Source: Polyangiaceae bacterium (GTDB lineage Bacteria; Myxococcota_A; Polyangia; Polyangiales; Polyangiaceae). From it: a stretch of 64,000 bases of DNA. The stretch spans positions 32,001 to 96,000 of the forward strand of contig JANRKO010000019.1 of NCBI GenBank assembly GCA_033763455.1. Reading direction: 5' to 3'. Made by a program: the position numbers and the translations under genes. The notes under the pieces were generated by a model. That model had not been told where the DNA came from, searched no databases, and was given only the letters and a program-made list of their open reading frames with translations. This document shows, piece after piece, positions 1 to 64,000 of the stretch (positions within the stretch are counted from its first letter, which is position 1; every line of letters starts with the position of its first letter).

Positions 1-498
1 TTTGCAGTGAAAACAGCGATCCGAGTCGTTTTTAACGTAGCCTTCGCGTGCAATTTCATTCGAGCTTACAAAGTGGTGGGCAGCTCCAAGATCTAGAGCA
101 ATGCGGGCAGCGTCGGCTCGTTCTCCCTCTGGCAAGCTTGGGCTAACAGCAGTTATCCCGATCGCTTGCGCCCCCAATTCCTGGTGGGCCACGGCGAGCA
201 CCAGAGCGCTATCAATACCCCCTGAATAGCAAACCAACACAGACTCCATATCTCGGAGGATGGAGCGGAGCCGAGCGAGCTTTGGTTCGATGGGAACAGA
301 AATAGTTGTCTCAAATGAAGACACGTCAGAGGCAGCCATTCGGCCAAAGGGATAACACTCGCGGCCTCGTGGGGCGAGGGCGGTCGCCGCGCTAAAGATG
401 GGTGAGCGCCCGTAAGTTCGCAGGAGGCTTAGGTTTTGAGGCGAGGTAGGAAGTTATTGGTCCGATCTCGAAGGTGAGGTCACTTTTCTTTTGTTCAG

Positions 499-514
499 CT
501 GAAGCTATGTTCAG
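499..514 (+). promoter_or_regulatory. Putative LexA (SOS) operator upstream of imuA
   Basis: Inverted repeat CTGAA-N6-TTCAG ending 5 nt before the imuA ATG, with a second GTTCAG half-site at 493-498; partial match to the recalled Myxococcus LexA box CTRHAMRYBYGTTCAGS. Confidence 0.55.
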
Positions 515-519
515 TATCA

Positions 520-1299
520 ATGGCTCTCCCGCTCACTCTCCTCGAGCAATTCCCGTCCCGCTTGGTTTGGCGCGCTGAAGCGCTGGAGGAGCAACGTTCT
601 GCGCCCGAAAGCAGTGTATTTCCAACGATCTCGGCCCTGGACGAAGTTCTTCCGGGCGGTGGATTGTTGCGGGGGGGCGTGGTGGAGCTGTCCAGCGCTG
701 GGGGCGTATCGCTAGGGGCCAGTGTTGCGTTGGCGGCCTGCCGGTCGGCCCAGGGAGAGGGGTACCTTCGCGCTGGAGAGCCCAGCTGGTGTGGGTTCGT
801 AGATCCGGGAGGCAGCTTGTATGGTCCGGGGGTGGAGCAAGCAGGGGTGTTGCTCCAACGCCTTCTGGTGGTGCGCCCGCCGCTTGCGGCGTTGAGCCGG
901 GTAGCCGTGCGCATGGCCGTGAGTCGTGTGTTTTCACTCCTGGTTATCGATTTGGCTTCAGTGCCGGGGGCGGAGCTAAATGTTCAGCTTGGGCCGTGGG
1001 CTCGTTGGGTGCGCCAATTGGCGATGGCTGTTGAAGGTTCAGAGAGTAGTGTACTGATGTTAACTGACGCGCGCTCCCATCGGCCATTGCCTTTGCCTGT
1101 TGCTCAACGCATCGAATTGGCTCGTGTGGATCCTAAAAGAGTGCGGGTTTCGGTCAAAAAAGATCGCTCGGGCCGCGTAATGCCTTCACAGGTGATTGAG
1201 CTTAGTCCCAATCCCAATCCCAATCCCAATCCCAATCCCAATCCCAATCCCAATCCCACTGAGCTTTTGTTGAAGGGAGTACGGCGTGCAAGAGCGTAG
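520..1299 (+). CDS. imuA: ImuA-like RecA/SulA-family translesion synthesis protein
   Basis: LDEVLPGGGLLRGGVVEL, degenerate P-loop, FVDP, LLVVRP; first gene before imuB and dnaE2. Confidence 0.85.
   Translation: MALPLTLLEQFPSRLVWRAEALEEQRSAPESSVFPTISALDEVLPGGGLLRGGVVELSSAGGVSLGASVALAACRSAQGEGYLRAGEPSWCGFVDPGGSLYGPGVEQAGVLLQRLLVVRPPLAALSRVAVRMAVSRVFSLLVIDLASVPGAELNVQLGPWARWVRQLAMAVEGSESSVLMLTDARSHRPLPLPVAQRIELARVDPKRVRVSVKKDRSGRVMPSQVIELSPNPNPNPNPNPNPNPNPTELLLKGVRRARA
1207..1254 (+). repeat. Perfect hexanucleotide repeat (CCCAAT)x8 encoding (Pro-Asn)8
   Basis: Read directly in DNA and protein near the imuA C-terminus. Confidence 0.97.
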
Positions 1300-3088
1300 C
1301 TTGTTTGATAGCGTGCAGCTAAAGCCTTCTCCAAGCGCAGAAAGGCGTGTGTTGGCGCTGGTTTTCCCACAGCTCCTTTGCGAATTGATCGACCAACATT
1401 TGCTCCTTCCGGCACTCTCAACTGCGGCAAAGCCCACAATTCCTACTGTTCCTTCGGTGAATGGTCGGCAAAGTAAACCCAGAGCACTTCCATTTGCCGT
1501 GGTCTTGACGGAAAAAGGACAATATTCCCCAGGCGCGCCGATGGAAGATGCTGCTTTGCGCAGCAATTCGCTGCTGCATACGGTGAGTGATGAAGCGCGT
1601 CGTTTGGGCGTTAAGGCCGGGCAACGGATTGTTGAAGCGCAGGCCGTGTTGGCGTCACTTCAAGTGTTTCAAATAACTCATGAAGAAGTGGCGCAAGCGT
1701 TGGGAAAGCTCGCGGAGATCGTGATGGATTTAGGGCCCACCGTTTCAGTGGGCACCCCAGATACGGTGTGGATCGATATTACGGGAGCTAGCCACTTGCG
1801 GGGTGGGGAGGCTGAGCTTTTGACGGAAGTACTCGGACGAGTGCGCGCATTGGGTCATCGAGTGCGCGCTGCCATTGCACACGGTCCCCTGTTAGCCAGA
1901 GCGTTTGCTACATGGAGTGTAGGCAGTGAAACCCCAATTGTTACGCGGCGCGAGGCGAAAGGTAGGATAGGCGTCTTGCCGCTTCTGGCTTTACCGTTGA
2001 ACTCTGAGCAATTGAGCTTTTTTGCGCGGGTGGGGGTAATGAGCGTGGCTCAGCTGCAGGCTCTTCCCAAGGCATCGCTCAGTGCTCGTTTGGGAGAAAG
2101 TGCGGGGCAAATCCTCGCGCTTACAGCGGGAGAAGATCCGGCGCCGCTCGTCGCTTTTCAGCCTCCTCGGGTGCTCGCAGAGCAAGCGGGCTTCGCTGAA
2201 GGTGTGTCGGGCGTGGAACCTCTTCTGTTCGTGCTTCGCGGTTTGGTGGCTCGTTTGAGTGTGCGGCTTATGGGTCGAGGGGAGGCTGCTGAGGAGCTGG
2301 AGCTGTGCTTGCAGCATGACCGCAAGATAGCGGAGTTCCATGGGCGGCCATTAGACACCAGGGTAACTTTCTCGTTGGCCTCACCGCTCTGGAAAGAAGA
2401 GGAGCTGTTGCGCGTGCTTCGGAGTAAAGTTGAGCGGCTAAAATTAACTTCCCCCACCGTTTCTGTTCGATTAGTTGTTTCGGTAATTGTACCCGCGCAA
2501 AGTCGGCAGCTAACGCTCTCGAGTGTGGTAGGTGGGCTTACAGAGCGAGCCTTTGATGAAAGTGAGCTGGCTGTCCTTTTGGCTGAATTAAATGCAGACA
2601 TCGGCAAGGAGCATGTAGGGGTCTTGAGGCTCCTGGATTCGCATCGCCCTGAGGCAAAAAGCGCGCTCTTTCCCGTAGTGATGAGTACGCGCTCCAATCA
2701 GCGTAGGTCTAAGCGGAAAAGCCGCAAAGTGGAAAGGGCCACCGCCAACAACGGGGAACTGCATCAAGCAGCCCCACAGGTTCGTCAAAAGCTCAGAGAG
2801 ACGATGCCAACGGCTGTGGGGCGTATGCCAACACGCCTTCTGCCGAAACCGATCTTGATTGATAGAACATTTAAGGTTGGCGAGGTAATAGGCTTAGGCG
2901 CTAACTTGTATACAATTGAACGAGCCGTGTTCGATCACCGTTTAGAGGGGGTCGCTTGGTGGTCAAAGCTTGCGGTGTCTCGCGATTATGTTCGGCTTTG
3001 GTTGAAGGGCTCCGAAGGTGGAGTGGCGGCCCTCGGCTATGTGAATCGTGATAGTGGTTCGCACTACATTCAGGCCATTTATGATTGA
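1286..3088 (+). CDS. imuB: ImuB, inactive Y-family DNA polymerase
   Basis: ARRLGVKAG, PDTVWIDITGASHL, DSHRPE, C-terminal WW...RDY...YD motif; position between imuA and dnaE2. Confidence 0.9.
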   Translation: MQERSLFDSVQLKPSPSAERRVLALVFPQLLCELIDQHLLLPALSTAAKPTIPTVPSVNGRQSKPRALPFAVVLTEKGQYSPGAPMEDAALRSNSLLHTVSDEARRLGVKAGQRIVEAQAVLASLQVFQITHEEVAQALGKLAEIVMDLGPTVSVGTPDTVWIDITGASHLRGGEAELLTEVLGRVRALGHRVRAAIAHGPLLARAFATWSVGSETPIVTRREAKGRIGVLPLLALPLNSEQLSFFARVGVMSVAQLQALPKASLSARLGESAGQILALTAGEDPAPLVAFQPPRVLAEQAGFAEGVSGVEPLLFVLRGLVARLSVRLMGRGEAAEELELCLQHDRKIAEFHGRPLDTRVTFSLASPLWKEEELLRVLRSKVERLKLTSPTVSVRLVVSVIVPAQSRQLTLSSVVGGLTERAFDESELAVLLAELNADIGKEHVGVLRLLDSHRPEAKSALFPVVMSTRSNQRRSKRKSRKVERATANNGELHQAAPQVRQKLRETMPTAVGRMPTRLLPKPILIDRTFKVGEVIGLGANLYTIERAVFDHRLEGVAWWSKLAVSRDYVRLWLKGSEGGVAALGYVNRDSGSHYIQAIYD

Positions 3089-3130
3089 GCATGGGGGTGG
3101 AGAGAATACAGCTCGCTTTGAGTGCTTGAG

Positions 3131-6100
3131 ATGTTTGCGGAGCTGTTAGCGCGATCGTGTTTTTCGTTCTTGCGTGGAGCTTCACATCCGAATGAGCTCG
3201 TTGATAAGGCGAAAGAGTTGGGTCTTTATGCCGTCGCCATTGCGGATCGTGATGGGCTTTATGGTTCGGTGCGAGCGCATACGCGAGCTAAAGAACTCGA
3301 ACAGCGAGTCATCGTGAGTGCGGAGTTGAGCCTGGGTGTGGGTAACGTTGAGTTGCCCGATCCAAAAGGTGCAGCTGAGCCGGCGGTATTAAGTTTTTTG
3401 GTCGAAAATCATCAAGGCTATCAGAACTTGTGTCGGCTGCTCACTCTTGCGCATGAGGAGCGTCCTAAAGGTGAGAGCTTGTTGATGCCTGAATGGCTGG
3501 CAGCTCACGCAGAGGGGCTCCAGGTATTGGTGCCGCTGCCGAGAGTAGTTGGGGATTCGAGTACGTGTTCGGATAAGGTGCTCGGTATCGTTCGCGAGGT
3601 ATTTCGAGAGCGTGCCTTTTTGGCTACCTATCGACATCAAGATGGCCACGGGCGCGAACGCGAGCAGCTAGCCAATGAATGGTCGATACGCTTTGGTTTG
3701 CCGATTTTGGCCACTGCTCGCGCATTTTTTCATGACCGTGAGCAGAAAGAGCTGTTGGATGTATTGTACTGTATCCGGCGCGGAATAACGCTTGATCAGG
3801 CGGGGTCTGAGCTTTTACCGAACCAGGAAGCGGTGTTGCGGTCTGAGGCAGAGATGCAGAAGCTCTTTTACGATCGGCCCGCTTGGGTGGAGCGCACGGG
3901 CGAATTAGCTCAACAGTTGCGGTTTAGCTTAAGTGAGCTCAACTATCGCTTCCCATGTACGCTTTTGCCCGGTGAAACTGCGGATCAGAAGCTACGCCGG
4001 TTGGCTTTTTCGGGGCTTGCAACGCGCTATCCCAAGGGGGTGCCAGGGGGAGTGGGGCAACAGGTGGAGAAGGAGCTCCAACTGATTCAGAAGCTGCAAA
4101 TGGCGAGCTACTTCTTGAGTACTTGGGAAGTGGTGGAAATGGCGCGCCGCCGCCGGATCTTATGCCAGGGCAGGGGAAGCGCAGCCAATAGTGCCGTTTG
4201 CTACGCACTTGGGATAACGGCGGTGGATCCTGCGCGGTCGAATCTCTTGTTCGAACGTTTTATGAGCGAAGAGCGCGCTGAGCCGCCAGATATTGATATT
4301 GATTTTGAGCACGAACGCCGTGAAGAGGTAATTCAGGAGATTTACGAGCAGTACGGGCGCGAGCGTGCGGCCATGGTCTCTGAGGTGATATGTTATCGAG
4401 GGAAGAGCTCGCTGCGAGAGGTAGGCAAAGTGCTGGGGCTTTCCTTGGATCAGGTGGCGCGTTTGAGTAGCACCATTACACATTGGGATACAGCGGATGT
4501 CTCGAAAGATCGCTTAAAGGAGATGGGGTTCGACGTGAGCGACGCGCGTTTGCTGCAGGTTATTCGGCTCGCTCAAAAGCTTGAAGGTATCCCACGACAC
4601 CTTTCAATTCATGTGGGGGGCTTTGTTGTATCGGCGACTCCACTCTACGAGGTGGCTCCCATTGAACCCGGGCGGATGCCTGGGCGCACCGTGATTCCGT
4701 GGGATAAAGATGATCTGGAGGTGCTGGGGTTCTTCAAAATTGACGTCTTGGGTCTAGGTATATTAACGGCAATTCGCAAAGCTTTATCGACTATTCATGC
4801 GGATGGCGGGCTTCGTGAAGAAGCGGAAGTGTTCGACCCGTTGAATGTTATAACAAGGATCCCGGCAGAAGATCCTGTGGTGTACGAGATGCTCTGCCAG
4901 GCGGATACTGTGGGGGTATTTCAAATCGAAAGCCGGGCGCAGATGTCTATGTTGCCGCGGCTGCGTCCGCGAAAATTTTATGATTTGGTGGTGGAAGTTG
5001 CGCTGGTGCGTCCGGGCCCGATTCAAGGCGGAATGGTGCATCCGTATTTGCGGCGCCGAAATGGTGAAGAACCTATTACGGTGCCTCATCCTGAACTCGG
5101 AAGTATTCTCGAACGCACGTTGGGTGTGCCGCTCTTTCAGGAGCAAGTGATGCAGATTTCAATCGTAGGTGCGGGCTATACTGGCGGTGAAGCGGATCAG
5201 TTGCGCCGCGATATGGCTGCTTGGAAAAAGACCGGGCGCTTGCTGCGGCATCGAGAACGTTTGCTTGCAGGGTTTGCCAATAAAGGGATATCGACGGCTT
5301 TTGGGGAGGCGTTGTTCGAACAGATCAAGGGTTTTGGTGACTATGGGTTCCCTGAGTCACACTCAGCATCGTTCGCGCTCTTAGTGTATGCCTCAGCTTG
5401 GCAAAAGGCTCATTATCCGGCGCATTTTGCTTGCGCTTTGATCAATTCGCAACCGATGGGATTCTATTCGCCATCGACCATTTTGCAGGATGCCCAACGC
5501 CATGGCGTGCAAGTGCGTGATGTATGTGTGATGCGAAGTGAGTGGGATTGTAGCCTTGAACTCGAGAATGCGGATGAGTCCTCGCTGACAGCGATGGATT
5601 CGATAGTATCGATTGGGTTGACAGCTTCAAAAGGGGACAAAGATGCCTCTCTCCCCCTGCCGCGTGCGATACGTCTTGGGTTTCGTTTGGTGAAAGGGTT
5701 CGGAGAGGCGGCGGCACAGCGCATCGTGCAAGCACGGAAGGTCAGAGCGTTCGAAAGTTTGAATGATCTTTTGGAACGCGCTGCGCTAAGAAAGGAAGAT
5801 GTTGAGCGTTTGGCAGAAGCGGGCGCACTTCAGCAATTGGTCGCTGAACGCCGGCAAGCCCTTTGGCAATCTCGCACTCCCAAGCTGGAAGGGCTTTTTC
5901 AAGGGCATGTTCTAGGGGAATCAAAGGTTCGGCTTCCGCCCCTGGGTGCCCAGGAAACGCTGTTGCTCGATTACGCGAAAAAGGGGCTTTCTACCGAAGA
6001 TCATCCCATGCGCCACCTGCGTTCAGAGTTGAAGGCACAAGGTGTGGTGGAATCACATCGTTTGGCGCAAATGAAGAAAGGGCAAAAGGTGCAAGTGGCG

Positions 6101-6415
6101 GGTGTAGTAATTACCCGACAACAACCAGGCACGGCCAGTGGTGTCGTCTTTATTACCTTGGAAGATGAATACGGATTCATCAACTTGGTGCTGTGGCGCC
6201 GCATTTTTGAGCGGTTTCATCACGCAGCACGTCACGCATCGCTACTTTGGGTGTATGGCGAAATTGATCGAGAGATACCCAGGAACGATCTCAGTCCTAA
6301 TGCACGGGTGAATTCGGGGGTGAATACACCGGTGATCCATGTCGTTGCCGAGAAGCTGCGTCGCTTGGAGCTGAATCAGGCGAACTTTAGCCGGGTATCA
6401 CGGGATTTTCACTGA
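3131..6415 (+). CDS. dnaE2: Error-prone DNA polymerase DnaE2 (ImuC)
   Basis: FSFLRGASHP, GRGSAANS, PPDIDIDFEHERREEV, GVFQIESRAQ, YGFPESH, C-terminal SRDFH typical of DnaE2. Confidence 0.97.
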   Translation: MFAELLARSCFSFLRGASHPNELVDKAKELGLYAVAIADRDGLYGSVRAHTRAKELEQRVIVSAELSLGVGNVELPDPKGAAEPAVLSFLVENHQGYQNLCRLLTLAHEERPKGESLLMPEWLAAHAEGLQVLVPLPRVVGDSSTCSDKVLGIVREVFRERAFLATYRHQDGHGREREQLANEWSIRFGLPILATARAFFHDREQKELLDVLYCIRRGITLDQAGSELLPNQEAVLRSEAEMQKLFYDRPAWVERTGELAQQLRFSLSELNYRFPCTLLPGETADQKLRRLAFSGLATRYPKGVPGGVGQQVEKELQLIQKLQMASYFLSTWEVVEMARRRRILCQGRGSAANSAVCYALGITAVDPARSNLLFERFMSEERAEPPDIDIDFEHERREEVIQEIYEQYGRERAAMVSEVICYRGKSSLREVGKVLGLSLDQVARLSSTITHWDTADVSKDRLKEMGFDVSDARLLQVIRLAQKLEGIPRHLSIHVGGFVVSATPLYEVAPIEPGRMPGRTVIPWDKDDLEVLGFFKIDVLGLGILTAIRKALSTIHADGGLREEAEVFDPLNVITRIPAEDPVVYEMLCQADTVGVFQIESRAQMSMLPRLRPRKFYDLVVEVALVRPGPIQGGMVHPYLRRRNGEEPITVPHPELGSILERTLGVPLFQEQVMQISIVGAGYTGGEADQLRRDMAAWKKTGRLLRHRERLLAGFANKGISTAFGEALFEQIKGFGDYGFPESHSASFALLVYASAWQKAHYPAHFACALINSQPMGFYSPSTILQDAQRHGVQVRDVCVMRSEWDCSLELENADESSLTAMDSIVSIGLTASKGDKDASLPLPRAIRLGFRLVKGFGEAAAQRIVQARKVRAFESLNDLLERAALRKEDVERLAEAGALQQLVAERRQALWQSRTPKLEGLFQGHVLGESKVRLPPLGAQETLLLDYAKKGLSTEDHPMRHLRSELKAQGVVESHRLAQMKKGQKVQVAGVVITRQQPGTASGVVFITLEDEYGFINLVLWRRIFERFHHAARHASLLWVYGEIDREIPRNDLSPNARVNSGVNTPVIHVVAEKLRRLELNQANFSRVSRDFH

Positions 6416-6544
6416 AGCTTCCACTGAACTCCTAGTGCGAGTTGCGTGCGCGCACCTGCCCCAATCCCTCGACAATCCCTCGACATTCGCAATTGACGAA
6501 GGAGGAGTCGCCGAAGAGACGGGGGTATTGAATTATTGGGGATC

Positions 6545-6740
6545 CTTAGCATGCTAAGGATCTGCGACAGCGCGAGAACTCCGCCGGGCCCTTACGCGAC
6601 CAGGGGACACTTTACTTAGCATGCTAAGGATCTGCGACAGCGCGAGAACCCGCCGGGCCCTTACGCGACCAGGGGACACTTTACTTAGCATGCTAAGGAT
6701 CTGCGACAGCGCGAGAACCCCCCCGGGCCCTTACGCGACC
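6545..6740. repeat. Tandem repeat, about 2.8 copies of a 69-70 bp unit, each containing palindrome CTTAGCATGCTAAG
   Basis: Units start at 6545, 6615 and 6684 and are nearly identical; last copy overlaps the smc stop codon. Confidence 0.95.
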
Positions 6741-9700
6741 TGAACTTCGTCGCCGTCCGAGCTTTCGGGCGCCAGCGTGTCCACAGGAGAGCCTTTGAGC
6801 AGGTTGTCGCGCACGCGCGGCGCCAACGTTTCGCTGCGTGCTTGCACTCCTTCATTCACCTTAACGCTCACCAGCTTGGAAACGCCCGGTTCGCCCATCG
6901 TAACGCCGTACAATACGTCTACCGATTGCATCGTTTGCTTGATGTGGGTGATCAAGATGAACTGGCTGCGTTCCGTCATAGAACGAATAGCTTCGTTGTA
7001 GCGGGACACGTTGGCTTCATCCAGCGGGGCGTCAACCTCGTCCAGAATACAGAACGGGGAGGGCTTGTGCTGGAAGATCGCGAAGATCAGAGAAACTGCC
7101 GTGAGCGCTTTTTCTCCGCCACTCATCAATTCAATATTGCCAAGCTTCTTGCCCGGTGGCTGGGCCATAATGTCCACCCCCGTAGCCAGCATGTCGTCGG
7201 GGTTGGTGAGCAGAAGCTCACCGCGACCGCCGCGGAACATTCGACTAAATGTTGCGCGGAAAAGTGCATTGATGGAGTCGAATGCTTCTTGGAAACGCTT
7301 CTTGGACTCACGATTCATATGCTTAATCGCCCGATCCAAGTCAATTAGCGCACGTTCGATGTCTTCCTTCTGCGCCGAGAGAGAAACGAAGCGACTTTCC
7401 GCATCGTCGTGCTCGGCCTTTGCGTCGAGATTCACAGGGCCCATTCGGTCGATGAGCTTAGTGAGCTCGTCGATGCGCCGGTGGTGCTCCTCATCCGGAG
7501 CGGACCGCATGTGATAGGTGCCAACCACGCGATTGAGGTCCAAGCCTCGGAAACGCTCGCGAATATTCTGCAGCAAATGCTCGCGGCTCAGCTCATTGCG
7601 CTGCACGGACATTTCATGCTTGCGGCTTGCTTCGTCGAGGAGAGAAAGCTCCTCGCGCACTTGCTTCAGAGAGGCTTCGTGCTCGGTGAGTGCGTGGCGC
7701 GCCTGCTCCAGCTGGGTGCGAATTTCATTTAAGTACTGGTGAGCAACGCGTGCGGCTTCGAGGGCAGTTATACGATTCTCGCGGGAAAGTAGGAGAACGG
7801 CCGCAGTCTCTCCATAACTGCGCGCGGCCTCTTCCATGTCCTCCTTGAGGCGGTTCGAGCGGGTGACTAGCTCACCAATAGTGGCTTCTACGCGTGACGC
7901 CGAAATGCGGGTGGCTTCTACCTGTTCGCGAACCTGAGCGAGCCGCACTTTGCGGTCCGTTACCAGTTGCGCTTGGGCCTCTGCTTGTTCCTTCCAAGAC
8001 TGCGCTCGAGCTTCAGCTTTTGCGAGGGCTGACTGGGCCTGTTCGAGCAGAGCTCGCAACACGTCCAGCTGTTCCCGAGACGCTTGCTCTTCGAGAGTGG
8101 TTCGGGTGATCACCGACTCCAACTCTGCGAGCTCCGCAGCTATGGCAGCGTGACGAGTACGCAAGCGCTCTAGCTCGCCGTTCGTGCGCACTAAGTCTTT
8201 TTCGGCACTCACGTGAGCCAATTCACCTTCGTGAGCGCCTTTACGCGCGCGGTCGAGTGATGTTTCTGCCGCAGTAATGCGTCCACGCAAAGCGTTGTGA
8301 CTCTCGAAAAGCTTTTGGTACTCCGCCTCCAGGCGAGACACTTCGGTGGTGAGCGAGTGCATCTCGCGCTTCTGCTCCACCATGGCGGAGGCAACCTCAT
8401 CCCCGCCGCCACCGCTCACAACGCCACTCGGACGCGCCACGGTGCCGTCCAACGCAACAGCCGTAAAGTCAGGGTGACGTGCGACGAACTGCACGGCGTG
8501 TTCACTCGACGTAACCAGCACCGCATCGCCAACGATGGCTCGAACCAACGCCTCATCGGCAGCTTCATAACGAAGCTGATCGGCAAGGGAGCCTAGCACG
8601 CCGGGTTCATCCGAAAACGCGCGAGCGCCGCCAGCAATATAGCCCGGCCGAGCCGCAACCACGGTTGCACGCCCACGCTGATTTTCCCGAAGATCGTCGA
8701 GCAGGTGGAGACCGTGCTCCAGATCAGAAACCACGATGTATTGAAGGCGTTCGCCCAAAAGCGAAGCGAAAGCCAAGGTAAGCTCTTCGGGTGCTTCGAT
8801 CCGGTCTGCAACCATTCCGAGCACTTCGGGATCCGCTTTTCCTAGGAGTGCTCGGGCGCCAGCCCCCACGCCCTCGAGGCGGCGGTGCAGCTCCTCAAGA
8901 GCCCGCAAGCGATTGCGGCGGAGGCTGAGCTCATTTTTACGGCTATCGACGGCTCGTTCACTGTCGAGCAATTGGCCGCGCAGAACGTTCACTTCTTTTT
9001 CGAGCGATTCTTGCTCGGCGAAGGTAAGCCGTTTGCCTTCCGCAGTTTCGGCGACGCTCTGTTCCAGCGCATGGCGCCGCGCCTCGAATTCATTCTGCTC
9101 TCCGAGTACCGATTGGTGCTCCGTTGAGAGCTTATCGCGGCGGATGTGCGTTTCCGCAATGCGCTGCACGAGCCCATCGAGCCGCACTTCGGCTGCTGTG
9201 GTATTGTTGGTTGCCTCGGCAACCTCACGCCGCAAGTTTTGTACAGTCTGGTTGGCTCCAGTTTCGTCGGATCGAAGCGCATCAAGCTTCTCGTTTTCCG
9301 CTTGAGCATCGGCTTGGCGAGCTGATTCGTCCGCACCTAAGGACTCTGCTCGCTGGAGGAGCTCCGCGTGTTCAGCGCGCAGCTCTGCGAGCTTTGGTAA
9401 GATCTCGGACAGTTCGGCTTCTGCTGCTTCTAGCCTATCATTCAAGTGGGAGAGCTTGTCGCGTGCGCGATCCATCTCTGCCTGCAAGCCGCTTACTTCG
9501 TTGTCAGCGTGAAAGGCCCGGCGTGCCCCGTCGTCCGCCAGAACCTCGGTATCCATGGCAGATTTGCGGAGCTCTTCGAGCAGGAGCTCGGCAGCCTTTA
9601 GCTGTTCGCGGAGCACAAGCGACGAGCTCTCAGCATGCTCAAGGGCCGCTCTGTCCACCTTCTCAGTAACGATAAGCTCGAGCAATCGATGGGAAGCGTC

Positions 9701-10411
9701 GTGCAAGACAAGATCTTCCAGCTCTTCGCGATAAACGAGAAAACGCTCAGCTTTTGCCACCTGGCGCTTCAACGAGACGCGCGTTCGATCAATTTCTGCG
9801 ATGATGTCGCTCACACGCGCGAGATTCTGACGCGTGAGCTCCATCTTCCGCTCGGCCTGGTGTCGGCGGTGCTTATATTTTGTGATGCCGGCGGCTTCTT
9901 CGATAAATAGCCGTCGATCTTCGGGGCGGGCCGAAACGATCTGCCCAATGCGACCTTGCTCAACAATTGAATAAGCCTTGGTGCCCACACCCGTTCCGAG
10001 AAACAGATCGGTGATGTCGCGAAGCCGCACAGTCGTGCGGTTAAGCTGATATTCACTCGTCCCGTCGCGAAAGAGCCGGCGAGTCACCGCGATCTCAGGG
10101 AAATCTTTGTACTCAAGAGGGAGTGTGTCGGCGTATTCTGGGTTCGTATTATCGAAAGTGAGCGTGACTTCAGCCAAGCCTGCCTGGGCCCGGGAATCCG
10201 ACCCGTTGAAGATCACGTCTTCCATCGAGCGACCGCGAAGGTGCTTGGCGCTCTGCTCGCCCATGCACCAGCGGATGGCGTCCACAATGTTGGACTTGCC
10301 ACAGCCGTTTGGACCGACGATGCCAATCACGTCGTGGTCGAAGTGGATGGTGGTCCGGTCGACGAACGACTTAAACCCTGCTATTTCGAGCTTCTTGATG
10401 TGCATCAGCAA
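6731..10411 (-). CDS. smc: Chromosome segregation protein SMC
   Basis: GFKSF, Walker A GPNGCGKSN, long coiled coils, hinge, MSGGEK signature, LDEVDAPLD Walker B/D-loop. Confidence 0.98.
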   Translation of the reverse strand: MLMHIKKLEIAGFKSFVDRTTIHFDHDVIGIVGPNGCGKSNIVDAIRWCMGEQSAKHLRGRSMEDVIFNGSDSRAQAGLAEVTLTFDNTNPEYADTLPLEYKDFPEIAVTRRLFRDGTSEYQLNRTTVRLRDITDLFLGTGVGTKAYSIVEQGRIGQIVSARPEDRRLFIEEAAGITKYKHRRHQAERKMELTRQNLARVSDIIAEIDRTRVSLKRQVAKAERFLVYREELEDLVLHDASHRLLELIVTEKVDRAALEHAESSSLVLREQLKAAELLLEELRKSAMDTEVLADDGARRAFHADNEVSGLQAEMDRARDKLSHLNDRLEAAEAELSEILPKLAELRAEHAELLQRAESLGADESARQADAQAENEKLDALRSDETGANQTVQNLRREVAEATNNTTAAEVRLDGLVQRIAETHIRRDKLSTEHQSVLGEQNEFEARRHALEQSVAETAEGKRLTFAEQESLEKEVNVLRGQLLDSERAVDSRKNELSLRRNRLRALEELHRRLEGVGAGARALLGKADPEVLGMVADRIEAPEELTLAFASLLGERLQYIVVSDLEHGLHLLDDLRENQRGRATVVAARPGYIAGGARAFSDEPGVLGSLADQLRYEAADEALVRAIVGDAVLVTSSEHAVQFVARHPDFTAVALDGTVARPSGVVSGGGGDEVASAMVEQKREMHSLTTEVSRLEAEYQKLFESHNALRGRITAAETSLDRARKGAHEGELAHVSAEKDLVRTNGELERLRTRHAAIAAELAELESVITRTTLEEQASREQLDVLRALLEQAQSALAKAEARAQSWKEQAEAQAQLVTDRKVRLAQVREQVEATRISASRVEATIGELVTRSNRLKEDMEEAARSYGETAAVLLLSRENRITALEAARVAHQYLNEIRTQLEQARHALTEHEASLKQVREELSLLDEASRKHEMSVQRNELSREHLLQNIRERFRGLDLNRVVGTYHMRSAPDEEHHRRIDELTKLIDRMGPVNLDAKAEHDDAESRFVSLSAQKEDIERALIDLDRAIKHMNRESKKRFQEAFDSINALFRATFSRMFRGGRGELLLTNPDDMLATGVDIMAQPPGKKLGNIELMSGGEKALTAVSLIFAIFQHKPSPFCILDEVDAPLDEANVSRYNEAIRSMTERSQFILITHIKQTMQSVDVLYGVTMGEPGVSKLVSVKVNEGVQARSETLAPRVRDNLLKGSPVDTLAPESSDGDEVQVA

Positions 10412-10736
10412 TTGCCCAAGGCGGGGGTTAGCCCCGCGAGTATTAACCAGGTTAGGGGGAGAGGCGAACGGCCCGTCGCCCAGCAGTTGGCCTGCTTAAC
10501 GCAACCAAGTGTGATGTATGGCCACGTCATGCAACTTCTCTTGTACGACCCTGAACACTTGCGCACAAGCCCAAAAGTGCAGTGGGAGGTCAAATTGCCC
10601 CTACTCCGCCAGGGTAACCAGATCGTAAGCCGGCCAGGGTAAACTACTCGGCCAGCACGTAGCCAGAGCGGCCCGCGACTGTTACCCAGTGCCGCTTGAC
10701 AGCAGCAGTGGGCAGACGCATTTCCGAGGCCGTCCC

Positions 10737-11096
10737 ATGACCTACGAATACGTTTGCACAGCCTGTGCCCACTCCTGGGAGGCGGAACAGTCCATCAAGG
10801 CGGATCCCCTTCGCACATGCCCCGCGTGTGGAAAAGAAACCGCGAAACGCCAGGTTTCGGCGGGTGGTGGCTTCATTCTCAAGGGTGGCGGCTGGTACGC
10901 GGATGGCTACGCCAGTGCCGGTGCGAAGGGTTCTAGCGATGCGTCGTCAGAGTCCAGCAAGTCCACGGCCACTCCCGCGGCCAGCGATAAGTCTTCAGCT
11001 GCGCCTGCTGCGGCTGCGCCTGCAGCAACGCCCAGTTCGTCGGCCGGCAGTTCAGGTGGCTCGTCCGGCACGGGAAGCTCCGGCAGCTCGACGTAA
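10737..11096 (+). CDS. FmdB-family zinc ribbon protein with Ser/Ala-rich tail
   Basis: YEYVCTAC...CPACG...FILKGGGWYADGY. Confidence 0.9.
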   Translation: MTYEYVCTACAHSWEAEQSIKADPLRTCPACGKETAKRQVSAGGGFILKGGGWYADGYASAGAKGSSDASSESSKSTATPAASDKSSAAPAAAAPAATPSSSAGSSGGSSGTGSSGSST

Positions 11097-11154
11097 GCGG
11101 CGAGAATAAGGTCCCCTGGTCAGGAGGCAGCCGAGCTGCTGAAATGCCACCTCC

Positions 11155-12234
11155 ATGACTGAACCCCAAGATCCCGAACTAGTGAGACTGCGCAAAGCGA
11201 TGCAGTCACTGGACTTGGAGATTGTGGGGCGGCTCACTCAACGCGCAGAGCTTTCGGTAGCGCTTCGAAAGCTCCGCGAAAGAGGCGTTAATCTGTCAGC
11301 GAGTGAGCCAAACGAAGAGGCGTGGCTCGAAGGGCTGAGCCGCGCCGGAGCAGGGGTGCTGCCGAAGGAAAGCGTGCGGCGCATTTTTGGCGCTGTTCGA
11401 GCCGAAGCGCGCGGCCTTGAACAGTTGGTTCGGGTGGCGTTTATGGGCACCGAAGGCGGTTTTGGCCACGAGCTGGCAACGTCGTATTTCGGCTCAAGCG
11501 CAGAGCTTGAGCCGGCCCCCACCGCGGAGGACGCTCTCGCACAGGTGCTGCGCGGCCGCGCGGGATTTGCGACGTTTCCGATAGAATCTTCTAACGAAGG
11601 CTTGGTGCAAACGTCCGTGACCGCGCTGGCCAAGACGGAGCTGCCCATTGTCGCGGAGCGCTCAATTCTTGCGAACTATAACCTTATGAGCCTCGACCCA
11701 GGCTCAACCATCGAGCGGATTTTTCTAACTCCCCAAGCACACGCGGCCTGCGAACGGTTTCTCTTGGTTGAATACCCAAACGTCGCGGTGGTGGACGTGC
11801 GGTCCCCCCTTTTAGCTGCAAAAGAAGCGGCAGCAGCCCAGGATGCAGCGTGCATTGTTCCCGACGGGTGCGGAAAGCATTTTGGCCTTTCCGCACTCCG
11901 TACGAACGTGAGCGAGGTTGCGGATCTCCGGTATCGCTACGCAATTGTTGGCACCCGGCCGGCAATGCGTACAGGCATGGATACCACCTGCTTACTATTC
12001 GGCGGGGACGATTCACCGGGCGCTTTGTACGGAATTTTGGGCCAATTTGCCGAGCGGGGTATCAACCTGAAGAAGCTGCAGTCCCGGCCTCGTGAAGCGG
12101 GAGGTTGGGATTACGTTTTCTATGTTGAAGTTGCGGGGCACGTTTCGGATCGCGCCGTGGTAACGGCTCTTGAAGCCGTGAGGCGTTCCGCGAAATACCT
12201 GAAAGTGCTCGGAAGTTTTCCGAGCGAACAGTGA
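11155..12234 (+). CDS. pheA: Chorismate mutase/prephenate dehydratase (P-protein)
   Basis: N-terminal chorismate mutase-like helix, PIESSNEG, C-terminal ACT domain (GINLKKLQSRP, LGSFP). Confidence 0.9.
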   Translation: MTEPQDPELVRLRKAMQSLDLEIVGRLTQRAELSVALRKLRERGVNLSASEPNEEAWLEGLSRAGAGVLPKESVRRIFGAVRAEARGLEQLVRVAFMGTEGGFGHELATSYFGSSAELEPAPTAEDALAQVLRGRAGFATFPIESSNEGLVQTSVTALAKTELPIVAERSILANYNLMSLDPGSTIERIFLTPQAHAACERFLLVEYPNVAVVDVRSPLLAAKEAAAAQDAACIVPDGCGKHFGLSALRTNVSEVADLRYRYAIVGTRPAMRTGMDTTCLLFGGDDSPGALYGILGQFAERGINLKKLQSRPREAGGWDYVFYVEVAGHVSDRAVVTALEAVRRSAKYLKVLGSFPSEQ

Positions 12235-13331
12235 GCGCAGAAAGTCCTATGTCAAACTTGGTAACCGCCAGTATCGACCGCCTGCGCCCCTATCAGGCGG
12301 GCAAGCCCATCGAAGAGCTTGAGCGTGAGCTCGGCATAAAAGACGCCGTGAAGCTTGCGTCCAACGAAAATCCCCTTGGAGCAAGCCCCAAGGTGCTCGC
12401 AGCCCTGCCCGGGCTTCTAGCTCAGATTGCTCGGTATCCCGATGGCTCCGCCCACAAGCTGCGAGAGGCCATTGCTGCGTTTCACGGGGTTTCGCTAGAG
12501 GAAGTCATCTGCGGGGCCGGTTCGAACGAATTGCTGGAGTTGCTTTACCGTACGTTCACCACCCACGAGCATCACGCGGTCTTTGGCGAACCTTCGTTCG
12601 TGATCTATCGCGCTGGAGCGATGGCACACGGGGTGCCTTTTACTGCGGTGCCCCTCACCAACGAAGTGCACGATCTGGACGCGATGGCGGCGGCTGTAAC
12701 GCCGAAGACTCGCCTTCTGTTTATCGCCAATCCCAATAATCCCACCGGCACATACGTGGGCCGGCAAGCAGTGGAACGCCTCCTCTGCGAGGTGCCCCCG
12801 GAAGTTATCATCGTGATGGATGAGGCCTACGTGGAGTACGCGGAGGCTCGGGACTACCCGGATTGTTCCAAGCTCCGGAGCCTGCGCGAACGGCTCGTAG
12901 TGCTGCGCACATTCTCCAAGGTCTATGGCCTGGCCTCTCTTAGGGTCGGTTACGCGCTTGGGCCTGCCACGCTCATTGATTACATGAATCGACTGCGCCC
13001 GCCGTTCAACGTGGGCCACCTAGGTCAAGCAGCGGGGCCGATTGCGCTGGCCGATCAGGAACACGTGAAGTTGAGCCAAAGCCTGAATTCCAGCGAGCGC
13101 CGCCGTATGGAGCGTGAGCTTACAGCGTTGGGGTTCAAGGTAACTCCGAGTCAGGCAAATTTTGTTTGGGTGGATACGGGGCGAAAAGCGTCGGAGCTCT
13201 ACGAAGCGTTGCTGCGGCAAGGGGTGATAGTGCGGCCATTTGGCAATTTCCCTGGTCATCTGCGGATCACCGTGGGCACAAGCGCCGAAAACGATCGCCT
13301 GTTTGCGGCGCTCGGAAAGGTGCTTCCATGA
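12231..13331 (+). CDS. hisC: Histidinol-phosphate aminotransferase
   Basis: KLASNENP, NPNNPTG, DEAY, RTFSKVYGLASLRVGY. Confidence 0.95.
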   Translation: MSAESPMSNLVTASIDRLRPYQAGKPIEELERELGIKDAVKLASNENPLGASPKVLAALPGLLAQIARYPDGSAHKLREAIAAFHGVSLEEVICGAGSNELLELLYRTFTTHEHHAVFGEPSFVIYRAGAMAHGVPFTAVPLTNEVHDLDAMAAAVTPKTRLLFIANPNNPTGTYVGRQAVERLLCEVPPEVIIVMDEAYVEYAEARDYPDCSKLRSLRERLVVLRTFSKVYGLASLRVGYALGPATLIDYMNRLRPPFNVGHLGQAAGPIALADQEHVKLSQSLNSSERRRMERELTALGFKVTPSQANFVWVDTGRKASELYEALLRQGVIVRPFGNFPGHLRITVGTSAENDRLFAALGKVLP

Positions 13332-14332
13332 GGCACTTGAAGCACATTAGCTGGGCGCAAGTGCTGGTTCTGAGTCTGTCGGTCGCGATAGCTGGTTGCG
13401 CCAAAAAAGACGAAGTGGTGGTGCACGCGGCCGAGGGTGCGGGCGTCTCCGCGGAAGAGTTAGAAAGGGATCCTTCGGCGCTCCTGCCTGGGCGCTCAGT
13501 GGCGGTTGGCTACTTGGATGCCCAGCAACTATTCGCTTCCGAGTTTGGGACTCGCTTGCTCACGATTTGGGCCCGCCGGGCGCCCATACCCGCAGGGGCA
13601 GATTTCGACCCCCGACGCGATTTACGGTCTTTGTACATCGGGGCTTACTCGATGCAGGGCGCAGATTTTCTGGGGGTGGCCGTGGGCACGTTCAACCCAG
13701 AACGCCTGGAAGCTGCAGCCGCGGCAAGTGGGCAAACACCCCAGGGCATTCCAATAGTCGAGACACGGTATGCAGAAAGGCGCTTGTTCATTGCCGATAC
13801 AGTGGGGTTCGTTGCACTCACCCCCAAGTTAATGCTCGTCGGCAACCCGACTGGGCTCAGGCGGGCGTTGGATCGCATTCAGCAGCGTCGCGTTAAGCGC
13901 GAGATCCCGAGTTGGTTCAGTTCGCAGCTTTCGGCGAGCTCGCTTCCGCCCATTGTGGTGGGTGCTGATTTTAGGGCCTCCCCGCTGCCTGAGTCTGTGC
14001 GTCAGCGGTTCCCTTTGGTTGTAGGGTTGGAAACCGTTGGGCTTCTGGGGAATTTCATGCCGCCAGGCATCAACCTCGCGGGAACCTTTGGTTACCACGA
14101 CGCACCACAAGCGCTTGCGGGGGCAAACAACATTAGCCTGCTGTATCAAAACCTGAGCTCATATTCCCTCATAATGTCCCTCATGGGGATCGGGCAACCG
14201 ATACGGAAACTCGAAGTTCAGCCAAAAGATAAGGAGCTCGCAGTGGTGGCGGAGATTGACGGACGCGCCGTAGGTCAGTTGTTGGACCAGGCTGACGCTT
14301 GGCTCAATGCGAATACTGGGCGAGGTAAATAA
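13328..14332 (+). CDS. Hypothetical lipoprotein
   Basis: ATG overlaps hisC stop; lipobox IAGC; no function recognised. Confidence 0.75.
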   Translation: MRHLKHISWAQVLVLSLSVAIAGCAKKDEVVVHAAEGAGVSAEELERDPSALLPGRSVAVGYLDAQQLFASEFGTRLLTIWARRAPIPAGADFDPRRDLRSLYIGAYSMQGADFLGVAVGTFNPERLEAAAAASGQTPQGIPIVETRYAERRLFIADTVGFVALTPKLMLVGNPTGLRRALDRIQQRRVKREIPSWFSSQLSASSLPPIVVGADFRASPLPESVRQRFPLVVGLETVGLLGNFMPPGINLAGTFGYHDAPQALAGANNISLLYQNLSSYSLIMSLMGIGQPIRKLEVQPKDKELAVVAEIDGRAVGQLLDQADAWLNANTGRGK

Positions 14333-14334
14333 CT

Positions 14335-15039
14335 ATGAAACTCCCTGTGGTAGCGATCGATGGCCCCGCGGGGGCGGGAAAAACAACCGTGAGTCAGCGG
14401 GTTGCAGACGCGCTCGGCTATACGTTGGTGGACACCGGAGCGCTCTATCGTTCCGTCGCCCTAGCTGCCAAGGAAGCGAACGTTGATTGGGATGATGCGG
14501 AGGGCGTGGGGCGCGTTGCCGAACGGCTTGCGCGCGAGCATTCGATTCGCTTTGGGTCCAGTGCTCCTGGCCAGCGGCGGATTTATCTAGGTGAACGCGA
14601 TGTGTCGGAGGCCATTCGAGCCGCTGACATTAGCCAAGGGGCTAGTCGCGTTTCGGCACTCCCAAGCGTGCGTGCGGCACTGCTCGAAATGCAGCGCTCG
14701 GCCGGTGAAGGCGGGGGCGTGGTATTGGAGGGGCGTGACATCGGAACCGTGGTTTTTCCGAGTGCTGAGGCCAAATTTTTCTTAACTGCGAACGTTGAAG
14801 TGCGGGCCCGACGGCGCCACGAGGAGTTGCGCGCGAAGGGGACGGCCGCAGAGCTCGCCGAAGTAGCGCGTGAGGTGGCTGAACGCGACAAACGGGATAG
14901 CTCACGTCCCATAGCCCCGCTGCGCCAGGCAGACGATGCCACGGTTGTGGACAGTTCTGAGCTGGGCATCGACGAAGTCGTGCGGTTAATTGTGAGTCGC
15001 GTAGAGGAAGTAGCAAAGGCTCTGAACCCTCCAGCATGA
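14335..15039 (+). CDS. cmk: Cytidylate kinase
   Basis: AIDGPAGAGKTT, DTGALYR, EGRDIGTVVFP. Confidence 0.97.
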   Translation: MKLPVVAIDGPAGAGKTTVSQRVADALGYTLVDTGALYRSVALAAKEANVDWDDAEGVGRVAERLAREHSIRFGSSAPGQRRIYLGERDVSEAIRAADISQGASRVSALPSVRAALLEMQRSAGEGGGVVLEGRDIGTVVFPSAEAKFFLTANVEVRARRRHEELRAKGTAAELAEVAREVAERDKRDSSRPIAPLRQADDATVVDSSELGIDEVVRLIVSRVEEVAKALNPPA

Positions 15040-15959
15040 CGCCGCGCCTTGCTCGGCGAGCTTGCGGCAAACTCGCGTTCGTTGGTTTCTTAGGCCTTGC
15101 GGGCAGCTGCGATTCTACCCAGTTCCCCGAGCCGCGTAGGCCCGCCTCGGCGCCACGCATATTCGACGGGCTTGACTTCATTCCAAGAGATCTCGACGTG
15201 GTAGTGCGCCTGGATCTTGAGCAGATCCGGCTCGCGCTAGGCGCCCATGTGCTGAACCAACTGCGTGCTCAGTCCACGTTTGGTTCGACCACGCCCGGTG
15301 CTCTCGACTCCGCCCTGGATACGGCCCGAACAGCATGGCTTGGGTTCCGGCCGGCTGCGTCCACGGAGCTCCTCGATAGCGTGTTGGTATTCAGTGGCAG
15401 GTTTGCTCGGCGGGAGCTGCACACCGAAGCTCCGAAAACGTGGGCTCCGGCGGAGGATCTTGGGGGCCTGCTGCGTCGCTATCAACGTTTGGGTGCGGTA
15501 CGCCGGGCTGAACCAGCTCGAGCTTATCTGCGCGGCGATGATCTCTTGGCTTTTGTCTCAGCCGTAGAGATCGACAGCGTGGAACGCGTTTTGGCCCAGG
15601 GTGCCGATCCTGACCGCCTGCAGCCTGTGGCCCGCGGCCTGGTGTCGTTTGCGCTGCGGCCACGTGCGCTACCGATGTCACTGCACCAACGTGCCCCTAA
15701 GCTCGCTGAACGCCTCGGGCGGGCTCGGAGGATCCGCGGAGCTGTGGATGCAGAGGGGGATTGGCTCGAAGCTGTCGTCGAGATCGACTTCTCCAGCGAA
15801 GTGGAGGCTGCCGAGGCCGTGGCGCTTTCGCGCGAGTTACTGGTGGTGGCCAAGGAGCTCTATCCCAAGCTGGCGCAGTTTATCGCCAGTGCTGAGCTGG
15901 ACGCTCAGGGGCCAGTCCTCGTGCTTAAAGCGCGTCTTCGGACAGTCGGGATTCGTTAG
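15036..15959 (+). CDS. Hypothetical lipoprotein
   Basis: ATGA overlap with cmk; signal peptide ending AGSC. Confidence 0.7.
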   Translation: MTPRLARRACGKLAFVGFLGLAGSCDSTQFPEPRRPASAPRIFDGLDFIPRDLDVVVRLDLEQIRLALGAHVLNQLRAQSTFGSTTPGALDSALDTARTAWLGFRPAASTELLDSVLVFSGRFARRELHTEAPKTWAPAEDLGGLLRRYQRLGAVRRAEPARAYLRGDDLLAFVSAVEIDSVERVLAQGADPDRLQPVARGLVSFALRPRALPMSLHQRAPKLAERLGRARRIRGAVDAEGDWLEAVVEIDFSSEVEAAEAVALSRELLVVAKELYPKLAQFIASAELDAQGPVLVLKARLRTVGIR

Positions 15960-16002
15960 GAGTCGCAAGTGCACGCGGGGCCGTGGTAGGCGGTCGCTCC
16001 GT

Positions 16003-16992
16003 ATGACAGTACCTGACCGCCGAGGAGGTCTCTCGCATCGTGCGGTTTTCTGGGGATTAGCCGTGGGGGCTACTCTCTGCCTATCCCTTGGGGCGACTCT
16101 CTATTGGCACTTCGTGCACTCTAGCCGAACGGCCGCGCGCCACATTCCGAGCAATTTTTCCGCGCTTCGGATCGATGTGGAACAGGTAATCTTCTTCGAG
16201 CCCGTTCGTCGCCACCTATTTCCGCTGGTGAATGAGCTGCCTACACCAACGACCAAATCGGCTCGACGTATGGTTCGCTTGGAACAAGCTGCTGATACGC
16301 GGTTGGCTTTCGATCTTCGGGAGTTAGTGCTCAGTTGGGACGGCAAGGGCGAGTGGGTTGGCATTGTTACCGGGAAATTCCCTCGACAAAAAATGGTCCC
16401 CGCCATTGTTGCGGAGCTCAAGGCTTCGGGTTGGGGAGTGGGTTCACCTATCGCCCTCGGCGGGGCCCGCCAAGCGTTTCGACTCACCGGGGACCTCACG
16501 CTCGCCGAGGCCGAAGACGGCACCATCCTGTTCGGGAGTCCGCGAGCGGTAGGGCTGGGGCTTGCCCCGAATGAAGAAGTGTTGCCGCTGGCTGGGCCCG
16601 GGGCTGTGTCAGTTTCGGGGCTCGCGTGGGAACGCTTGGCTAATGCCGCCCAAAGCGTGGCTTGGCTGACCCCCCAAACCGCGGGCATGCTGACTCGATG
16701 GACCGGCCTTCGAGGCCGCTTCCAGATTGGCTCCGAGATTACGTTAGACCTAGACATCGGGCTGCGGAGTGGCTCGGAGGCCAATGTCGAGAAGCTTCTG
16801 GCGGCGTTGAACGAGCTCGCCAATGCTCAGCATCAAAAGCCTTTGCCTAGGGCGAAAGTGGCGATCACGGGGGCTTCGACGACGGGTTTCCATGCACGCA
16901 TTGAGTGGCCCAAAGAGGCTGCGCTTCCCTATGCTGAGCTTGCGGCTCGGGCCATTTTGGCCGCGGCCAGGCCACCGGCGCAGCGTCCGTAG
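16003..16992 (+). CDS. Hypothetical membrane-anchored protein
   Basis: Likely start MTVPDRR; one N-terminal hydrophobic helix; same orientation as operon. Confidence 0.7.
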   Translation: MTVPDRRGGLSHRAVFWGLAVGATLCLSLGATLYWHFVHSSRTAARHIPSNFSALRIDVEQVIFFEPVRRHLFPLVNELPTPTTKSARRMVRLEQAADTRLAFDLRELVLSWDGKGEWVGIVTGKFPRQKMVPAIVAELKASGWGVGSPIALGGARQAFRLTGDLTLAEAEDGTILFGSPRAVGLGLAPNEEVLPLAGPGAVSVSGLAWERLANAAQSVAWLTPQTAGMLTRWTGLRGRFQIGSEITLDLDIGLRSGSEANVEKLLAALNELANAQHQKPLPRAKVAITGASTTGFHARIEWPKEAALPYAELAARAILAAARPPAQRP

Positions 16993-17159
16993 CAGCCCGG
17001 TAGGGAAACACGGTGGGATCCGGCTTGGTTTTTGCGTTTGACGCCCCGTCGCGGGTGCGCTACCTGAGCGCCCCCCAAACCCATAACTGCACTTTCGTGG
17101 TGCCCTAACAATTCCGAACTCGGACCGGATTCTGACCGAGGAGAACCGAAGACATTACC

Positions 17160-18914
17160 ATGGCTGAAACTCAACTGACGACCCCGAAGGGTGACGACCT
17201 CAGTTTTGCCGCTTTGTTCGAGGGCGTCGCAGACGCAACGAGCACCGCTGAGCTCGCTGGCGAAGGGCAAATTGTAAGTGGATACGTTATCCACGTCACT
17301 CGCGACAACGTCATCATCGATATTGGTGGCAAGAGCGAGGGGATGATCAGCCTCAGCGAGTTCGCCGATGCGCAGGGAAATGTCTCCGTCAAAGCGGGTG
17401 ATCGCGTTGACGTGTTCATCGAGAGTCGTGAAAGCGACGAAGGCCTTATCTCTCTGTCCAAGGAGAAGGCCGATAAGATGCGCGTGTGGGACGAGATTTC
17501 GGCGGCTTGCGAGCGCGACGAGATCATCGAAGGCACCATCAGCCAACGTGTTAAGGGCGGCCTCAGCGTAACGATTCGCGGCGGGGTTAAGGCATTTTTA
17601 CCTGGGTCTCAGGTTGATCTTAGGCCGATTAGAAATCTCGAACGCCTCATCGGCCAAACTTACGAATTCAAGGTCATTAAGTTCAACAAGAAGCGCGGCA
17701 ACATCGTGCTTTCACGACGCGTACTCCTTGAGCAGGAGCGCGATGCGATGAAGGCAGATACGCTGAAGACTCTCGAAGAAGGTCAGGTTCTCGACGGAAC
17801 CATCAAAAACCTCACCGAGTATGGTGCGTTCGTGGACCTCGGCGGCATTGATGGCCTCCTTCACATCACGGACATGTCGTGGGGTCGCGTCAATCACCCG
17901 AGCGAAGTCTTCCAGGTGGGCGACAAGGTCACCGTCAAGGTGCTCAAGTACAACCCGGAGACAGAGCGCGTCAGCCTCGGCATGAAGCAGACGCAGGAAG
18001 ATCCGTGGAACCACGCACAAGAAGCTTATCCTCTTGGCAAGCGCGTGCACGGCAAGGTGATGAGCCTCACCGATTACGGCGCTTTCGTAGAGTTGGAGCC
18101 GGGCGTCGAAGGCCTGATCCACGTCTCGGAGATGAGCTGGACCAAGAAGGTCAAGCACCCCTCCAAGATGCTCGAAATCGGCCAAGAAGTGGAATGCCAG
18201 GTTCTCGAAGTCGATTCGAGCGCCAAGCGCATCAGCTTGGGTCTCAAGCAGTTGGAAGCCGATCCGTGGACGCTCTTCACGGACAAGTACAAGCCTGGCG
18301 ACAAGGTCACTGGCAAAGTGCGCTCCCTTACCGATTACGGCGTGTTCGTCGGCATCGAAGAAGGCGTGGACGGCATGGTGCACAAGACCGATCTTTCCTG
18401 GACCATCAAGGTCAATAACCCGGCAGATCTTTACGCCAAGGGTGACGACGTTGAAGCCATCATTCTCTCAATCAACCACGACGAAAAGAAAGTCAGCCTC
18501 GGCGTCAAGCAATTGTTCGACGATCCGTGGGATGACATTCTGGCCAACTACAAGCCAGGCACGGTTGTGGATGACGTTCGCGTCCTGCGCGTACCTGAAT
18601 ACGGCGCCTTCGTCATGATCAAGGCAGGTATGGAAGCCCTCATCCCGTCGAATGAAATGCCGGGGAACCTGGTGCTGGAGCCTGGGCAGTTGATCAAGGC
18701 TGAAGTTGCCAACCTCGACACCATCGATCGCCGAGTGGTGCTCACGATGCGGCAGCCGGGTGAAAGCCCAGCGGCCGAGCAGCTGAGCGTCATGCGTCGC
18801 GAGCAGGTCGGTCAGGGTGCAACCTTGGGTGATGTGTTGGCCGCCAAGCTCAAGGGCCTCAGCGTTTCGCCATCCCAACCGCCCCCGGCAGTAGACGATG
18901 AGGATTCGGAGTAA
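17160..18914 (+). CDS. rpsA: 30S ribosomal protein S1
   Basis: Repeated S1 domains (YGAFVDLGGIDGLLHITDMSW, YGAFVELEPGVEGLIHVSEMSW); downstream of cmk. Confidence 0.98.
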   Translation: MAETQLTTPKGDDLSFAALFEGVADATSTAELAGEGQIVSGYVIHVTRDNVIIDIGGKSEGMISLSEFADAQGNVSVKAGDRVDVFIESRESDEGLISLSKEKADKMRVWDEISAACERDEIIEGTISQRVKGGLSVTIRGGVKAFLPGSQVDLRPIRNLERLIGQTYEFKVIKFNKKRGNIVLSRRVLLEQERDAMKADTLKTLEEGQVLDGTIKNLTEYGAFVDLGGIDGLLHITDMSWGRVNHPSEVFQVGDKVTVKVLKYNPETERVSLGMKQTQEDPWNHAQEAYPLGKRVHGKVMSLTDYGAFVELEPGVEGLIHVSEMSWTKKVKHPSKMLEIGQEVECQVLEVDSSAKRISLGLKQLEADPWTLFTDKYKPGDKVTGKVRSLTDYGVFVGIEEGVDGMVHKTDLSWTIKVNNPADLYAKGDDVEAIILSINHDEKKVSLGVKQLFDDPWDDILANYKPGTVVDDVRVLRVPEYGAFVMIKAGMEALIPSNEMPGNLVLEPGQLIKAEVANLDTIDRRVVLTMRQPGESPAAEQLSVMRREQVGQGATLGDVLAAKLKGLSVSPSQPPPAVDDEDSE

Positions 18915-18946
18915 TCCGGCTCTCATCTGGAGTGAGTTAGATCAGC

Positions 18947-20218
18947 ATGTCAGCTCCGGAGCTTGATTTCTCCGGGTGGACAGGGCGCCGCTTCCTCTTT
19001 CTTGGGGTAAGCGGCGTCTTGTTGTTGGCCCTCTTGATTTGGGCCAGCCCAGTTCTGTTGCCATTCATCATGGCAATGATCGTGGCGTTTGTTCTCACAC
19101 CGTTAGTGAGCATCGGGGAACGAGCTCGCCTGCCGAGGCCAGCATCGATCATCTTAGTGTATTTGGTGGTCTTCGGCTCACTCTACGCAAGTGTGGCCGC
19201 CCTGGCGCCGCGGATGTACGCGGAGGCTGATCGCTTCACTCGTGACGCACCTGTGCTCCTCACGGAGGCGACAAGAACGTGGGGGCCACAGGCAGAAGCG
19301 TGGGTCGAGGAACATGCCAAGGCGCCTCCAGGAAGTGCCAATTCATCGGCTATCGAGCTTGTCCCGCGCAAGGATGGCGGGTACCGGTTGGAGCTTGGTT
19401 CTGGCATAGAAATTGTCCAAGAGACCGAGAGGCAATGGCGCGTGGTCGCCGTGGACGACTCACAGCGCACCAGCTTTAGTTTCGAAAAACTGATGCGCGA
19501 TGGGCTGGAGGTGGTTCTACGTTTCGCGCGCAACAATGTGGTTGAACTGATCCGGCTTGGTCAGTCCGTTGTTAGCTCGGTTTCCCGCGGGATCTTTCTG
19601 CTTTTTATGACCCTTATGGTTGCGGGCTACATCATGCAGACCCGCGAGGCCATTTTCGGCTTTCTTGCCTCACTCTTGCCATTCCACGCGAGATCGAGCT
19701 TCGACCGTTTGCTGCTGCGAATGGAGCGCGGGCTCTCTGGGGTGGTCCGCGGCCAGCTTCTGATCTGCCTGGTAAACGGCGTGTTAAGTGCCATCGGCTT
19801 TTGGATGTTTGGGCTGAAATATTGGCCCATCCTGTCAATCGTCGCAGGGGTCATGAGTATTGTACCCATCTTCGGGTCCATTCTGAGCACCGTGCCCGCA
19901 GTGCTCGTCGGGCTCACGCAGAGCCCGTGGATAGCCCTTTGGGTCTTGGTATGGGTCCTCGGGATCCACCAAGTGGAAGCGAATTTTCTAAATCCCAAAA
20001 TCATTGGCGTAGCTGCCAAGATCCATCCGGTGTTGGTGGTGTTTTCTCTCGTGGTTGGTGAGCACTTCTTCGGCCTTTGGGGGGCGCTCCTGGCCGTACC
20101 GGCGTTGTCGGTGGTGCAGAGCCTGTTCAACCATTTCCGCTTTGAGGCACTGCCCGATGCTCCGCGCGATAGCATCGCAGCGCCCCCGCTCGTGCCTGAG
20201 AGCGAAGCGGATCGATAG
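18947..20218 (+). CDS. AI-2E family transporter
   Basis: Multiple TM helices, RGQLLI, EANFLNPKIIG, GLWGALLAVP. Confidence 0.9.
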   Translation: MSAPELDFSGWTGRRFLFLGVSGVLLLALLIWASPVLLPFIMAMIVAFVLTPLVSIGERARLPRPASIILVYLVVFGSLYASVAALAPRMYAEADRFTRDAPVLLTEATRTWGPQAEAWVEEHAKAPPGSANSSAIELVPRKDGGYRLELGSGIEIVQETERQWRVVAVDDSQRTSFSFEKLMRDGLEVVLRFARNNVVELIRLGQSVVSSVSRGIFLLFMTLMVAGYIMQTREAIFGFLASLLPFHARSSFDRLLLRMERGLSGVVRGQLLICLVNGVLSAIGFWMFGLKYWPILSIVAGVMSIVPIFGSILSTVPAVLVGLTQSPWIALWVLVWVLGIHQVEANFLNPKIIGVAAKIHPVLVVFSLVVGEHFFGLWGALLAVPALSVVQSLFNHFRFEALPDAPRDSIAAPPLVPESEADR

Positions 20219-20275
20219 TCGGATCCCTCGCTCGCCTTGCGCCCCTATAGGGCCGGGAGCTATAGCGAACGCCCC

Positions 20276-21229
20276 GTGGGCAACGAAGGTAGAAAATTCA
20301 GGCGCGGTCAGGCCCGCCAAGAGGAAGCTGGCAGCCAAAAAAATCCAAGCATCGCGGACTCGCTTCCGCCTGATGTGGGGGCAGGCGGTCCTGCGGGGGT
20401 AGACCTAAAGGGTCTTGTGACGCGCCTTGGGCTGCCCCTCATTGCGTTATGGGTCGTGTTTGGGATGGTGGCGGCCTACGTCGATAGTACCACCTGGCGT
20501 ACGGTCCTGATCGCCGTCCCGGCTATCGCCACAGGCCTTGCGATTGGTGTTTTGGTCTGGGCTCGGCGTCAGTCCCAAAAGGCTCAGGGGGTGGCGAGCA
20601 TTCTCAGGGAGATGCAAGCCACCGGCGATCGCGGAGCCGCACTTGAGAAGTTGGATTCCTCCTTCAAGAAAACAGATCCAGCGGCGATCTTTGCCAAAGC
20701 TCAGCTAGAGCTGCAGGAAGACCCTAGAAAAGCGCTGGCAACCCTGGAGCTCATCAACCTTAACAAGGTGTTGGGTCCCATAGCCGATGAAGCTCGCTCG
20801 CAGCGCGCGATGATCCACCTGATGCTCGGGGAGGTGGGGCCCGCTCGTCAGCTCGTGGATAATATCGATATCAAGAGGCATCAAGATCCCAAAAGCCGCG
20901 CCATGATCGCATCGGTCATGAGTGAAGCTTGGGCTCGCAGTGGCAACGCGAAAAAAGCCTCTGAAACGCTAGATCTCTTCGATCCGGACGACGACCTTTA
21001 CGCCCAAATCCGACCCCAGCTCTGGCGTGCTCGGGCTTACTGTGGAGCGTATCAAAATGATCTTAAAGGCATGCGCCGAGCGCTCAAGAAGCTTCTCGAA
21101 CAAGACGTGCGTTTGCTCGGCGGCTTCATGATCAAAAAGACGCATCCGCTCCTACAAAAAGAAGCCAAAAAGATGCTGGAGCAAAGCGGTCAAGTGCCGC
21201 GCAAGATGATGGTGCAGCGGCGCCAATAA
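20276..21229 (+). CDS. Hypothetical membrane protein with TPR-like helical domain
   Basis: Two TM segments then Ala/Leu-rich helical repeats; start uncertain (frame open from 20237). Confidence 0.7.
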   Translation: MGNEGRKFRRGQARQEEAGSQKNPSIADSLPPDVGAGGPAGVDLKGLVTRLGLPLIALWVVFGMVAAYVDSTTWRTVLIAVPAIATGLAIGVLVWARRQSQKAQGVASILREMQATGDRGAALEKLDSSFKKTDPAAIFAKAQLELQEDPRKALATLELINLNKVLGPIADEARSQRAMIHLMLGEVGPARQLVDNIDIKRHQDPKSRAMIASVMSEAWARSGNAKKASETLDLFDPDDDLYAQIRPQLWRARAYCGAYQNDLKGMRRALKKLLEQDVRLLGGFMIKKTHPLLQKEAKKMLEQSGQVPRKMMVQRRQ

Positions 21230-21280
21230 CTCCCTCGGATCACGGCGGCGCCACCCCAGCTGCTCAGCCAATTCTCCCGT

Positions 21281-23254
21281 CTACGCGCCGCGCAGCGTCA
21301 CCGTGCTGAGCGGGTCAATGCCCAAATCTTCCGAAAGATCGTTGAAGCACACCACGTGGTAATCGGGGTGCTCGGTGGCTAGCAGCTTTCTTACGAAGCG
21401 GCGGATGCTTGGTTGAGTGAAGATGACAGTGGGGCGGCCCTCTGCTGGCGGTGAGGTTTGAATGGTCTTAGCGACGGCCCGCACGATGTCCCTGCCGGTT
21501 GCTGGGGAGAGTGCCAGGAACTGCCCTGCGTTGGTTTTTACAAGAGCATCTTTGATAGCCTGTTCGATGGTGGCATCGAGCAAGTAAACGCCGAGGCGCT
21601 TATGTTCTCCGCTTAGGCGATGCGTGGTGCTGCGTTTTAGGGCACTGCGAGCGAGCTCGGCGAGCTCTGCCGGTGGGCGCTCGTTGCCGGGGGCTTGAGT
21701 GAGGGCGTCTAGAATGGTGCGAAGATCCCGAATGCTCACCTTTTCTTGAACGAGTGAGCGAAGAACCTCAGCCAACACGGGAACATCTGCCGGTTTGGGT
21801 AGCTGACGAGCTCCCGCGGTGCTCACACTCTGAAGTGCGTCCAAAAGCGATTGGGTCTCCGTGATGTTGATGAAATCCCCGGCGCGCTGCTTGAAAATCT
21901 CGACCAACTCCGCCGTTAGCCAGGACGCTAACGTGTCCAGATCTCTAATCTCAGTCGGCAAAGTAGCGCGCTTTAACGGCACTTCGTGGACGGAGAACAG
22001 AACTTCGTCCGGGCCGAGCTCGGGGGCAACCTGCAGCGTGCCGGTCGGGATGGCGACTCCGAGCTCGGAAAATATGAGGGCTCGGGCGGAAGCAACTGCA
22101 CGAGTCAACTCGGAGTTGTTGCTCTCGGTGGGGCGTACTCCGCCGCCAAGATGCAAAATCGGGTCCCGCCCGAAACTCACAGACCATGGCACCACCACCG
22201 GCAAGAACCGCGGCTCGCCGTTTACCCAGTCCACGGGCGCGGTCACCTTCGCACTTGGAGTGCGCAAAAGGGTGCGGCTCCGTGCGCGGGAAGCTGCCAA
22301 AAGTAGCACTCCGATAACCAGGAAAGGCAAAGCCGGAAGCCCTGGAATTGCCGCCAAAAGCAGGATGAGCGCGCCGGCGGCGGCTAGAGCTTTCGGTTGC
22401 CCCAGCAATTGTCCCGCCAGATCGGTCCCGAGCGATGTTTCTCCCTCTTCGCTGGCAACACGCGTCACCAAGATGCCGGCTGCTGTCGTAATAACCAACG
22501 CGGGGATCTGCGCGACCAAGCCATCCCCGATGGTCAGCAACCCGTAGCGCTTCAGGGCCACGAGCGGGTCCAGGTGCTGCTGCCCCACGCCAATGGCAAG
22601 GCCTGCCCCAATGTTCACGAGAGTGATCACGAGCGCCGCGATGGTATCCCCCTTCACGAACTTCATCGCTCCGTCCATCGCTCCGTAAAATTGGCTCTCC
22701 CGTTCGAGTCGCTGGCGGCGGCGCTTCGCTTCCGCGTTATCGATCGCTCCCGAGCGGAGATCGGCATCGATGGCCATTTGTTTTCCCGGCATCGCATCGA
22801 GCGTGAAGCGGGCACCCACTTCAGCGACCCGTTCGCTCCCCTTGGCGATCACCACAAACTGAATGATCGTCAAGATCAGGAAAATTACGGCTCCCACGAC
22901 GTAGTTGCCCCGCACCACAAAGCTGCCAAACGCATGGATCACCTCGCCGGCGTCAGCCTGCAGCAGGATCAGCCGGGTGGAGGAAACGTTGAGGGCCAAG
23001 CGGATCAGCGTGGTAATCAGCAAAACGCTAGGAAAAGCCGCAATCTTGAGTGCGTTGGCGACGTACAAAGATACTAAAAGAATGGCGACGGAAATGCCCA
23101 GGTTGGCCGTGAGCAACAAATCCAAGAGCCACGTGGGCAGCGGCACAATCATGAGCCCCACCACGCTGAGCACCACTGCGCCCAGCACCAGATCTGGAAG
23201 ATGGAGCTTCTTTTGGGGCAGCGGCGGCGAGAGCTTGGCGAGGGAAGGGAGCAT
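21281..23254 (-). CDS. FHIPEP-family type III export gate protein (SctV/FlhA family)
   Basis: RLALNVSSTRLIL, ERVAEVGARFTLDAMPGKQMAIDADL, FYGAMDGAMKFVKGD, LTIGDGLVAQIP. Confidence 0.95.
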   Translation of the reverse strand: MLPSLAKLSPPLPQKKLHLPDLVLGAVVLSVVGLMIVPLPTWLLDLLLTANLGISVAILLVSLYVANALKIAAFPSVLLITTLIRLALNVSSTRLILLQADAGEVIHAFGSFVVRGNYVVGAVIFLILTIIQFVVIAKGSERVAEVGARFTLDAMPGKQMAIDADLRSGAIDNAEAKRRRQRLERESQFYGAMDGAMKFVKGDTIAALVITLVNIGAGLAIGVGQQHLDPLVALKRYGLLTIGDGLVAQIPALVITTAAGILVTRVASEEGETSLGTDLAGQLLGQPKALAAAGALILLLAAIPGLPALPFLVIGVLLLAASRARSRTLLRTPSAKVTAPVDWVNGEPRFLPVVVPWSVSFGRDPILHLGGGVRPTESNNSELTRAVASARALIFSELGVAIPTGTLQVAPELGPDEVLFSVHEVPLKRATLPTEIRDLDTLASWLTAELVEIFKQRAGDFINITETQSLLDALQSVSTAGARQLPKPADVPVLAEVLRSLVQEKVSIRDLRTILDALTQAPGNERPPAELAELARSALKRSTTHRLSGEHKRLGVYLLDATIEQAIKDALVKTNAGQFLALSPATGRDIVRAVAKTIQTSPPAEGRPTVIFTQPSIRRFVRKLLATEHPDYHVVCFNDLSEDLGIDPLSTVTLRGA

Positions 23255-23272
23255 GTGGGTGGGTTTTTAGAG

Positions 23273-24412
23273 TTAGCTTGGATTTGTGAACACGGTAAGG
23301 ATGCCGGTGTACATATGGAGCGCCGTTTCGCTCCGATACGGGCCGATCTCGAAAGGGCTGAGCATTCCTAGGAGAGGCAAGGGGCCGAGCTTGTTCTTCA
23401 AGATCCGCGTATCCACGTCTTCGGCGGAATAGAGCGCACGGCCACGCCCAGCGCAGTTGAAGTAAAGGCCGAAGCGCGGTGCCGCCCCGGCAGTGCTTCG
23501 GACGAGCTCCAACGTTTTCTGCTCTAAATCCACGCGAGCGGCATCGGCATCGCGCACCGCAAATGCCATGAACAGATCGGGCCGCACATCGGGGGACACC
23601 AGAACACCACCACGCACCGGGTCGATGCCCTGAATGCCGCGGATCAATAGCTCGCTCGGCCCATCCTCAGCACCTGGGCCCTCCGGAGCCAGAGCGGTGA
23701 GAATGAGCGGCTGCCCCTTGAGCTCTTTCCCTAGGCGATTCAAGAGTTCAAGCGCGCTTTCGTCTTCGATCTCAAGCACCAGTGGGCCGCGCGTCTCGGT
23801 GATCCTCCCGAGAGGCATCAACAGTCGGCATGCAGGGGAAACCAACACTTTGGGCGGCGTGAGCCCACCCAACACGAATAGGCCCGCTGCCCCCGGCATC
23901 ACGTTGCCCGCTTCATCTACGCACACCGTGGCGGGCGCGCGGACGGCGCCCGCACCGAAGAGCCGCGGGGGAACACGCTCTTGGTTGAGGAGCTCCAATA
24001 CGTCGGGATCAAAGCGCTGAGAATCTGCGAAGAAGAGTCCGGTGTCCGAATAGCGCCGCTCCTTGGGCAAGGCGGCGAGCACTGACCTTGCCATCTGAGC
24101 CGCGGAGCCCCCGGCAATGCTGTAAACCGAAGCGCGGGGGCCGCTCCACACCAGGCCCGCAACGGCTGCCTGGCCTTCGACTTCTCCCGCTTCGGTAAGC
24201 ACGCCTTGGGCACCCACTAAGAGGGCGGGGATGGAAGGCGCGCGTGTAGGGAGGCCAGCACCAACCAGCTGCATGAGGCCCGGGGCAGTGGCGCCAAAGA
24301 ACAGGAGGATGCCCGCTGGCGACCCGACTTCTCGGCACGCAATTTCTAGCGCCCGAAAGACTTTCTCCTCGGATGGATCAACGACCGAAAAGCTCTTTGC
24401 GAGGGCACCCAT
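23273..24412 (-). CDS. FIST signal transduction domain protein
   Basis: FGAGA, SPACRLL, YFNCAGRG, FEIGP, LHMYTG; start uncertain. Confidence 0.85.
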   Translation of the reverse strand: MGALAKSFSVVDPSEEKVFRALEIACREVGSPAGILLFFGATAPGLMQLVGAGLPTRAPSIPALLVGAQGVLTEAGEVEGQAAVAGLVWSGPRASVYSIAGGSAAQMARSVLAALPKERRYSDTGLFFADSQRFDPDVLELLNQERVPPRLFGAGAVRAPATVCVDEAGNVMPGAAGLFVLGGLTPPKVLVSPACRLLMPLGRITETRGPLVLEIEDESALELLNRLGKELKGQPLILTALAPEGPGAEDGPSELLIRGIQGIDPVRGGVLVSPDVRPDLFMAFAVRDADAARVDLEQKTLELVRSTAGAAPRFGLYFNCAGRGRALYSAEDVDTRILKNKLGPLPLLGMLSPFEIGPYRSETALHMYTGILTVFTNPS

Positions 24413-24573
24413 GCGCGCTTTCGAAGGTATTGGGGCGGGGCCACCCACGCAAGAGCGGGGAAGCCGCGAGCCGGTGGGTCGGTGTGGGGGAACTTCGTTT
24501 TGGGGCCTGACGCCGCGTGGAGACTCCTCTACTCTCTGGGATCGTGTCTGACCTCGGCGAAGCTGACTTGGAA

Positions 24574-25317
24574 ATGCGCTCGTACGGGGCCACCCACGTC
24601 GGGATGCGCCGCCAAATGAACGAGGACGCGTTCCTGCGCGACGACGACCTGGGGCTCTGGGTTGTGGCCGACGGCATGGGCGGGCACGCTGCGGGTGAAG
24701 TTGCGAGCCAGGAGGCCATCGATGCGATTTACGCGATGGTGAAACACGGAAAAGGGTCGTTGCACCTGAATGCGCTCAGCCCTGGCGATCTACTCCGTTC
24801 TGCCTCGCGGCTGCTCGAAGGTGCTGTCCAATCGGCGACCTACATGGTGTTTGGGTTAGCGCAGATGGATGTGGGGCGTGTCGGTATGGGCACCACCATC
24901 AGCTCGATGTTTCGGTGTGGTCGCAGCATGATTGTTGGTCAGGTGGGTGATAGCCGCATCTATCGCGTACGAGGCCAAGAAGTACTCCAACTTACTGAAG
25001 ATCACACTTTGGTAGCGTGGCAGCTCAAGCGTGGCTTGATCACCGAAGAGGAAGCGAAGGTGAGCCGGCAGCGAAATGTGATCACGCGGGCTGTCGGCAA
25101 TCGGGATTACGTGCAGGTGGATATCGTCGTCACCGAAGCCGAATTGGGCGACCAATACCTACTTTGCAGCGACGGCTTGCACGGTTACCTCAACGTTTCC
25201 GAGATCGCCGAGATTGCCAGCATGGGCGGTCAGAACGCGGTGGAGCGGTTTATTGAGCTGGCCAACGCTCGCGGCGGAAAAGACAATATTACCGCGATCT
25301 TAATCGAGACAAGCTAA
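24574..25317 (+). CDS. PP2C-family Ser/Thr protein phosphatase
   Basis: THVGMRRQMNED, VADGMGGH, GTT, VGDSR, LCSDGL, GGKDNIT. Confidence 0.95.
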   Translation: MRSYGATHVGMRRQMNEDAFLRDDDLGLWVVADGMGGHAAGEVASQEAIDAIYAMVKHGKGSLHLNALSPGDLLRSASRLLEGAVQSATYMVFGLAQMDVGRVGMGTTISSMFRCGRSMIVGQVGDSRIYRVRGQEVLQLTEDHTLVAWQLKRGLITEEEAKVSRQRNVITRAVGNRDYVQVDIVVTEAELGDQYLLCSDGLHGYLNVSEIAEIASMGGQNAVERFIELANARGGKDNITAILIETS

Positions 25318-25463
25318 GGCGCCTTCTAGCCTCGGGTTTAGCGGTTTTCTTGGCCGTGCACCGAGGCTTCCGGTAGCGATTCAGGGCACACACGGATGTT
25401 CAAAGCGCTTTGCCGCGTTCCTTGAACATCGAACGTGCCCCACCGCACTCGAAGGAGCAACCA

Positions 25464-26531
25464 GTGAAGAAACAGAAGCGCATCGCCGTCCTCATGGGTG
25501 GCACGTCAGCTGAACGTGAAGTCTCCCTCAAGTCAGGGCAGGCGATTGCGGCGGCCTTAGAGGCCTCTGGCCACGCCGTGGTGCGCGTAGATCTTGGCTC
25601 CGGCAAAGATGTGCTTTCTGCGCTCAGCAAAGTGGAGATGGATGTAGCCGTGCTGGCGTTGCATGGCCGCCTCGGAGAAGATGGCTGCGTGCAGGGTCTC
25701 TTGGAAGTGCTGGGGGTGCCTTACACGGGCTCCAGCGTGCTTTCCAGCGCATTGGCGATGGATAAGGTGAAGGCCAAGGAGCTCTTTCGCCTCCACAATA
25801 TCCCCACGCCGCCCTACTACGTGGTCACCGATCCTCTCGGTGTGCGCGAGTTGCACGGTTCTTTCGGCTTCCCGGTGATTGTAAAGCCTCGGCGTGAAGG
25901 CTCCAGTGTTGGTCTCGCCAAGGCCAATAGCCTCGAAGAACTGGAGGCAGCTGTGAAGGTGGCCTTCGAGCACGATAGCTCGGTGTTGGTTGAGCGCTTT
26001 GTGCAAGCCAGCGAAGTGGCCGTTGGCCTTTTGAACGGCAAGGTGCTGGGCGCCATCGAGATCGCCCCGAAGAAGGGCATTTACGACTACGAAGCCAAAT
26101 ACACACCGGGCATGACCGAATATTTCCTGCCGGCACGCCTATCCAACGCACGCCTACGGGGTATTACTCACTTAGCAGAGCGCGCGGTGCAGGCCTTGGA
26201 AGCCACGGGCGCCGTACGTGTCGATCTTCTCGTCACCGAAGGTCAGAACGAATACGTGCTCGAGGTGAATACGCTCCCAGGCATGACCGAAACGAGTCTG
26301 CTCCCCAAGATTGCAGGATGGGCAGGGCTTGGCTTCGCAGAGCTTTGCGAGGCTATTGTCGACACTGCTACGCTGCACACGCACGCCCCCGCTGGTCAGC
26401 GCAAAGCACGCGCCACCGAAGTTGATACAGACGGCGAATTCGGTTTGTCTCAAGCGGCTGTGGCTGAGTTCGAACTCGAAGACGATCGTTATGAAGTCAC
26501 CGAACACGACTTCATCGCAGCCGTAGGTTGA
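25464..26531 (+). CDS. ddl: D-alanine--D-alanine ligase
   Basis: GGTSAEREVSLKSG, LHGRLGEDG, EGSSVG, YDYEAKY, EVNTLPGMT. Confidence 0.97.
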   Translation: MKKQKRIAVLMGGTSAEREVSLKSGQAIAAALEASGHAVVRVDLGSGKDVLSALSKVEMDVAVLALHGRLGEDGCVQGLLEVLGVPYTGSSVLSSALAMDKVKAKELFRLHNIPTPPYYVVTDPLGVRELHGSFGFPVIVKPRREGSSVGLAKANSLEELEAAVKVAFEHDSSVLVERFVQASEVAVGLLNGKVLGAIEIAPKKGIYDYEAKYTPGMTEYFLPARLSNARLRGITHLAERAVQALEATGAVRVDLLVTEGQNEYVLEVNTLPGMTETSLLPKIAGWAGLGFAELCEAIVDTATLHTHAPAGQRKARATEVDTDGEFGLSQAAVAEFELEDDRYEVTEHDFIAAVG

Positions 26532-26703
26532 GTTGCCCCCTCTAGCTCCGCTCAGGCGCGGAGCTCGTCTCCCCCTGGCCAGTCGCTCCGCTCTGGCGGG
26601 GGAAACCCCAGCAAACCGACCAAAAGCGCCCGTGGACGATTTTTACATCTTTGCGTTGTCACTCCGGCACCGAGCGACTATACGGGCAGCCCTCAAGCAA
26701 CAC

Positions 26704-26780
26704 GTCCCCGTCGTCTAGCCGGCCCAGGACACGGCCCTTTCAAGGCTGTAACACGGGTTCAAATCCCGTCGGGGACGCCA
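26704..26780 (+). tRNA. tRNA-Glu (anticodon TTC)
   Basis: Acceptor stem GTCCCCG/CGGGGAC, anticodon arm CGGCC-CTTTCAA-GGCTG, T-loop GGTTCAAATCC, encoded 3' CCA. Confidence 0.97.
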
Positions 26781-26850
26781 GTTTCTTCGAGTCGCAGAAC
26801 CTCTGCACGCTGATTGACCCGGTAATCAGCTTCGTGGATGCTGAAGGGTA

Positions 26851-27342
26851 ATGAGCGACCCCAATCGACGTGCATTTCTGGGCGGCGCGGCCTTATTAGC
26901 CATTCCGGCGCTGGTTGAGAACTGCGGGGAGGGGACGGCTGTTGGCAAGAGCGCGGATGAGCGCGTCGCTGAGCTCATCGCGTTGAGCCGCGACCAGCAC
27001 GGCAAGCCGCACGTGGCGCGGGTGGCATTCCTCACGCCTGAGCGCACCAGCGGGACGCTTCCTGTTTCGGCCGCGGAGGCCGCTGATCTTCGGGCGGTGC
27101 TCGCTTCGGGTGATTTTAAGCTCTTCCAAGAACGGGGCCTACGCTTCGACAACAAGAAGTTCGTGTACATCCGTGAGAGTGAGGAGGGCACCGTGGTGCA
27201 CGCGGTGCGGCGCGGGGAGTTCGTAACGATTCGCAAGGCTCGCAGTGAGCTTGTGGTGGCAACCAGTGTGGACGGGATGGCGCACCCGCGCGCTGTCGAA
27301 GCCGTTTACCAGTACGTGCAACGCTCCGCGGCAATCGCCTGA
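26851..27342 (+). CDS. Profilin-like protein with twin-arginine (Tat) signal, possible lipoprotein
   Basis: NRRAFL plus hydrophobic stretch plus Cys; VSAAEAADL...FQERGLRFDNKKFVYIR...VHAVRRGEFVTIRKARSELVVA...AVEAVYQYV follows the profilin pattern (E-helix, G-L-x-x-x-x-x-K-Y/F, strands, C-terminal helix); next to actin. Confidence 0.8.
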   Translation: MSDPNRRAFLGGAALLAIPALVENCGEGTAVGKSADERVAELIALSRDQHGKPHVARVAFLTPERTSGTLPVSAAEAADLRAVLASGDFKLFQERGLRFDNKKFVYIRESEEGTVVHAVRRGEFVTIRKARSELVVATSVDGMAHPRAVEAVYQYVQRSAAIA

Positions 27343-27356
27343 AGTTAGGAATAAGA

Positions 27357-28037
27357 ATGCACAAGCTTCAGCTCACACTGGCCGCACTGCTTTTTTGCGT
27401 ATTCGCCGCTGGCACAGCCAGCGCTGGAAGCTGCGAGCAGGAAGTGGTGGCAGAGTGCGTTGCCAATTCCTGCCCTACCTTTTGCAGGACGCTCGCCGAA
27501 GGCCACGTGGAGGCATGTAAGGTAGGGTGCACGGCACAAGATCGCTGTAAGCTTGCTCTATTTGGCGGCCAAGACCGCCCGGCGCAGGTCGAGCTGGATG
27601 CGCAGAAGCGCGAGCAGCTCATGAGTTGCCTCGCAGAGAACCGCAAGCAACCTGTCGTACCCAAGGAGCTCGGCAAACCGATCCGCACTGAGGCGGATTA
27701 CGTCGCCCCCTCTGAAGCGAAGACGAAAGCCGTCAAGCGCAGCAGCCTTAAGAACACCAAGGCAAGCAAGGCGGCGTGGAAAGCCCGCAAAGCTCGCTCA
27801 TTTGCTGAGCGCAAAGTTGGTTCAAAGCGCAAGGATCCGCTCACCTACGTGCCCCCGGCTGGGCCTGTGAAGTCTCCCCCGAGGCCTCCGCTTCCGAGGT
27901 CAGCACCTCCCGGGCCAATGCCGCCCAAGCCGATGCCACCGAAGCCGATGCCTCCCAAGCCCCGCCCACAGCCAGCGCCGCCGGCGCAAAGCCCGAGCGG
28001 CCAGCAGGCACCGAGTCCGGCGCCCGCGAGCCCCTGA
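27357..28037 (+). CDS. Secreted protein with 8-Cys domain, basic linker and proline-rich tail
   Basis: Sec signal ending ASA, AGGA ribosome-binding site, 14 nt after the profilin-like gene, (PMPPK)x3. Confidence 0.85.
   Translation: MHKLQLTLAALLFCVFAAGTASAGSCEQEVVAECVANSCPTFCRTLAEGHVEACKVGCTAQDRCKLALFGGQDRPAQVELDAQKREQLMSCLAENRKQPVVPKELGKPIRTEADYVAPSEAKTKAVKRSSLKNTKASKAAWKARKARSFAERKVGSKRKDPLTYVPPAGPVKSPPRPPLPRSAPPGPMPPKPMPPKPMPPKPRPQPAPPAQSPSGQQAPSPAPASP
27915..27959 (+). repeat. 15-bp coding tandem repeat x3 (PMPPK)
   Basis: ccaatgccgcccaag/ccgatgccaccgaag/ccgatgcctcccaag. Confidence 0.9.
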
Positions 28038-28076
28038 TTACCCTACGCCTCCCTACGAAGCTGCGGGTAAGTTCGC

Positions 28077-29237
28077 TCAGAAGCACTTGCGGTGCACGAT
28101 CCCCGGGCCTGCCTCGTCGTACTCAGCCTTGGTGATCCACATCTGCTGGAAGGTGCTCAGGCTCGCAAGGATGGAGCCACCGATCCATACCGAATATTTG
28201 CGCTCGGGGGGCGCGATGACTTTGACCTTCATCGTTGGGGGAGCCAGGTTGGTCAATTCCTTTTGCATACGCTCGGCAATCCCAGGGAACATCGTGCTGC
28301 CGCCAGCCAGCACGAGGTTGCTGTATAGATCCGCGCGGATATCGACGTCGCACTTCATGATCGAGTTGTACGTGGTCTCGTGGATCCCCACGGCCTCCAT
28401 GCCCAAAAAGCTGGGTTGGAAGAGCGCTTCGGGGCAACGGAAGCGCTCGTTCCCGATCGTAATAACCTGCCCGTCCGGGAGCTCGTAGCTCTTTTCCAGA
28501 CTGCTTGAACTCGCTGCTGTCTGCATCTCCGCGTCAAAGTCTAGGGCTACGTAGGCGAGCTTCTCCTTGATATCTCGAACGATCTCACGCTCTGCAGTTG
28601 TCGTGAAGGAATAGCCTCGCTCAGTCAGAATCTTCATTAGGTAATCAGTGAGGTCGCGGCCTGCGAGGTCGAGCCGCAGGATCGCGTGGGGTAGGGCGTA
28701 ACCCTCGTAGATGGGCACCGTGTGGGTTATCCCGTCGCCACAGTCGAAAACCAATCCGGTGGTGCGCCCCGAAGCGTAGAGGGCAAGTACGGCCCCCATC
28801 GCCACGTACATGGCGGGCGTATTGAACGTTTCGAACATAATTTGCGTCATCTTCTCACGGTTCGCCTTGGGATTGAGCGGGGGTTCCGTGAGCAACACGG
28901 GGTGTTCTTCTGGCGCCACGCGCAGCTCGTTGTAAAACGCGTGGTGCCAGATCTTCTCCATGTCGTCCCAGTTGGTGACGATGCCGTGTTCGATCGGATA
29001 CTTGAGCGTCAAGATCCCGCGCTTGGCCTGCGCCTCGTCGCCCACGTAAGCGTCTTTCTGGCCCATCCCCACCATCACCCCCTGGTGGCGTGGGCGGCCT
29101 ACGATGCTCGGGAATACCGCCCGCGGCGCGTCGTCGCCAGCGAAGCCGGCCTTAATCATCCCTGAACCGTTGTCGACGACTAGGGCTTGGACTTCGCCCT
29201 CGGTTTGTCCGAGGACTGGGCTGGGAACGAGGGGCAT
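28077..29237 (-). CDS. Eukaryote-type actin (not MreB/ParM/FtsA)
   Basis: [79 protein letters not shown]-terminal IVHRKCF; no introns. Confidence 0.99.
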
Positions 29238-29313
29238 GCCTCACGCTAACAGGAGAGCCTCGACGCGCACAATCGAGAGCACGTGCTGCTAACCGCAATT
29301 CACGGCAAAGTAG

Positions 29314-30720
29314 CTAACCGCTCGCTTCGCATGACCGCTGGATGGCCGAGTAGTGAGCATGTGCGGCGCGCAACATATGCTCATGCTCCGGGCTGAATGT
29401 ATCGATAATATCGAGGGCCCCCACCGGCCCAGCGCGGAACGCCAGCCAATCAGCCAGCATCCCACGCGCGCGCGCCTCGCCCGATACTGACAGCTGGAGT
29501 TCTTCCCTCCACACATCCGCCACTGATGCGATCCCCAAACGATCGAGCTCATCAGCATCGAGCGCATACCAGCGAGCCCGCTTCAGGGCCTCGCTCACAT
29601 CTCCATGAGCCACGGTCACCTCGATCGCGCGCTCAGGATCCGCGAGCAGCCATACCAACTTATCGCGTCGGAGCGGAGCGTCCTTTGGCAGCGGAAAGGC
29701 CAGCTTGGCTCGCTCACCATCCGGTGGCCCAGGCACAACGAACCCAGCGTAGACCCAGCGCTCCGTTGGCGTACGGCGCCCGTAAAACATCCGAACCGCC
29801 TCGCCCGCAGTGTAGTTCATGCCGGCAACTGCACGCAGAGAGTTGCCCTCTAGGAATGTGCTCTCGGCGCCCAGCGTTTCGTCGTGGTCCAGCAGATCCC
29901 AAAGCGGCACCAGGGCGAGCTCATCGGGTACGGCGGTTTGGCGGGACGAAAGGATCGCCCCTGCCCAAAGCCAACGCTGCAGCGTGAACGCCTCGAGCGG
30001 TAGCGGGCGTTTGGCGGGCTCCGTCAGCCGTAAGCGGTGGTGCGCGATGCAATAAAGCTGCAGCACTCCGGCGAGGAAGCTTCTTCCCATGTTTGCAGCC
30101 ACGAGGTGTGAGCCAGGCGAACGCGGCCAGCTGAGCGCCGTTCCGGCCACTTCTCCGGGCAGCGCTGCAACATAAGGTGCCCACGTGTTGGTAGCCTCGT
30201 TTACGTAGCGGGCCCGGAGCAACCAAAGCATCAAATTGCCTGGCCCGAAAAGCGGTGCTTCTTGGAGCCATGGGCCCAATATCGGATCAGCGAAAACGTC
30301 GCCGTTGCGCAACATCGCACTCAACGGCACCTCAACCAACGTGGCGCCCCTGGCGATTGGCGCTGTCGCCTTAACGCTTGCACCCTTGGGTGTTGCGAGC
30401 AAACGCAGCCCGGGCGCGAACCGAACGCCGTGCAAGGCCGCCCACGCGGCCAGTGCATCTAACGCCTGTTGAGATACCGGGAGCGATGGTGGATCCATGG
30501 GTTGGCACTTTTGCACCAACGCCGAAGCTTCGTGCAAATCAGGGAGTTCGAAGCTCTCCGCGTCCCAGGCCACGGCACGCCGAAGCCCGGCGATGCGCGC
30601 GAGCAGATGGGCAAGATCATCGATCGCCGTTTGCGCCTGCGCCTCGGAAGAGGCTTCGTTGGGGGAGTCGGGTTCCAGGTGATCATCTGAGCTAAGGGCG
30701 GGGAGCGGAACAAGTGGCAA
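29314..30720 (-). CDS. SET-domain protein of the SETD3/Rubisco-LSMT type, putative actin-histidine N-methyltransferase
   Basis: WAPYVAALP, LPLEAFTLQRWLWAGAILSSRQ, ALVPLWDLLDH, AGEAVRMFYG, GFV and a C-terminal LSMT-like helical domain; TTG start uncertain. Confidence 0.82.
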   Translation of the reverse strand: MPLVPLPALSSDDHLEPDSPNEASSEAQAQTAIDDLAHLLARIAGLRRAVAWDAESFELPDLHEASALVQKCQPMDPPSLPVSQQALDALAAWAALHGVRFAPGLRLLATPKGASVKATAPIARGATLVEVPLSAMLRNGDVFADPILGPWLQEAPLFGPGNLMLWLLRARYVNEATNTWAPYVAALPGEVAGTALSWPRSPGSHLVAANMGRSFLAGVLQLYCIAHHRLRLTEPAKRPLPLEAFTLQRWLWAGAILSSRQTAVPDELALVPLWDLLDHDETLGAESTFLEGNSLRAVAGMNYTAGEAVRMFYGRRTPTERWVYAGFVVPGPPDGERAKLAFPLPKDAPLRRDKLVWLLADPERAIEVTVAHGDVSEALKRARWYALDADELDRLGIASVADVWREELQLSVSGEARARGMLADWLAFRAGPVGALDIIDTFSPEHEHMLRAAHAHYSAIQRSCEASG

Positions 30721-30889
30721 ACGAGGGAGCTGTTAAGTAGCAGGAGTGCAAATGTCCTGCGCAGGCATATTTTGAGGGCAAACAACCGTATTTTGACCTG
30801 GTACAGGCTGGTGATGGCACCCTACCATTTGAGTTGGATTTTCCCGCTATTGCGCAGAGTTGAAATCCCAGCCCGGAAATGGTGAACCT

Positions 30890-32620
30890 GTGAAGTTATC
30901 GCCCGTTTTACCCCTAGGGGTGGTCTTGGTCAGCCTCAGTGTTGGTTGCTCTGGGCTGTTTGAGTCTAACAGCGGCCGAAAGTCGTCCTCGAACGGCAAC
31001 GAGCCAGCCGAGGCCGGCACAACGCCTGCATCTCCCACAGACACGCCTCCAGGTCCGGGCCCAAGCGAAATGCCCACCGTGCCCACCGCGCCGTCGCCTG
31101 GCGCTTGCACGCTTCCGGGTACACCCCTTGCGGTGCAAACGCGCCGGCTTACCCCTCGGCAGTACCAAACGACACTGGAAGCCGGGCTTGGGTTGAGCTT
31201 GCAGCCGGCTGAATTGCCTCAGTTTCAAGACGACAATCCCACCATCGGGCTTGCCAACGATCCTCAGAAGCTGCGCATCACCACTGTCTCGGTAGACAGC
31301 CTTTATGCCTCGCTGCTTGCTGTGTCCAAGCGGTCACTGGCTAACGTTTCTGATGTGCAGAGTTGTATCTCAGCTACGGGCACGGCGTGCTTCGAACAAC
31401 TTATCGATAGCTTAGGTCAGAAGTTGTGGCGAAGGCCTGTGGCAGCGGAGGAAAAGGCGGATTTGTTAGCGGGGGTGGCGAGCGTAGCTGCGGCTTCCGG
31501 TACGCGCGAAGATCAGGCGGATTTTCTCTTGCAAGCGCTGCAGTTTTCCCCCAATACGCTGTACCGGCTGGAGCTGGGGGATGCGACGGGCAACCTCACT
31601 GATCAAGAGCTCGCTAGCCTGCTTTCGTACACATTTTGGGACGCACCCCCAGATGCGGCGCTGTTCGCGGCCGCTCAGGCCGGTACGCTTCACACCCCAG
31701 GGGTGCTGAAGTCTGAAGCTCAGCGTTTGGCTCAGGATCCCCGTTTCCCGAAGGCGGTTGCGGGCTTTCTTTGGGATTTTTTGAAGCTCGAGAATATCTA
31801 CACGAAAAAGAAAGACGATACGCTTGGCCTCACGCCAGCGGTACGTTCCACGCTGGCGGCCTCCGCATCGGGTACGCTCGACCAAGCGCTCACTAGCGGG
31901 CAAGCTTCGCTTCTCGACGTGTTCTCCGGGGTGAGTTTCCCCGTGAACGATGAATTGGCACCGTTTTTCGGAGTGCCGGCGGTTGGCACTAGCCAGCTAA
32001 CGCCTCAAAGCCTCAGCCCAGAGCAACGCCTCGGCATCCTCTCGCACCCGGGCTTTCTGACGGTTCACGCTGGGGAAGGCTCCACCAGCATCGTCAAACG
32101 TGGCGTATTCGTTTTGGAGCAGCTACTCGGCGTGAAGATCCCCGCTCCGCCGCCCAATGTTCAAGGCATTGACCCCGCCACCATTCCCAATCTCGATACC
32201 GCCACTACCAGTGCGCGTGAGCTCTTGAAGGTGACGCACAGCGCGCAGCCCGCGTGCAACGGTTGCCACTCCATCATCGATCCTGCCGGATTTGGCCTGG
32301 AGAATTTCGATACCGTGGGGCATTTCCGAACGGTTGAAAAGCAGACCGTGCCGATCGACGCCTCAGGTAGCATCACCGTTGGTTCTGAAACGTTAACCTA
32401 TACCAATAGTATCGAATATATCCGAGCGCTGAGCAGCTCTCAGGCGCTGCGCAATGCTGTGGTTGAGCATTACTTCGCCTACGCGCTCGGGCAACTTGGT
32501 GACGGGTGTGAAGCCCATCGATTTAGCGAGGCAATAGCAAAAGCAAACGACTCGCTTTCTGCACTTCCAACCGAGCTGGTTGCCACTCAAAGCTTTGTGC
32601 GCCGCGCGCCCACCCCTTGA
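30890..32620 (+). CDS. DUF1592/DUF1588-family lipoprotein with CxxCH motif
   Basis: Lipobox SVGC, RRLTPRQY, SPNTLYRLE, LSYTFWDAPPD, TSIVKRG, CNGCH, GFGLENFD. Confidence 0.9.
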   Translation: MKLSPVLPLGVVLVSLSVGCSGLFESNSGRKSSSNGNEPAEAGTTPASPTDTPPGPGPSEMPTVPTAPSPGACTLPGTPLAVQTRRLTPRQYQTTLEAGLGLSLQPAELPQFQDDNPTIGLANDPQKLRITTVSVDSLYASLLAVSKRSLANVSDVQSCISATGTACFEQLIDSLGQKLWRRPVAAEEKADLLAGVASVAAASGTREDQADFLLQALQFSPNTLYRLELGDATGNLTDQELASLLSYTFWDAPPDAALFAAAQAGTLHTPGVLKSEAQRLAQDPRFPKAVAGFLWDFLKLENIYTKKKDDTLGLTPAVRSTLAASASGTLDQALTSGQASLLDVFSGVSFPVNDELAPFFGVPAVGTSQLTPQSLSPEQRLGILSHPGFLTVHAGEGSTSIVKRGVFVLEQLLGVKIPAPPPNVQGIDPATIPNLDTATTSARELLKVTHSAQPACNGCHSIIDPAGFGLENFDTVGHFRTVEKQTVPIDASGSITVGSETLTYTNSIEYIRALSSSQALRNAVVEHYFAYALGQLGDGCEAHRFSEAIAKANDSLSALPTELVATQSFVRRAPTP

Positions 32621-32636
32621 AACTACGAGGCACGTC

Positions 32637-34067
32637 ATGAAATCCCCTCAACTGACTCGTCGCTCACTTCTGGCCGGCCTTGGTGCAGGCACGGCGCTCG
32701 GCTCGCTTTTCCTCGATTCCCCCGTGGCGCGTGGCCAGGCAAGCGCGGCGCCCGTGCGCCTCTTGTTGATCCCACTGCAGCATGGCTGGGGCAGAGATCG
32801 AAATTTTCAGAACTTCGCTGGCACTGAATCCACTTTTACGATCCCGGCTCCGCTCACGGGCTTGGAGGCAATCAAGCATCAATGCGTGTTTGTGGACGGC
32901 CTGCGCGGCACGCTCTGGGGCAACGCTCACGACGTTTCGTATTCAGATATCTTTACGGCTTCGGTGCCGTGGGATGAAGGCAGCTCAGCACAGCTCGGTG
33001 CACAGTTCCCCGAGCCCCTCGGGCCCTCGATTGATTGGCACATTGCCAATACGTTAAAGAAGAATGTGTTCCGTGGCTCGGCCGGGTATCAATCCTGGGG
33101 TAAGCCCTATCACCCGCTGTGTTTCGACTCAGCCGCGCAACAGCAGGCATTCTACACCAACGCCCGCCAAGCATTTGACGCCGTGGTGGCCCCTCTTGCG
33201 CCGCCAGCAAACCCAACGGATTTGGCCGTGCGTAATGCCGTGCGCAACAATGTTTTTTCGTACGTTGCCAAAGACATGGATCGACTGATCACGCGTCTGA
33301 GCGGCACAGAGAAGCTCAAGCTGGAGGGGCACCTGGCTGCCGTGAATGATTTGAACCGGCGCATAACCGGAGGTGGCGGGCTGGGCGGAGGCACTTTGGA
33401 GATCCCGCCGCGACCAGGCGATATGCAAGCCTTCGAAAAGGAGGTGGACGACTTCTTTGATATGGTTCGCGTGCTCTTCACCGCGGATACGCATCGCGTG
33501 GCGGTGTTGGGCTTAGGGGAGCAGGTCAAAGATTGGACATGGACGGACGCGGCCAATAAGGCACAGGTTGGCAATATTTGGAATCTCGAGGGTTTCCATC
33601 ACGACGTTGCTCACCATGGCGATAAAGCCGACCAAAGGCGCTCTTTCGAAGGTTGGGCGGCTTGGTATGTGCGAAAGATTGTCTCGTTTGTGCAGCGCCT
33701 AGAGCAAACGCCAGATGTAGATGGCCGCATGCTCATCGATAACACGATTATTGTACTCACCGGCGAAGTTGAGACAGGAGAGCACGACACGCGCTGCAAG
33801 CTTCACACGGTGATCGGTGGGGGCGGCGGTATCCGGCGTGGGCGTTGGCTGAAGCTTCCGGATGTGGAGCCACGAAGTCGCGGCGGTGTGTTCATCGGCG
33901 GCAAGGATCGCGCGGGCACTACGATTGAGTCCGGCATCAACTACGGGTTGCCGTTTGGCCGACACCACCATGCCGATCTGTGGGTCACCATCGCCCGCCT
34001 GTGCGGTGCCCCTGTGGATACTTTTGGTACGGATATTTACAACTTCAGCCCGATATCACTCACTTAG
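32637..34067 (+). CDS. DUF1552-family protein with Tat signal
   Basis: TRRSLL signal, PSID, EKLKLEGHL, HHDVAH, LIDNT; usual partner of DUF1592. Confidence 0.85.
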   Translation: MKSPQLTRRSLLAGLGAGTALGSLFLDSPVARGQASAAPVRLLLIPLQHGWGRDRNFQNFAGTESTFTIPAPLTGLEAIKHQCVFVDGLRGTLWGNAHDVSYSDIFTASVPWDEGSSAQLGAQFPEPLGPSIDWHIANTLKKNVFRGSAGYQSWGKPYHPLCFDSAAQQQAFYTNARQAFDAVVAPLAPPANPTDLAVRNAVRNNVFSYVAKDMDRLITRLSGTEKLKLEGHLAAVNDLNRRITGGGGLGGGTLEIPPRPGDMQAFEKEVDDFFDMVRVLFTADTHRVAVLGLGEQVKDWTWTDAANKAQVGNIWNLEGFHHDVAHHGDKADQRRSFEGWAAWYVRKIVSFVQRLEQTPDVDGRMLIDNTIIVLTGEVETGEHDTRCKLHTVIGGGGGIRRGRWLKLPDVEPRSRGGVFIGGKDRAGTTIESGINYGLPFGRHHHADLWVTIARLCGAPVDTFGTDIYNFSPISLT

Positions 34068-34155
34068 CGGACGGGCCCTCGGTTCAGCGCCGAAGCGTCG
34101 GGCCTTAGACGCAAGCCTCCATACGAGGATCAGCTGGATGTGGTAACGGTATTGG

Positions 34156-34863
34156 GTGCTGAAGCGAGGCGTGTTTGCCCACCCGTGGACATCTAACGTC
34201 GCACTCTGGGCGGGGGTGGCGTTATTGGGATGTTGGCGCGCCGAGAGGCGCTCTGTGCTGGAGGCAGGAGGTGAGGGTGGTGGTGGTGGCGCAGCCACGG
34301 TTGCTGAACCACCCTGTACGGTGCCCTGTATGCCGTTGTTCGACGGCGCAGATGCTTCCGGGTGGAGTTACCTCGGCGGTGGCGAAATGCGACTTCTAGA
34401 TGGCTACGCGCGGACTCACGGGGACGGCGTTTCGCTGGGACTTTGGTATTACTCCCTTAGAACATTCAAGAATTTTGAGCTCAATGTGGAGTTTCGCCAA
34501 TCGGTAGTGGGTGCAAATTCTGGCGTGTTTGTGAGGTTCCCGGATCCGCGAGGCAACGTGCTTCGTCCCATAAGCCAAGGGTACGAGGTCCAGATCGCCC
34601 GCGCACCGGGTACCAGCGAAAGCACGGGGGCTATTTACTCTTTTCAGGCCGCGGATCCGAAAGGTGAGCTCACCGAACCAGGGCTTTTCAATCAACTCCA
34701 GATCCGCGTGGTGGATCAGAATTATGAAGTTAGCTTAAATGGGCAGCTGATTAATTCGTTTGTCGGGCGCCGCAACCTGGAAGGCTACGTTGGTATTCAG
34801 GTCCACGATTCACCGACAGATATCGTGGACGTCCGTCGAGTTGAGATTACCGACCTTCCCTAG
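34156..34863 (+). CDS. DUF1080 (3-keto-disaccharide hydrolase family) lipoprotein
   Basis: LFDG..SGW, FKNFEL, ANSGVFVR, GYEVQI, TGAIY, GYVGIQVH. Confidence 0.9.
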   Translation: MLKRGVFAHPWTSNVALWAGVALLGCWRAERRSVLEAGGEGGGGGAATVAEPPCTVPCMPLFDGADASGWSYLGGGEMRLLDGYARTHGDGVSLGLWYYSLRTFKNFELNVEFRQSVVGANSGVFVRFPDPRGNVLRPISQGYEVQIARAPGTSESTGAIYSFQAADPKGELTEPGLFNQLQIRVVDQNYEVSLNGQLINSFVGRRNLEGYVGIQVHDSPTDIVDVRRVEITDLP

Positions 34864-34888
34864 ACAGGTCGGCGCTAGGGAAGGTCGG
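34850..34888. terminator. Hairpin between convergent genes, likely terminator
   Basis: Perfect 14-bp inverted repeat CCGACCTTCCCTAG / CTAGGGAAGGTCGG; no clear U-tract. Confidence 0.6.
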
Positions 34889-34908
34889 CAGGGCGCGAAC
34901 GTGTCCGC

Positions 34909-36969
34909 TTAGAGTGATTCCATGTAGGCAACCAAATCTTGCACTTCGGTGGCCCCTAGACTTGAAGTGTGCCCGTGCAGATCCCCTCCGCCACACGAGG
35001 TATCGGTGAAACGCGCCGACAGCGTTGGCGCACAGCCGTCGTGCATGAAAGGCGCACGGCGCGAAATGCCAATGAGGGACGGGGTTTGAAGGGCGGGCTC
35101 CCCGTTACGAACCTGACGATTCAGGTTATCGGTGAGCTTGGCTCCTGAGTGGCAGCCCGAACAGCCCACTTCTGCGGACTCAAACAAGGCCTTGCCGCGC
35201 TGGACCGCAGGATCGCCCGAGATGCGCGGGCTAGGAGGAGCTTTGAGACCAAAGAGCCAGCCTTCCAAGGCCTTGAGGCGTTCGGGGCTTTGGAAGACCC
35301 CGCCCATACGACGGACGAAGACTTCATCCACGAGGGCACTCATCCCACCCAAGTCACCGTCCCAGTGAAATGGTTGAGTTTCCGCGAGCCCATTGTGCAG
35401 CGACTGAGTGCGGCGCGAGCCGATGCCTGAGAACTTCCAAACACGCCCATCTTCAGTTCCTTCGGGGTGACAGGAAGCACAGGCGATTCCAGCCCCAGAA
35501 TCGCGGTTGAAAATATCGTGACCAGTGTCCCTCACCGAGATCCCACCCAGGTCAACCACTCTCCAACCCGGAAACGTGCCCGTTGTGGTAAATCCGTTCA
35601 CAACCTCGGCCACCTTGTCGACGATGTAGAGGCGCGCGGGCTCTCGTGATTGCACGACGAGCTGCTCGGAGTTCGCAGGGCTGAATGCCACCGCAATAGG
35701 TTGTGCCTCGGTCGGCACGTTCACGGGGGTGCCGAAGCTACACCCAAGGTTGGCGTCCGTGTCGGTCGGAACCTGCGACCCACTGTAGAGCATCACGCTG
35801 CCAGCCGAGAATGGACCGAAGGAGGGCACAGGCGGGGCGGAGAAGGTCCCACCAGTGCCAGGCTGTCCAAAGGACGGTTGCGGCGTATTAACGTCGGCCA
35901 AGCCAGCCGATGCGGTCGCGATCCACGAGCCATTCGGGGAACTGGCGAGATCCACCGCGAGCACCGCACCGCTGAGCGATGTATTCGCTTGGAGTTGCGT
36001 AGCACCGACAGTGGAGAAGCCGGTGAGTTCGCTCTGCACAATGGATTCGCAGGGAAACGAATTGGCACCGGCTCCGTACGGGCTGGGCGCCTCTGGCTCT
36101 TTCTTGCCGATGTCGAGTACGGCATCGGTTGCTACCTGGTGAAGCATGAGAAGCTGACCGCTGGAGGAGGCGAGCGTGCGGTAGGCTGCGGTAGGCTCAA
36201 ATGTGGTGGCGAGAGGACCTTCGGGTGCTCCGGAGTGAAGCGTTCCTGGAACCGCACGGGGGCGCATGCGCCCAATCTCGGCGCCCAGCTTCGACAGGAC
36301 GATAAGCTCCGGCGAGCGGAATCGACTAACGACAATGTCCGTGCCTCTGACCACGACATCTCGCAAATCAGTTTCAATAAACTGCCGTGTTTTGGGCTCG
36401 CCACCGGCTGTGGGAAATGCGACCAGATCTCCGTCGGCACAAGCAACGTACACAAGATCGGTGGAGCTATCGACAGCGATACCGCGGGGCGAACCGCACA
36501 CGGCTCGGCGGAAAAGCACGCTGTGCGCCACTGGATCTAGGCTCACGATGGCACCTCCACCACGTAGGATGGCGTGCACTCTACCTTCAGGATCTTGCAC
36601 CAGGCGCCCCGGCTCATCTCCCGCATTGACCGAAACAACGCCTTCAACTTTGCCTGAGGCCATGCCAACGAAAAGGAACCTATCGCGATCTGGATCCGCA
36701 ACGACTGCGGTGGCGCCGCTATTGGTGATAAGAAGAGTGCCTCCGCTAATCGGGGGCGGAGGTTTGGCAGCAACAACTGGCGGGCGAGTGTCCGTAGGGA
36801 TGACCCGCGCGAAAGCGGCCTTGCCACCGGACCCATCAGGGCCGAACTGCTCCGGTACGGGCAGCGTCGCCCCTGTGCCCGTTGCATCTGCGGAGCAGCC
36901 CTCCACAAGGAGCAGTGCGACCAAGGGCAAGGTTGCGGTAAAGACGCGTAGATGCCTTAAATTCAACAT
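34909..36969 (-). CDS. Lipoprotein with beta-propeller region and di-haem cytochrome c (peroxidase-like) domain
   Basis: EGC lipobox, two haem motifs CASCH and CSGCH, PFHWDG, TPSL, APFMHDG. Confidence 0.85.
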   Translation of the reverse strand: MLNLRHLRVFTATLPLVALLLVEGCSADATGTGATLPVPEQFGPDGSGGKAAFARVIPTDTRPPVVAAKPPPPISGGTLLITNSGATAVVADPDRDRFLFVGMASGKVEGVVSVNAGDEPGRLVQDPEGRVHAILRGGGAIVSLDPVAHSVLFRRAVCGSPRGIAVDSSTDLVYVACADGDLVAFPTAGGEPKTRQFIETDLRDVVVRGTDIVVSRFRSPELIVLSKLGAEIGRMRPRAVPGTLHSGAPEGPLATTFEPTAAYRTLASSSGQLLMLHQVATDAVLDIGKKEPEAPSPYGAGANSFPCESIVQSELTGFSTVGATQLQANTSLSGAVLAVDLASSPNGSWIATASAGLADVNTPQPSFGQPGTGGTFSAPPVPSFGPFSAGSVMLYSGSQVPTDTDANLGCSFGTPVNVPTEAQPIAVAFSPANSEQLVVQSREPARLYIVDKVAEVVNGFTTTGTFPGWRVVDLGGISVRDTGHDIFNRDSGAGIACASCHPEGTEDGRVWKFSGIGSRRTQSLHNGLAETQPFHWDGDLGGMSALVDEVFVRRMGGVFQSPERLKALEGWLFGLKAPPSPRISGDPAVQRGKALFESAEVGCSGCHSGAKLTDNLNRQVRNGEPALQTPSLIGISRRAPFMHDGCAPTLSARFTDTSCGGGDLHGHTSSLGATEVQDLVAYMESL

Positions 36970-37129
36970 GCTGATCCCTTTCATGAACGAGCTGGTCCGC
37001 TCACCTGGGTGATGTCGAAAGCATATTAGTTTGATCACCCTATAAGTGTCAGCTTATTCAGACGCGTCCCGGCTTGAACCGCATTGGCAAGGCCTGGAGC
37101 TATGTGCGCCAGCGAGGGTTAACCCTTGT

Positions 37130-37561
37130 TCAGGACTCCGAGGGAGCGGCCTCGCAGGCGCCGGGCACAGGAGCTAGATCTTTACCGAGTAAGAACGCCG
37201 CGGGGCGGAAGGCGGTGCCCACTTTGACGAAGAGCTTCGCGGTTCCCTGGTACACGCAACCCGTGATGTCAGGCTCCCATTCTTCGGACCCGCTGTAGCG
37301 AAAATCGATAACAAACGGGACGAACTTTGCACCCTTGCTGTCTTGGGCAAGCTTCGCTTCCAAGATGCGTATGCGGCGCTCGCGTGGTGGGGGCCGACCG
37401 CGAGAAAAACGGCTCCCTTTCTGTTCGCGCGCGGCGAGCGGCTTGACGAGCCCCTGATCCACCCGGAGCTTCGCCCACTCCGAAAGCGAGGGTTCAGCCG
37501 CTGCGAGCGATGGAGCCAGAAGTAGAACGACTGCGCAGAACGAGGAACGATGAAAGCCCAT
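37130..37561 (-). CDS. Hypothetical secreted protein
   Basis: Signal peptide ending AAA; two Cys in the mature part. Confidence 0.65.
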   Translation of the reverse strand: MGFHRSSFCAVVLLLAPSLAAAEPSLSEWAKLRVDQGLVKPLAAREQKGSRFSRGRPPPRERRIRILEAKLAQDSKGAKFVPFVIDFRYSGSEEWEPDITGCVYQGTAKLFVKVGTAFRPAAFLLGKDLAPVPGACEAAPSES

Positions 37562-38222
37562 GGTAGATCCTTTGCAACGCGTGGATGAATTGAGTGAACG
37601 AGAAAGCGAATCGCCTCGATACCGCTTCGGCGACTAAGGCGCTGAGAATGACGGGCACCCATAGAGCGATTACGTAAGCCACGTCCGGATTAACGCCTGC
37701 CTCATCGAAACCGATGAGCATTGCACGCGACGTGACGGCCACGCTCATCTGGGCGATGACGTGGCGCATGGCTCTGCTGTGTGAGATCATGTCACGTCGC
37801 CGTGCTGCGCGAATGCCGTAAGCCATGCAGCCCGCGACAATGGCGCCGGATAGTAAAAAGCCCGCAGTTACGCCGGCTCCGCCCTTAGCGTCGAACGCAA
37901 GTACGGCACCCGAGGGCACCAACCCCAGCAGAACCAAGACACCCGCTAACCGCCCCTGATAGCGGTGCCAGCGGGGGCGGCGCTGAAGCCAGCGCATCGT
38001 CAACATCAAACACAGCGGGAACGAAACCAGAGCGGCGGCTACGTGCACCTTGAGCGCCGGGAGCCAAAGCGACTCGAACTTCACCACCGGTAGGCGCTCG
38101 ATGATGAAAGGCGCCAGCGTGTCCGGATCAAAATACTCCAGGCTTGCCGCTGTGATCGCGGCCGACCCCGCGAACATTACAGCTAAAAAGAGCCCTCGAA
38201 GAATTCCCGCAAAGACGCGCAT
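37494..38222 (-). CDS. DUF2306-like membrane protein
   Basis: HV, WHRYQGR, HSRAMR motifs between TM helices. Confidence 0.75.
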   Translation of the reverse strand: MRVFAGILRGLFLAVMFAGSAAITAASLEYFDPDTLAPFIIERLPVVKFESLWLPALKVHVAAALVSFPLCLMLTMRWLQRRPRWHRYQGRLAGVLVLLGLVPSGAVLAFDAKGGAGVTAGFLLSGAIVAGCMAYGIRAARRRDMISHSRAMRHVIAQMSVAVTSRAMLIGFDEAGVNPDVAYVIALWVPVILSALVAEAVSRRFAFSFTQFIHALQRIYHGLSSFLVLRSRSTSGSIARSG

Positions 38223-38336
38223 TTTGCCTTGGACTCTACGTGCCCCCAAAGATTTGCTTCCCCGAGGCGCCCAAAATCACATTTTTGTTGGCGCATTCGA
38301 TTGAATGAAATGACGCGCACCTACGTATGCACCGGC

Positions 38337-39146
38337 TCAGCGCCAGCGGCTTGGAGGTACTCCGAGGTGGGCGCGGAACTGAGCGCTGAACTCGAAGGGT
38401 GAGGGGTAGCCGAGCTCAGCAGCCACAGACTGCACGCTGCGGCCGGCTCGAAGCAGGGCGCAGGCATGGTCGATGCGGCGCCGGATGCGGTAGCGGTGCG
38501 GGGGTAAGCCGGTGCGGTTACGGAATTCTTTGCGGAATCGTTCATAGTCGAGGCCCCGTGAGTTGCACCAGGCTGCGAGATCCAGGCGACGTGAGCTTTG
38601 CTCGGCCAGCAAGCGGCAGGCTTCCTCGATGGGATCGGTTGCGCGGGCTGGCGGTTCGGCGCTGGCCATGGCGGTGACACTGATGTCGATGATGCGGGCC
38701 ACCTGCTGGGGCAACTGGCGTTCGCTGGCGGCGGCGAGCTCTCCTACCAGATCTAACATGCGGCTCCTCACGTGCGTGCCCGGCGGGAGCGACCATGCCG
38801 GCGGATTGATGGGCAATACACCAAGTTCGGCGAGCGGCTGGTGCAACTGTGGCCCGAGCTCGACGAAGACCTCCAACCAGTTCGAGGAGGGGTCAATATA
38901 CGTGGAGTGCGCTGTGTTGGGAAGGCGCTGAAAGCACCACCCAGGGGCCAAATTCCAGGCATTCCCATGTTGGTCAAGGTAACGCCCACGGCCACGCAAT
39001 ACGAGGATGAGTGACCACGCCACCATGCGTTTCTCGCGTTCGTCCACCGCGACTCCGGATTTGTCCAGGACGCCGGCGCCGATGCGGTCGTAGGTGCCGT
39101 GTCCGAGGGCACGATAGACGTTACGCACGGGAATGTTCTTTTCCAT
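38337..39146 (-). CDS. AraC-family transcriptional regulator
   Basis: C-terminal FRNRTGLPP...VAAELGYPSPFEFSAQFRAHLGVPPSRWR; divergent from the GH2 gene; start uncertain. Confidence 0.92.
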   Translation of the reverse strand: MEKNIPVRNVYRALGHGTYDRIGAGVLDKSGVAVDEREKRMVAWSLILVLRGRGRYLDQHGNAWNLAPGWCFQRLPNTAHSTYIDPSSNWLEVFVELGPQLHQPLAELGVLPINPPAWSLPPGTHVRSRMLDLVGELAAASERQLPQQVARIIDISVTAMASAEPPARATDPIEEACRLLAEQSSRRLDLAAWCNSRGLDYERFRKEFRNRTGLPPHRYRIRRRIDHACALLRAGRSVQSVAAELGYPSPFEFSAQFRAHLGVPPSRWR

Positions 39147-39221
39147 TTTCCATATGTTCGCATCCAGATCCGCTATGGGCAACGGGGGAGGGCAGGCGTA
39201 GGAGTTGCCACAGAGGACCCT

Positions 39222-42200
39222 ATGGCCAAACCGAGCAGCTCCAAAACCGCCACTCTTACTGCCAAAGACAGCCTGATCCCCTGGCTTGCCCCTGAACTTA
39301 CGGGCATCAACCGCCTACGTGGCAGGGCCTTCGGCTATGGGTTCCCAAGCGTCGAAGACGCGCTTGCAGGCAGCAAGCCCGAAATGCGTTCGCTCGATGG
39401 CGTCTGGAGGTTCAAGCTCCTCGGCCGCCCCGAGGACACGCCGGCAGATTTCCCTTCGCCCGCGCTTAAAGACGCACACTGGCACAATATAGAGGTGCCC
39501 GGCTGTTTCACCATGCAGGGCTTCGGTAAACCTATTTACACGAACGTCAAGCTGCCATGGGTCTGCCGTTATCCTGAGGTGCCGGATGAGAACCCGACTG
39601 GGCTTTATCGCGTACGCTTCCAGGTGCCCAAAGCCTGGGCCGGTAAGCGCCTGATCCTCCGCTTCGGATCCATAGAGAGCGTTGGGAGTGTGTGGGTCAA
39701 CGGGGTAGCCGTTGGGATGACGAAGGACTCGCGCCTCCCGAGCGAGTTCGACATTACAGCGGTCGCGAAGCTGGGTGAAAATGTGTTGGCGGTCCAGGTC
39801 ATCCAGTGGTCCGATTGCACGTTCATCGAAGACCAAGATCAGTGGTGGCAGGCGGGTATTGCGCGCGAGGTCGAACTCCTCGCTTACCCCAAGGTTCACC
39901 TAGAGGATGTCTTTGCGAAGGCGGGCTTTGACTATGTGAAGGGCTCTGGCAGCCTTGAAATCAAGGTGCGCGTGCATCAGACGCCGGCCCCGGGTTGGAA
40001 GGTCCGCGCCCGTTTGTTCAACGCCAAGGGCAAGCTGACTCAAAAGGCGCCGTTTGAGGCAGAGGTCACCTGGTTCGAACCAGCTCAGCCGCACACGCGG
40101 GAGGAGCACGCGGCCGTCTTGAAGACGGTGTTGCCCAAGGTAGACGCTTGGTCGCATGAGTCGCCGACGCTCTACACGCTGGTCGTGTCGTTGGTCGACC
40201 CTGCGGGCAAGGAGGTCGATCATACTCGCCAACGCATCGGCTTCCGCAGCGTTGAGATCAAAGAGCGTTCGCTCTTACTGAACGGCAAACGGGTGTTCAT
40301 CCGGGGCGTCAATCGCCATGAGCACCACGATCGATACGGCAAGGTGGTCGATGCGGATACAGCGCTCCGGGATATTCAGGTGCTCAAGCAGTTCAATTTT
40401 AACGCCGTGCGCACTTCACACTACCCGCCGCACCCGAGCTGGTTCGATCTGTGTGACGAACACGGGATCCTGTGCATCGACGAAACCAACCTCGAGGCAC
40501 ACCACCACTACCACGATATCTGTAACGATCCGCGCTATGCCTCGGCTTTCTTGGACCGTGGCAGCCGCATGGTCCTGCGCGATCGCAACCATCCTTCGAT
40601 CATCATGTGGTCACTCGGGAACGAGAGTGGCTACGGGCCGAACCACGACGCCATGGCTGGCTGGATGCGTCACGCCGACGGTACCCGCATCATCCACTAC
40701 GAGGGAGCTATTGCTGTCGCCGGTTGGAACAACGGGCATGTGGGCTCCGATCTGGTGTGCCCCATGTACCCTGCGCCGAACGAGCTGATCCGGCACGCCA
40801 CCACCACCAAAGATTGGCGGCCCATCATTATGTGCGAATACGCGCACGCGATGGGCAATTCATGCGGTGGCCTGAGCGACTACTGGCACGCTTTTGAGAA
40901 AACACCGGGCATGCAGGGTGGCTTCATCTGGGAGCTGCTCGATCATGGGATCCGCAAGCAAATCGGTAAAGATATGCCGCTCGGTGCGGACACTAAGGCT
41001 AAACCCACGGGTCGCGCCCCGGACATCGGTTGGCCGGGAGATAATGTATATTGGGCTTACGGCGGAGATTTCGGCGAGGTCACCCACGACACGAACTTCG
41101 TGTGCGATGGTCTGCTCTGGCCTGATCGGACCCCGCACACTCCGATGTGGGAGGCGAAGGTGCTGTTTCAGCCTCTAGAAGTACGTTTGATGCCGGGCGC
41201 TCGGCAAACCCCGCGTGGGGTGCAGATCCGTTCAAAATATGACTTTATCAGTACAGCGCATCTGGCTGGGTACTGGGAGTTAACAAGCGATGGCAGCGTG
41301 CTCGAATCTGGCAAGCTACCCAGGCTCAACCTGAAGCCGGGTGAGACCGCCAAGATCCAGGTGCCGTGTTCCAGCCCGAAAGTTCGCACCGGGCAAGAAG
41401 CCCATCTTATGTTGCGTTGGTACGATACACGCGAAATGCCCTTAACGGGGCGTAATCACGAGGTCGCCTGGGCCCAGCTTGCGCTACCCACCGTGGCCAA
41501 GGCCAAAGCTAAGAAAGCTAAAGAAGCCTCGGCTGCTCTACGTGCTGGTGGCAAGCTCACCGTAGGCGAAAGCAAGTCCACTATCACCATTGCTGGTCCG
41601 GGTGTTGAGGTCGTGATCGAGCGCTCGAGCGGGCGGCTGAGCGCCTGGACGGTTGGAGGGGTCGAGATGCTGAAAGCAGGCCCACATCCGTGTGTTTGGC
41701 GTGCACCGACCGACAACGACGGCATTCGTCTGCGAGACATGCACCGCGATCCGATCGCGGAGCCCGAGAATCCCTGGGTAAACAAGCCGTTGCGCAGGTG
41801 GATGGTCGCTCACCTCGATGAGGCTCGGACAGCAGTCGAGAAGCTGTCAGTGCGGTCCGTTCGCGGCGGCGTTGAGGTGGTTTGGTGCACTCGTACTTGG
41901 GGCAAAGATAAGGTCAGAGCTGTCGTGGTTGAGCACCGTTTGCTGGTCGGAAGCGATGGTTCATTGGCCTTCAGCCACCGTTTCGACGTGCATCAAGATC
42001 TGCCCGATCTGCCACGCGTCGGCGTGCACTTGCTGTTGCGAGCTGAGCTCGATCAACTTGAGTGGCTGGGCCTTGGCCCACACGAGACTTACTGCGACCG
42101 CCGAACGTGCGGCTTAGTTGGTCGTTTCGCTTCGAGCGTGCTCGATCAGTACATCCCGCACATCATGCCGCAGGAGCACGGTCACCACTGCGACACGCGT

Positions 42201-42503
42201 TGGCTGAGCTTGCGTCGAGCCGATGGCAGCGGCTTGTTGATATCCGGGGCGCCCATGTTGGAATTCAACGCTAACCGATACGACCAGATGGATCTGACTC
42301 GTGCCCGCCACACGTTCGATGTTAAGCCTAGTGAGCACATTCATTTGCATCTCGACGCGGCCCATCGCGGCCTAGGCACTGCCAGTTGTGGTCCCGATGC
42401 TTTTGATCAGTATCGCGTAAAACCGGGGAAGCGTTACGAGCTTGCCTACCGCATGATCCCGCTCTTGGCAGGGGAGGACGCGGCGGCCAAACATCGGGCG
42501 TGA
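39222..42503 (+). CDS. Beta-galactosidase, glycoside hydrolase family 2 (LacZ-type)
   Basis: PIYTN, GVNRHEHH, NAVRTSHYP, WSLGNES, MCEYAHAMGNS, GGFIWE, YGGDFG; GAGGA ribosome-binding site. Confidence 0.95.
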   Translation: MAKPSSSKTATLTAKDSLIPWLAPELTGINRLRGRAFGYGFPSVEDALAGSKPEMRSLDGVWRFKLLGRPEDTPADFPSPALKDAHWHNIEVPGCFTMQGFGKPIYTNVKLPWVCRYPEVPDENPTGLYRVRFQVPKAWAGKRLILRFGSIESVGSVWVNGVAVGMTKDSRLPSEFDITAVAKLGENVLAVQVIQWSDCTFIEDQDQWWQAGIAREVELLAYPKVHLEDVFAKAGFDYVKGSGSLEIKVRVHQTPAPGWKVRARLFNAKGKLTQKAPFEAEVTWFEPAQPHTREEHAAVLKTVLPKVDAWSHESPTLYTLVVSLVDPAGKEVDHTRQRIGFRSVEIKERSLLLNGKRVFIRGVNRHEHHDRYGKVVDADTALRDIQVLKQFNFNAVRTSHYPPHPSWFDLCDEHGILCIDETNLEAHHHYHDICNDPRYASAFLDRGSRMVLRDRNHPSIIMWSLGNESGYGPNHDAMAGWMRHADGTRIIHYEGAIAVAGWNNGHVGSDLVCPMYPAPNELIRHATTTKDWRPIIMCEYAHAMGNSCGGLSDYWHAFEKTPGMQGGFIWELLDHGIRKQIGKDMPLGADTKAKPTGRAPDIGWPGDNVYWAYGGDFGEVTHDTNFVCDGLLWPDRTPHTPMWEAKVLFQPLEVRLMPGARQTPRGVQIRSKYDFISTAHLAGYWELTSDGSVLESGKLPRLNLKPGETAKIQVPCSSPKVRTGQEAHLMLRWYDTREMPLTGRNHEVAWAQLALPTVAKAKAKKAKEASAALRAGGKLTVGESKSTITIAGPGVEVVIERSSGRLSAWTVGGVEMLKAGPHPCVWRAPTDNDGIRLRDMHRDPIAEPENPWVNKPLRRWMVAHLDEARTAVEKLSVRSVRGGVEVVWCTRTWGKDKVRAVVVEHRLLVGSDGSLAFSHRFDVHQDLPDLPRVGVHLLLRAELDQLEWLGLGPHETYCDRRTCGLVGRFASSVLDQYIPHIMPQEHGHHCDTRWLSLRRADGSGLLISGAPMLEFNANRYDQMDLTRARHTFDVKPSEHIHLHLDAAHRGLGTASCGPDAFDQYRVKPGKRYELAYRMIPLLAGEDAAAKHRA

Positions 42504-42517
42504 TTTCAGCCTACTCG

Positions 42518-43105
42518 CTACTCACGCTGAGGAGCGTTGCGCCGTTCCACCTGGCACAGCTTGGCTTCGAATGCTCCCGAGAGGCGGGACGCACTTTGCT
42601 GCGCCGTTCCGGGAAACTCCAAATCCAAGATGCCCGAAACGCTGCCCTGGCGATCAAGAGCCGCTTGCCGGATTTTCACCTGGCCTCCCGGCTCAAGCGC
42701 CCATGATTTCTTCCCGATCCGCACGATGGGCTCCGCTTGGCCTTCAGCTCGGGGAGGCACTCCTTCAGCAGTTCCTTCCCAAGGGTAGGCGCGCGGTGTG
42801 ATCGCAACGCCGGGCGGGGTGGTGATCGTTATGGTGACGAGAATTTCTCCATCTTCGGGTGCGCGAAAGGCGTCGCAGCTTAACGGATAACTGGACAATG
42901 TGATGCGGAGCTCGCTGCCAGCAGCTGGTAGCTCCAAGTACTCAGCCAGTGAAGAGCGAGGCTCAAAGCGTTGCCTGAGAGCAGGGCTTGCTAGGGAGAA
43001 TTCGACTTCAGCCACAGGCTCGTTTCTGCAGGCCGGGGCAGCCATCACCAGAGTTAAGCTTACAACGCACCAACTGCGAACTTTGTCGATATCGGCCCAA
43101 GCCAT
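42518..43105 (-). CDS. Hypothetical (lipo)protein
   Basis: Hydrophobic N-terminus with PAC; beta-rich; directly downstream of the kinase. Confidence 0.65.
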   Translation of the reverse strand: MAWADIDKVRSWCVVSLTLVMAAPACRNEPVAEVEFSLASPALRQRFEPRSSLAEYLELPAAGSELRITLSSYPLSCDAFRAPEDGEILVTITITTPPGVAITPRAYPWEGTAEGVPPRAEGQAEPIVRIGKKSWALEPGGQVKIRQAALDRQGSVSGILDLEFPGTAQQSASRLSGAFEAKLCQVERRNAPQRE

Positions 43106-43121
43106 TCCATTGACTTTTAGC

Positions 43122-46100
43122 CTATGCGCTGGCTTTGTCGGAGGAAGATCGGCGTACGGAAATTGGCCAACTCACGTTGCCAAGTGATGGCGCAAGATCC
43201 CTGAGGGCGCGCCGTGCCTGTGACGCTGTGGGGCGGTGCCGCGGATCGTGGCGCAGGCAAGCCGCTAAAATGACAGCTAAATCGCGCAGCCCAGGGGTGT
43301 GAGCTAGCCGAGTGAGCCCCTTGGGCCAGCCATCGTGCCCAAGCTGCAAGGCCATGAGAGCCATTTCGTCTTCGGCATCAAAGAGCAGCTGAGTTGTCAG
43401 CAACTCATAGGCGGTGCAAGCAAAGGAATACATGTCCGCCGCGAGTGGCGACGGTGAATGTCCGTCCGGGCCAGCGCCAAGGATCTCGGGACTACAATAT
43501 TCCAGTGTTCCGCAACCTGGGCGCAGGTGACGACCACTTAGCCCAAAGTCCACTAACACCGGCGTGGAGCCCTCACGCAAGATCACGTTGGAGGGTTTTA
43601 CGTCAAGGTGCCCAACTCCCACCTGATGCATGGTTTCGAGAGCGGCCAAGATGCCGTCTAGGTACTGAAAGACGTCTGGCATGCTCAGGGAATGGCTGCG
43701 GATGAGGCGATCGAAGCCAGCGCCCCGAATCAGCTCCATCACGAGAATGGGCTTGGGTCTGGCAGCTAAATCGAAAGTCACAAAACGCGCGAGATTGGGA
43801 TTTTGCGGGAGTGAAAGAAGCGCCCCCGCTTCATCGCGGAACATCTGAAAGAATTGTTGCTCAGAGAGGCTGCGAGCGGTCGTTGGATCGTAGTGTGGCA
43901 CTTTGAGTGCGAAGGCTTCAGCCTTGCGGTTGTGTCGTTCCTCGAACCGGCGCGCCACGAACACCGAACTTACCCCTCCGCTACCGAGAGCTCGCACCAC
44001 GTAAAACGCACCTATTGTGCGGCGTGGCAGCAGCCAATCCGGCAGTGGAGCACGGCGTTTCTCAAGCGGAATGGCATAGGCGTCCGCGGTGCCTGAAATG
44101 GGCAACCGCGCGATGCGACCTAGCACCGTTTTGGTTGCTTGCGCGATCGGTGTGGGGAGCTCCGCGACCAGCTCCGCGAGGGCCATCTCCATTTGATGCC
44201 GGTTGGCGGGGACCCCCGAACCTACGGCGCGCTCGATAAGAGCCGAGATTGCTGCAACCTCAGCGACCACCTCAAGGTGATCTGGGGCCATGCCGAGAAC
44301 GCGCTTCTCCGCGAACTTCATCATCCGGCGCAGAGCATCCGTTGCCTCCTCGAGTTCTCCGATAATGTCTAGATTGGAGCCATTCTGATCCACGAGGTCT
44401 TTGAGGCCTCGCGCGCTGGCCACAGAGCGCAAAGCTCGGCCCAGCCTGAGGAGTGTTTGCTTTAGGGCTTCGCCCCGGAATGCGCCGCCCGCCGTGAGCT
44501 GGTGGGCAAGCACCAGCACCGAGTTAGCGACAGAGCTAACCTCCAGCTCTGCAGGTATCTGCACACTTGTTTCAAGCGGCGGCGGCGGGTAAGTTTCCTC
44601 GCGTGGGTTGAGGAAGTTCGCATAGGCCGTGAGTGGCTCCCGCACGTCGGGATGGATGGATGCTTCGGCTATCGCCAACACTGTCGGGCCGTCGCTCAGG
44701 GAATGCAGCACTGAAAGCAGGATCTCGCTGGCTTCGTACACACCTTCGCGCACCGCAGCGTCAAAGCTTCGGGCTAAAGTTGCCGAGAGGATGCGGTGAA
44801 CCCCGAGTGAGGGTGCCGTGGCAAGCTTGCTCAGAAGCAGCCGAATTGCGTGCCTCAGGCGCACCCGGACGCCACTTTCATCGGACTCGGTGGTGGCGGT
44901 TTCAAGATCCACCAAGTGCAGTAGAGTCTTGAGGCAACGCTTGTGCGCTTGCTCCAGGGGGCGTGGATCTTTGGAGGCCTGAAACCTTTGCTCCGTTTGA
45001 ATGAGCCAATGGCTGAGTCTGTTGTAGAACCGATCAAGTTCAGGAACGCTGGTGTCGGTTTCTCCAGGGCGGCGCTTCAGGAGCAGCAGGTTGGAAAGCC
45101 GTGCGTGTTCCAGCACGTTCAGATCCAGATCACCCAGAATGGCCAACAGCTGGGGCAGTTGCTTTAGGTCAAGGAGGTTGCCGGCCTCCAAACGATCCAT
45201 GCTCTGGTGGGCCTGAGCGAGAGCCCCGTTAGCGAGCTCGAACGCATGTCGCGCACCCTCCGTTTCGAAGGCTGTCATCGCCTGTCGAATCGCGTCTCCC
45301 AAAGTGCTAACGCCGCGGCTGCGCTCGGCCAAAAGATCCAGCGCAGCTACTGTTTCTTGCGGTACGAGCGCGCCGCTTTCGCCGTCGACGATGCTGTCGT
45401 GCAAACGCGCGCCCGCATTTTGACCAAAATTCGGCGAGCTTACATCGTTTAAGAGGTCGGCGATGGCCTCAGCAACATCCGCGCGGTCGCTTTGGCCGAG
45501 CTGCTGGAGGAGCTCCTCAGCCATGTCAGGCTCGGCCTCAATGACTCGGGGCAACCCGAGGACCATCGACGCCAAGATACCGGGATCGCGTTCCGCCAAT
45601 TCACCGCCCGCCACACGCAGGCACTCCACGAAGCCTTCTTCTGGGTTGTTGGCCGTAGCTGCAACCAAGGAAACAGCCGCCCGGCGCCATTCAGTGGGGG
45701 TTAGGCCTGGATCCAAAGCGAGCTCAATTTCATCGCGCAGTCTTGGGCTCACGGTACTGAGCAGGCCGCGAGCTGAGGCGGCATGGCGCCAGACGAGGGG
45801 TTCTCGGTCCCCCAAGAGTCGATCAAAAACGGGCCGCGCCCATTCGCTCGTAATGAGCACATCTACGTCGACTGCCCCGCTTTGTACACGATGGGCAGCC
45901 TCGCGAGCCGCGTGTTCAAACAAGCGAGCGGCTAGCCGCCGTGCGGGCAGAGCACCTGTAGATGGCTGATCTATCCAGTGTCGAAAGAGGTCCCGACGGC
46001 TCACGATCGTAAGGGCGAGTGGATCTGCATGCACCGGAGAGCCAATCGGCATATCGAACAAGAGCCCCATACGCGCCTGCATGGCGGGCGATTCCAGTGT

Positions 46101-46481
46101 GCGGCCTGAGCCGAGCGCCATTCTGGCGGCAACCGCCGCGAAGGTTGCCGCGGTGCCTTCATTGATCCGCGAGAGCACCCGACGGCCAATTTCACGGCGC
46201 AACTTCGAGGCACTGATTGCCGCCATCACTTCGTACAGGGCAAGGGCCGCCGAACCGGGGGCGATCCAGTCCAGATCGTCCGCCAAGCCGGTATCGATCG
46301 CTACTCCCACAGCGAGCTCAAGGCTCTGGCGATCCACTCCGTCGAGCGGGGGAGGCCCCAGCAGTGGGGAGCTTTGACTCAAGGCAGCGATAGCCTGACG
46401 CCAGTTGGCTCGGCGCTCCGCCACGTCGCTAAGACGAGGCAGTGCAGCCAGGGCTTCCACTGGGTTAGGCCGGGAGCGCAT
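43122..46481 (-). CDS. Hanks-type Ser/Thr protein kinase with long helical N-terminal region
   Basis: LGSGGVSSV, ALK, HLDVKPSN, DFG, GTLEYCSPE at the C-terminus. Confidence 0.92.
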   Translation of the reverse strand: MRSRPNPVEALAALPRLSDVAERRANWRQAIAALSQSSPLLGPPPLDGVDRQSLELAVGVAIDTGLADDLDWIAPGSAALALYEVMAAISASKLRREIGRRVLSRINEGTAATFAAVAARMALGSGRTLESPAMQARMGLLFDMPIGSPVHADPLALTIVSRRDLFRHWIDQPSTGALPARRLAARLFEHAAREAAHRVQSGAVDVDVLITSEWARPVFDRLLGDREPLVWRHAASARGLLSTVSPRLRDEIELALDPGLTPTEWRRAAVSLVAATANNPEEGFVECLRVAGGELAERDPGILASMVLGLPRVIEAEPDMAEELLQQLGQSDRADVAEAIADLLNDVSSPNFGQNAGARLHDSIVDGESGALVPQETVAALDLLAERSRGVSTLGDAIRQAMTAFETEGARHAFELANGALAQAHQSMDRLEAGNLLDLKQLPQLLAILGDLDLNVLEHARLSNLLLLKRRPGETDTSVPELDRFYNRLSHWLIQTEQRFQASKDPRPLEQAHKRCLKTLLHLVDLETATTESDESGVRVRLRHAIRLLLSKLATAPSLGVHRILSATLARSFDAAVREGVYEASEILLSVLHSLSDGPTVLAIAEASIHPDVREPLTAYANFLNPREETYPPPPLETSVQIPAELEVSSVANSVLVLAHQLTAGGAFRGEALKQTLLRLGRALRSVASARGLKDLVDQNGSNLDIIGELEEATDALRRMMKFAEKRVLGMAPDHLEVVAEVAAISALIERAVGSGVPANRHQMEMALAELVAELPTPIAQATKTVLGRIARLPISGTADAYAIPLEKRRAPLPDWLLPRRTIGAFYVVRALGSGGVSSVFVARRFEERHNRKAEAFALKVPHYDPTTARSLSEQQFFQMFRDEAGALLSLPQNPNLARFVTFDLAARPKPILVMELIRGAGFDRLIRSHSLSMPDVFQYLDGILAALETMHQVGVGHLDVKPSNVILREGSTPVLVDFGLSGRHLRPGCGTLEYCSPEILGAGPDGHSPSPLAADMYSFACTAYELLTTQLLFDAEDEMALMALQLGHDGWPKGLTRLAHTPGLRDLAVILAACLRHDPRHRPTASQARRALRDLAPSLGNVSWPISVRRSSSDKASA

Positions 46482-46681
46482 CGTTACAAACGAAAGGATA
46501 CAGTAGGACCCAGAGGGGACTAGCTCGAATCAACTTCTATAGGCTCGGCCACAAACGAGGGGACTCGCACTTTCTGCGCTCGTGTGGGGCTTGGGTTTCA
46601 AAATCTCACCCTGCGTCTCCAAACAGTGACAAGATTGTAGGAAATGTTCGCGTGCATTTCGGCTCACCAGTCAGGATGTGT

Positions 46682-48298
46682 ATGGAACGGAAAGACTTCG
46701 TACCCGTGAATGAACCCGTCGCAAGCTACGCTCCGGGCAGCCCTGAAAGGGACGAGATCCTTCTGGAATTGGCCCGGCAGAGCCAAACGCCAATGGAGCT
46801 GCCCCTATGGTTGGGCGGTAGTCGCCGCTTCGCAGGAAAGCGTGAAGCTGTGCGCGCTCCGCATCGACACAGTCTAATTTTGGGGTACGCGGTACAGGCC
46901 ACCGCGCGAGAAGTGGAACAGGCGATCCTGTTTGCGCTTGAGGCTAGGGCCTCTTGGAGCCGTACGCCGCTGGCTGAGCGAGCGCGCATTTTCCTGAAGG
47001 CAGCGGAGCTTCTCAGTGGCCCATTCCGCGCACGGATGAATGCCGCCACAATGCTGGGCCAAAGCAAGACGATCTATCAATCGGAGATTGATGCGGTAGC
47101 GGAGCTGGTCGATTTTCTCCGATTCAACGTGAAATTTGCCCTAGAGCTTGAGGGCCAGCCGCTTGTGTCTCCTAAGCCAACCTTGAATTGGTTGGAAATG
47201 CGCCCGCTTGAGGGCTTCGTTTATGCCGTAAGCCCCTTCAACTTCACGTCCATTGCCGCCAATCTGCCGATGGCACCGGTGCTCATGGGTAATACGGTGG
47301 TTTGGAAACCTTCGGGCCTAGCTCCGCTCTCAGCACACTACATCATGGAGCTGCTCTCGGCCGCCGGGTTGCCGGATGGCGTTGTGAATCTGGTGCAGGG
47401 AGATCCGATCGAGATTTCGCGGCAGGTCTTGGGGCATCCAAGCTTTGCCGGCCTCCATTTTACGGGGGGAACGAGCGCCTTCGGGAGCCTGTGGCAGCAG
47501 GTTGGGCAGAACCTGGATCGCTACACAAGCTTTCCTCGCATCGTGGGTGAGACAGGTGGCAAAGACTTTATTTTTGCGCACCCAAGCGCGGATCGGGAAG
47601 CTCTGGCCGTCGCGATTGTGCGCGGAGCATTCGAATACCAAGGGCAGAAGTGTTCTGCGGCGTCACGCATTTATCTTCCGCAAAGCATAGCCATGGACGT
47701 TAAGCGTCGCGTCGTGGAGATGATGTCCGAGATCCGAATGGGCGACATCGCGGATTTCAAGAACTTCATGGGTGCTGTTATCGGGCGTGGTGCCTTTGAT
47801 CGCATCACCCAGTACCAGCGCCTGGCGCAGGGTGATCCCGCTTGCCAGGTACTTTCGGGTGGAACCGCCGACGACAGCGAAGGGTATTTTGTTCAACCCA
47901 CGCTCATCGAAACGCAAGATCCGCGGCACGCCCTCATGTGTGAAGAGATTTTTGGCCCAGTCGCGACGCTGTGGGTCTACGCCGATGATCGATTCCGAGA
48001 AGCGCTCGAAATTTGCGACCAAACGAGCCCGTACGCCCTCACTGGAGCCATCTTTGCGCAAGATCGAGCAGCCATCACAGAAGCCTCAGAAGTACTGCGG
48101 TACTCCGCTGGCAACTTCTACATCAACGACAAACCTACGGGCGCCGTGGTCGGCCAACAGCCGTTCGGTGGCGGCCGGCGTTCAGGCACCAACGACAAAG
48201 CCGGGTCCTTTCTGAATCTTGTACGCTGGGTCTCGCCGAGGGCAATCAAAGAGAATTTCTGCCCACCCACTGATTGGCGTTACCCGTTCATGGCCTAG
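46682..48298 (+). CDS. pruA: 1-pyrroline-5-carboxylate (L-glutamate gamma-semialdehyde) dehydrogenase
   Basis: SPFNFT, FTGG, GETGGKDF, FEYQGQKCSAASR, EEIFGPV, SGTNDKAG. Confidence 0.95.
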   Translation: MERKDFVPVNEPVASYAPGSPERDEILLELARQSQTPMELPLWLGGSRRFAGKREAVRAPHRHSLILGYAVQATAREVEQAILFALEARASWSRTPLAERARIFLKAAELLSGPFRARMNAATMLGQSKTIYQSEIDAVAELVDFLRFNVKFALELEGQPLVSPKPTLNWLEMRPLEGFVYAVSPFNFTSIAANLPMAPVLMGNTVVWKPSGLAPLSAHYIMELLSAAGLPDGVVNLVQGDPIEISRQVLGHPSFAGLHFTGGTSAFGSLWQQVGQNLDRYTSFPRIVGETGGKDFIFAHPSADREALAVAIVRGAFEYQGQKCSAASRIYLPQSIAMDVKRRVVEMMSEIRMGDIADFKNFMGAVIGRGAFDRITQYQRLAQGDPACQVLSGGTADDSEGYFVQPTLIETQDPRHALMCEEIFGPVATLWVYADDRFREALEICDQTSPYALTGAIFAQDRAAITEASEVLRYSAGNFYINDKPTGAVVGQQPFGGGRRSGTNDKAGSFLNLVRWVSPRAIKENFCPPTDWRYPFMA

Positions 48299-48380
48299 GC
48301 CTCATGGCTTAAGCCGCCGCTCCCTGGGTTTTTCGCTTCAGCCCCTGGTTCAACCGCTCAATGGCACCTATCTTTCCGCG

Positions 48381-49292
48381 ATGATCGCGCCCACCGCTCT
48401 GCCCCGCACAGGCCTTCTCTGCGTTGCACATGGCACCGTCGAAAATCTTGAGGAGATGGCAGACTTTCTGAAAGTGATTCGCCGCGGTCGCCCTCCTTCG
48501 GAGGAGCTTATTCACGAGCTCGTCATGCGCTACACAAAAATCGGCGGCTCACCGCTCAATAGAGTAACAGCTCGGCAAGCAGAAGCCTTAGGGCAAGCGC
48601 TGGGGCTGCCCTCCCTTTGGGGCATGCGCCTGTGGAAGCCCTGGGTGGCCGACGTTTTGCGGGAGAACCTGAGTCGGTTCGATCGTGTGTGTGTGTTGCC
48701 GTTGGCGCCCTTTAGTGTGCACGTGTACCAAGCTGCCGCCGCGGAGGCGTTAGCTAGTGTACTTAACGGGAGCAAGGGGCCAGAGCTTATCGCGGTGGAG
48801 CCGTGGGGTTCGCACCCAGCGTACGTGGAGTGGTTCGCGGGGCGAATCGAGAAGATGTTGGCCCAATCATCGGCCAAGACGCGCGTCATTCTAACCGCCC
48901 ACAGCTTGCCCACGCGGGCGATTCAAACGGGGGATCCATACCAAGCTCAGGTGAATGCTTGCGCTCAGTTGATCTCCTCCCGCCTAGGCACAAAAGCCGT
49001 GCTCGCCTACCAGAGCCAGGGGGCCGATGGTGGGGATTGGTTGGGCCCGGATCTGAAAGCGGCTTTGGAACAAGCTCCCAAGGAGGGCCAAGAACGGGTG
49101 ATTGTGGCGCCCATTGGCTTCGTCTCTGAACACGTGGAGACTCTGTATGATTTGGACATTGAAGCCACAAAATGGGCAAAAGATTTGGGCCTAGTGTGGG
49201 AGAGAGTTTCAGCCCCGAACGATGATCCCGCGTTCGTGAAGGTGCTGGTGGATGTCGTGGAACGCGCCCTTGCTCGGAGTGCAGCATCGTGA
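48381..49292 (+). CDS. hemH: Ferrochelatase
   Basis: HGT, RYTKIGGSPL, TAHSLP, GDPY, WLGP, GFVSEHVETLYDLD. Confidence 0.93.
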   Translation: MIAPTALPRTGLLCVAHGTVENLEEMADFLKVIRRGRPPSEELIHELVMRYTKIGGSPLNRVTARQAEALGQALGLPSLWGMRLWKPWVADVLRENLSRFDRVCVLPLAPFSVHVYQAAAAEALASVLNGSKGPELIAVEPWGSHPAYVEWFAGRIEKMLAQSSAKTRVILTAHSLPTRAIQTGDPYQAQVNACAQLISSRLGTKAVLAYQSQGADGGDWLGPDLKAALEQAPKEGQERVIVAPIGFVSEHVETLYDLDIEATKWAKDLGLVWERVSAPNDDPAFVKVLVDVVERALARSAAS

Positions 49293-50326
49293 AGCGAGTC
49301 TGGTTTTGGGTGCCCGTTGCGGCAGGCCTCCTGTTTGGGTCGGCGTGTTATCGAGACACCATCAACAATAGCCCGGGTCTTCGTTGGTGGCTTTTCTCCA
49401 ACTTCGGGGCCACACGCGTTTGCCCAGAGATGCTGAAGCGCGGGGCACCGCTCAAATTGGTCGAGGGTGGCAACACGATCGGCCGCTATTTCCCTGAACG
49501 TTGCGTCACCCAAGTGAATGACGCCACTCAAACCGTTACTTTGCAGTTTGGGGGAACAGGCTTCGCGTGGACTCCGCTCGCTGGGCGCATCCACTTCGGG
49601 GCAGATGCGGCCATCGAATACCGCATGGACTTCTACCTCGGCGAGGACGCAACGTACGTGTGGGGCAAGAGCCAGCGCATCCTTTCGGAGCCGCATTTCC
49701 AGGTGTTGACCGTTGAGAATAAGGTGGCGGATTGGGCTGCGCGATCCCCAGTTGGGTATCTAGCGACGGTGTTTGGGAATCAAATTGTCGCGAGCAAACT
49801 GGCCGAAGGCTTCACTGTCGTCCGCTCCGAGGATGGTGACGAATTCGCGCTAGGTTATCTGGCACCACCCGCTCGCCCTAAGCGCCCGTTTGATACCGAG
49901 AAGGGTGATCGCTTCGCCTACTCCAACGAAACCACTGAGGTGCAGGCCGAGCAGGTGGATTTTCTCGGACCTTTCGACGTTGTCGAGGGGGATCAAGCCC
50001 TTTTTCTGCGTCTACTCGGGCGAGGGCCAGCCGTTGATGTGTTGGTTGTTCGCCGCGGTGCCGGAGACCTGTGGCGGCGAGGCCTTCAGTTGGGAGCACC
50101 GCTTGGGCCCCCGCCAGAACCACCCGTATCGGGTTTTGGCCTACAACCTGGCGCGGAAGTGCGGCAGAAGATCGCGCTTCCCCAGGGGCAATATTATGTC
50201 GTGATCGACAATAGCTCGCGGGTGGGCTTGATATCGCCGCCGTTCAACTTGCTGGGCTCTCTCGGTGCCAACGTCGCCACGGTGTCGTACGCGGTAGAGC
50301 TGGGGGAGAGGGATGATACGTTTTAG
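49289..50326 (+). CDS. Hypothetical lipoprotein
   Basis: GTGA overlap with hemH; lipobox GSAC. Confidence 0.75.
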   Translation: MKRVWFWVPVAAGLLFGSACYRDTINNSPGLRWWLFSNFGATRVCPEMLKRGAPLKLVEGGNTIGRYFPERCVTQVNDATQTVTLQFGGTGFAWTPLAGRIHFGADAAIEYRMDFYLGEDATYVWGKSQRILSEPHFQVLTVENKVADWAARSPVGYLATVFGNQIVASKLAEGFTVVRSEDGDEFALGYLAPPARPKRPFDTEKGDRFAYSNETTEVQAEQVDFLGPFDVVEGDQALFLRLLGRGPAVDVLVVRRGAGDLWRRGLQLGAPLGPPPEPPVSGFGLQPGAEVRQKIALPQGQYYVVIDNSSRVGLISPPFNLLGSLGANVATVSYAVELGERDDTF

Positions 50327-50449
50327 CCTGCAACGTCGCTCATGGATGCTTGGAGTCCGGGTCGTGACGGGGCAACAATTTTCCAGACAAACCAAGCTCG
50401 CGTCATCCTCAACCCGGATGGCAGCGTAAAAACGGCCATGCCGTTTTAA

Positions 50450-50695
50450 CCGAGAAGCAAAGGTAGCGAATGGGTGCCGGAAGGGGGCATTAATCCCTTT
50501 GGTCCGAACGACTTCCGTCCTTTCTGCAAGGACCACGACGAATGCTACGGAACGTGCGGAGCCGACAAGGGCAAATGCGACGAAGCCTTGGGCGATGGGA
50601 TCGGGAGGCCAATTGGCGATCTATACGAAACCGCCGTTTGGTGGCTGGGGGACGACGCATGGGACGCGGCGCAAGGGCCTTGCGTGTGCAAGTGA
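50450..50695 (+). pseudogene. Phospholipase A2-like fragment, probable orphan toxin tip
   Basis: CKDHDECYGTCGADKGKCD matches the PLA2 C-x2-HD-x-CY...CD motif; in-frame TAA at 50447; no signal peptide. Confidence 0.6.
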
Positions 50696-50786
50696 TGAAT
50701 GACAGTAGCGGACGCGTGGATGAATCCCGTTGGAGATTGACGAAGGCGGTTGTGCTCGTCGGTCTTTCCTGATCGAACTGTGAATT

Positions 50787-51347
50787 TCACCTTGCCCAGA
50801 GCGCGGCTACGTCGAACTCGATGGCATCGAAAGGAACGAGGCGGGCTGGAGTGTCGCCGGAGATGCGTTGAAGGATCCGGTACGTTGAACCGTCGAGTTC
50901 GAGGACTTCCACGAACTGATCGAGGGGCTCGATGAACCAGACATGCTTGACGCCTTCGCGCTGGTAGACGTCGAGCTTTTTTCCGCGGTCGAGCGCGCGC
51001 GTCGGGGGAGAAGCCACTTCACAGACCCAATCAGGCGCTACGTCGAGAAAGGCCGACTCTGGGAGAATCGGCAAGGTCGAACGTCGCCAACCTCCAACAT
51101 CCGGGACGACGATGTCCGCGCCCAGATGGACCTCAGGCGCATCGAGAATGATCCACCCACCGGGGCCCCCGCGCCCACGTTTGAAGGGTGGGCCTAGTTC
51201 TTCTCCGACCACGGAGGCGGCCGCCGCGTGAGGCATCGCGGGGCGAGGATGCTGATAGAGAACGCCCCCAATGACCTCCGCTACAACGTGCGGAGGGCTT
51301 GCAAGGACATCTTCGTAGGTCGCTACTCGTCGCGCCGGCTCGGACAT
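50787..51347 (-). CDS. Uma2-family (DUF820) endonuclease
   Basis: ATYED, AEVIGG, PDVGGWRR, APDWVCEVASP, K..Y..EGV.HVW. Confidence 0.92.
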   Translation of the reverse strand: MSEPARRVATYEDVLASPPHVVAEVIGGVLYQHPRPAMPHAAAASVVGEELGPPFKRGRGGPGGWIILDAPEVHLGADIVVPDVGGWRRSTLPILPESAFLDVAPDWVCEVASPPTRALDRGKKLDVYQREGVKHVWFIEPLDQFVEVLELDGSTYRILQRISGDTPARLVPFDAIEFDVAALWAR

Positions 51348-51541
51348 AGGCATCAGGCTAGCACACGCCTCGGCACCTTGAGCGGTGAGGATAGAGCGAC
51401 GTCTAGAAATCTGCAGAGCGGAGCCAGCGATCGAAAGGGGAGAGTCCGTAACCAGCATTATTAGCGCGAGGGTGGAAGCTGCTTGGGTTCGCTTTCGACG
51501 CGCCGGTTGCCGATTGCTATGACGCGCAGTAACCTGAGAAT

Positions 51542-53095
51542 ATGGACGCTGTATCTAGGTTAGGGGTTCCGAAGATCAGCGGATGGGCGTGGGCGTGTGC
51601 CTTCGCGCTGGCTGCTGCATGCAGTGGCGAAGGCAACAACGCCGCGGGCACGGTTGATTCCGCGAGCGGGGGAACGTTGGCAACCGGCGGGGCGCCGGTC
51701 GGAGGTGGCTCTTCCCTAGCAAGCGGAGGCATGAACCTCAGCGGAGGTGGACCTAGTGCGGGGGGAAGCCCTGGCTCATCCGTAGGCGGTGTTCCAACAT
51801 CTGGCGGTGTTCCAACATCCGGCGGTGCTCCAACATCCGGCGGCGCAGGAGGAGTATCGAGTGGAGGGGGGGCGGCATCGATCCCAGACACCGTGAGTGA
51901 ATGCCAAACCGTGGGCGTGCAGACCCGCTTGAGCAATGGAGTCAACGAGTCGAAACACCCGGCGTTGGTTTTCAACGGCGCTCAATACCTCACCGTTTGG
52001 TCGGACTCGCGAAACGGGCTCGGACAAGTCTTTGCTTCCAAGCTCGATTCAGACGGAAGCAAGGTTCAGGGCGCGACCGAATATTTGATCGCTAGCGACG
52101 TTAACTCACGCCTCATCGGGCCGGAGATCGCTCGCGACCCCAACGGAGGCTACTTGGTTGTTTGGGACAGTTGCGATGGCTCCACCACCTGTGGGGATCT
52201 GATCCCGAGTTCCGTAAGGGCGCGGCCCCTGGATGCCTCAGGGCAACCGATCGGCAGCGTAACGACAGTGAGCGCAGCCCTTCAGGGGGAGCGCAGGCCG
52301 TATCTAGTGCGTGCCTTTGGCCAATATTTCGTCTCCTATCGCAACGTCGTGGGCAACGCCGAAGTCGTGGAGGTTAGGGCATTGGCCGACGACGGTAGCG
52401 TTTCCGGCGCGCCGTCCGCGATCCAAGTGCCGACTGCACATGTTTCGGGCACCGGCGGCGGACAATCCTACGTGGAGTCTCACCTGAGCGCCAATTCAAC
52501 GCACCTTGCGCTTGTCTTCATCGATGGAATCGGCCCCTCAAGTGTGAAGCTTCGCCTCTACGATGCGAATCTCGCCCTGGTGCACGAAACCATCGTCGTG
52601 AGCGACGTTTCGACGCGCATGGCCAATCCTGTTGTCGGCTGGAATGGTGCGCAATGGGTAGTTGCCTGGGAACGAGACCCTGCCAACGCCGTCGTGTACG
52701 GTGCGCTGGTTTCCGCCGATGGCACGACGGTGAGCAGCGCCGTGCCACTCTCCACTGGGCCCGGGAACTGGCCGTGGGTTGCCTCCGACGGATATTCAAG
52801 CGTCGTCACGTACTACGGCTTTCCGAACGGCGGCCAGGCTATGCTCGCCCGCTTCAATTCATCTGGCGCAGTAGCCGCTCGCGACGTGCCGCTCTCGACT
52901 GAAGGCTCCCAGAACGCGCGAGCACCCGCCGTCGCCTTCAACTCCCTCTTGCGTGAGTTTGGCGTCGTGTTCACCGACAATACCTCACAAGAAGTCTACT
53001 TCGTCCGCACCAAGTGCCCCTACGAGGGCCCTGGTGGCTCTGGCGGAGGTGGTGCGGCGGGCGCCGCGGGGATGGCGGGATCAGGTGGAGGCTAG
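51542..53095 (+). CDS. Lipoprotein with Gly/Ser-rich linker and beta-propeller-like repeats
   Basis: LAAAC lipobox; recurring P.(L/V).(F/W)NG..(Y/W)..(V/A)W units. Confidence 0.8.
   Translation: MDAVSRLGVPKISGWAWACAFALAAACSGEGNNAAGTVDSASGGTLATGGAPVGGGSSLASGGMNLSGGGPSAGGSPGSSVGGVPTSGGVPTSGGAPTSGGAGGVSSGGGAASIPDTVSECQTVGVQTRLSNGVNESKHPALVFNGAQYLTVWSDSRNGLGQVFASKLDSDGSKVQGATEYLIASDVNSRLIGPEIARDPNGGYLVVWDSCDGSTTCGDLIPSSVRARPLDASGQPIGSVTTVSAALQGERRPYLVRAFGQYFVSYRNVVGNAEVVEVRALADDGSVSGAPSAIQVPTAHVSGTGGGQSYVESHLSANSTHLALVFIDGIGPSSVKLRLYDANLALVHETIVVSDVSTRMANPVVGWNGAQWVVAWERDPANAVVYGALVSADGTTVSSAVPLSTGPGNWPWVASDGYSSVVTYYGFPNGGQAMLARFNSSGAVAARDVPLSTEGSQNARAPAVAFNSLLREFGVVFTDNTSQEVYFVRTKCPYEGPGGSGGGGAAGAAGMAGSGGG
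51785..51838 (+). repeat. 18-bp coding tandem repeat x3 (GG[V/A]PTS)
   Basis: ggcggtgttccaacatct and two near-identical copies. Confidence 0.9.
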
Positions 53096-53273
53096 CTTCC
53101 TGCACGGAGCCGATGGCTCCCCTGCTGTGCCTAGGGGAGGGTGCCTTTTAGTCTACAACGTCGGTCATGGACGATAACAGCAGCACGGCAGCCTAACACG
53201 CGTCGCACCGCGGGGATTGCGGCTTACGACGCGCTAGGACGCATCGTGGATTGGTCTGGGGCCGTGGAGCCCT

Positions 53274-54329
53274 CTACCCCCCCATAGAAACGCGCCAATC
53301 CATCGGTAAATCCAAGACGCCTTCCATGCACAGGAAGTCGTAAATCAGCTCGCACACTACCTGGCAGGTCGCGCTAAATATCTGAGGATCGACGAAGAAC
53401 GCTAAGGTCTCATCGCGGAAGGGTTCGGTGCTGCTAGAGAGGCGCCCCATCAGTTCGTCTTCGCAGAAATTCACCATTTGCTCCATGAAACGCGCTTCCC
53501 ACTCGCGCCGAAAATCTGGGAAGGCGGTGGCCCAGATTTTGTAATCTACACTGCCGGGGGCATGGCCTGTTTTGGCGGCACGCACGGTGCTCTTTACAAG
53601 TGGAGGCAAGCGTTCCGGCAGGTGTTTGCACAAGAAATCCCTCAACACCGCGGTGAAGATCTCCATCACGCGGTTCAGCTCGGGAGAGCGCCGCGAGAGG
53701 AATGCCACCTGCATGTCGCGTTCGAACTTGTTGAGGGTTTCGAGCGTCTGCGCGTGCACTTCCTCGCTTGCGTACTCGAAGCCCTCGAGCTCGGCGTGAA
53801 GCCGATGTTTGTAGCGCTGAAGGAGGTAAAAAACGCCCTGCTCGGCGTGATAGATCTTTCGCTCTTTGTCACCCTTTGTCTGCTCGTGGAGTTCGCTTTC
53901 AAAGAAGAGCTTGGCCACACGGCGTCCCACAGGCTTCAACACCTGAGTCATGAAGGCCGCTTGCCGCTCCTCGCTGAGGAGCCGCGAGAGCAGCAGGGTG
54001 ATGCTCGCAACGTGCTTAGCCTCTATGGGCTCTGGATCGAACTGGGCGTTTTCATTGCTGAGTGCGCCTTGAACGGCTTTAAGCTGCGCGACAACCTGCG
54101 CAGTGATGGCGTCTAACTCTGAATTAGTTTCTAGATCGCCGCGGTAATGAACGATGCGCGCCTGGATCTGTTCATTCATGAGGCCCAAAGCACGAAGGGC
54201 TAAGGCCTGCTTGTCGCCTTCGGTGAGCGTTTCCCCAGGCGGTGGGAGTTTGGGGCGAACGCGGGGAGGTGGAGGCGGAGGAGGGGGCCGACGGGGGGGA
54301 GGCGGGGGAGGCTTGGGTCGATCCGTCAC
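53274..54329 (-). CDS. Hypothetical helical protein with N-terminal polyproline tracts
   Basis: Long ORF; likely GTG start at 54329; PPPPPPRRPPPPPPPP. Confidence 0.75.
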   Translation of the reverse strand: MTDRPKPPPPPPRRPPPPPPPPRVRPKLPPPGETLTEGDKQALALRALGLMNEQIQARIVHYRGDLETNSELDAITAQVVAQLKAVQGALSNENAQFDPEPIEAKHVASITLLLSRLLSEERQAAFMTQVLKPVGRRVAKLFFESELHEQTKGDKERKIYHAEQGVFYLLQRYKHRLHAELEGFEYASEEVHAQTLETLNKFERDMQVAFLSRRSPELNRVMEIFTAVLRDFLCKHLPERLPPLVKSTVRAAKTGHAPGSVDYKIWATAFPDFRREWEARFMEQMVNFCEDELMGRLSSSTEPFRDETLAFFVDPQIFSATCQVVCELIYDFLCMEGVLDLPMDWRVSMGG

Positions 54330-54400
54330 AATCTTCCGAGGATAGCTCGAATAGAGGGGTCGTTGACGAGGGATCGCTGTGGGCCCTACCGTGGGCCGCA

Positions 54401-56437
54401 ATGAAGAAGTTCAACACTACAAACTCGCCCGCAAAGTTAGTGGATTTTGGGGCGGCAGCAGCTGCTTCCAGGTGGGGCGCAGGCTTGGGCCTTTTGGCCG
54501 TAGTCGGTGGCCTTTGGCTTTCTGGCTGTGCTCGCCAGGCCAACTTGACCACAGCCCAGCTGCCGTTGCGCCGCGTCGTGATCTACCGAAACGGCGTTGC
54601 TTACTTCGAACGGGGCGGCGAAGTGGATGCAGATCGGGTCACGTTCCAAATGCGTCCGAAGATGATTGGAGATTTTCTCGCCACCTTGGCCGTGATGCAA
54701 GAAGGCGGCAGCTCGGTGAGCTCGGCTTCGTTCCCTGTTGAGGTGGAGAAAGACTCCGTCGAAGATCCTGAGGTTGAGCACTTTAGGCGTCAGCTGAGCA
54801 AGGCAGACAATGAACCTGAAAAGGATGAGGACCTGCGTGAAGTGGTGCTGCGCATGGGCGAGGGCAAGCACAACCTCAGCATCGGTTACGTCGCAGAAAC
54901 ACCGCTTTGGAAGCCTTCTTATAGGTTGGTGTTGAATGAAGCTGGCAAGGCTCAGCTTCAGGTTTGGGGCATTGTTCAGAATCTTTCCGGGGAAGATTGG
55001 GAGAATGTGGAGTTGGCGTTGGTGGCGGGTGCACCCATTGCGTTTGAATCCACTCTTGGCACGCCTGTCACACCCACGCGCCCGGTAGTGAGCGATTCCG
55101 GCGAGGTGATTGCTGCCGTCCCGTCGTCGATGACGACCTACAAGGAAGAGGCCCCCGCAGCCGCTCCCCCCGCGCCGCCGATGGCGGCTCCCGCCGACCA
55201 AGCCGAAATGATGGCGAGTGATGAAGAAGCCATGCCCGAGGAGAAGGGTAGAGTGCTGAGCGGGACCGCAGCCTTCGGCGCTGCCCGTGCGCCCGCCGCG
55301 TCACGTAAAGAGGCCCCGCCGATGGGACGCAGCAAGGCCTCCGTCGCTAATGCTCCTGCACCAAAGCCCATGCCCAGCATGGTGCCAAGCGCTCCGCGCA
55401 ACTTGAACGCTCTGGCCTCTGTAGCCGCTCAAACGGGATCAACCCGTTACGAAGTGGGCACCCGCGTGACAATTCCCGATGAGAGCGCCACCATGGTGAT
55501 GCTCCTGAATCAAACGGTGCCGGGCGAGGCTGTGTTCTTGTTCGCCCCGGATGGTGGCGTTCCGGATTCGAGCGTGCACCCGTTTCGCGTAGTGCGTTTT
55601 GTGAATTCGGGTAAAGGCTTGCTCGAAGGGGGGCCGATCGCAGTCTTCGAAAAAGGGGCCTTTCTTGGCCAAGGCGTGATGGATTCACTCTCGCCAGAGA
55701 GCAAGGCCACTGTGCCTTTCGCTCTTCAGCGCAGCTTAACCGTGAACCAAAGCTCCAATTTTTCGCAAGAAGGGGCTCGTGTTTCAAAAATTGAGGCGGG
55801 GCGTTTGTACATTGAACGCGATCAGGTGCGCCTCACGAACTACGAGATCAAAAACGGCTCCGAAGAGGCCGGCAAGCTCCTGGTGCGGCATTTCCGTGAC
55901 ACCGGCTGGCGTTTGCACAATCCGCCCAAAGGCACCGAAGATCGCACGACGGACGGGCACGCCCTGGTTCCCGTGAGCGCTCCACCGCACGCCACCACCA
56001 AGCTCGTGGTGGATGAGCGGCTCTCTATCGAACAGGAGCTCGATTGGCTCGATCCTCTTGCGGATATTGCGGTGCGCGCCTATTGGGACAACCCGAAGTC
56101 AGAGCCCAAGAGCGTTGCCCAGTTGAAGCAAGCCTGGGGCGTTCGTGCGGATTTGAGCCGCATCAGGGATCGGCTCAATCAACTGACCGCTACCCAAGCA
56201 GAGCTCGAAAAAGCGGCTCGGGAAAGCCGTTTGAGCCTAGAGGCGATAGAGAAGAATACGCAAGCCGCCGATCTCCGAGCCACGCTCACTGCCCGGTTGC
56301 GCGAACAGACGGCGGGGTTGGATCGCGCCTCCAAGGAATTGATTGAAGTGAAGCTCAAACAGAATGAGCTTGAGGTTCGCCTGCGGGATGCCCTTCGAGA
56401 CCTCTCCGTGCAACTTCCTCCCACTTCGGGACGTTGA
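54401..56437 (+). CDS. DUF4139-like lipoprotein
   Basis: LSGC lipobox, VVIYRNGVAYFER, WKPSYRL, VQNLSGEDWENVELALVAG, C-terminal coiled coil. Confidence 0.85.
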   Translation: MKKFNTTNSPAKLVDFGAAAAASRWGAGLGLLAVVGGLWLSGCARQANLTTAQLPLRRVVIYRNGVAYFERGGEVDADRVTFQMRPKMIGDFLATLAVMQEGGSSVSSASFPVEVEKDSVEDPEVEHFRRQLSKADNEPEKDEDLREVVLRMGEGKHNLSIGYVAETPLWKPSYRLVLNEAGKAQLQVWGIVQNLSGEDWENVELALVAGAPIAFESTLGTPVTPTRPVVSDSGEVIAAVPSSMTTYKEEAPAAAPPAPPMAAPADQAEMMASDEEAMPEEKGRVLSGTAAFGAARAPAASRKEAPPMGRSKASVANAPAPKPMPSMVPSAPRNLNALASVAAQTGSTRYEVGTRVTIPDESATMVMLLNQTVPGEAVFLFAPDGGVPDSSVHPFRVVRFVNSGKGLLEGGPIAVFEKGAFLGQGVMDSLSPESKATVPFALQRSLTVNQSSNFSQEGARVSKIEAGRLYIERDQVRLTNYEIKNGSEEAGKLLVRHFRDTGWRLHNPPKGTEDRTTDGHALVPVSAPPHATTKLVVDERLSIEQELDWLDPLADIAVRAYWDNPKSEPKSVAQLKQAWGVRADLSRIRDRLNQLTATQAELEKAARESRLSLEAIEKNTQAADLRATLTARLREQTAGLDRASKELIEVKLKQNELEVRLRDALRDLSVQLPPTSGR

Positions 56438-56478
56438 CAGCAAACACCACGTTGCGTCACATAGCCAGCTAGCGATAC

Positions 56479-56736
56479 ATGATGGAGCCTACCGAACTGG
56501 AACGCCGCCTGAAGGAAGCTTTCCCTGGCGCCGAGGTTGAGATTAGCGATTTGACCGGCACGAAGGACCATTTTCAGGCCAGAATTGTGGCAGAAGAGTT
56601 CACTGGCCAGAGCCTCATTCAACAGCATCAGATGGTGTATCGCGTTCTTGAAGACGCAATGCGCGGGGCAATTCATGCTCTTGCGTTGCGCACCTACACG
56701 CCCAAAAGTTGGGGCCTAGCAAAAGGGATCGAATAA
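56479..56736 (+). CDS. BolA/IbaG-family protein
   Basis: [26 protein letters not shown]. Confidence 0.93.
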
Positions 56737-57062
56737 TGGACGACGCACTGCGCCAGAAGCTGCAAACACTGATCAGCTCGCACCCAGTGGTGCTTTTCAT
56801 GAAGGGGAATCGCCAGTTCCCCCAGTGCGGCTTTTCCGCCAAAGTGGTTGAGCTCTTGAAGCGCAACGGCGCTGATTTTCAGACCGTCAACGTGCTCACA
56901 GAGCAAGATGTTCGTCAGGGGCTCAAAGAGTTTTCCAGTTGGCCCACGTTCCCACAGCTCTACGTGAAAGGTGAATTCATTGGTGGTTGCGATATCGTGA
57001 CCGAGCTTGACGAACGTGGAGAGCTGGGGCCGCTTCTTTCCTCGGCTAAGCCGGCTAACTGA
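56736..57062 (+). CDS. grxD: Monothiol glutaredoxin Grx4
   Basis: [24 protein letters not shown]. Confidence 0.96.
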
Positions 57063-57125
57063 TACTGATCCTAACCAGAACTATCGTCGAATTGAGCCCT
57101 TCTGAGCTCGTGGCCGTCAACAGGC

Positions 57126-58379
57126 TCAGTGCCCGTCGTCGAGGCCGACGCGGTGGGCCAATTCTCGGCTGGCACGTGTGGAGCGTCCGCTGTCTTTGAA
57201 GTCGAAGAGCAACGTGGTTGGCCCGTCTTTGCCTCCGGCGATCGAGCCTCCGAAGTTGCCGATTGAGGTTCGCACGTCTTCGTAGGTGAGGCCTCGCGTA
57301 GCTCCCCGCACGTTTTCGAGGGCAAAACTGTAGTCGAGCATGCCGCCAGAAGGGCGCATCAGATCTTGTCGCACATGCGGAATCGCTGCGTCCACACCCA
57401 TGAAGTAGATCAAGGCAGAAGCGGCTAGTGCTGGGCTCGGCGCACGAAACCACGCTCCGGCGAGCTTCTCTTTGGAGCCGACGCAGTGCGCGAACACACC
57501 AGCATACTCAGCCTTGAGTGCATCGCTTAGCGCTTGCCCAAGCTGCATGTATTCACCACGAGTTGCCTCGTTGAAATACGGCGTGACGAATCTCCCCGAA
57601 AACGTGATGGAGAGACCACGAAAACGTGGCTTTAGGGTGGGTGGCAGCGCAAAATCTTCAAGCTCCAAACTCGAGCCCGCCCCCTGCGCCGCAGCCAGCG
57701 AACGGGCGCCCGCCCACACCAACTTCCGAAGCTCGGAGGGGCCTTGAACGAACTGGGTAAGTGCCACGTCATCGATCGGACTCACTTCTGAACCAGGGCG
57801 GATCAAATGGATGTCCACCTGCCACCCTTCAACATCAGCTGCCCCTAGCGTGGCTCCTCGAAGTGCTCGAGCAGCCGCTGCGTCGCACACGCGACGTGCA
57901 CGCAATTCATCCGTTGGCGGCAGTGGGGCGGCTGGCTCAGCGGAACTTGGCGCCGCCGGAGCTAACCAGGTGCGCGCTTTTGGCCCGACGATCTTGTAGG
58001 CGGCAAGAATACCCAGCAAGAGCACCGAGGCGCCGGCCACCCGCACGACCCACGCGAGCGCCTGATTGTCGTTGCTGGTGCTGAAAGGAACCCCCGAGCG
58101 CCTCGCTTCAACTAAGCGACGCGCGAGCTCGCCCGAGCGCCGCTGGCGTTCATCGTGCGGCAGGAGGTCCCAATGTTGCGCTAGCGTTCCGATCGGCGTG
58201 GTTGCCCGTGGCCCTGAGCCTTCGAGCACTGCCAATTCGCCCCCGGAAATGTACACATCCCCGGCAACCCCGTAGCGCGCGAGCGACTCAGAGATGGCAG
58301 TCGCTATTTCCTCCAGAATGAGAGCATTCCCCGGGTTCACAGCTTCGATGAGGCAGTCTAGTCGGAGGCGGACGAGCAA
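57126..58379 (-). CDS. Hypothetical membrane-anchored protein
   Basis: 417-aa ORF with one internal TM helix; start uncertain. Confidence 0.7.
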   Translation of the reverse strand: MLVRLRLDCLIEAVNPGNALILEEIATAISESLARYGVAGDVYISGGELAVLEGSGPRATTPIGTLAQHWDLLPHDERQRRSGELARRLVEARRSGVPFSTSNDNQALAWVVRVAGASVLLLGILAAYKIVGPKARTWLAPAAPSSAEPAAPLPPTDELRARRVCDAAAARALRGATLGAADVEGWQVDIHLIRPGSEVSPIDDVALTQFVQGPSELRKLVWAGARSLAAAQGAGSSLELEDFALPPTLKPRFRGLSITFSGRFVTPYFNEATRGEYMQLGQALSDALKAEYAGVFAHCVGSKEKLAGAWFRAPSPALAASALIYFMGVDAAIPHVRQDLMRPSGGMLDYSFALENVRGATRGLTYEDVRTSIGNFGGSIAGGKDGPTTLLFDFKDSGRSTRASRELAHRVGLDDGH

Positions 58380-58421
58380 GGAACCCGTTATTTTTCTAAG
58401 ATTCGGCGATAGACTTCAGCG

Positions 58422-59192
58422 GTGACTCGCCCTCTCATCTTGCTCAGCAACGACGACGGATATTCGTCCACAGGGATTTCCCTTATGCGTGCGGCTCTCG
58501 ACAAGCGCGCTGATGTCGTGGTTTGCGCCCCGGATTCGGAGCAAAGTGCCGCTAGCCACGCACTTAGCCTGCACCGGCCACTCAGGCTTTGGCAGAAGTC
58601 ACCTGGCGTATGGGCGGTCGATGGCACACCAGCCGACTGCGTTTATGTTGGGCTAAACGGTGGCGGGCGCGTGCTTCAACGTCGCCCGGATCTGGTGGTG
58701 TCTGGGATCAACCACGGGCTCAACCTCGGGGATGATGTGTTCTATAGCGGCACTGTGGCGGCAGCCCGTGAAGGCGCCTTGAAGGGAGTGCCTTCCATCG
58801 CGTTTTCCGCAGCGTACGATGCCGACCTGGAGGCCGTATCGGCAGCTGCCGCCCGAATCGCTCTTAATCTACACGAACAGCGTCCGCGGCGGCCGGTCTT
58901 GTTTAACGTGAACTTCCCGAAGGGCAAGAACTGGGAGTTCCGTGCCACACGGCTCGGTGCCCGGGTTTATCAAGATGGCGTGGACTTTCGAAAGGATCCC
59001 CGCGGCCGGGAGTATTTGTGGATTGGGCTTTCGGGCCCAATCACGCACCGTGCAGTAGCAGGCTCGGATACCGAAGCGTTTGATCAGGGGGTGGTCGGGA
59101 TAACACCCCTGGTTTTGGATCTGTGGGGTCGAGCCGATCAGTCGGAGGCTGAAGCTTTGGCGTCCATCACCGCGACAACAGCCCGTAGTTAG
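58422..59192 (+). CDS. surE: 5'/3'-nucleotidase SurE
   Basis: LLSNDDG, GTPADCV, SGINHGLNLG, YSGTVAAA. Confidence 0.97.
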   Translation: MTRPLILLSNDDGYSSTGISLMRAALDKRADVVVCAPDSEQSAASHALSLHRPLRLWQKSPGVWAVDGTPADCVYVGLNGGGRVLQRRPDLVVSGINHGLNLGDDVFYSGTVAAAREGALKGVPSIAFSAAYDADLEAVSAAAARIALNLHEQRPRRPVLFNVNFPKGKNWEFRATRLGARVYQDGVDFRKDPRGREYLWIGLSGPITHRAVAGSDTEAFDQGVVGITPLVLDLWGRADQSEAEALASITATTARS

Positions 59193-59275
59193 GCACCGCA
59201 GGCTCCCGCCCGTCGAGCCCGCTCATCATTGGCGCTCTCAACAGCGGCCGTCAAACATGCTAACGAGGTAACACC

Positions 59276-59974
59276 ATGGCGAGCAGAAACCGTACGGTCG
59301 GTAAGTCGAAGAAACCTGTACCTGCCCGACGTTCGCCCACGCCACGCGGCGTCAAGCCGAGTGCGGAAACGAAGTCCACCAAGCAGGTGAAGGTCACCAA
59401 GGTGCAGCGCACTCGGCGTGCGGCCCAAGGGGATCTCGCTGCGGATTTTGATACGTTAGCCTACGTGCGCGATCTGGTGCGGGATATTCCAGACTTTCCA
59501 GCGCCTGGTATCTTATTCCGAGATATCACTCCGCTCTTGGCCGATCCGAAAGGGTTTCACATTGTGCTCGACCTTATGGCGCATCGCTTCGTAGGTGAGC
59601 ATGTGGACGCGGTCGTCGGTATCGAATCTCGCGGTTTCATTTTCGGTGGAGCGCTTGCGGCGCGCCTCAATGCCTCATTCGTTCCGGTGCGCAAGCCGGG
59701 CAAGCTCCCAGGGCGCACCGATAGGGTCAGCTATTCTTTGGAGTACGGCGAATCCGAGCTGGAAATGCACCAGGATTCCTTGCAGGAGGGCGCTCGTGTC
59801 ATCGTGGTGGACGATCTTTTGGCCACCGGCGGGACGGCTGCGGCGGCGGGCGAACTCTGTGACCGACAAGGAGCTCGGGTGATAGCTTACGTTTTTGCCG
59901 TCGAACTGAGCGATCTGGATGGGGCTAAACGTTTGGAGCACACCCCTGTTTTTTCGGTAATTCGCCTCGACTGA
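59276..59974 (+). CDS. apt: Adenine phosphoribosyltransferase
   Basis: PDFPAPGILFRDITPLL, ESRGF, RKPGKLP, VDDLLATGGT. Confidence 0.96.
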   Translation: MASRNRTVGKSKKPVPARRSPTPRGVKPSAETKSTKQVKVTKVQRTRRAAQGDLAADFDTLAYVRDLVRDIPDFPAPGILFRDITPLLADPKGFHIVLDLMAHRFVGEHVDAVVGIESRGFIFGGALAARLNASFVPVRKPGKLPGRTDRVSYSLEYGESELEMHQDSLQEGARVIVVDDLLATGGTAAAAGELCDRQGARVIAYVFAVELSDLDGAKRLEHTPVFSVIRLD

Positions 59975-60042
59975 GGGGCCAAAATCGCCGCCGCTGGCGT
60001 AGGGAAAGTGTCGCCAGGGTAGGGGTCAGGCTGACTTTCCAC

Positions 60043-61017
60043 GTGGCCACCTTAAGCTTCCTCCCCAAGGTCCGTTCCAGTATTCAGGGAATCTTGGAGC
60101 ACCTGGTACTCATCATTGATGATTCCGAAAGCATGCGAAAGCGTGTTGTCACCATCATTGCCGATGCGGGCGTCGAGGCTAAGACGATCACCGCCGCAAG
60201 TGGCGCCGAAGCGTTGGCCGTGATGGCTGAAAACCGGGTGTCACTCGTGCTGTGCGATATTGAGATGCCGGGGCTCGATGGCTTCCATTTTCTGCGATTA
60301 AAGCGTAGCCGGCCCGAATTTGCTGACATCCCCGTGATCATGCTCACCGTGCGTGAAGATCCGCGGGCCAAGGTGCAGGGGCTCACCGAGGGCGCCTCCG
60401 ATTATCTCACCAAGCCATTCTTCGACGAGGAGCTCGTGGCTCGGGTGCGGGTGCATCTAAAGCTAAAAACGCTGCAGGATGAATTGCGGAACAAGAACGC
60501 TCGGTTGGAGGAAATGAGCCGCACGGATGCGCTTACTGACTTATCCAATCGGCGGCACTTCGTGGAACTCCTGGAAAGTGAGCTTGCGCGGTCAATGCGC
60601 TACGCGCCACCCCTAAGCTTGCTCATGGTGGATATCGACAATTTCAAACGCGTCAATGATGAGTTTGGCCATTTGGTTGGGGATCGCGCGTTGGTGCACG
60701 TGGCGGGAGCCCTCAAATCGCTGCTTCGCAAGTGTGACTATGCCGCTCGCTATGGTGGGGAGGAGTTCGCCTTGGTTCTCCCTCAAACAGACGCTGCCGG
60801 GGCCCTTGTGGTGGCCGAACGTTGTAGGATCGCGGTGGAAGCTATGCGCTTTCCGATGCCCTGGGGCCGTGATGAGGGCCCGCCGATAACCGTGAGTTTG
60901 GGCGTGGCCTCTTACCCAGATCCCCGCATCAAATCCGCTGAAGATCTGATGCGAATGGCGGATGATGCTCTGTACGCTTCCAAACGTGCTGGCCGAAATC
61001 GCGTCACCGTTGCTTGA
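60043..61017 (+). CDS. Response regulator diguanylate cyclase (REC-GGDEF)
   Basis: IDD, CDIEMP, YLTKP; DIDNFKRVND, RxxD I-site RKCD, RYGGEEF. Confidence 0.95.
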   Translation: MATLSFLPKVRSSIQGILEHLVLIIDDSESMRKRVVTIIADAGVEAKTITAASGAEALAVMAENRVSLVLCDIEMPGLDGFHFLRLKRSRPEFADIPVIMLTVREDPRAKVQGLTEGASDYLTKPFFDEELVARVRVHLKLKTLQDELRNKNARLEEMSRTDALTDLSNRRHFVELLESELARSMRYAPPLSLLMVDIDNFKRVNDEFGHLVGDRALVHVAGALKSLLRKCDYAARYGGEEFALVLPQTDAAGALVVAERCRIAVEAMRFPMPWGRDEGPPITVSLGVASYPDPRIKSAEDLMRMADDALYASKRAGRNRVTVA

Positions 61018-62283
61018 TCAAGCTACAGGCTGGTCCGGCTCCGGGAAGCTCACCACGTTTCGAATGTCCTTTTCCCCAAGGGCTAGTGCGAGCAAGCGAT
61101 CTACACCCAGGGCATTGCCACCGCTCGGGGGGAAACCATGCTGGAGCGCGCGGTAAAGCGCCAGATCTGCTGGGTAGCTCGGCACACCTTCACTCCGTTT
61201 GCGATCGTTTTCACGTGATTGGCGTTCGAGGAACTCCTCGGCACTCGTCAGCTCAGTATACCCGTTGCAAAGCTCAACCCCGCCCAAGTAGAGCTCGAAG
61301 CGCTCGGCAACACGCTCGTCGGCGGGGTTTCGGCGAGCGAGAGCGGCTTGGGTGCTCGGAAAATCCACCAGAAAAACTGGCCGGGTGAGCTCTGTGAGGC
61401 GGGGCTCCACTCGATCGACGAAGATCTGAAAGTACTGAGCTTCATCCGTTGCCGCGAGGTCCACCGCATCTTTTACGCCCGCGAACTCGACAAAGGCGTT
61501 CCCCACAGTGAGGCGATCGAACGGACGGCGGAGATCGATCGCTAAAGCTCCGAGCATGAGTTGTTCGGCGCGATCCGCACGGTGCGGAGCGAACGCGCTC
61601 ACGGTAGCTGTCACAATCGCCTCAGTGTCGTCCATCATCTCAAGCTGACTGGCGAACGCCCGGTACCATTCCAGCATTAAGAATTCGGGTTGGTGCCGTT
61701 CGCCACTTTCGTCTTTTCGGAAGCAGTGAGCGAGCTGGAACACCTGGTAGAAGCCCGCCGCTACTAGGCGCTTCATGTGGTGCTCGGGAGAGGTGATAAG
61801 GTACTTGCCTTCCGAAGCGAAGGCATTCACGTAGGCGTCTGAGCCCGGCGAGTTCACTCGGCTTGGTGTGTCCACCTCCAAAAATCCGGCGTCTTCAAAC
61901 CAAGTGCGGAGAAGCTTGAGGAGATGACTTCGTGCCCTGAGATTGCGCCCACGGCTTCCACGGCGAGTGCGCCAAAACTCACTCAGCTCTGGCGGACACG
62001 GGGCAGGCCACGTGCGCTCGAGTAAGGCATTTTCAAGCACAAGCTCGTGACCTCTGGTCGCAAGCTTCCCCGCCACGAGCGCGAAGGCACCGTCTTCTGG
62101 AAGCTCCCCGGTGGTTGTGCTCGAAGCCAACACAACTTTGACGGAGCCTATGGCGTCCACCAGAGTGAGCGAGACGTTTTGGAGGCTTTGCCGTACATCC
62201 AGCACGCGACCTCCGATCCGCAGGGTCGAAAGCGCGCACTCAGCCTCAGAAACCTGAGACGGCGTATAGAAGAGGCGTTTCAT
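61018..62283 (-). CDS. epmA: EF-P lysine aminoacylase EpmA (GenX/PoxA)
   Basis: FLEVDTP, LITSPEHHMKRLVA, HQPEFLMLEWYR, ERFELY, ELCNGY, GNALGVDRL. Confidence 0.9.
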   Translation of the reverse strand: MKRLFYTPSQVSEAECALSTLRIGGRVLDVRQSLQNVSLTLVDAIGSVKVVLASSTTTGELPEDGAFALVAGKLATRGHELVLENALLERTWPAPCPPELSEFWRTRRGSRGRNLRARSHLLKLLRTWFEDAGFLEVDTPSRVNSPGSDAYVNAFASEGKYLITSPEHHMKRLVAAGFYQVFQLAHCFRKDESGERHQPEFLMLEWYRAFASQLEMMDDTEAIVTATVSAFAPHRADRAEQLMLGALAIDLRRPFDRLTVGNAFVEFAGVKDAVDLAATDEAQYFQIFVDRVEPRLTELTRPVFLVDFPSTQAALARRNPADERVAERFELYLGGVELCNGYTELTSAEEFLERQSRENDRKRSEGVPSYPADLALYRALQHGFPPSGGNALGVDRLLALALGEKDIRNVVSFPEPDQPVA

Positions 62284-62537
62284 CCGCCGGTAAACGCGCG
62301 ACTAGCGAAGGCCACTACTTGTGAGCCGATCCAAGGGCCCGTAAAGGCGAGAACGAGCGCTACAACCACGAGCCTGGGCAGGTGCGAGAGGGAGCTGTCC
62401 TGGATCTGAGTGGCAGCTTGCAACATCGAAACAACGAGGCTCACCAACAACGAGGCCGCTAACACGGGAACGGAAAGAGTGAGCCCCAACAGGAGCGCCT
62501 CCTGTGCCAAACCCGCAAGCCTGCCGAGATCCACCAT
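62280..62537 (-). CDS. FliQ/SctS-family type III export protein
   Basis: 85 aa, LVVSMLQAATQIQDSSLSHLPRL, GPW. Confidence 0.92.
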   Translation of the reverse strand: MVDLGRLAGLAQEALLLGLTLSVPVLAASLLVSLVVSMLQAATQIQDSSLSHLPRLVVVALVLAFTGPWIGSQVVAFASRAFTGG

Positions 62538-62546
62538 GGGCTTACG

Positions 62547-62951
62547 TTAACCTGGGTTCGAGGCGCCCGCCGGAGAGCCCGCGCTGCCGGCATGAGCTCC
62601 AGGCGAACCGGCAGCAGCTGCGTTAGAGCCACCGCTGGCAACGGACGTTCCTGCGTTTCCTGCCGCGCCTCCAGAAGGCATAGGCGAGGCACCCCCTGAG
62701 CTGGTTCCGGGTCCGCCGCCGGTCCCTGCAACGCGATGGGCGCAAGCACCGTCGGTCGCACTTTTTCCGGGAGGGCAGCAACGGTCTACGCCGTCAGGGG
62801 CACCCAAATCGCGCGCGGACGTGCAAAGTAGGCCTGATTCGCAATCTGCGTCAGCATTGGCGAGTTCGCAGCGTTCCCCCTCGGACTGCTTACTGCAAGC
62901 GAGTACTACTGCTGAAAGAAGGAGACCAAGTACCAGGTGCCGGGTTCGCAT
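62547..62951 (-). CDS. Small Cys-rich lipoprotein with Gly/Ala tail
   Basis: VLAC lipobox, GERC...DC..GLLC...CC. Confidence 0.75.
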   Translation of the reverse strand: MRTRHLVLGLLLSAVVLACSKQSEGERCELANADADCESGLLCTSARDLGAPDGVDRCCPPGKSATDGACAHRVAGTGGGPGTSSGGASPMPSGGAAGNAGTSVASGGSNAAAAGSPGAHAGSAGSPAGASNPG

Positions 62952-63025
62952 GAGGGCTCCTTAGCAGGGGATTTGCGGCGATGTCCACCAGCGAGTCCGG
63001 CTGGGTTCCCGGGGGATAACAGGGC

Positions 63026-63697
63026 TCAGTCCTCGGGCGTGGCCGTGCGACGTTCCTTCGCCAAAACGGCTTCCCCGAACATCCCAATATACTGAAAAGC
63101 GCTTGTGATGGAGAAGACTAGGGACACGTAGATCATGACCCGGCCGACCTCCACCAAGCGCACCACGCCGAGGTCAACAAAGAATAGGTTCAGGTGGTAC
63201 GGATACCCGATCATGAGGCACAAGATGCCGACCATCTGCAGCGCCGTCTTGCTCTTTCCTCCGCTTCCGGCGGCGATGACGACTCCTTCACTGCTAGCAA
63301 TGCCCCGGAGCGCAGTGATTGAGATTTCTCGTGTCAGCAGCAAAATTACAGCCCATTCTGGAATGCGACCCATCGGGACCATCCATACCAATGAGGCCAT
63401 TACCAAGAGCTTATCAGCGAGTGGATCCAGGAATTGGCCAAGCAAGCTGACCACATTCATCCGACGCGCCAGGTAGCCGTCTAAGAGGTCTGTGATGGCG
63501 GCTAGCGAATACACGATCGCCGCCCACACGCAGTCTTTCGGTGTTCCTTGATCCAACAGCCAAAGCACCAATGGGATGATGCCAATGCGCCCGAAGGTGA
63601 GCATGTTGGGCAAATTGAGCGCGTCGCGCCTGAGCGAGCTTTGGCGTTCCCGACGAGCGTTATTGGGTGCGGGAGGCGCGGCCATCGTGGGTGTCAT
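63026..63697 (-). CDS. pgsA: CDP-diacylglycerol--glycerol-3-phosphate 3-phosphatidyltransferase
   Basis: NLPNMLT, TDLLDGYLARR...GQFLDPLADK, GKSKT. Confidence 0.95.
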   Translation of the reverse strand: MTPTMAAPPAPNNARRERQSSLRRDALNLPNMLTFGRIGIIPLVLWLLDQGTPKDCVWAAIVYSLAAITDLLDGYLARRMNVVSLLGQFLDPLADKLLVMASLVWMVPMGRIPEWAVILLLTREISITALRGIASSEGVVIAAGSGGKSKTALQMVGILCLMIGYPYHLNLFFVDLGVVRLVEVGRVMIYVSLVFSITSAFQYIGMFGEAVLAKERRTATPED

Positions 63698-64000
63698 GAA
63701 CGGTGGAGGTCGAGCAGGGCAAGCCCCTCGCCGCTCAAGCTCGAAAACAACGAGGAACCGTCGGGGGATTCGATGCTGTCGAGCGGTGTTACTAGCAGCC
63801 GGCCCACCCAACCCAAGAGCTCCGTGGAGCGGACGGTGACTGGCTTTTGGGGCTCCACCTTGATCGACTGCGGCGGCCCGTCGCTCTCAACCAAGACGCG
63901 GCCCTTGCCCAGAAACTGCGCCATTGGAGCGTCGCCACCACCGACAGAGAATCTTCCATTCTCGTAGCTCAGGTCGGTGTCAAATCCGAGTACGGAGCCT
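63694..64000 (-). CDS. C-terminal part of a possible AIM24-like protein (runs off the window)
   Basis: Frame open to the window edge: VLGFDTDLSYENGR...QFLGKGRV...LLGWVG...SGEG. Confidence 0.55.
   Translation of the reverse strand, partial: GSVLGFDTDLSYENGRFSVGGGDAPMAQFLGKGRVLVESDGPPQSIKVEPQKPVTVRSTELLGWVGRLLVTPLDSIESPDGSSLFSSLSGEGLALLDLHRS

Follow-up and report, generated by a model that had tools for sequence, protein, structure and literature searches.

A eukaryote-like actin gene linked to genes for a twin-arginine profilin-fold protein, a Cys-rich secreted protein and a SETD3-like enzyme in a Polyangiaceae genome

Introduction

The locus described here raises the question of whether an actin closely resembling that of eukaryotes, encoded together with a profilin-fold protein, a secreted protein and a SETD3-like enzyme, belongs to a genuine bacterial system and, if so, in which cellular compartment such a system would operate. 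The window, being the whole stretch of 64,000 nucleotides that was analysed, corresponds to bases 32001-96000 of a 243,083-bp contig (JANRKO010000019.1) of Polyangiaceae bacterium GCA_033763455.1, the 6.56 Mb genome of which is 93.7% complete with 2.8% contamination. As set out below, this is a real, so far undescribed bacterial actin system, the core of which would consist of a near-eukaryotic actin and a profilin-fold protein carrying a twin-arginine export signal, with a basic protein rich in disulfides and exported by Sec, and a methyltransferase resembling SETD3, as probable accessories.

Results

The module begins directly 3' of a tRNA-Glu gene

The four ORFs that had been proposed to follow tRNA-Glu in a bacterial chromosome are all present (Table 1), and their arrangement as two convergent gene pairs, devoid of introns, is confirmed. 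The Cys-rich gene starts 14 bp past the end of the profilin gene and converges with the actin gene across a gap of 39 bp, while the SET gene is located 76 bp upstream of the actin gene. The module lies 59-63 kb into the contig and is flanked on either side by bacterial genes, the immediate neighbours being ordinary ones, as originally noted (Ddl upstream and DUF1592/DUF1588/DUF1595 downstream), and SMC, DnaE2, S1 and cmk genes being found farther away.

Genomes of the same genus retain the order FHIPEP-FIST-PP2C-ddl-tRNA-Glu and carry other genes beyond it, tRNA-Glu being the last element of synteny and the alignment stopping at approximately window position 26790. The variable region containing the module begins directly 3' of this tRNA gene. 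The GC content of the module region is flat (~0.6), and the GC3 of the four module genes ranges from 0.68 to 0.77 as compared to 0.55-0.71 in neighbouring genes.

Table 1. Position and primary identification of the tRNA gene and the four module genes (window coordinates)
Feature	Coordinates	Strand	Length	Identification
tRNA-Glu (UUC)	26704..26780	+		ARAGORN
Profilin-fold protein, Tat-type N-terminus	26851..27342	+	163 aa	Pfam Profilin, 30.4 bits
Secreted Cys-rich basic protein	27357..28037	+	226 aa	Sec-type signal; no Pfam family
Near-eukaryotic actin	28077..29237	-	386 aa	Pfam Actin, 494.5 bits
SETD3-like SET methyltransferase	29314..30720	-	468 aa	phmmer versus PDB, E 1.8e-15

The actin is near-eukaryotic in sequence

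The actin matches positions 3-410 of the 410 positions of the Pfam Actin profile, its best solved match being the major actin of Dictyostelium (3chw, E 5e-235). It is approximately 88-91% identical to eukaryotic actins, reaching 90.6% with the closest actin of eukaryotic type in the loci fetched, and possesses 24 substitutions within canonical residues 1-375 that are absent from the eukaryotic-type set. Residues are numbered here according to canonical actin, to which 11 has to be added for the window protein (His73 being its residue 84). Of the catalytic and nucleotide-site residues, the alignment to 3chw shows D154, D157 and H161 to be kept. Gln137, the catalytic Gln of actin, is retained in two Myxococcota loci discussed below (L030 and L062) and is replaced by Pro in a third (L033) and by Gly in the window; because of this Gly replacement, normal dynamics coupled to ATP hydrolysis appear doubtful for the window actin.

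A profilin fold preceded by a twin-arginine N-terminus

The profilin-like assignment of the first gene product holds by sequence as well as by the presence of a complete profilin fold. The protein and three of its four orthologues pass the Pfam Profilin cut-off (25 bits), the domain spanning approximately residues 33-163, and a profile of the family retrieves canonical profilins at E values of 5e-9 to 1e-3 from 1.8 billion proteins. In an AF2 model with a mean pLDDT of 81.5 (blocks between residues 41 and 140 reaching 92-96), profilin chains account for 38 of the 44 Foldseek matches listed at E<=0.001, with a best TMt of 0.77-0.79 and with Ragulator/LAMTOR, at rank 38, as the top non-profilin among those listed.

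The N-terminus of the window protein contains a twin-arginine motif of the S/T-R-R-x-F-L type (RRAFLGG, residues 6-12) followed by the hydrophobic stretch AALLAIPALV. The RR motif is found in 10/10 full-length members of a first set and in 16/18 further family members, so that 26 of the 28 full-length or near full-length proteins carry both the motif and a hydrophobic stretch, neither of which occurs in the canonical profilins retrieved by the same profile. The twin-arginine model TIGR01409 matches 7/11 family members (best E 8e-4); the window copy gives no match at E<=0.1. Two orthologues score 21.6 and 19.0 bits against Pfam TAT_signal, which is below the cut-off of 22.7, while one family member exhibits a marginal NCBIfam match to MelC1 (E 0.026) that is attributed to the common signal. 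TatC is encoded by the genome to which the window belongs (221 bits). The proposal that this profilin is exported is strongly supported by the recurrence of the RR motif. No signal peptide is present on either the actin or the SET protein.

The Cys-rich protein and the polyproline question

The product of the second gene has a hydrophobic N-terminus and a Sec-type signal with an AxA cleavage site (TASA|GSCE), followed, as judged from the orthologue alignment, by a domain of ~75 residues containing eight invariant Cys residues, a region rich in Lys and Arg in which W141-K142 and F149 are invariant, and a C-terminal tail of PPKPMPP repeats. Its family comprises six members in a search of 5.8 billion clusters; neither the protein nor its orthologues match any Pfam family, and an atlas model (pLDDT 0.45) yielded no usable structural look-alike.

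Profilins bind polyproline through aromatic residues of the N-terminal helix (W3/Y6), and the Pro-rich protein had been suggested to act as a profilin ligand. This suggestion is unsupported because the polyproline tail is not conserved, being clear only in the window and in one orthologue (P0022), faint in a small number of others and missing from two (L062 and P0025), and because the profilin-like protein is devoid of the corresponding aromatics. Its N-terminal helix displays invariant R38, V39, A40, I43 and S46, and the family alignment contains no W or Y in this helix, whereas the fetched canonical profilins begin with MSGWDAYV, MYYDSYID or MSWDSYID.

A predicted profilin-actin complex

Co-folding of the actin with the profilin-like protein gave a score of 0.88 (best of three controls, 0.00), thereby passing a mark that is attained by 116/157 solved complexes and 2/215 mismatched pairs. 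The runs share at least 95% of contacts, with a pLDDT of at least 89 for the profilin-like partner, and the predicted contacts on actin involve canonical residues 166-174, 284-289 and 369-375, which we take to be the profilin site. Conservation at this interface is weakly enriched (17/27 versus 40/99 positions, Fisher p 0.049). The co-fold result may reflect memory of solved profilin-actin structures, and it is therefore to be read as a likeness and not as binding.

The SET protein resembles SETD3 and is encoded beside its candidate substrate

In eukaryotes, SETD3 is the N-methyltransferase of actin His73. The SETD3-like assignment of the window SET protein stands on sequence and fold alike: all ten PDB matches at E<=1 are SETD3 (Table 1), as are all ten SET-part matches obtained with the family profile (E 2.8e-22), and in Foldseek the listed ranks 1-20 are occupied exclusively by SETD3 (E 1.5e-14), with Rubisco LSMT and SETD6 coming next. 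The underlying model is moderate (pLDDT 70; TM ~0.45 and rmsd ~15 Å relative to SETD3). The family consists of nine members in 5.8 billion clusters, none of which (0/9) matches Pfam SET. In 6/8 full-length members the SET part is fused to a GNAT domain, an architecture that the original prediction overlooked and that the window protein, having no C-terminal GNAT domain, does not display. Among solved structures, the GNAT domain of the relatives is best matched by generic GNATs (E 7.5e-6 to 1e-2), which include RimI, Naa30 and a chain labelled 'N-terminal acetyltransferase'; none of the 20 matches listed is named NAA80, the N-terminal acetyltransferase of actin.

W274, D275, H279, Y313, R316 and F327 of human SETD3 align to identical residues in the SET protein, with W274, D275, Y313 and R316 being invariant across the family. 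According to the structural account in PMC6400499, W274, D275, Y313 and R316 form the His pocket, while N278, H279, F327 and R75 contact the cofactor. Position 256, being Asn in SETD3 as opposed to Phe in lysine methyltransferases, is Thr in 7/9 and Asn in 2/9 members and never Phe, Thr not featuring among the assays of PMC6400499. The SAM-binding Asn278 is an invariant Asp in the family, which argues against the methyltransferase reading, and the N278A substitution almost abolishes the activity of human SETD3 (PMC6400499). R215 aligns to Leu, and R75 falls outside the aligned region.

Residues 66-88 of the window actin (23 letters) agree at every position with the peptide used as SETD3 substrate in PMC6400499. 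At all three SET-bearing loci the actin retains Y69, I71, H73, D80, D81 and M82. Among eight actin-encoding genomes in which a search for the SET gene gave no match, His73 is replaced in four (Arg in L050, G224 and G167; Tyr in L070) and kept in four (L033, L044, L074 and G157). Presence of the SET gene therefore appears to track conservation of the His73 peptide, a relationship that is supported by few and probably non-independent events.

The core recurs in other Myxococcota

Four other Myxococcota genomes have the profilin-like, Cys-rich and actin genes in linkage, and a fifth contains the profilin-like and actin genes only; the SET gene is present in two of these five. When the three partner proteins were compared by tblastn to 76 actin-bearing loci, matches were obtained in three Myxococcota loci only, two with all three partners (L030 and L062) and one with the profilin-like and Cys-rich genes (L033). 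In a sample of 400 Myxococcota genomes, actin (E<=1e-60) was detected in seven, two of which (G224 and G167) encode the Tat-type profilin adjoining actin, while a third (G157) yields a signal-less profilin of the canonical type; the 393 genomes lacking actin gave no match to the profilin-like protein.

The search for this synteny that the original prediction had called for thus recovered the module or its core in five other Myxococcota with shuffled order. The profilin-like gene adjoins actin in all six loci with readable context, in three gene orders, which supports the idea of a co-selected module, and the Cys-rich gene lies beside the profilin gene in 5/6. Beyond the module members, no flanking genes are common to the loci compared. 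The GC content of each locus tracks that of its host (0.60 to 0.75), and one relative's module is positioned 1.86 Mb within a contig of an eight-contig genome. Eukaryote-like actins on long bacterial contigs are also more frequent than had been assumed, occurring in cyanobacteria, other Myxococcota, Thiosymbion, Sedimenticolaceae and a Rickettsiales MAG.

Discussion

Taken as a whole, the original interpretation stands as regards the module, the fold assignments, co-selection and the exported profilin, and finds no support as regards the Pro-rich protein being the profilin ligand. The explanation that we favour, and consider reasonably probable, is that of a horizontally acquired Myxococcota actin module, long domesticated and residing in a variable region by tRNA-Glu, the profilin of which is exported. 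Long residence is suggested because GC3 is host-like and because the GC content of the locus follows that of each host.

What the analysis shows directly is which genes are present, how their products fold, how they are linked, and which signals and residues they carry; catalysis, interaction, export and function in the cell are deduced from these. The SET enzyme and the actin, both being signal-less, would be synthesised in the cytoplasm, where the former may methylate His73 of the latter; ancestrally, this enzyme would have been fused to a GNAT domain of the N-acetyltransferase type, which the window copy would have lost. The profilin-like protein is predicted to bind the barbed face of monomeric actin and, judging from its signal, would be exported in its folded state to the periplasm by the Tat pathway, possibly carrying actin along, while the Cys-rich basic protein would likewise be periplasmic. 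Besides the invariant Asp at position 278, the lack of Pfam SET matches, the moderate SET model, the TIGR01409 result of the window copy, the Gly at position 137 of actin, the weak interface enrichment and the few events behind the His73 relationship, it counts against this explanation that folding of eukaryotic actin requires the CCT chaperonin, and that a profilin destined for export would meet an actin of the cytoplasm only if the two bind beforehand.

A cytoplasmic structural polymer, in which actin and the profilin-like protein co-assemble, the SET enzyme tunes the filament and the RR motif is not an export signal, is unlikely. It would agree with the one studied precedent, the intracellular shell attributed to Microcystis ActM/PfnM in PMC3254629, with the signal-less state of actin and SET protein, and with the failure of the window N-terminus to match TIGR01409; it leaves unaccounted for, however, an RR motif and hydrophobic stretch that are near-universal in this family and missing from canonical profilins, as well as the adjacent gene for a Sec-signal protein with eight invariant Cys residues, and the precedent itself concerns an actin far less similar to that of eukaryotes.

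Even less probable is a set of anti-eukaryote effectors, according to which the two exported proteins, profilin-like and Cys-rich, would target actin in the bacterium's prey or grazers, while its own actin and SET enzyme would either act as partner or holder in the cytoplasm or be co-delivered. Two of the four products are exported according to their signals, the actin keeps its eukaryote-like surfaces unusually well, and myxobacteria degrade bacterial and yeast cells (PMC3035250). Yet the module is not linked to any delivery system, and the FHIPEP gene close by is part of the synteny found in congeners without the module; the profilin-like gene never occurs without a bacterial actin in the genomes searched, a partner that a pure anti-host factor would not need; and solo cyanobacterial actins are as conserved (86-90%) without any partner.

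Finally, an assembly chimera or eukaryotic contamination is close to refuted. Many actins in prokaryotic assemblies are plainly contaminants (contigs of 0.4-2 kb, mostly of low coverage, in isolate genomes), one 'MAG' contig combines intron-bearing actins in tandem with a reverse transcriptase of the LINE type, and actin is absent from all 60 close relatives of the window genome. Against this stand the recurrence in independent Myxococcota assemblies, the host-like composition, the bacterial export signals of two genes, the depth of the intronless cluster within a bacterial contig and the GNAT fusion in relatives.

The preferred reading, an acquired and domesticated module with an exported profilin, has partial counterparts in known systems. 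In Microcystis aeruginosa, a genomic island encodes an actin and a profilin that assemble into a shell inside the cell, as described in PMC3254629 (in the fetched locus, L063, actin 5452-6555 and profilin 6845-7264). In both cases, a horizontally acquired actin gene of eukaryote type adjoins a gene for a profilin fold within a variable region of the bacterial chromosome. PfnM is, however, a canonical signal-less profilin (MYYDSYID, Pfam 104 bits) as opposed to the 30-bit, Tat-signal window protein without N-helix aromatics, ActM is ~64-66% identical to eukaryotic actin as compared to ~91% for the window actin, and the fetched Microcystis locus contains neither a SET enzyme nor a Cys-rich partner. 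The Rickettsiales MAG locus (L036: profilin, actin, cofilin and ankyrin) similarly represents a eukaryote-like actin cluster between bacterial genes (glyS and thyX), but it encodes a canonical profilin (84 bits, MSGWDAYV) and cofilin, without SET enzyme, Tat signal or Cys-rich protein. That contig is 8.8 kb long, has a GC content of 0.31 and is possibly host contamination.

Export of a signal-less partner bound to a Tat-signal protein, or hitch-hiking, is known for hydrogenase small and large subunits and for MelC1 and tyrosinase. In the window, too, a signal-less protein is encoded next to a smaller one with a Tat signal, and the two are predicted to bind 1:1; the difference is that the cargo would be actin, for which we know of no precedent.

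Eukaryotic SETD3, the sole solved relative of the SET part, differs from the bacterial enzyme in overall identity (17-19% in the Foldseek matches), in positions 256 (Thr/Asn in the window family), 278 (Asp) and 215 (unconserved), and in that the latter enzyme is usually GNAT-fused and encoded beside its presumed substrate. The two share the His-pocket residues W274, D275, Y313 and R316 and the cofactor residues H279 and F327, and the actin adjoining the SET gene carries the substrate peptide of SETD3 in identical form.

Gene content and genomic setting of the actin module

The four open reading frames of the original prediction were confirmed together with their coordinates (see the table below), as were its ordinary bacterial flanks, with Ddl encoded upstream and a DUF1592 protein downstream. 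The window corresponds to bases 32001-96000 of a 243,083-bp contig from a genome of 6.56 Mb (92 contigs, 93.7% complete, 2.8% contamination). The upstream genes encode ImuB/DnaE2, SMC, cytidylate kinase, S1, FHIPEP, FIST, PP2C and Ddl, and the downstream genes a DUF1592/1588/1595 protein, DUF1552, a GH2 enzyme, a Ser/Thr kinase and others. The GC profile across the window is flat, and the GC3 of the four module genes (0.68-0.77) lies at or slightly above that of their neighbours (0.55-0.71).

Features of the actin module and its surroundings (window positions)
Feature	Position	Strand	Length	Remarks
tRNA-Glu(UUC)	26704-26780
Profilin-like gene	26851-27342	+	163 aa	Pfam Profilin 30.4 bits (cut-off 25)
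Cys-rich gene	27357-28037	+	226 aa	No Pfam family; 14 bp after the profilin gene
Actin gene	28077-29237	-	386 aa	Pfam Actin 494.5 bits; best solved match Dictyostelium major actin, E 5e-235
Codon of actin residue 148 (canonical 137)	28794-28796	-		Gly
First nonapeptide of actin	29211-29237	-		MPLVPSPVL
SET gene	29314-30720	-	468 aa	10/10 PDB matches at E ≤ 1 are SETD3, E 1.8e-15
First nonapeptide of SET protein	30694-30720	-		MPLVPLPAL, TTG start
Second insertion relative to G001 and G003	34909-42503			709-aa family-less protein, DUF2306, 122-aa ORF, GH2 beta-galactosidase

The order FHIPEP-FIST-PP2C-Ddl-tRNA-Glu is common to the window and three genomes of the same genus (70-84% protein identity), and the corresponding DNA alignment reaches approximately window position 26790. 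In two of these congeners (G001 and G003) the 1.8-4.4 kb following the tRNA are filled by other genes, after which synteny picks up again at a 3-keto-disaccharide hydrolase, a 195-aa protein, a kinase and an aldehyde dehydrogenase, the window carrying at this site the module and the DUF1592/DUF1552 pair instead; the third contig ends just past the tRNA. The two genes flanking the second insertion in the window are adjacent in both congeners, and actin was absent from all 60 close relatives searched. Neither a tRNA-derived direct repeat nor an integrase was found within positions 26600-34300, promoter and terminator scans returned sites no more numerous than in shuffles, and searches for cofilin and gelsolin, which matched no control genome either, gave no match in the window's genome.

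Recurrence of the module within Myxococcota

An actin scan of one genome per prokaryotic species yielded 103 relatives in 76 loci. Many of the matches are located on contigs of 0.4-2 kb, mostly of low coverage, in isolate assemblies, and these are almost certainly eukaryotic contamination; dozens of isolate assemblies have such contigs (L021-L029, L034, L035, L047-L059 and similar loci), with 84-93% identity to the window's actin. One 'MAG' contig contains tandem actins with introns together with a LINE-type reverse transcriptase. Eukaryote-like actins inside long bacterial contigs were found in five cyanobacteria (one a complete Microcoleus chromosome), in Thiosymbion, on a Sedimenticolaceae chromosome, in several Myxococcota, and in Microcystis with its known profilin. 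Solo actins (L031, L032, L038, L045 and L068 from cyanobacteria, L039 from Thiosymbion and L085 from Sedimenticolaceae) are 67-82% identical to that of the window and have ordinary bacterial neighbours (gyrB, tol-pal, fusA and others); their contigs measure 24 kb to 6.3 Mb, and no profilin was found within approximately 2.6 kb of these actins. A further cluster of several eukaryote-like actin-related genes occurs in a Rickettsiales MAG (L036, 4401-7290), where the genes of a canonical profilin, of an actin (88% identity with that of the window), of a cofilin/ADF protein and of an ankyrin-repeat protein follow one another between glyS and thyX, on an 8.8-kb contig of GC 0.31 that possibly represents host contamination.

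When the three partner proteins were compared by tblastn with the 76 actin loci, matches were obtained only in three Myxococcota loci. All three partners accompany actin in L030 (Kofleriaceae MAG, 223-kb contig; actin 85% identical to the window's) and L062 (Myxococcales MAG; 77%), and the profilin-like and Cys-rich genes do so in L033 (Myxococcales MAG, 5.9-kb contig; 82%), where only 65 bp of contig are left upstream of the profilin gene. Two more loci were retrieved from a 400-genome sample of the window's phylum: G224, a member of the window's family (98% complete, 8 contigs), in which the Tat-profilin, Cys-rich and actin genes are consecutive at 1.86 Mb, and G167, in which Tat-profilin and actin are convergent. 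The search for synteny in Myxococcota, proposed along with the original prediction, was thereby answered with a profilin-like gene accompanying actin in five other genomes. Across the six loci, actin and the Tat-signal profilin are constant (6/6), the Cys-rich gene is present in five, and the SET(-GNAT) gene in three. Scans of metagenomes and of viral contigs with the SET and profilin alignments returned no relative.

The arrangement of the genes differs between loci, being SET-actin facing Cys-profilin in the window and L062, actin facing Cys-profilin followed by SET in L030, and co-directional profilin-Cys-actin in L033 and G224, and no further ORF is common to the module loci. Considering these varied orders, the lack of any other shared gene and a locus GC that is host-like in each genome (0.60 to 0.75), an assembly chimera is very unlikely.

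By sequence kinship the host is a myxobacterium, its S1 protein being 84% identical to that of L033, 70% to L062, 66% to L030, 56% to Nannocystis and 45% to a gammaproteobacterium. Similarity to the window decreases in the order L030, L033, L062 for the module versus L033, L062, L030 for the host, a discordance which hints at transfer of the module within the phylum. In a quick tree search, made with SH-aLRT support only and without proper eukaryotic sampling, so that no donor is drawn from it, four module actins, two solo Myxococcota actins, the Rickettsiales MAG actin and that of one unclassified MAG cluster (SH-aLRT 95), separate from the cyanobacterial actins.

The profilin-like and Cys-rich proteins

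The AF2 model of the profilin-like protein contains a confident profilin domain (mean pLDDT 81.5, with blocks of 92-96 from residue 41 to 140), and Foldseek listed 44 rows at E ≤ 0.001, of which 38 are profilin chains, the first non-profilin being at rank 38 and the best profilin matches having TMt values of 0.77-0.79 at 2.6-2.9 Å. The first search gave a family of 10 members; when 1.84 billion representatives were searched exhaustively with a profile, 60 matched at E ≤ 1e-3, of which 25 clusters reached E ≤ 1e-10. The scores then show a gap, and six of the seven matches examined below it are signal-less canonical profilins of the SWDSYIDNL type. An R-R-x-F/L-L motif with a hydrophobic stretch is carried by each of the 10 full-length proteins in the first set and by 16 of 18 further members, the remaining two being N-terminally short. 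The exported profilin of the original prediction is strongly supported, its fold by the Pfam score, AF2 and Foldseek, and its export by a putative Tat signal read from the family's sequences. TIGR01409 matches 7 of 11 members, the window's copy not being among them, and TatC is encoded in the window's genome. The N-terminal helix is without Trp or Tyr throughout the family, whereas canonical profilins carry such residues there. A signal-less canonical profilin (MSWDSYIDNL..) is encoded in another myxobacterial genome (L118, G157:C87:44073-44453), on a contig apart from that of its actin-like gene.

A complex of actin and profilin-like residues 31-163, both input as alignments, was predicted in one run set and obtained a score of 0.88, the best of three controls scoring 0.00; the mark applied is reached by 116 of 157 solved complexes and by 2 of 215 mismatched pairs. 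At least 95% of the contacts agree between runs, and the partner pLDDT is at least 89. The predicted contacts involve window actin residues 177-185, 295-300, 362, 365-366, 380 and 382-386 (canonical 166-174, 284-289, 351, 354-355, 369 and 371-375), which we take to be the barbed-end profilin site, and positions in the predicted interface show only slightly higher conservation than the other positions of the domain (17/27 versus 40/99, p 0.049). Since profilin-actin complexes have already been solved, this pass may reflect memory and is taken to indicate likeness, not binding.

The Cys-rich protein carries a Sec-type signal with an AxA site directly before G-S/T-C-E, eight invariant Cys in approximately 75 residues and, after this Cys domain, a basic region with invariant W-K and F (..AWKARKARSFAERK..). 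Its tail is variable: L062 and P0025 lack proline repeats, P0023 and L030 have short ones, and strong repeats are seen in the window and family member P0022. Six members were found in the large cluster search, and no usable Atlas look-alike.

The SET enzyme and its presumed substrate

The SET family consists of nine proteins among 5.8 billion clusters, and the records that name an organism are all Myxococcota or 'Deltaproteobacteria' MAGs. For the window's protein, Pfam at E ≤ 0.1 gave only a chance DUF match. A Foldseek search with the AF2 model, itself of moderate quality (pLDDT 70.2), lists SETD3 at every rank from 1 to 20 (E 1.5e-14, TM only ~0.45), ahead of Rubisco LSMT and SETD6, and the SET part of the family profile has SETD3 as 10 of 10 matches (E 2.8e-22). 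With SETD3 first in these and in the PDB matches, the SETD3-like assignment made at the outset stands. Six of the eight full-length members have approximately 710-750 aa and a C-terminal GNAT domain; such fusions are L062:5742-7955 (+), L030:10522-12768 (+), in which the frame drifts past ~aa 590, and P0003-P0007, and GNAT-less copies are those of the window and P0008. No close GNAT copy was found elsewhere in the window's genome, where only a generic 23-bit match was obtained. The GNAT part of the profile matches generic GNATs as well as RimI, Naa30 and 'N-terminal acetyltransferase' (E 7.5e-6 to 1e-2), with no chain named NAA80 among the matches listed; this resemblance to N-terminal acetyltransferases suggests that a single SET-GNAT protein reproduces in bacteria the two maturation marks characteristic of actin in eukaryotes.

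Residues were mapped through the alignment to SETD3 from the PDB search, with roles as given in PMC6400499, according to which N256 of SETD3 is Phe in lysine methyltransferases and N278 binds AdoMet. W274, D275, H279, Y313, R316 and F327 of human SETD3 are identical in the SET protein, I311 is Met and R215 is Leu, N256 is Thr in 7/9 and Asn in 2/9 family members, N278 is an invariant Asp, and R75 lies beyond the aligned region. With the residues partly kept and partly changed, catalytic competence is plausible, not assured.

The window's actin differs from the fetched eukaryotic-type actins at just 24 positions of canonical 1-375 (35 when the N-terminal extension is included), and its residues 66-88 are identical to the peptide used in solved SETD3-actin complexes. 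Gln137, presumably the catalytic residue for ATP hydrolysis, is replaced in the window (see the table) and by Pro in L033, and is kept in L030 and L062; judged from these substitutions, ATPase activity and filament dynamics may be altered.

Y69, I71, H73, D80, D81 and M82 of actin are kept in all three loci with a SET gene. Among genomes searched in which no SET gene was found, His73 is replaced in four, by Arg in L050, G224 and G167 and by Tyr in L070, and is kept in L033 (in which a contig break coincides with the possible site of SET), L044, L074 and G157. As the events are few and probably related, the covariation of SET presence and His73 is suggestive only; the four genomes with His73 replaced offer a natural experiment linking SETD3 to this residue. 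In G167 the actin beside the Tat-profilin (L109:1498-2982), one of those with Arg at this position, has a long N-terminal extension with acidic KGEADG repeats. Actin N-termini are acidic in both SET-GNAT loci (MSDQQ.., MSDDE..), and that of the GNAT-less window begins with the nonapeptide listed in the table; a tie between acidic N-terminus and GNAT presence is, with few loci, a lead and not a result. The near-identical nonapeptides of actin and SET are encoded by DNA that is ~63% identical, with 5 of 10 differences at third codon positions. The idea that this N-terminus (PLVP.P.L) serves secretion or targeting in general was rejected, as a six-frame translation of the complete genome contains the motif only four times and it is absent from orthologues.

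Interpretation and comparison with known bacterial actins

We consider it fairly probable that these genes constitute a domesticated actin module, in which the SET enzyme would modify actin at His73 and the profilin-like protein would bind monomeric actin and be exported by Tat to the compartment of the Cys-rich protein. A more far-reaching proposal, to which we grant a modest chance, is that the profilin-like protein acts as a Tat 'escort', binding folded actin monomers already modified by SET while still in the cytoplasm and carrying them through Tat as hitch-hikers, after which the disulfide-rich basic protein would receive, nucleate or anchor actin in the periplasm, at the cell surface or in vesicles; if true, no earlier bacterial actin system would be extracytoplasmic, and bacteria would have an export route for eukaryote-compatible actin. 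A purely cytoplasmic polymer of the ActM/PfnM kind appears rather unlikely, and an anti-eukaryote effector set is quite improbable. An assembly artefact, given the recurrence described, merits hardly any credence.

Under the favoured reading of a domesticated module, the locus is a minimal, genetically compact bacterial setting for studies of His73 methylation and profilin-actin recognition, in which one may also examine the folding of a near-eukaryotic actin where the chaperonin of eukaryotes is missing, and ask whether Tat can move actin. To our knowledge, bacterial use of eukaryote-type actin so far rests on ActM/PfnM of Microcystis. A literature search of non-subscription journals returned nothing joining SETD3 with Myxococcota and nothing on the four-gene module, and in its titles and abstracts no bacterial profilin with a Tat signal. 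The known bacterial cases named in the sources are BARP of Haliangium and ActM (PMC6906331) and ActM/PfnM of Microcystis (PMC3254629); beside these, and relative to the literature searched, the module adds the natural experiment on His73, a bacterial SETD3-like enzyme encoded next to its presumed substrate and a whole profilin family with a putative Tat export signal, which makes the place where actin ends up a sharp, testable question.

Follow-up and report, generated by a model that had tools for sequence, protein, structure and literature searches.

A near-canonical actin in a Polyangiaceae bacterium lies in a four-gene module with a Tat-signal profilin-like protein and a SETD3-like methyltransferase

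An actin at 90% identity to those of eukaryotes is thought to need helpers that only eukaryotes possess, namely, CCT and prefoldin for folding and SETD3 and NAA80 for maturation. The locus described here raises the question of how such a near-canonical actin came to sit in the genome of a Polyangiaceae bacterium that holds only GroEL plus a SETD3-type enzyme of its own and of what the surrounding genes might do with it. Eukaryote-type actins are already known in bacteria, as BARP and as ActM with its profilin PfnM, and it is the genes next to the actin that are the main point of interest. The window, i.e., the whole stretch of DNA analyzed, comprises 64,000 nucleotides of contig JANRKO010000019.1 (assembly GCA_033763455.1). 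The features of concern, in positions of the window, are the following.

26704..26780, plus strand: tRNA-Glu (TTC), from ARAGORN and Rfam tRNA (59.4 bits)
26851..27342, plus strand: profilin-like protein, 163 aa, with an N-terminal Tat signal (MSDPNRRAFLGG...), from Pfam, fold, and motif
27357..28037, plus strand: Cys-rich protein, 226 aa, with a Sec signal peptide, from alignments A2 and A6
28077..29237, minus strand: conventional (eukaryote-type) actin, an intact single open reading frame (ORF) of 386 aa
29314..30720, minus strand: SETD3-like SET-domain methyltransferase, 468 aa, TTG start, from PDB, Foldseek, and Atlas

The actin assignment was obtained from profile and structure database searches. 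The start is forced, with an in-frame TGA two codons upstream of the ATG at 29237, and the gene has no introns and is single copy in the source genome. The product matched Pfam Actin (PF00022) with 494.5 bits against a cut-off of 27, over residues 15-386 and positions 3-410 of the 410 in the profile. When the PDB was searched with phmmer, the Dictyostelium major actin (3chw_A) aligned without gaps at 782.8 bits, residues 15-386 corresponding to 4-375, and a chain named "Actin, cytoplasmic 1" (6tf9) aligned at 780.3 bits, also gap-free. Hand counts in the PDB alignments gave 36 differences over 372 positions for the former (336 identical, 90.3%) and 38 over 374 for the latter (336 identical, 89.8%), with Ser replaced by Ala in 6 of the 38. 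The D-loop, His73 (in YPIEHGIV), and Cys374 (in the C-terminal HRKCF) are retained. An earlier note on this DNA had described a gap-free match including these three features, some 35 substitutions or about 90% identity relative to beta-actin, and several Ser-to-Ala changes; the Pfam and PDB alignments confirmed the first, and the counts agree with the others. Assignments to MamK, BeeR, or crenactin were rejected as the NCBIfam models fell far under their cut-offs, and syringactin was rejected as its partial match at the actin C terminus reached 144 bits against a cut-off of 300.

The sequence does depart from the eukaryotic pattern at particular places. The N terminus has an extra 11 residues and is non-acidic. 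Residue 137 is Gly instead of the catalytic-water residue Gln137 (AMGAV versus AIQAV), and the second phosphate-binding loop is changed from VMDSGDGVTH at 3 positions. Gln137 was invariant among 7 eukaryotic references (alignment A7), is present in 2 of the 4 actins of this cassette, and is replaced in 19 of the 29 bacterial actin loci that span at least 5 kb, Microcystis included.

The surroundings of the gene are bacterial. It lies 60 kb inside a bacterial contig of 243,083 bp (C19), where it is flanked by cmk, rpsA, AI-2E, FHIPEP, ddl, and tRNA-Glu, and GC along the stretch is uniform at 0.54-0.62. Synteny with congeners extends as far as the tRNA-Glu gene, and the module starts 70 nt downstream of it; on the other side, beyond the SETD3-like gene, the flank is DUF1592. 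The region around this tRNA is 91-92% identical in nucleotides to congeners G001 and G003, similarity stopping beyond it, while the flanking proteins are 70-93% identical in congeners up to the tRNA and again from 34156. In the source genome, the slot directly 3' of tRNA-Glu that holds the module is variable and specific to the species, and the module was not found in any of the 40 relatives searched, 3 congeners among them. With regard to att sites, the 3' end of the tRNA is not repeated within 26600-43200; the insert showed no integrase, scanning for promoters and terminators gave nothing above shuffled expectation, and PADLOC matched none of 7 proteins. Separately, a search of sequencing runs gave 5 runs from 3 studies, with the stretch or part of it in 4, word shares of 0.71, 0.26, 0.10, 0.05, and 0.03, and no RNA run among the matches.

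The module consists of the actin, the SETD3-like methyltransferase, the Tat-signal profilin, and the Sec-signal Cys-rich protein. Other Myxococcota assemblies, with a GC of 65-75%, carry members of the same four families side by side, in an order that varies. In L026, tblastn placed the profilin-like, Cys-rich, and SETD3-like genes next to actin at identities of 63, 61, and 64%, respectively; in L058, the corresponding identities are 46, 38, and 56%. In L029, the profilin-like and Cys-rich genes lie beside actin and the contig ends there, and in G200, a related module within a 3.8-Mb contig runs from the Tat-profilin through the Cys-rich gene to actin. Relatives are few. There were 8 of the SETD3-like protein among 5.8 billion proteins and likewise 8 of the profilin-like protein, and those carrying a label were Myxococcota or Deltaproteobacteria; for the Cys-rich protein, the HMMER search covered 1.84 billion and gave 46 representatives at E<=1e-3, of which 7 are cassette type. 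A scan of metagenome contigs gave nothing for the SETD3-like profile and one 1.9-kb contig (L098) for the profilin profile, and scans of viral contigs with both profiles gave nothing, hence no sign of a viral vector in the collection scanned. All four genes are under purifying selection, with dN/dS below 1: 0.23-0.59 for profilin, 0.22-0.32 for the SETD3-like gene, 0.19-0.50 for the Cys-rich gene, and 0.09-0.25 for actin against bacterial orthologues (0.09-0.14 against the three cassette orthologues). No group II chaperonin, CCT, or prefoldin-type folding help was found in the source genome, its three Cpn60 genes all being GroEL. Searches for cofilin, gelsolin, and FH2 gave no match in the source genome, and control genomes gave no match either. 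A contig of Rickettsiales was observed to carry profilin, actin, and cofilin.

The ultimate origin of the actin is eukaryotic. A tree of eukaryotic and bacterial actins, in which the eukaryote sample is thin and the root arbitrary, places the gene within the radiation of eukaryotic actins; its group in the careful tree (20 rows; 93/91) also takes in actins of plants, dinoflagellates, flatworms, and the amoebozoan type. The Myxococcota actin group has moderate support (UFBoot, 86; SH-aLRT, 91). Monophyly of the four cassette actins was not recovered and was not rejected either (AU p 0.28), and the focal actin is the least diverged of them. Actins of Microcystis, Microcoleus, and others form a separate clade (100/97), with the focal actin outside. 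The closest sequence found was an unlabeled metagenome actin at 91% identity, and no eukaryotic protein exceeded 92% among the best matches listed; identity to bacterial orthologues is 77-86%, which is below the approximately 90% to eukaryotic actins, and dS to the orthologues is 1.0-1.35.

These data support the eukaryotic actin type and the purifying selection that had been proposed in the earlier note and qualify the remainder of its account. With the labeled sequences available, the amoebozoan signature did not stand out clearly, since Dictyostelium leads animal actins by just 2.5 bits and the clade with the amoebozoan Pyxidicula adjoins the bacterial group and does not enclose it. The strings on which that signature had been based, including TMFPG, are indeed identical in the Dictyostelium chain; the cytoplasmic chain differs in three and also has HETTYNS. 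The codons were said to be G/C-ending like those of the neighbors, and the first part is correct, but the actin exceeds its neighbors, its GC3 being 0.775 when the long ORFs of the genome average 0.654 (sd 0.036), i.e., the 99th percentile; actin and profilin stand at the 98th-99th percentile of the genome. Amelioration is nevertheless supported, as the codons have shifted in the direction of the host, with a GC3 of actin that spans 0.32-0.99 among bacterial hosts of 43-75% GC. The transfer from eukaryote to bacterium holds with respect to eukaryotic type and bacterial residence and probably fails with respect to direct entry into the source genome. Direct transfer from a eukaryote is probably to be discounted because three partner genes common to other Myxococcota travel along and because the slot is tRNA adjacent and variable and the GC3 of the actin is above that of the host. 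As searches of 3 congeners and of 37 further relatives did not find the module, the source genome probably received it directly from another bacterium.

In eukaryotes, His73 of actin is methylated by SETD3, which is also the closest relative of the enzyme encoded 76 nt upstream of the actin on the same strand, which has a SET domain and an LSMT-type substrate-binding domain. In a PDB sequence search at E<=1, SETD3 was the sole match (E 1.8e-15), and the family profile scored 87.1 bits against SETD3 and 19.3 bits against Rubisco LSMT. The top 20 Foldseek ranks were all SETD3 chains (E from 5.6e-15; TM 0.43-0.49; model pLDDT 68.9), and the nearest Atlas clusters were eukaryotic protein-histidine N-methyltransferases (feature score 0.97; TM 0.75). 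Pfam SET (PF00856) and Rubis-subs-bind (PF09273) were matched by 0 of the 8 members at E<=1. The relatives (P0002-P0008) are 708-815 aa long, and a bacterial GNAT acetyltransferase is fused in 6 of the 7. This domain, found in 6 of the 8 aligned members and C-terminal in the relatives, has been lost from the focal copy, and no orthologue of it was found elsewhere in the source genome. The GNAT is of a bacterial stand-alone type that occurs in 13 genomes of the phylum sample. Its assignment as an NAA80 orthologue was rejected, as it matched only generic GNAT, RimI, and N-terminal acetyltransferase.

W274, D275, H279, and R316 are invariant in the SETD3-like members, and Y313 is found in 7 of 8. 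The AdoMet-binding Asn278 is Asp in all 8, within the invariant motif WDLLDHD, while Asn256, which orients His73, is Thr in 6 of 8, the focal copy included, and Asn in 2. By reading of the alignment, Arg215 of SETD3 is aligned with a non-basic residue. In human SETD3, N278A nearly abolishes kcat and N256A and N256D cripple the enzyme (PMC6400499). The bacterial enzyme may for this reason have an activity or target other than His73. Residues 66-88 of the actin are identical, 23 of 23, to the peptide used in the structural study of SETD3 (PMC6400499). Within the Myxococcota clade, His73 is kept in 3 of the 3 genomes with the enzyme; where the search gave no enzyme (5 genomes), position 73 is R, Y, R, or R in 4, a covariation drawn from few, related genomes. 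The actin of G200 has Arg73. His73 is kept in cyanobacterial-type bacterial actins too, whose genomes lay outside the enzyme search. The start of the enzyme (MPLVPLPAL) resembles that of the actin (MPLVPSPVL); a general sorting signal MPLVPxPxL was rejected, since among genome ORFs of at least 100 aa only these two carry the tag.

The profilin-like protein matched Pfam Profilin (PF00235) with 30.4 bits against a cut-off of 25, and all 11 family members matched at E<=0.1. For its AF2 model (pLDDT 83.4), every top Foldseek match was a profilin (TM up to 0.77; rmsd, 2.5-3.5 A). The mature domain begins at about residue 35 and is preceded by a conserved extension of about 30 residues with a twin-arginine motif and then a hydrophobic stretch: RRAFLGGAALLAIPALV. 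RR-x-F-L is present in all 10 members with a complete N terminus, and the Tat motif was found also in the profilins of G200, G142, and L098. Pfam TAT_signal was matched by 6 of the 11 members at E<=0.1, the focal copy not among them, and the best score was 21.6 bits against a cut-off of 22.7. The assignment of a Tat signal was further supported by a match of the N terminus to the signal of the Tat substrate AioB in the PDB, by the NCBI name of one relative ([quoted passage not shown]), and by the presence of Tat machinery in the source genome (TatC, 221.5 bits). To our knowledge, eukaryotic, Asgard, and Microcystis profilins are cytosolic and have no signal peptide.

The complex of profilin and actin was modeled with an ipSAE of 0.87 (best control, 0.00); of 157 solved complexes, 116 attain this mark, as do 2 of 215 mismatched pairs. 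Runs agreed in at least 87% of contacts with a partner pLDDT of at least 87, values to be read with the knowledge that this is a textbook pair and that a model can pass by likeness to solved complexes. The modeled contacts on actin are 166-174, 284-289, 351-355, and 369-375. Across the four cassette actins, the profilin surface has 5 substitutions in 96 cells versus 242 in 1392 elsewhere, and the focal actin itself is unchanged at all 24 residues of that surface and all 23 of the SETD3 segment versus 36 changes in 348 elsewhere. The compartments are predicted to differ, profilin being exported and actin lacking a signal.

The Cys-rich protein comprises a signal peptide, a domain of about 95 aa with 8 invariant Cys, and a basic linker with a W...F motif; the Pro-rich tail PMPPKPMPPKPMPPKP belongs to the focal copy only. 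Since the Cys-rich gene begins 14 nt past the profilin gene, the two are probably one operon. No match for this protein was found in Pfam, PDB, or Atlas.

We consider it very probable that the gene is genuine and intact, is under selection in a bacterium, and encodes a conventional actin of eukaryotic ancestry, as part of a four-gene module circulating among few Myxococcota. Actin, profilin, and SETD3 would have passed from eukaryotes to bacteria long ago, and the module would have been assembled thereafter, with bacterial parts (the GNAT fused to SETD3, the Cys-rich protein, and the Tat signal on profilin) added later, and the module would then have reached the source species from another, higher-GC myxobacterium. 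It is proposed that the SETD3-like enzyme acts on the actin, with His73 as the most likely target because the 23-residue segment recognized by SETD3 is unchanged, and that the barbed face of the actin monomer is where the profilin binds. The actin would fold without CCT, bind nucleotide, and form complexes or filaments with an ATP turnover that would be slow, as Gln137 is Gly. As to the site of action, profilin may meet actin in the cytoplasm before export, or the pair may exit together. The focal module may be partly degenerate, since the GNAT was lost without an orthologue elsewhere and the actin is without Gln137.

The second of these sites leads to an unlikely reading, in which the Tat-borne profilin would carry the actin as a "hitchhiker" after the SETD3-like/GNAT enzyme had matured it in the cytoplasm. 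Actin, profilin, and Cys-rich protein would then function in the periplasm or at the cell surface, or else be directed at other cells, for example eukaryotic grazers or prey. The twin-arginine motif in every complete profilin, as well as in the three further loci, and the TatC of the genome are in favor of it, as are a Cys-rich partner whose signal peptide and 8 invariant Cys occur in all copies and a canonical profilin-actin interface that is predicted to be kept. Profilin has no cofactor need, so Tat use would fit export of a folded protein or complex, and loss of Gln137 would preserve bound ATP where none is replenished. However, the actin has no signal and keeps 3-4 cysteines, two of the four cassette actins keep Gln137, the TAT_signal scores end just below the cut-off, and the whole basis is gene linkage and predicted signals. 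The further step, in which actin exported with profilin via Tat would, together with the Cys-rich partner, either form a filament that is used once or act against eukaryotic cells, is judged quite doubtful. A real module that is non-functional in the source species and heading for loss is very unlikely. The missing GNAT domain, the changes at Gln137 and in the second phosphate loop, the Thr at Asn256 of the enzyme, and the species-specific, variable location would suit such a decaying passenger, but all four ORFs are intact, the focal actin is the least diverged of the cassette actins, its changes avoid both the profilin surface and the SETD3 segment, and GC3 and host-codon usage stand at the 98th-99th percentile. 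Moreover, Gln137 is replaced in most of the longer bacterial loci, including Microcystis, whose actin is reported to polymerize.

The remaining explanations concern how the gene came to be on this contig. A direct, recent transfer of the actin alone from a eukaryote into the source bacterium, next to unrelated neighbors, would account for an identity to eukaryotic actins above that of any bacterial orthologue and for the gene not being found in congeners. We regard it as highly improbable: the three neighbors co-occur with actin in at least 3 other assemblies, in the tree, the cassette actins fall with those of other Myxococcota, the GC3 of the gene is of bacterial character and exceeds the mean of the host, the dS values fit slow protein change and not recent entry, and the best eukaryotic matches listed stay at or below 92%. 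Hardly credible is an artefact, whether through contamination by eukaryotic DNA or through a chimeric join made during metagenome assembly. The source genome does look metagenome-assembled (92 contigs, 2.8% contamination), and many "bacterial" actin matches in public genomes are contaminant contigs of 0.4-2 kb. Against this stand the position deep inside a long contig of uniform composition, the lack of introns, a codon usage at the high-usage end of the host, and bacterial-style neighbors (Tat-profilin and GNAT-fused SETD3) that recur in independent assemblies, including contigs of 223 kb and 278 kb, as well as the related module in the 3.8-Mb contig. The circulating, selected module of eukaryotic ancestry is retained as the preferred reading.

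The module can be compared to several known systems. NAA80 carries out the N-terminal acetylation of actin, and the eukaryotic set of SETD3, NAA80, and profilin has the same three kinds of activity that lie side by side in the module, with the GNAT fused in relatives. Unlike in the eukaryotic set, the GNAT is of bacterial type without specific NAA80 likeness, Asn278 is Asp and Asn256 mostly Thr in the SETD3-like family, the profilin is predicted to be exported, and the host has 3 GroEL genes and no group II chaperonin. Export of signal-less partners by Tat "hitchhiking" is established for HybO/HybC and DmsA/DmsB of E. coli, and the likeness is that one member of a predicted tight pair bears the twin-arginine signal. 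Those known cases are cofactor-bearing redox enzymes, whereas the present pair is cytoskeletal and its export hypothetical, and we know of no cytoskeletal protein that uses this route.

BARP was reportedly described by Wu et al. in 2009 as a bacterial actin-related protein of Haliangium ochraceum. It is a eukaryotic-type actin-family gene in a myxobacterium and was reported to be expressed (PMC3035250, in part). By that description it is an actin-related protein, set apart from the near-canonical actin found here; it was not retrieved in our pattern-based scan, and the available part of the report mentions no profilin or SETD3 partner (PMC3035250). A closer parallel in layout is Microcystis aeruginosa PCC 7806 (Guljamow et al.), where the actin ActM lies beside the profilin PfnM on a genomic island, a eukaryote-type actin next to a profilin in a bacterium as in the present module and regarded as a eukaryote-to-prokaryote transfer (PMC3254629, in part). 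ActM was reported in the same part of that work to polymerize and to be soluble when made in E. coli, and it therefore folds without CCT (PMC3254629). The available text gives ActM as 65% identical to actin and PfnM as 84% identical to profilin and describes no SETD3-like, GNAT, or Cys-rich partner (PMC3254629); ActM is 64% identical to the focal actin, which is itself approximately 90% identical to eukaryotic actins, and the focal profilin, which sequence comparison only just recognizes, has a Tat signal. The Microcystis locus (L059) shares Gly at residue 137 with the focal actin, and its lineage is the separate clade noted above, which excludes the focal actin.

The combination of a SETD3-like/GNAT enzyme with a Tat-profilin was not found described in the literature searched, and as far as that search reached, the locus is a rare transferred actin toolkit that is as yet undescribed. 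It would allow several matters to be tested in a simple system, among them the CCT-free folding of a near-canonical actin, including which of the 36-38 changes allow it, and whether methylation of His73 co-evolves with the enzyme, for which module variants with and without the enzyme are a natural experiment. The purpose of a profilin with a Tat signal is a question that the module itself raises. Bacteria have gained actin toolkits repeatedly and with differing compositions, as actin and profilin in cyanobacteria, as profilin, actin, and cofilin on a Rickettsiales contig, and as the present module in Myxococcota. This bears on the mobility of "eukaryotic signature" cytoskeletal genes between domains and on how such genes in prokaryotes are to be read in debates on the origin of eukaryotes.

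The major result was a conserved module under selection, consisting of an actin, a SETD3-like protein (with or without a GNAT domain), a profilin with a twin-arginine (Tat) signal and a Cys-rich exported protein. In the window the four genes are arranged as follows.

26851..27342, strand converging on the actin gene: profilin-like protein, 163 amino acids (aa); Pfam Profilin, 30.4 bits (cut-off, 25)
27357..28037, converging on the actin gene: Cys-rich protein, 226 aa; begins 14 nt past the profilin gene
28077..29237, minus strand: actin, 386 aa; the single ORF there
29314..30720, minus strand: SETD3-like protein, 468 aa; upstream of actin on the same strand

The Pfam Actin model matched the window actin at 494.5 bits (cut-off, 27), and the start was fixed at the ATG at 29237, where a TGA lies in frame two codons upstream and the conserved core is preceded by no further start codon. 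The best PDB chain was the major actin of Dictyostelium (3chw_A, 782.8 bits), with animal cytoplasmic actins a close second (780.3 bits and lower), and all alignments to PDB actins were free of gaps. By hand count, 36 of 372 positions differed from the Dictyostelium chain (90.3% identity) and 38 of 374 from 'Actin, cytoplasmic 1' (89.8%), six of the latter changes being Ser to Ala. The protein retains the D-loop, as well as His73 and the penultimate Cys. The gap-free, near-canonical actin with about 35 substitutions (about 90% identity) and several Ser-to-Ala changes described in the earlier note was thus borne out. That note had missed an N-terminal extension of 11 nonacidic residues and the replacement by Gly of Gln137, the residue that positions the hydrolytic water in actin; the second phosphate loop carries three further changes.

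Residues 286-385 of the actin (window 28077-28376) also scored 144 bits, below the cut-off of 300, with the NCBIfam equivalog 'syringactin' (NF040575), the match covering 100 residues and the profile having 286 positions. This model implies a named, shorter, actin-derived bacterial family, of which no mention was found in the literature searched. A separate observation concerned the N terminus MPLVP-x-P-x-L, which is shared by the actin and the SETD3-like protein (window 29211-29237 and 30694-30720, both minus strand) and by no other ORF of at least 100 aa in the 6.56-Mb genome. The two coding stretches are identical at 18 of 27 nt, with mostly synonymous differences and unrelated DNA upstream, and the orthologues of both proteins have different, mostly acidic N termini.

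The actin gene is bacterial DNA. Eukaryotic contamination was considered and rejected on the basis of its position about 60 kb into a contig of 243,083 bp, its bacterial neighbors and a GC3 that follows that of bacterial hosts. GC content is even over the window (0.54-0.62). The flank on the tRNA-Glu side encodes cytidylate kinase, ribosomal protein S1, an AI-2E transporter, FHIPEP, FIST, PP2C, D-Ala-D-Ala ligase and tRNA-Glu, and the other flank encodes DUF1592/DUF1552, a hydrolase, AraC, LacZ and a Ser/Thr kinase. The comparison of codon usage with the host that had been suggested gave a GC3 of 0.775, the 99th percentile of 2,994 long-ORF proxies (genome mean, 0.654; standard deviation, 0.036), and an index of usage relative to the codons of the genome itself lay at the 98th percentile. 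Across bacterial hosts the GC3 of the actin gene tracked host GC, being 0.32 in Microcystis, 0.39 in Microcoleus, 0.83-0.85 in two Myxococcales metagenome-assembled genomes (MAGs) and 0.99 in a Kofleriaceae MAG of 75.5% GC. Among the best matches listed from a search of 5.8 billion proteins none was more than 92% identical, and the exact protein is on record from one contig only.

Many 'bacterial' actin matches in public genomes were of another kind, lying on contigs of 0.4-2 kb in dozens of isolate and MAG assemblies of the species-representative collection (e.g., loci L020, L021 and L017) under names such as Shimia, Devosia, Microbacterium and Haladaptatus. Most of these actins share 84-93% identity with that of the window, and the contigs seem to be eukaryotic contaminants of public genomes, bacterial and archaeal alike.

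SETD3 is the actin-histidine N-methyltransferase. The SETD3-like protein of the window gave no Pfam match, and SETD3 was its sole match among PDB sequences at an E value of 1 or less (1.8e-15). With the family profile, SETD3 scored 87.1 bits and the next SET protein, Rubisco LSMT, 19.3 bits. When an AF2 model of moderate confidence (pLDDT 68.9) was searched with Foldseek, the first 20 ranks all went to SETD3 chains, with LSMT and then SETD6 below them, and in the ESM Atlas the protein adjoins eukaryotic 'protein-histidine N-methyltransferase' clusters (feature score, 0.97; structural TM, 0.75). Among the residues tested in human SETD3 (PMC6400499), W274, D275, H279 and R316 are invariant across the eight aligned members and Y313 is retained in seven; the AdoMet-binding Asn278 is Asp in all eight, and Asn256 is Thr in six, including the window copy. 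The Pfam SET and Rubis-subs-bind models matched none of the eight. The protein was classified as SETD3-like by sequence, fold and context and, because two residue tests failed, was not filed as a proven SETD3.

The seven full-length relatives are 708-815 aa long, and a C-terminal GNAT domain is present in six of the eight aligned members (for the Myxococcales locus L058, 40.6 bits against a cut-off of 20.7). The window copy ends before this domain, and no orthologue was found elsewhere in the genome. The GNAT module, of about 270 aa, stands alone in 13 genomes of the phylum sample (100-156 bits), from which the domain was deduced to be a bacterial addition. Orthology with NAA80 was considered and rejected, as the domain is similar to GNATs and N-terminal acetyltransferases in general and shows no particular likeness to NAA80. 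In the Kofleriaceae locus L026, the GNAT part of the SETD3-like ORF (8522-10768) is translated as an Arg-rich out-of-frame stretch and the Cys-rich ORF (6840-7904) overlaps the antisense strand of the actin gene by about 290 nt; these oddities may reflect frameshifts or assembly errors in the MAG.

The model of the profilin-like protein (pLDDT 83.4) had only profilins as top Foldseek matches (TM up to 0.77). At the start of all 10 N-terminally complete members there is an RR-x-F-L (twin-arginine) motif with a hydrophobic stretch behind it, and Pfam TAT_signal was detected in 6 of 11 members at an E value of 0.1 or less, the best score lying just below the cut-off. The N terminus of the family profile matches the signal of arsenite oxidase AioB, a Tat substrate, and TatC was found in the genome. 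The Cys-rich protein has a signal peptide, eight Cys residues and a Pro-rich tail. Across its family eight Cys are invariant in the first 95 or so residues, and the tails are basic and variable, with a poly-Pro run confined to the window copy. A full HMMER search with this family gave 46 representatives, of which 7 were of the cassette type and the remainder were small exported proteins adjoining none of the other actin loci examined.

Recurrence of the module was assessed at 76 loci from a scan for actin relatives in one genome per prokaryotic species. The three neighbors matched (tblastn) at three loci only, all labeled Myxococcota: L026 (Kofleriaceae MAG, 223-kb contig) and the Myxococcales MAG loci L029 and L058, with actins 85, 82 and 77% identical to that of the window, respectively. 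All three partners are present at L026 and L058; at L029 the profilin and Cys-rich genes are codirectional with actin, and the contig stops there. The gene order varies by locus and the genes remain together. Eight relatives each of the SETD3-like and profilin-like proteins were found in 5.8 billion proteins, unlabeled or labeled Kofleriaceae, Deltaproteobacteria or Myxococcota, and the partners are annotated publicly as 'hypothetical protein', 'GNAT family N-acetyltransferase' or 'twin-arginine translocation signal domain-containing protein'. Ribosomal protein S1 of the genome studied is 70, 66 and 58% identical to those of three named Myxococcota bearers of the cassette or of actin, 49% to that of a verrucomicrobial genome and 45% to that of a gammaproteobacterial genome; the host is probably one of the Myxococcota.

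In the 400-genome phylum sample together with the genome studied, actin was found in 8 of 401 genomes (E value of 1e-30 or less) and the Tat-profilin in 4; the SET part was found in the genome studied alone, a count that is a floor because the first look was stricter. A variant without a SETD3-like gene nearby was seen at three loci: Tat-profilin, Cys-rich protein and actin in that order on a 3.8-Mb contig of a genome from the same family (L126:6745-9014), and a Tat-profilin adjoining the actin in genome G142 (L127:6989-8977) and a diverged actin on a JGI contig (L098:2-928). These actins are 67, 52 and 62% identical to that of the window, with Arg, Arg and Gln at residue 73, and the ORF from G142 has a long acidic and Lys-rich repeat at its N terminus. 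A third kind of bacterial actin module was observed in a MAG labeled Rickettsiales (L032:4401-6770; 8.8-kb contig, GC 0.31). Its actin (88% identical to that of the window, GC3 0.167) groups with the Myxococcota actins in the tree. It also has a Cofilin_ADF protein (55 bits) and a canonical profilin (Pfam, 84 bits) without a signal peptide; the trio is codirectional, flanked by the genes for a GatA-type amidase and GlyS-beta at one end and by that for ThyX at the other.

In a maximum-likelihood tree of 43 actins, with thin eukaryote sampling and with 13 long-branch or near-duplicate rows removed beforehand, the window actin fell in a group of seven (UFBoot 86, SH-aLRT 91) with L026, L029, L058, the Myxococcota loci L046 and L066, and L032, nested among plant, dinoflagellate, amoebozoan-type and flatworm actins. 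Neither a single clade of the four cassette actins (AU p 0.28) nor one of the six Myxococcota actins (AU p 0.31) was rejected. All seven cyanobacterial actins, including that of Microcystis, and five from other phyla formed a second, well-supported bacterial clade (100/97), and at least two bacterial acquisitions are therefore deduced. The row nearest the window actin was an unlabeled metagenome actin (91% identity). The strings likened to amoebozoan actins in the earlier note ([30 protein letters not shown]) do occur letter for letter in the Dictyostelium chain, but an amoebozoan donor does not follow from them; the clade with the amoebozoan Pyxidicula is a neighbor of the bacterial group. 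Transfer from a eukaryote to a bacterium agrees with the nested position; direct entry into this genome is improbable, because the raised GC3, the failure to find the actin in relatives and the broken synteny point to arrival of the module from a higher-GC bacterium. Actin was found in none of 40 relatives, including three of the same genus. Synteny with the congeners runs through ddl and tRNA-Glu and picks up again at window 34156, with other genes in the gap in the congeners. The DUF1592/DUF1552 pair sits elsewhere in them, which makes it a further arrival in the variable slot. The insertion showed neither an att repeat nor an integrase.

Two further features of this region were observed. 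The family of the DUF1592/DUF1588 (PSD/PSCyt) protein adjoining the module (30860-34067) has 56-73 matches per genome in three congeners. A second stretch missing from their syntenic region, 34909-42503, holds a 709-aa ORF without a Pfam match, DUF2306, an AraC regulator and a 1134-aa beta-galactosidase, and lies between genes that are adjacent to each other in the congeners G001 and G003.

Purifying selection, as proposed earlier for the actin, was supported by dN/dS between bacterial orthologues of 0.09-0.25 for actin, 0.23-0.59 for profilin, 0.22-0.32 for the SETD3-like protein and 0.19-0.50 for the Cys-rich domain, values that are rough because dS is near saturation. The modeled complex of mature profilin with actin had an ipSAE of 0.87 (best control, 0.00). 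Of 157 solved complexes 116 attained this value, as did 2 of 215 mismatched pairs; these counts are approximate as own alignments were used. Contacts agreed between runs by at least 87%, partner pLDDT was at least 87, and the predicted contacts on actin (166-174, 284-289, 351-355 and 369-375) lie at the classical profilin site. As a prediction for a textbook pair, this shows likeness to solved complexes, not binding by this copy. Among the four cassette actins, substitutions affected 5 of the 96 cells of the profilin surface and 242 of the 1392 other cells; for segment 66-88, recognized by SETD3, the figures were 4 of 92 and 243 of 1396. The window actin had no change in either. These counts are supportive only, because both segments are also well conserved in eukaryotes. 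In the Myxococcota group, His73 was kept in all three genomes with a SETD3-like gene. In five searched genomes where that gene was not found, position 73 was Arg, Tyr, Arg and Arg in four; the fifth (L029) has His, but its contig is cut off where the gene would be. All these genomes are few and related, and cyanobacterial-type actins likewise keep His73.

Eukaryote-type actins are in print for Haliangium (BARP; PMC3035250) and Microcystis (ActM, with the profilin PfnM; PMC3254629), as is an actin-like protein of 'Ca. Uab amorphum' (PMC6906331). PfnM was called the only known prokaryotic profilin homologue in 2012 (PMC3254629). In the literature searched, which lacks most subscription journals, no paper was found to describe the cassette, a profilin with a Tat signal or a link between SETD3 and actin in bacteria.

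Predicted export signals on the profilin and the Cys-rich protein could place the product of the module outside the cytoplasm; the actin itself has no signal, and this reading is considered unlikely. Its most specific form, in which a profilin-actin complex would hitchhike through Tat, is slightly less probable still. Most of the remaining weight is given to a function inside the cytoplasm, where profilin would act before being exported itself. As to how the module would work, the step held with most confidence is that the actin would fold without CCT: three GroEL and no group II chaperonin were found in the genome, and Microcystis ActM was reported to be soluble in Escherichia coli (PMC3254629). 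With decreasing confidence, the predicted profilin would bind monomeric actin, the SETD3-like enzyme would modify actin around His73, and the window actin, with Gly137, would hydrolyze ATP slowly.

Of the 29 bacterial actin loci that span at least 5 kb (window counted; L037 and L045 set aside), 19 have lost Gln137 and carry G, A, N, D, P, S, T or R in its place. Such replacements occur in both bacterial clades; examples are L059 (Microcystis), L061 (Dolichospermum), L027 and L064 (Microcoleus), L042, L046 and L066. Microcystis has Gly, like the window actin. Short contaminant-type contigs reaching the site kept Gln, save the N-rich contig L074. This pattern of residues suggests that fast ATP hydrolysis has been lost repeatedly once actin lives in bacteria.

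Follow-up and report, generated by a model that had tools for sequence, protein, structure and literature searches.

The stretch of DNA analysed here (the window; 64,000 nucleotides from a Polyangiaceae bacterium of the Myxococcota) carries a four-gene module that encodes a SETD3-like methyltransferase, an actin, a secreted Cys-rich basic protein and a profilin-like protein, and in this actin the catalytic Gln137 is replaced by glycine. We consider it fairly likely that the protein is a functional, horizontally acquired actin, kept together with its three partners, which would bind ATP, polymerise, hydrolyse the nucleotide slowly and form long-lived filaments. An earlier sequence-only reading of this DNA had centred on the codon; the gene neighbourhood, namely the SETD3-like enzyme, the profilin with a putative Tat signal and the Cys-rich protein, is the larger finding and had been missed there.

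The actin module is a genuine part of a Myxococcota chromosome and not contamination. The window comprises 32–96 kb of a contig given as 243 kb in the database record, from a Myxococcota genome of 6.56 Mb that is 93.7% complete. This assembly is split into 92 contigs, and short contaminant actin contigs occur in many 'bacterial' assemblies (e.g., L002–L010), both of which would fit an artefact such as contaminating eukaryotic DNA, a chimera in the contig, or a miscalled or misassembled codon 137. Such an origin is, however, extremely improbable, since bacterial core genes (SMC, dnaE2, pheA, cmk, rpsA and ddl) flank the module on both sides within the contig, the actin gene is devoid of introns, the GC3 of the module genes (0.68–0.77) resembles that of their neighbours (0.59–0.73), the same gene order is present in three independent, syntenic Myxococcota MAGs (L011, L014 and L043), and two substitutions are required to pass from CAG to GGG. 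With regard to its distribution, the actin was found in none of the 60 relatives searched within its genus, family and order, while a sample of 400 further genomes from across the phylum yielded it in 7, with identities of 43–78%. Scanned for promoters and terminators, the module gave nothing exceeding shuffled sequences. A gene for an FHIPEP export gate lies near the module; with ddl and a 3-keto-disaccharide hydrolase gene as synteny anchors, it was found to be syntenic in congeners devoid of the module, and is therefore not tied to it. A DUF1588 gene was rejected as an anchor, given its 27–36 matches per congener genome.

The actin gene (28077..29237, minus strand), present as a single copy in the genome, is an intact open reading frame for a eukaryote-type protein of 386 aa (Pfam Actin, E 2.4e-148, residues 15–386), whose alignment with chains of Dictyostelium actin and beta-actin (residues 13/15–386) gives about 90% identity. 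Its N-terminus is an 11-residue, non-acidic extension, and residue n of the reading frame corresponds to actin residue n-11, with G148 of the former being position 137 of the latter. The codon at 28794..28796 (minus strand; ccc on the plus strand of the assembly sequence) is GGG, and the surrounding codons translate to YVAMGAVL; both the codons and a residue-by-residue alignment bear out the original claim that Gln137, which positions the attacking water for ATP cleavage, is replaced by Gly. The equivalent codon is CAG in L011, CAG in L043 and CCG in L014, and hence GGG needs two base changes. On this codon evidence, Gly137 is more than chance or a sequencing error. Of 237 stretches aligned from 184 database actins, 235 have Gln137; one of the other two has Gly, in a predicted protein of Vigna, and one has Thr. 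Among the matches listed by a database search with actin residues 128–182, nothing was more than 89% identical over that segment except the protein of the window itself, and no close orthologue with G137 was found. To the question raised at the outset of whether orthologues share G137, the three syntenic ones answer in the negative (Q, Q and P), whereas loss of Gln137 as such recurs in many bacterial actins. As two of these three retain Gln, G137 is, as far as aligned orthologues tell, a change specific to the lineage of the window rather than a trait of the whole family. One sediment-metagenome run contained 0.66 of the actin gene's sampled words and may be the source sample; the share in the remaining runs was at most 0.15, which has no bearing on habitat or expression. 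The source bacterium is one of soil or sediment.

Compared with Dictyostelium actin and beta-actin, the alignment showed the substitutions C17I, A108P, I136M, Q137G, S155C, V159I, K291A, S300A and T303S, with S141A as a further change near Gly137. All the additional replacements listed in the initial description of the gene, i.e., TEAP to TEPP (A108P), DSGDGV to DCGDGI, GMCK to GMIK, VLSGGT to VLAGGS and K291A, are therefore present. Pro108 (codon CCC, 28881..28883, minus strand), placed by alignment and by comparison of orthologue codons, is located in the Pro-rich loop, at a position where 210 of the 216 stretches aligned from database actins have Ala; in the accessible text of PMC10062479, the methyl group of Ala108 is described as driving the flipping of His161. 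S155C is not rare (51 stretches), although in a database actin set picked for words shared with this very segment, and C17I, S155C and V159I are conservative changes inside the phosphate loops. Both of these loops (P1 and P2) are otherwise kept, as are D11, S14, K18, N111, D154, G156, H161, R177 and the sensor H73, and the surfaces that make filament contacts or bind profilin look canonical. Each of the four module actins is altered at one or more otherwise invariant positions of the cleft (Q137/V159/S300 in the window; N111D in L011; N111A/Q137P/K336E in L014; P112S/D157A/K336M in L043).

The pattern of position 137 was compared across bacterial actins, in a set of loci that is without the actin homologue BARP from Haliangium. 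The window actin was placed in an eight-row clade, mostly of Myxococcota, with SH-aLRT values of 95 and 94. Residue 137 was not Gln in 20 of 28 actins from bacterial contigs (some of them divergent, with 42–55% identity, and perhaps not xenologues of conventional actin) and was Gln in the other 8, in contrast to all 21 eukaryote-type rows, which have Gln. Residues other than Gln were found in 10 out of 18 rows sharing 64% or more identity with the query, and in 13 out of 21 other loci that span 5 kb or more and whose flanks are of bacterial type or syntenic. A minimum of nine changes at this position was counted on the tree, a figure that is approximate because many of its branches are weak (22 of the 46 internal ones score below 80). 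As read from these alignments and this tree, the catalytic Gln137 has been replaced repeatedly and independently after actin entered bacteria. The actins of Microcystis (L044) and Dolichospermum (L046) carry I17, P108 and G137 like that of the window and fall in a different clade; for an association between A108P and the loss of Gln137, only 3–5 independent pairs are available, and a test on them is without power. The idea that retention of Gln goes along with cofilin was rejected: cofilin occurs in one of five genomes (a Rickettsiales MAG), and none was found in three Gln-keeping Myxococcota genomes (L011, L043 and L025).

This last result implies that the absence of cofilin does not predict the loss of Gln, and that the changes could be due to neutral drift, with position 137 being unconstrained in bacterial actins and G137 meaning nothing beyond the loss of an activity no longer needed. 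The diversity at this position is in line with such drift, since Gln is replaced by any of seven residues (G, A, N, D, S, P and R) among bacterial actins, the state differs between close syntenic orthologues (G, Q, Q and P), and cofilin is missing from the Myxococcota genomes compared irrespective of whether Gln is kept or lost. By contrast, the rest of the window actin is under strong purifying selection, with dN/dS estimates of 0.086, 0.101 and 0.138 against L011, L014 and L043, respectively, and it has only eight changes at invariant-like columns, the fewest in its clade (16, 23 and 41 in the others). Five of these eight (136, 137, 141, 159 and 300) map to the hinge helix, P2 loop or nucleotide pocket. 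Furthermore, E, H, K and L, the one-step neighbours of CAG/CAA, are absent from the 20 non-Gln rows, while the two-step residues G, A, D and N recur. Taken together, we regard drift alone as an unlikely explanation.

Instead, we favour a functional actin with slowed hydrolysis. The catalytic Gln137 would have become Gly by a two-base change in the window lineage, and the resulting protein would still bind ATP and polymerise but cleave ATP slowly, by analogy with the Q137A mutant. As described in the accessible part of PMC10062479, engineered Q137A actin polymerises with low ATPase activity and low Pi release, which agrees with the previous statement that mutation of Gln137 slows hydrolysis; in crystals of this mutant, two waters stand in for the side chain within an almost unaltered active site (PMC10062479), so that hydrolysis in the window actin may be only moderately slowed. 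Filaments would then remain in the ATP or ADP-Pi state with little turnover, acting as a stable scaffold rather than a treadmilling polymer. Neither cofilin nor gelsolin was found in the window genome (93.7% complete), and where neither of them reads the nucleotide state, fast hydrolysis might be weakly selected or even disfavoured, which we propose as the cause of the repeated replacement of Gln137 in bacterial actin xenologues. The sequence-only reading had similarly suggested an ATPase-impaired actin with unusually stable filaments, a part that is consistent with the loss of the catalytic Gln, the altered Pro-rich loop and the Q137A analogy, while the disturbance of host filaments that accompanied it found no support. 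An actin about 90% identical to eukaryotic ones might not fold without the eukaryotic chaperonin.

Directly upstream of the actin gene and on the same strand, a gene at 29314..30720 (minus strand) encodes a SET-domain protein of 468 aa. SETD3 is the methyltransferase of actin His73. When the PDB was searched by sequence (phmmer), the 10 distinct sequences retrieved were all SETD3 (best E 1.8e-15); with Foldseek, the best 20 matches listed were again all SETD3 (E 1.8e-13), followed by LSMT (2e-09) and SETD6 (8.6e-09). The structural model behind this comparison had a mean pLDDT of 69 and TM values of about 0.47–0.50, and the fold alignment to human SETD3 reached only around 18–19% identity. Thus, both sequence and fold (a SET plus an LSMT-like C-terminal domain) are closest to SETD3. 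The histidine pocket of SETD3 consists of Asn255, Trp273, Ile310, Tyr312 and Ser324 (PMC6684798, accessible text). With respect to human SETD3, the window enzyme keeps Trp273 and Tyr312 of this pocket and differs from it by Thr at 255, Met at 310 and Ala at 324; across six family members, Trp273 was present in all six and Asn255 in two. On the substrate side, His73 is conserved in all four module actins, and the 66–88 peptide of the window actin is identical to that of the aligned beta-actin chain. We infer that the SETD3-like enzyme would methylate His73 of the actin.

The orthologues of this enzyme are longer (708–748 aa) and, unlike human SETD3, fused to a C-terminal GNAT domain (PF00583), a part that the window protein lacks and that was not found elsewhere in the window genome. 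Compared with the PDB, the GNAT domain of the orthologues gave generic acetyltransferase matches only, none of them specific to actin N-acetyltransferase, and a scan of metagenome contigs with the SETD3-like alignment returned no relative. The actin and the SETD3-like protein have similar N-termini (MPLVPSPVL and MPLVPLPAL, respectively); a duplicated 5' block as the basis of this likeness was rejected, as the DNA alignment shows none and the codons differ. The presence of a SETD3 homologue in the module implies that actin maturation enzymes travelled with the actin or were recruited with it.

On the other side of the actin gene, 735 bp from its 3' end and with one gene in between, the only profilin of the genome is encoded at 26851..27342 (plus strand; 163 aa; Pfam Profilin, E 4.8e-07, which passes the curated threshold). 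A model of the actin–profilin complex scored 0.86 compared to 0.02 for the best of three controls, a mark that 116 of 157 solved complexes attain, as do 2 of 215 mismatched pairs; 98% or more of the contacts agreed between model runs, and the pLDDT of the partner was at least 88. The modelled interface on actin (residues 166–174, 284–289, 349–355 and 369–375) is that of canonical actin–profilin complexes, although, as solved profilin–actin complexes exist, the pass may only mirror likeness to known structures. The profilin-like protein is thus predicted to bind the barbed-end face of the actin. It also carries a putative twin-arginine signal, NRRAFLGG, at residues 5–12; Tat substrates bear an N-terminal motif of the type S/T-R-R-x-F-L-K ahead of a hydrophobic stretch. 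The RRxFL motif was found in all four profilin orthologues (NRRAFLGG, NRRTFLGG, DRRAFLGG and KRRAFLKG), and the Tat signal model TIGR01409 matched three of the four (best E 0.0036) but missed the window protein even with E values of up to 10 allowed. The genome encodes TatC. Since an N-terminal extension is lacking in the profilins that adjoin the actins of Microcystis (L044) and the Rickettsiales MAG (L017), the putative Tat signal is specific to this module. If the profilin were exported while the actin stays, the two may never meet.

The intervening gene (27357..28037, plus strand) encodes the Cys-rich basic protein of 226 aa, in which a Sec-type signal peptide (by eye), a domain with eight Cys and a basic tail were recognised. 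It belongs to no Pfam family, and an Atlas search with the Cys-rich domain gave no usable match. Orthologues adjoin the actin gene in L011, L014 and L043, all of them with the signal peptide and the eight Cys (by eye). The tail is Pro-rich in the window genome, but the poly-Pro tract is not kept in the orthologues, which weakened the candidate role of a proline-rich profilin ligand.

The Tat pathway is known for the 'hitchhiker' export of partners that lack a signal. An extracytoplasmic system could be envisaged on this basis, in which the Tat-signal profilin ferries folded, His73-methylated ATP-actin as a passenger and the Sec-exported Cys-rich protein organises it outside; there, no ATP would be available for recharging, and an actin that saves its bound nucleotide through the loss of Gln would stay assembly-competent. 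The conserved twin-arginine motif with its TIGR01409 matches, TatC, the signal peptide and Cys of all orthologues of the Cys-rich protein, the lack of an extension in the L044 and L017 profilins, and the canonical interface of the modelled complex all fit this idea. Nonetheless, it appears distinctly unlikely: there is no indication of actin export from the cytoplasm, a signal is lacking on the SETD3-like enzyme, the Tat model misses the profilin of the window, the proline-rich tract is not conserved, and L011 and L043 retain Gln137 despite their Tat-signal profilin, so the rationale for G137 would not be general.

The same predicted export signals, on two of the four module proteins, could also be taken to indicate an effector, secreted or injected, that poisons the actin of eukaryotic prey or a host by co-polymerising with it. 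Myxobacteria degrade bacterial and yeast cells (PMC3035250, accessible text), and the canonical filament-contact and profilin-binding surfaces would permit such mixing. However, the actin itself has neither a signal peptide nor another export signal, the FHIPEP gene is shared with module-less congeners, no toxin-delivery genes were among the Pfam hits of the window, and a dedicated cytoplasmic modifying enzyme beside the actin fits an endogenous polymer better. In a Myxococcota genome of 6.56 Mb with no host indicated, the co-polymerisation with host filaments put forward earlier finds no support, and we rate an effector role as very improbable.

Two cases of eukaryote-type actins in bacteria are known, ActM of Microcystis and BARP of Haliangium. 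In the searched literature, which included few subscription journals, no prior account was found of a Tat-signal profilin, of Q137 loss in transferred actins, of a bacterial SETD3–actin link or of an actin–profilin pair in Myxococcota. The coupling of an actin to a SETD3 homologue in a conserved myxobacterial module is new in that literature, and the conserved, putative twin-arginine signal on its profilin raises the question of a cell-envelope actin system. BARP from Haliangium ochraceum, reported as the first bacterial actin homologue (PMC3035250, accessible text), resembles the window protein in being an actin homologue of the same phylum. The Q137A variant of human cardiac alpha-actin shares the loss of the Gln137 side chain, but is a laboratory Ala mutant with a wild-type Pro-rich loop (PMC10062479, accessible text), in contrast to the natural Gly of the window actin, which is accompanied by A108P, I136M and S141A. 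The Rickettsiales MAG (L017), a member of the same eight-row clade, has its actin and an adjacent profilin between the glyS beta subunit gene and thyX; however, Gln137 is kept, a cofilin gene lies beside the actin, and its profilin carries no Tat signal.

A parallel at position 137 is found in Microcystis aeruginosa PCC 7806, where ActM polymerises into short ribbons and the profilin PfnM decorates the filaments (Guljamow et al. 2012, PMC3254629; the terms 'hydrolysis', 'Gln137' and 'Q137' are absent from its accessible text). Both systems consist of an actin on a bacterial chromosome with a neighbouring profilin gene, and the Microcystis locus (L044) likewise has I17, P108 and G137. Nevertheless, its profilin has no extension, and neither a SETD3-like nor a Cys-rich gene was detected at the locus by tblastn. 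ActM is 64% identical to the window actin and was placed in a separate clade in two trees, which speaks against common descent, and the three shared residues therefore look convergent. The loss of Gln137 in bacteria, including the lineage of ActM, the sole biochemically studied case, may hence be viewed as a natural experiment on the purpose of actin ATP hydrolysis where the readers of the nucleotide state are missing.

The actin ORF (28077..29237, minus strand; 386 residues; Pfam actin, E 2.4e-148) aligned without gaps, at about 90% identity, with its closest solved structures, namely the major actin of Dictyostelium and the cytoplasmic actins of vertebrates. ORF numbering runs 11 ahead of actin numbering (residue n is actin residue n-11), so that Gly148 falls at position 137, where codon 28794-28796 (minus strand; ccc on the plus strand) reads GGG within the motif YVAMGAVL. 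All substitutions named in the sequence-only reading were recovered in these alignments, in which I136M, Q137G, A108P, S155C, V159I, C17I, S300A, T303S and K291A were observed, while D11, S14, K18, D154, G156, H161, P109, N111, R177 and H73 are kept. Gln was found at position 137 in 235 of 237 aligned stretches from 184 database actins retrieved with the window's actin; the two others carry Gly, in a Vigna predicted protein, and Thr. The former (P0138, Vigna angularis, 381 aa), the sole database actin-like protein seen with Gly137, reaches no more than 62% identity over this segment and could be a copy in decay. S155C is not unusual, being present in 51 stretches of a set picked for words shared with this segment.

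The actin gene is very unlikely to be an artefact. It is intron-less and the only actin copy in a genome of 6.56 Mb and 92 contigs, and the window spans bases 32001-96000 of a contig (C19) of 243 kb according to its database record. Core bacterial genes (SMC, imuB/dnaE2, pheA, cmk, rpsA, an FHIPEP gene, ddl and those for a GH2 glycosidase and a tRNA synthetase of aspartyl or lysyl type) lie on both sides of the four-gene module, and the GC3 of the module genes (0.68-0.77) is similar to that of their neighbours. In a sediment-metagenome run, which may be the source sample, 0.66 of the actin gene's sampled words were present. Several other genes of the window were recorded. At 1286-6415, an imuB-like gene of the IMS family precedes one for a dnaE2-type error-prone polymerase, in the usual mutagenesis cassette. 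A DUF1588/DUF1592/DUF1595 protein with a DUF1552 partner (30860-34067) belongs to a greatly expanded family, with 27-36 DUF1588 matches (E <= 1e-50) in each of the three congener genomes. The 657-aa FHIPEP protein (FlhA/SctV-type export gate; 21281-23254, minus strand), encoded 5 kb from the module, is probably unrelated to it, since three module-less congeners keep its gene in synteny with FIST, PP2C and ddl.

When the three neighbours were searched by tblastn against every retrieved locus, matches adjoining actin appeared in a MAG of the Kofleriaceae (L011) and in two of the Myxococcales (L014 and L043). The SETD3-like gene is among them in L011 and L043, and the contig of L014 is short. The actin was not found in any of 60 relatives from the same genus, family and order, and in a further 400 genomes from a phylum-wide sample it occurred in seven. 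The congeners G001 and G003 share the FHIPEP-FIST-PP2C-ddl block in synteny, followed by other genes and then a 3-keto-disaccharide hydrolase gene, without the module, and the G002 contig ends after ddl. Taken together, these observations indicate a patchy distribution.

With regard to orthologues, a possible sharing of G137 had been raised in the sequence-only reading; Gly itself is not shared, as codon 137 is CAG, CAG and CCG in the syntenic orthologues, from which GGG needs two base changes. Beyond the N-terminus, 36 positions of the window's actin (35 when counted from residue 8) depart from the consensus of 78 eukaryote-type rows, and only eight of its changes (S60A, T89A, I136M, Q137G, S141A, V159I, K291A and S300A) affect columns with at least 95% conservation in which its residue never occurs. 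Of these eight, five map to the hinge helix, the P2 loop or the nucleotide pocket. Since changes of this class number 16 in L011, 23 in L014 and 41 in L043, the window's actin is the most conservative of its clade. The gene is under strong purifying selection, with dN/dS values of 0.086, 0.101 and 0.138 against the three syntenic orthologues (dS about 1.1-1.4).

Position 137 was then surveyed in the best 80 stretches, with one genome per prokaryote species. Canonical eukaryotic actin on contigs of 0.4-2 kb, often at low coverage, was seen in L002-L010, L015, L016 and about 35 further short loci, within many isolate assemblies of unrelated bacteria and one archaeon, and most likely represents contamination of public assemblies. 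Four further loci (L021, L022, L023 and L030) were eukaryotic-looking, with split matches, low ORF cover, LINE-type reverse transcriptase and extra actin copies. Two of them, L022 and L023, are one 417-kb contig of a MAG labelled 'bacterium', with several intron-split actins and a LINE-type reverse transcriptase/endonuclease ORF; this contig looks eukaryotic and mis-binned. The 21 other loci compared were at least 5 kb long, with an uninterrupted actin match and bacterial-type or syntenic flanks. Gln137 is kept in eight of them (L011, L017, L018, L019, L025, L026, L043 and L066), and the remaining 13 carry Ala (two Microcoleus), Asn (L013, L020, L041 and L073), Pro (L014), Gly (L027 and Microcystis L044), Asp (L051, L053 and L070) or Arg (L055). 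Gln-keeping module orthologues are changed at otherwise invariant cleft positions (N111D in L011; P112S, D157A and K336M in L043).

Two maximum-likelihood trees were built by quick searches, one of 59 rows (LG+G4) and one of 49 rows (LG+C20 PMSF) leaving out ten redundant or eukaryote-type contigs. In both, the window's actin falls in an eight-row clade with L011, L014, L043, L051, L031, L068 and the Rickettsiales MAG L017 (SH-aLRT 95 and 94), and the cyanobacterial actins (Microcystis/Dolichospermum, Microcoleus and Oscillatoria) are placed elsewhere. Because the eukaryote rows are only the proteins most similar to the window's actin, they do not allow a donor to be named. In the 49-row tree, Gln137 is missing from 20 of 28 bacterial-contig rows and present in all 21 eukaryote-type rows, and the minimum number of Gln/non-Gln changes is nine, an approximate figure given the many weak branches. 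Among the rows at least 64% identical to the window's actin, 10 of 18 are non-Gln137. I17, P108 and G137 are common to Microcystis, Dolichospermum and the window's actin, a likeness that looks convergent, as the cyanobacterial pair belongs to a different clade.

Published work on Q137A actin (PMC10062479) reports wild-type-like polymerisation, low ATPase and delayed Pi release, crystals in which two waters replace the side chain with the site little changed, and a His161 flip, triggering hydrolysis, that is driven sterically by the Ala108 methyl of the Pro-rich loop. By analogy, we infer that the window's actin would bind ATP, retain polymerisation and hydrolyse slowly, and slow hydrolysis would in turn yield long-lived filaments. 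No member of the cofilin or gelsolin families was detected in the 93.7%-complete genome, in searches whose controls give no signal in any bacterial genome, as expected. A proposed restriction of Gln137 to genomes with cofilin does not hold, as three Gln-keeping Myxococcota genomes are without cofilin. In L017 (4401-6770; GC 31%), profilin, actin and cofilin/ADF genes lie in a row between the bacterial genes for the glyS beta subunit and thyX, the actin being 88% identical to that of the window and keeping Gln137, and a second cofilin match occurs elsewhere in this 1.2-Mb genome; the cluster resembles a eukaryotic actin toolkit of three genes, carried by what is probably an endosymbiont.

Directly upstream of actin on the same strand lies a 468-aa ORF (29314..30720, minus strand) for which no Pfam family was found at the default threshold. 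Its sole match among all PDB sequences was SETD3, the actin-His73 N-methyltransferase (E 1.8e-15, residues 90-344). An AlphaFold model from a six-row alignment (mean pLDDT 69) retrieved SETD3 chains as all of the top 20 listed fold matches (E 1.8e-13), followed by Rubisco LSMT and SETD6. Among the five histidine-pocket residues named in PMC6684798 (Asn255, Trp273, Ile310, Tyr312 and Ser324), Trp273, whose position is Ala in SETD6 and LSMT (PMC6684798), and Tyr312 are kept, and the others read Thr, Met and Ala, respectively. His73 itself is kept in all four module actins and is Tyr or Arg in the same-clade L051, L031 and L068, for which no SETD3-like neighbour was found on their short contigs.

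Database orthologues of the SETD3-like protein comprised eight relatives of 708-748 aa, the full-length ones 56-64% identical, and three of five scanned carry a C-terminal GNAT domain, before which the window's copy ends; a search with an orthologue GNAT query did not find this part elsewhere in the genome. Orthologous actins start with short acidic N-termini (MSDQQ, MSDDEPS and MGTDGSGE), and that of the window is non-acidic. SETD3-like-GNAT fusions of relatives (L043, 3742-5955, and the proteins P0123, P0126 and P0127) lie directly upstream of acidic-N-terminus actins and may be dual actin-maturation enzymes; the window, in which the GNAT part has been lost, has the non-acidic actin. A stand-alone GNAT acetyltransferase gene also lies directly upstream of actin in a cyanobacterial MAG (UBA2566; L019, 5190-5726). 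The window's actin (29211-29237, minus strand) and SETD3-like ORF (30694-30720, minus strand) start nearly alike, MPLVPSPVL and MPLVPLPAL, in different codons, and such a start is missing from the orthologues of both; coincidence, a TTG start wrongly called for the SETD3-like gene and a common N-terminal signal are all possible explanations.

Downstream of actin and convergent to it are genes for a 226-aa Cys-rich protein (27357..28037, plus strand), in which a signal peptide (by visual inspection), an 8-Cys domain and a basic tail, Pro-rich in this genome, were recognised, and for a 163-aa profilin-like protein (26851..27342, plus strand; Pfam Profilin, E 4.8e-07, above cut-off), the genome's only profilin. 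A twin-arginine motif opens all profilin orthologues (NRRAFLGG in the window; NRRTFLGG, DRRAFLGG and KRRAFLKG), the NCBIfam TAT_signal_seq model matches three of the four, the window's own not among them, and TatC is present in the genome. When actin (residues 12-386) was modelled in complex with the mature profilin-like domain (31-163), the score was 0.86, versus 0.02 for the best of three controls, with contact agreement between runs of at least 98% and partner pLDDT of at least 88; 116 of 157 solved complexes and two of 215 mismatched pairs attain that mark. As solved profilin-actin complexes exist, this pass points to likeness to the known rather than proving binding by this copy. The predicted interface on actin (166-174, 284-289, 349-355 and 369-375), which we take to be the canonical profilin site, is unsubstituted at the listed residues. 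The complex model, the conserved Tat motif and the two neighbours predicted to be exported make profilin-mediated export of actin conceivable, although that profilin carries actin out of the cytoplasm is a bold and improbable reading.

Eukaryote-type actins are already known in bacteria, as ActM with its profilin PfnM in Microcystis aeruginosa PCC 7806 (PMC3254629) and BARP in Haliangium ochraceum (PMC3035250), both mentioned in PMC6906331. In the 2012 ActM paper (PMC3254629), the words hydrolysis, Gln137, Q137 and glutamine are all absent, and no earlier description of the points below was found in the literature covered, which lay mostly outside subscription journals. Unlike the window's profilin-like protein, the profilins adjoining the Microcystis and Rickettsiales-MAG actins match Pfam from residue 1-3, without an N-terminal extension. 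Compared with these systems, what is new here is an otherwise highly conservative actin that naturally carries G137, the repeated loss of Gln137 among bacterial actin xenologues, and a module of SETD3-like, Tat-motif profilin and Cys-rich genes.
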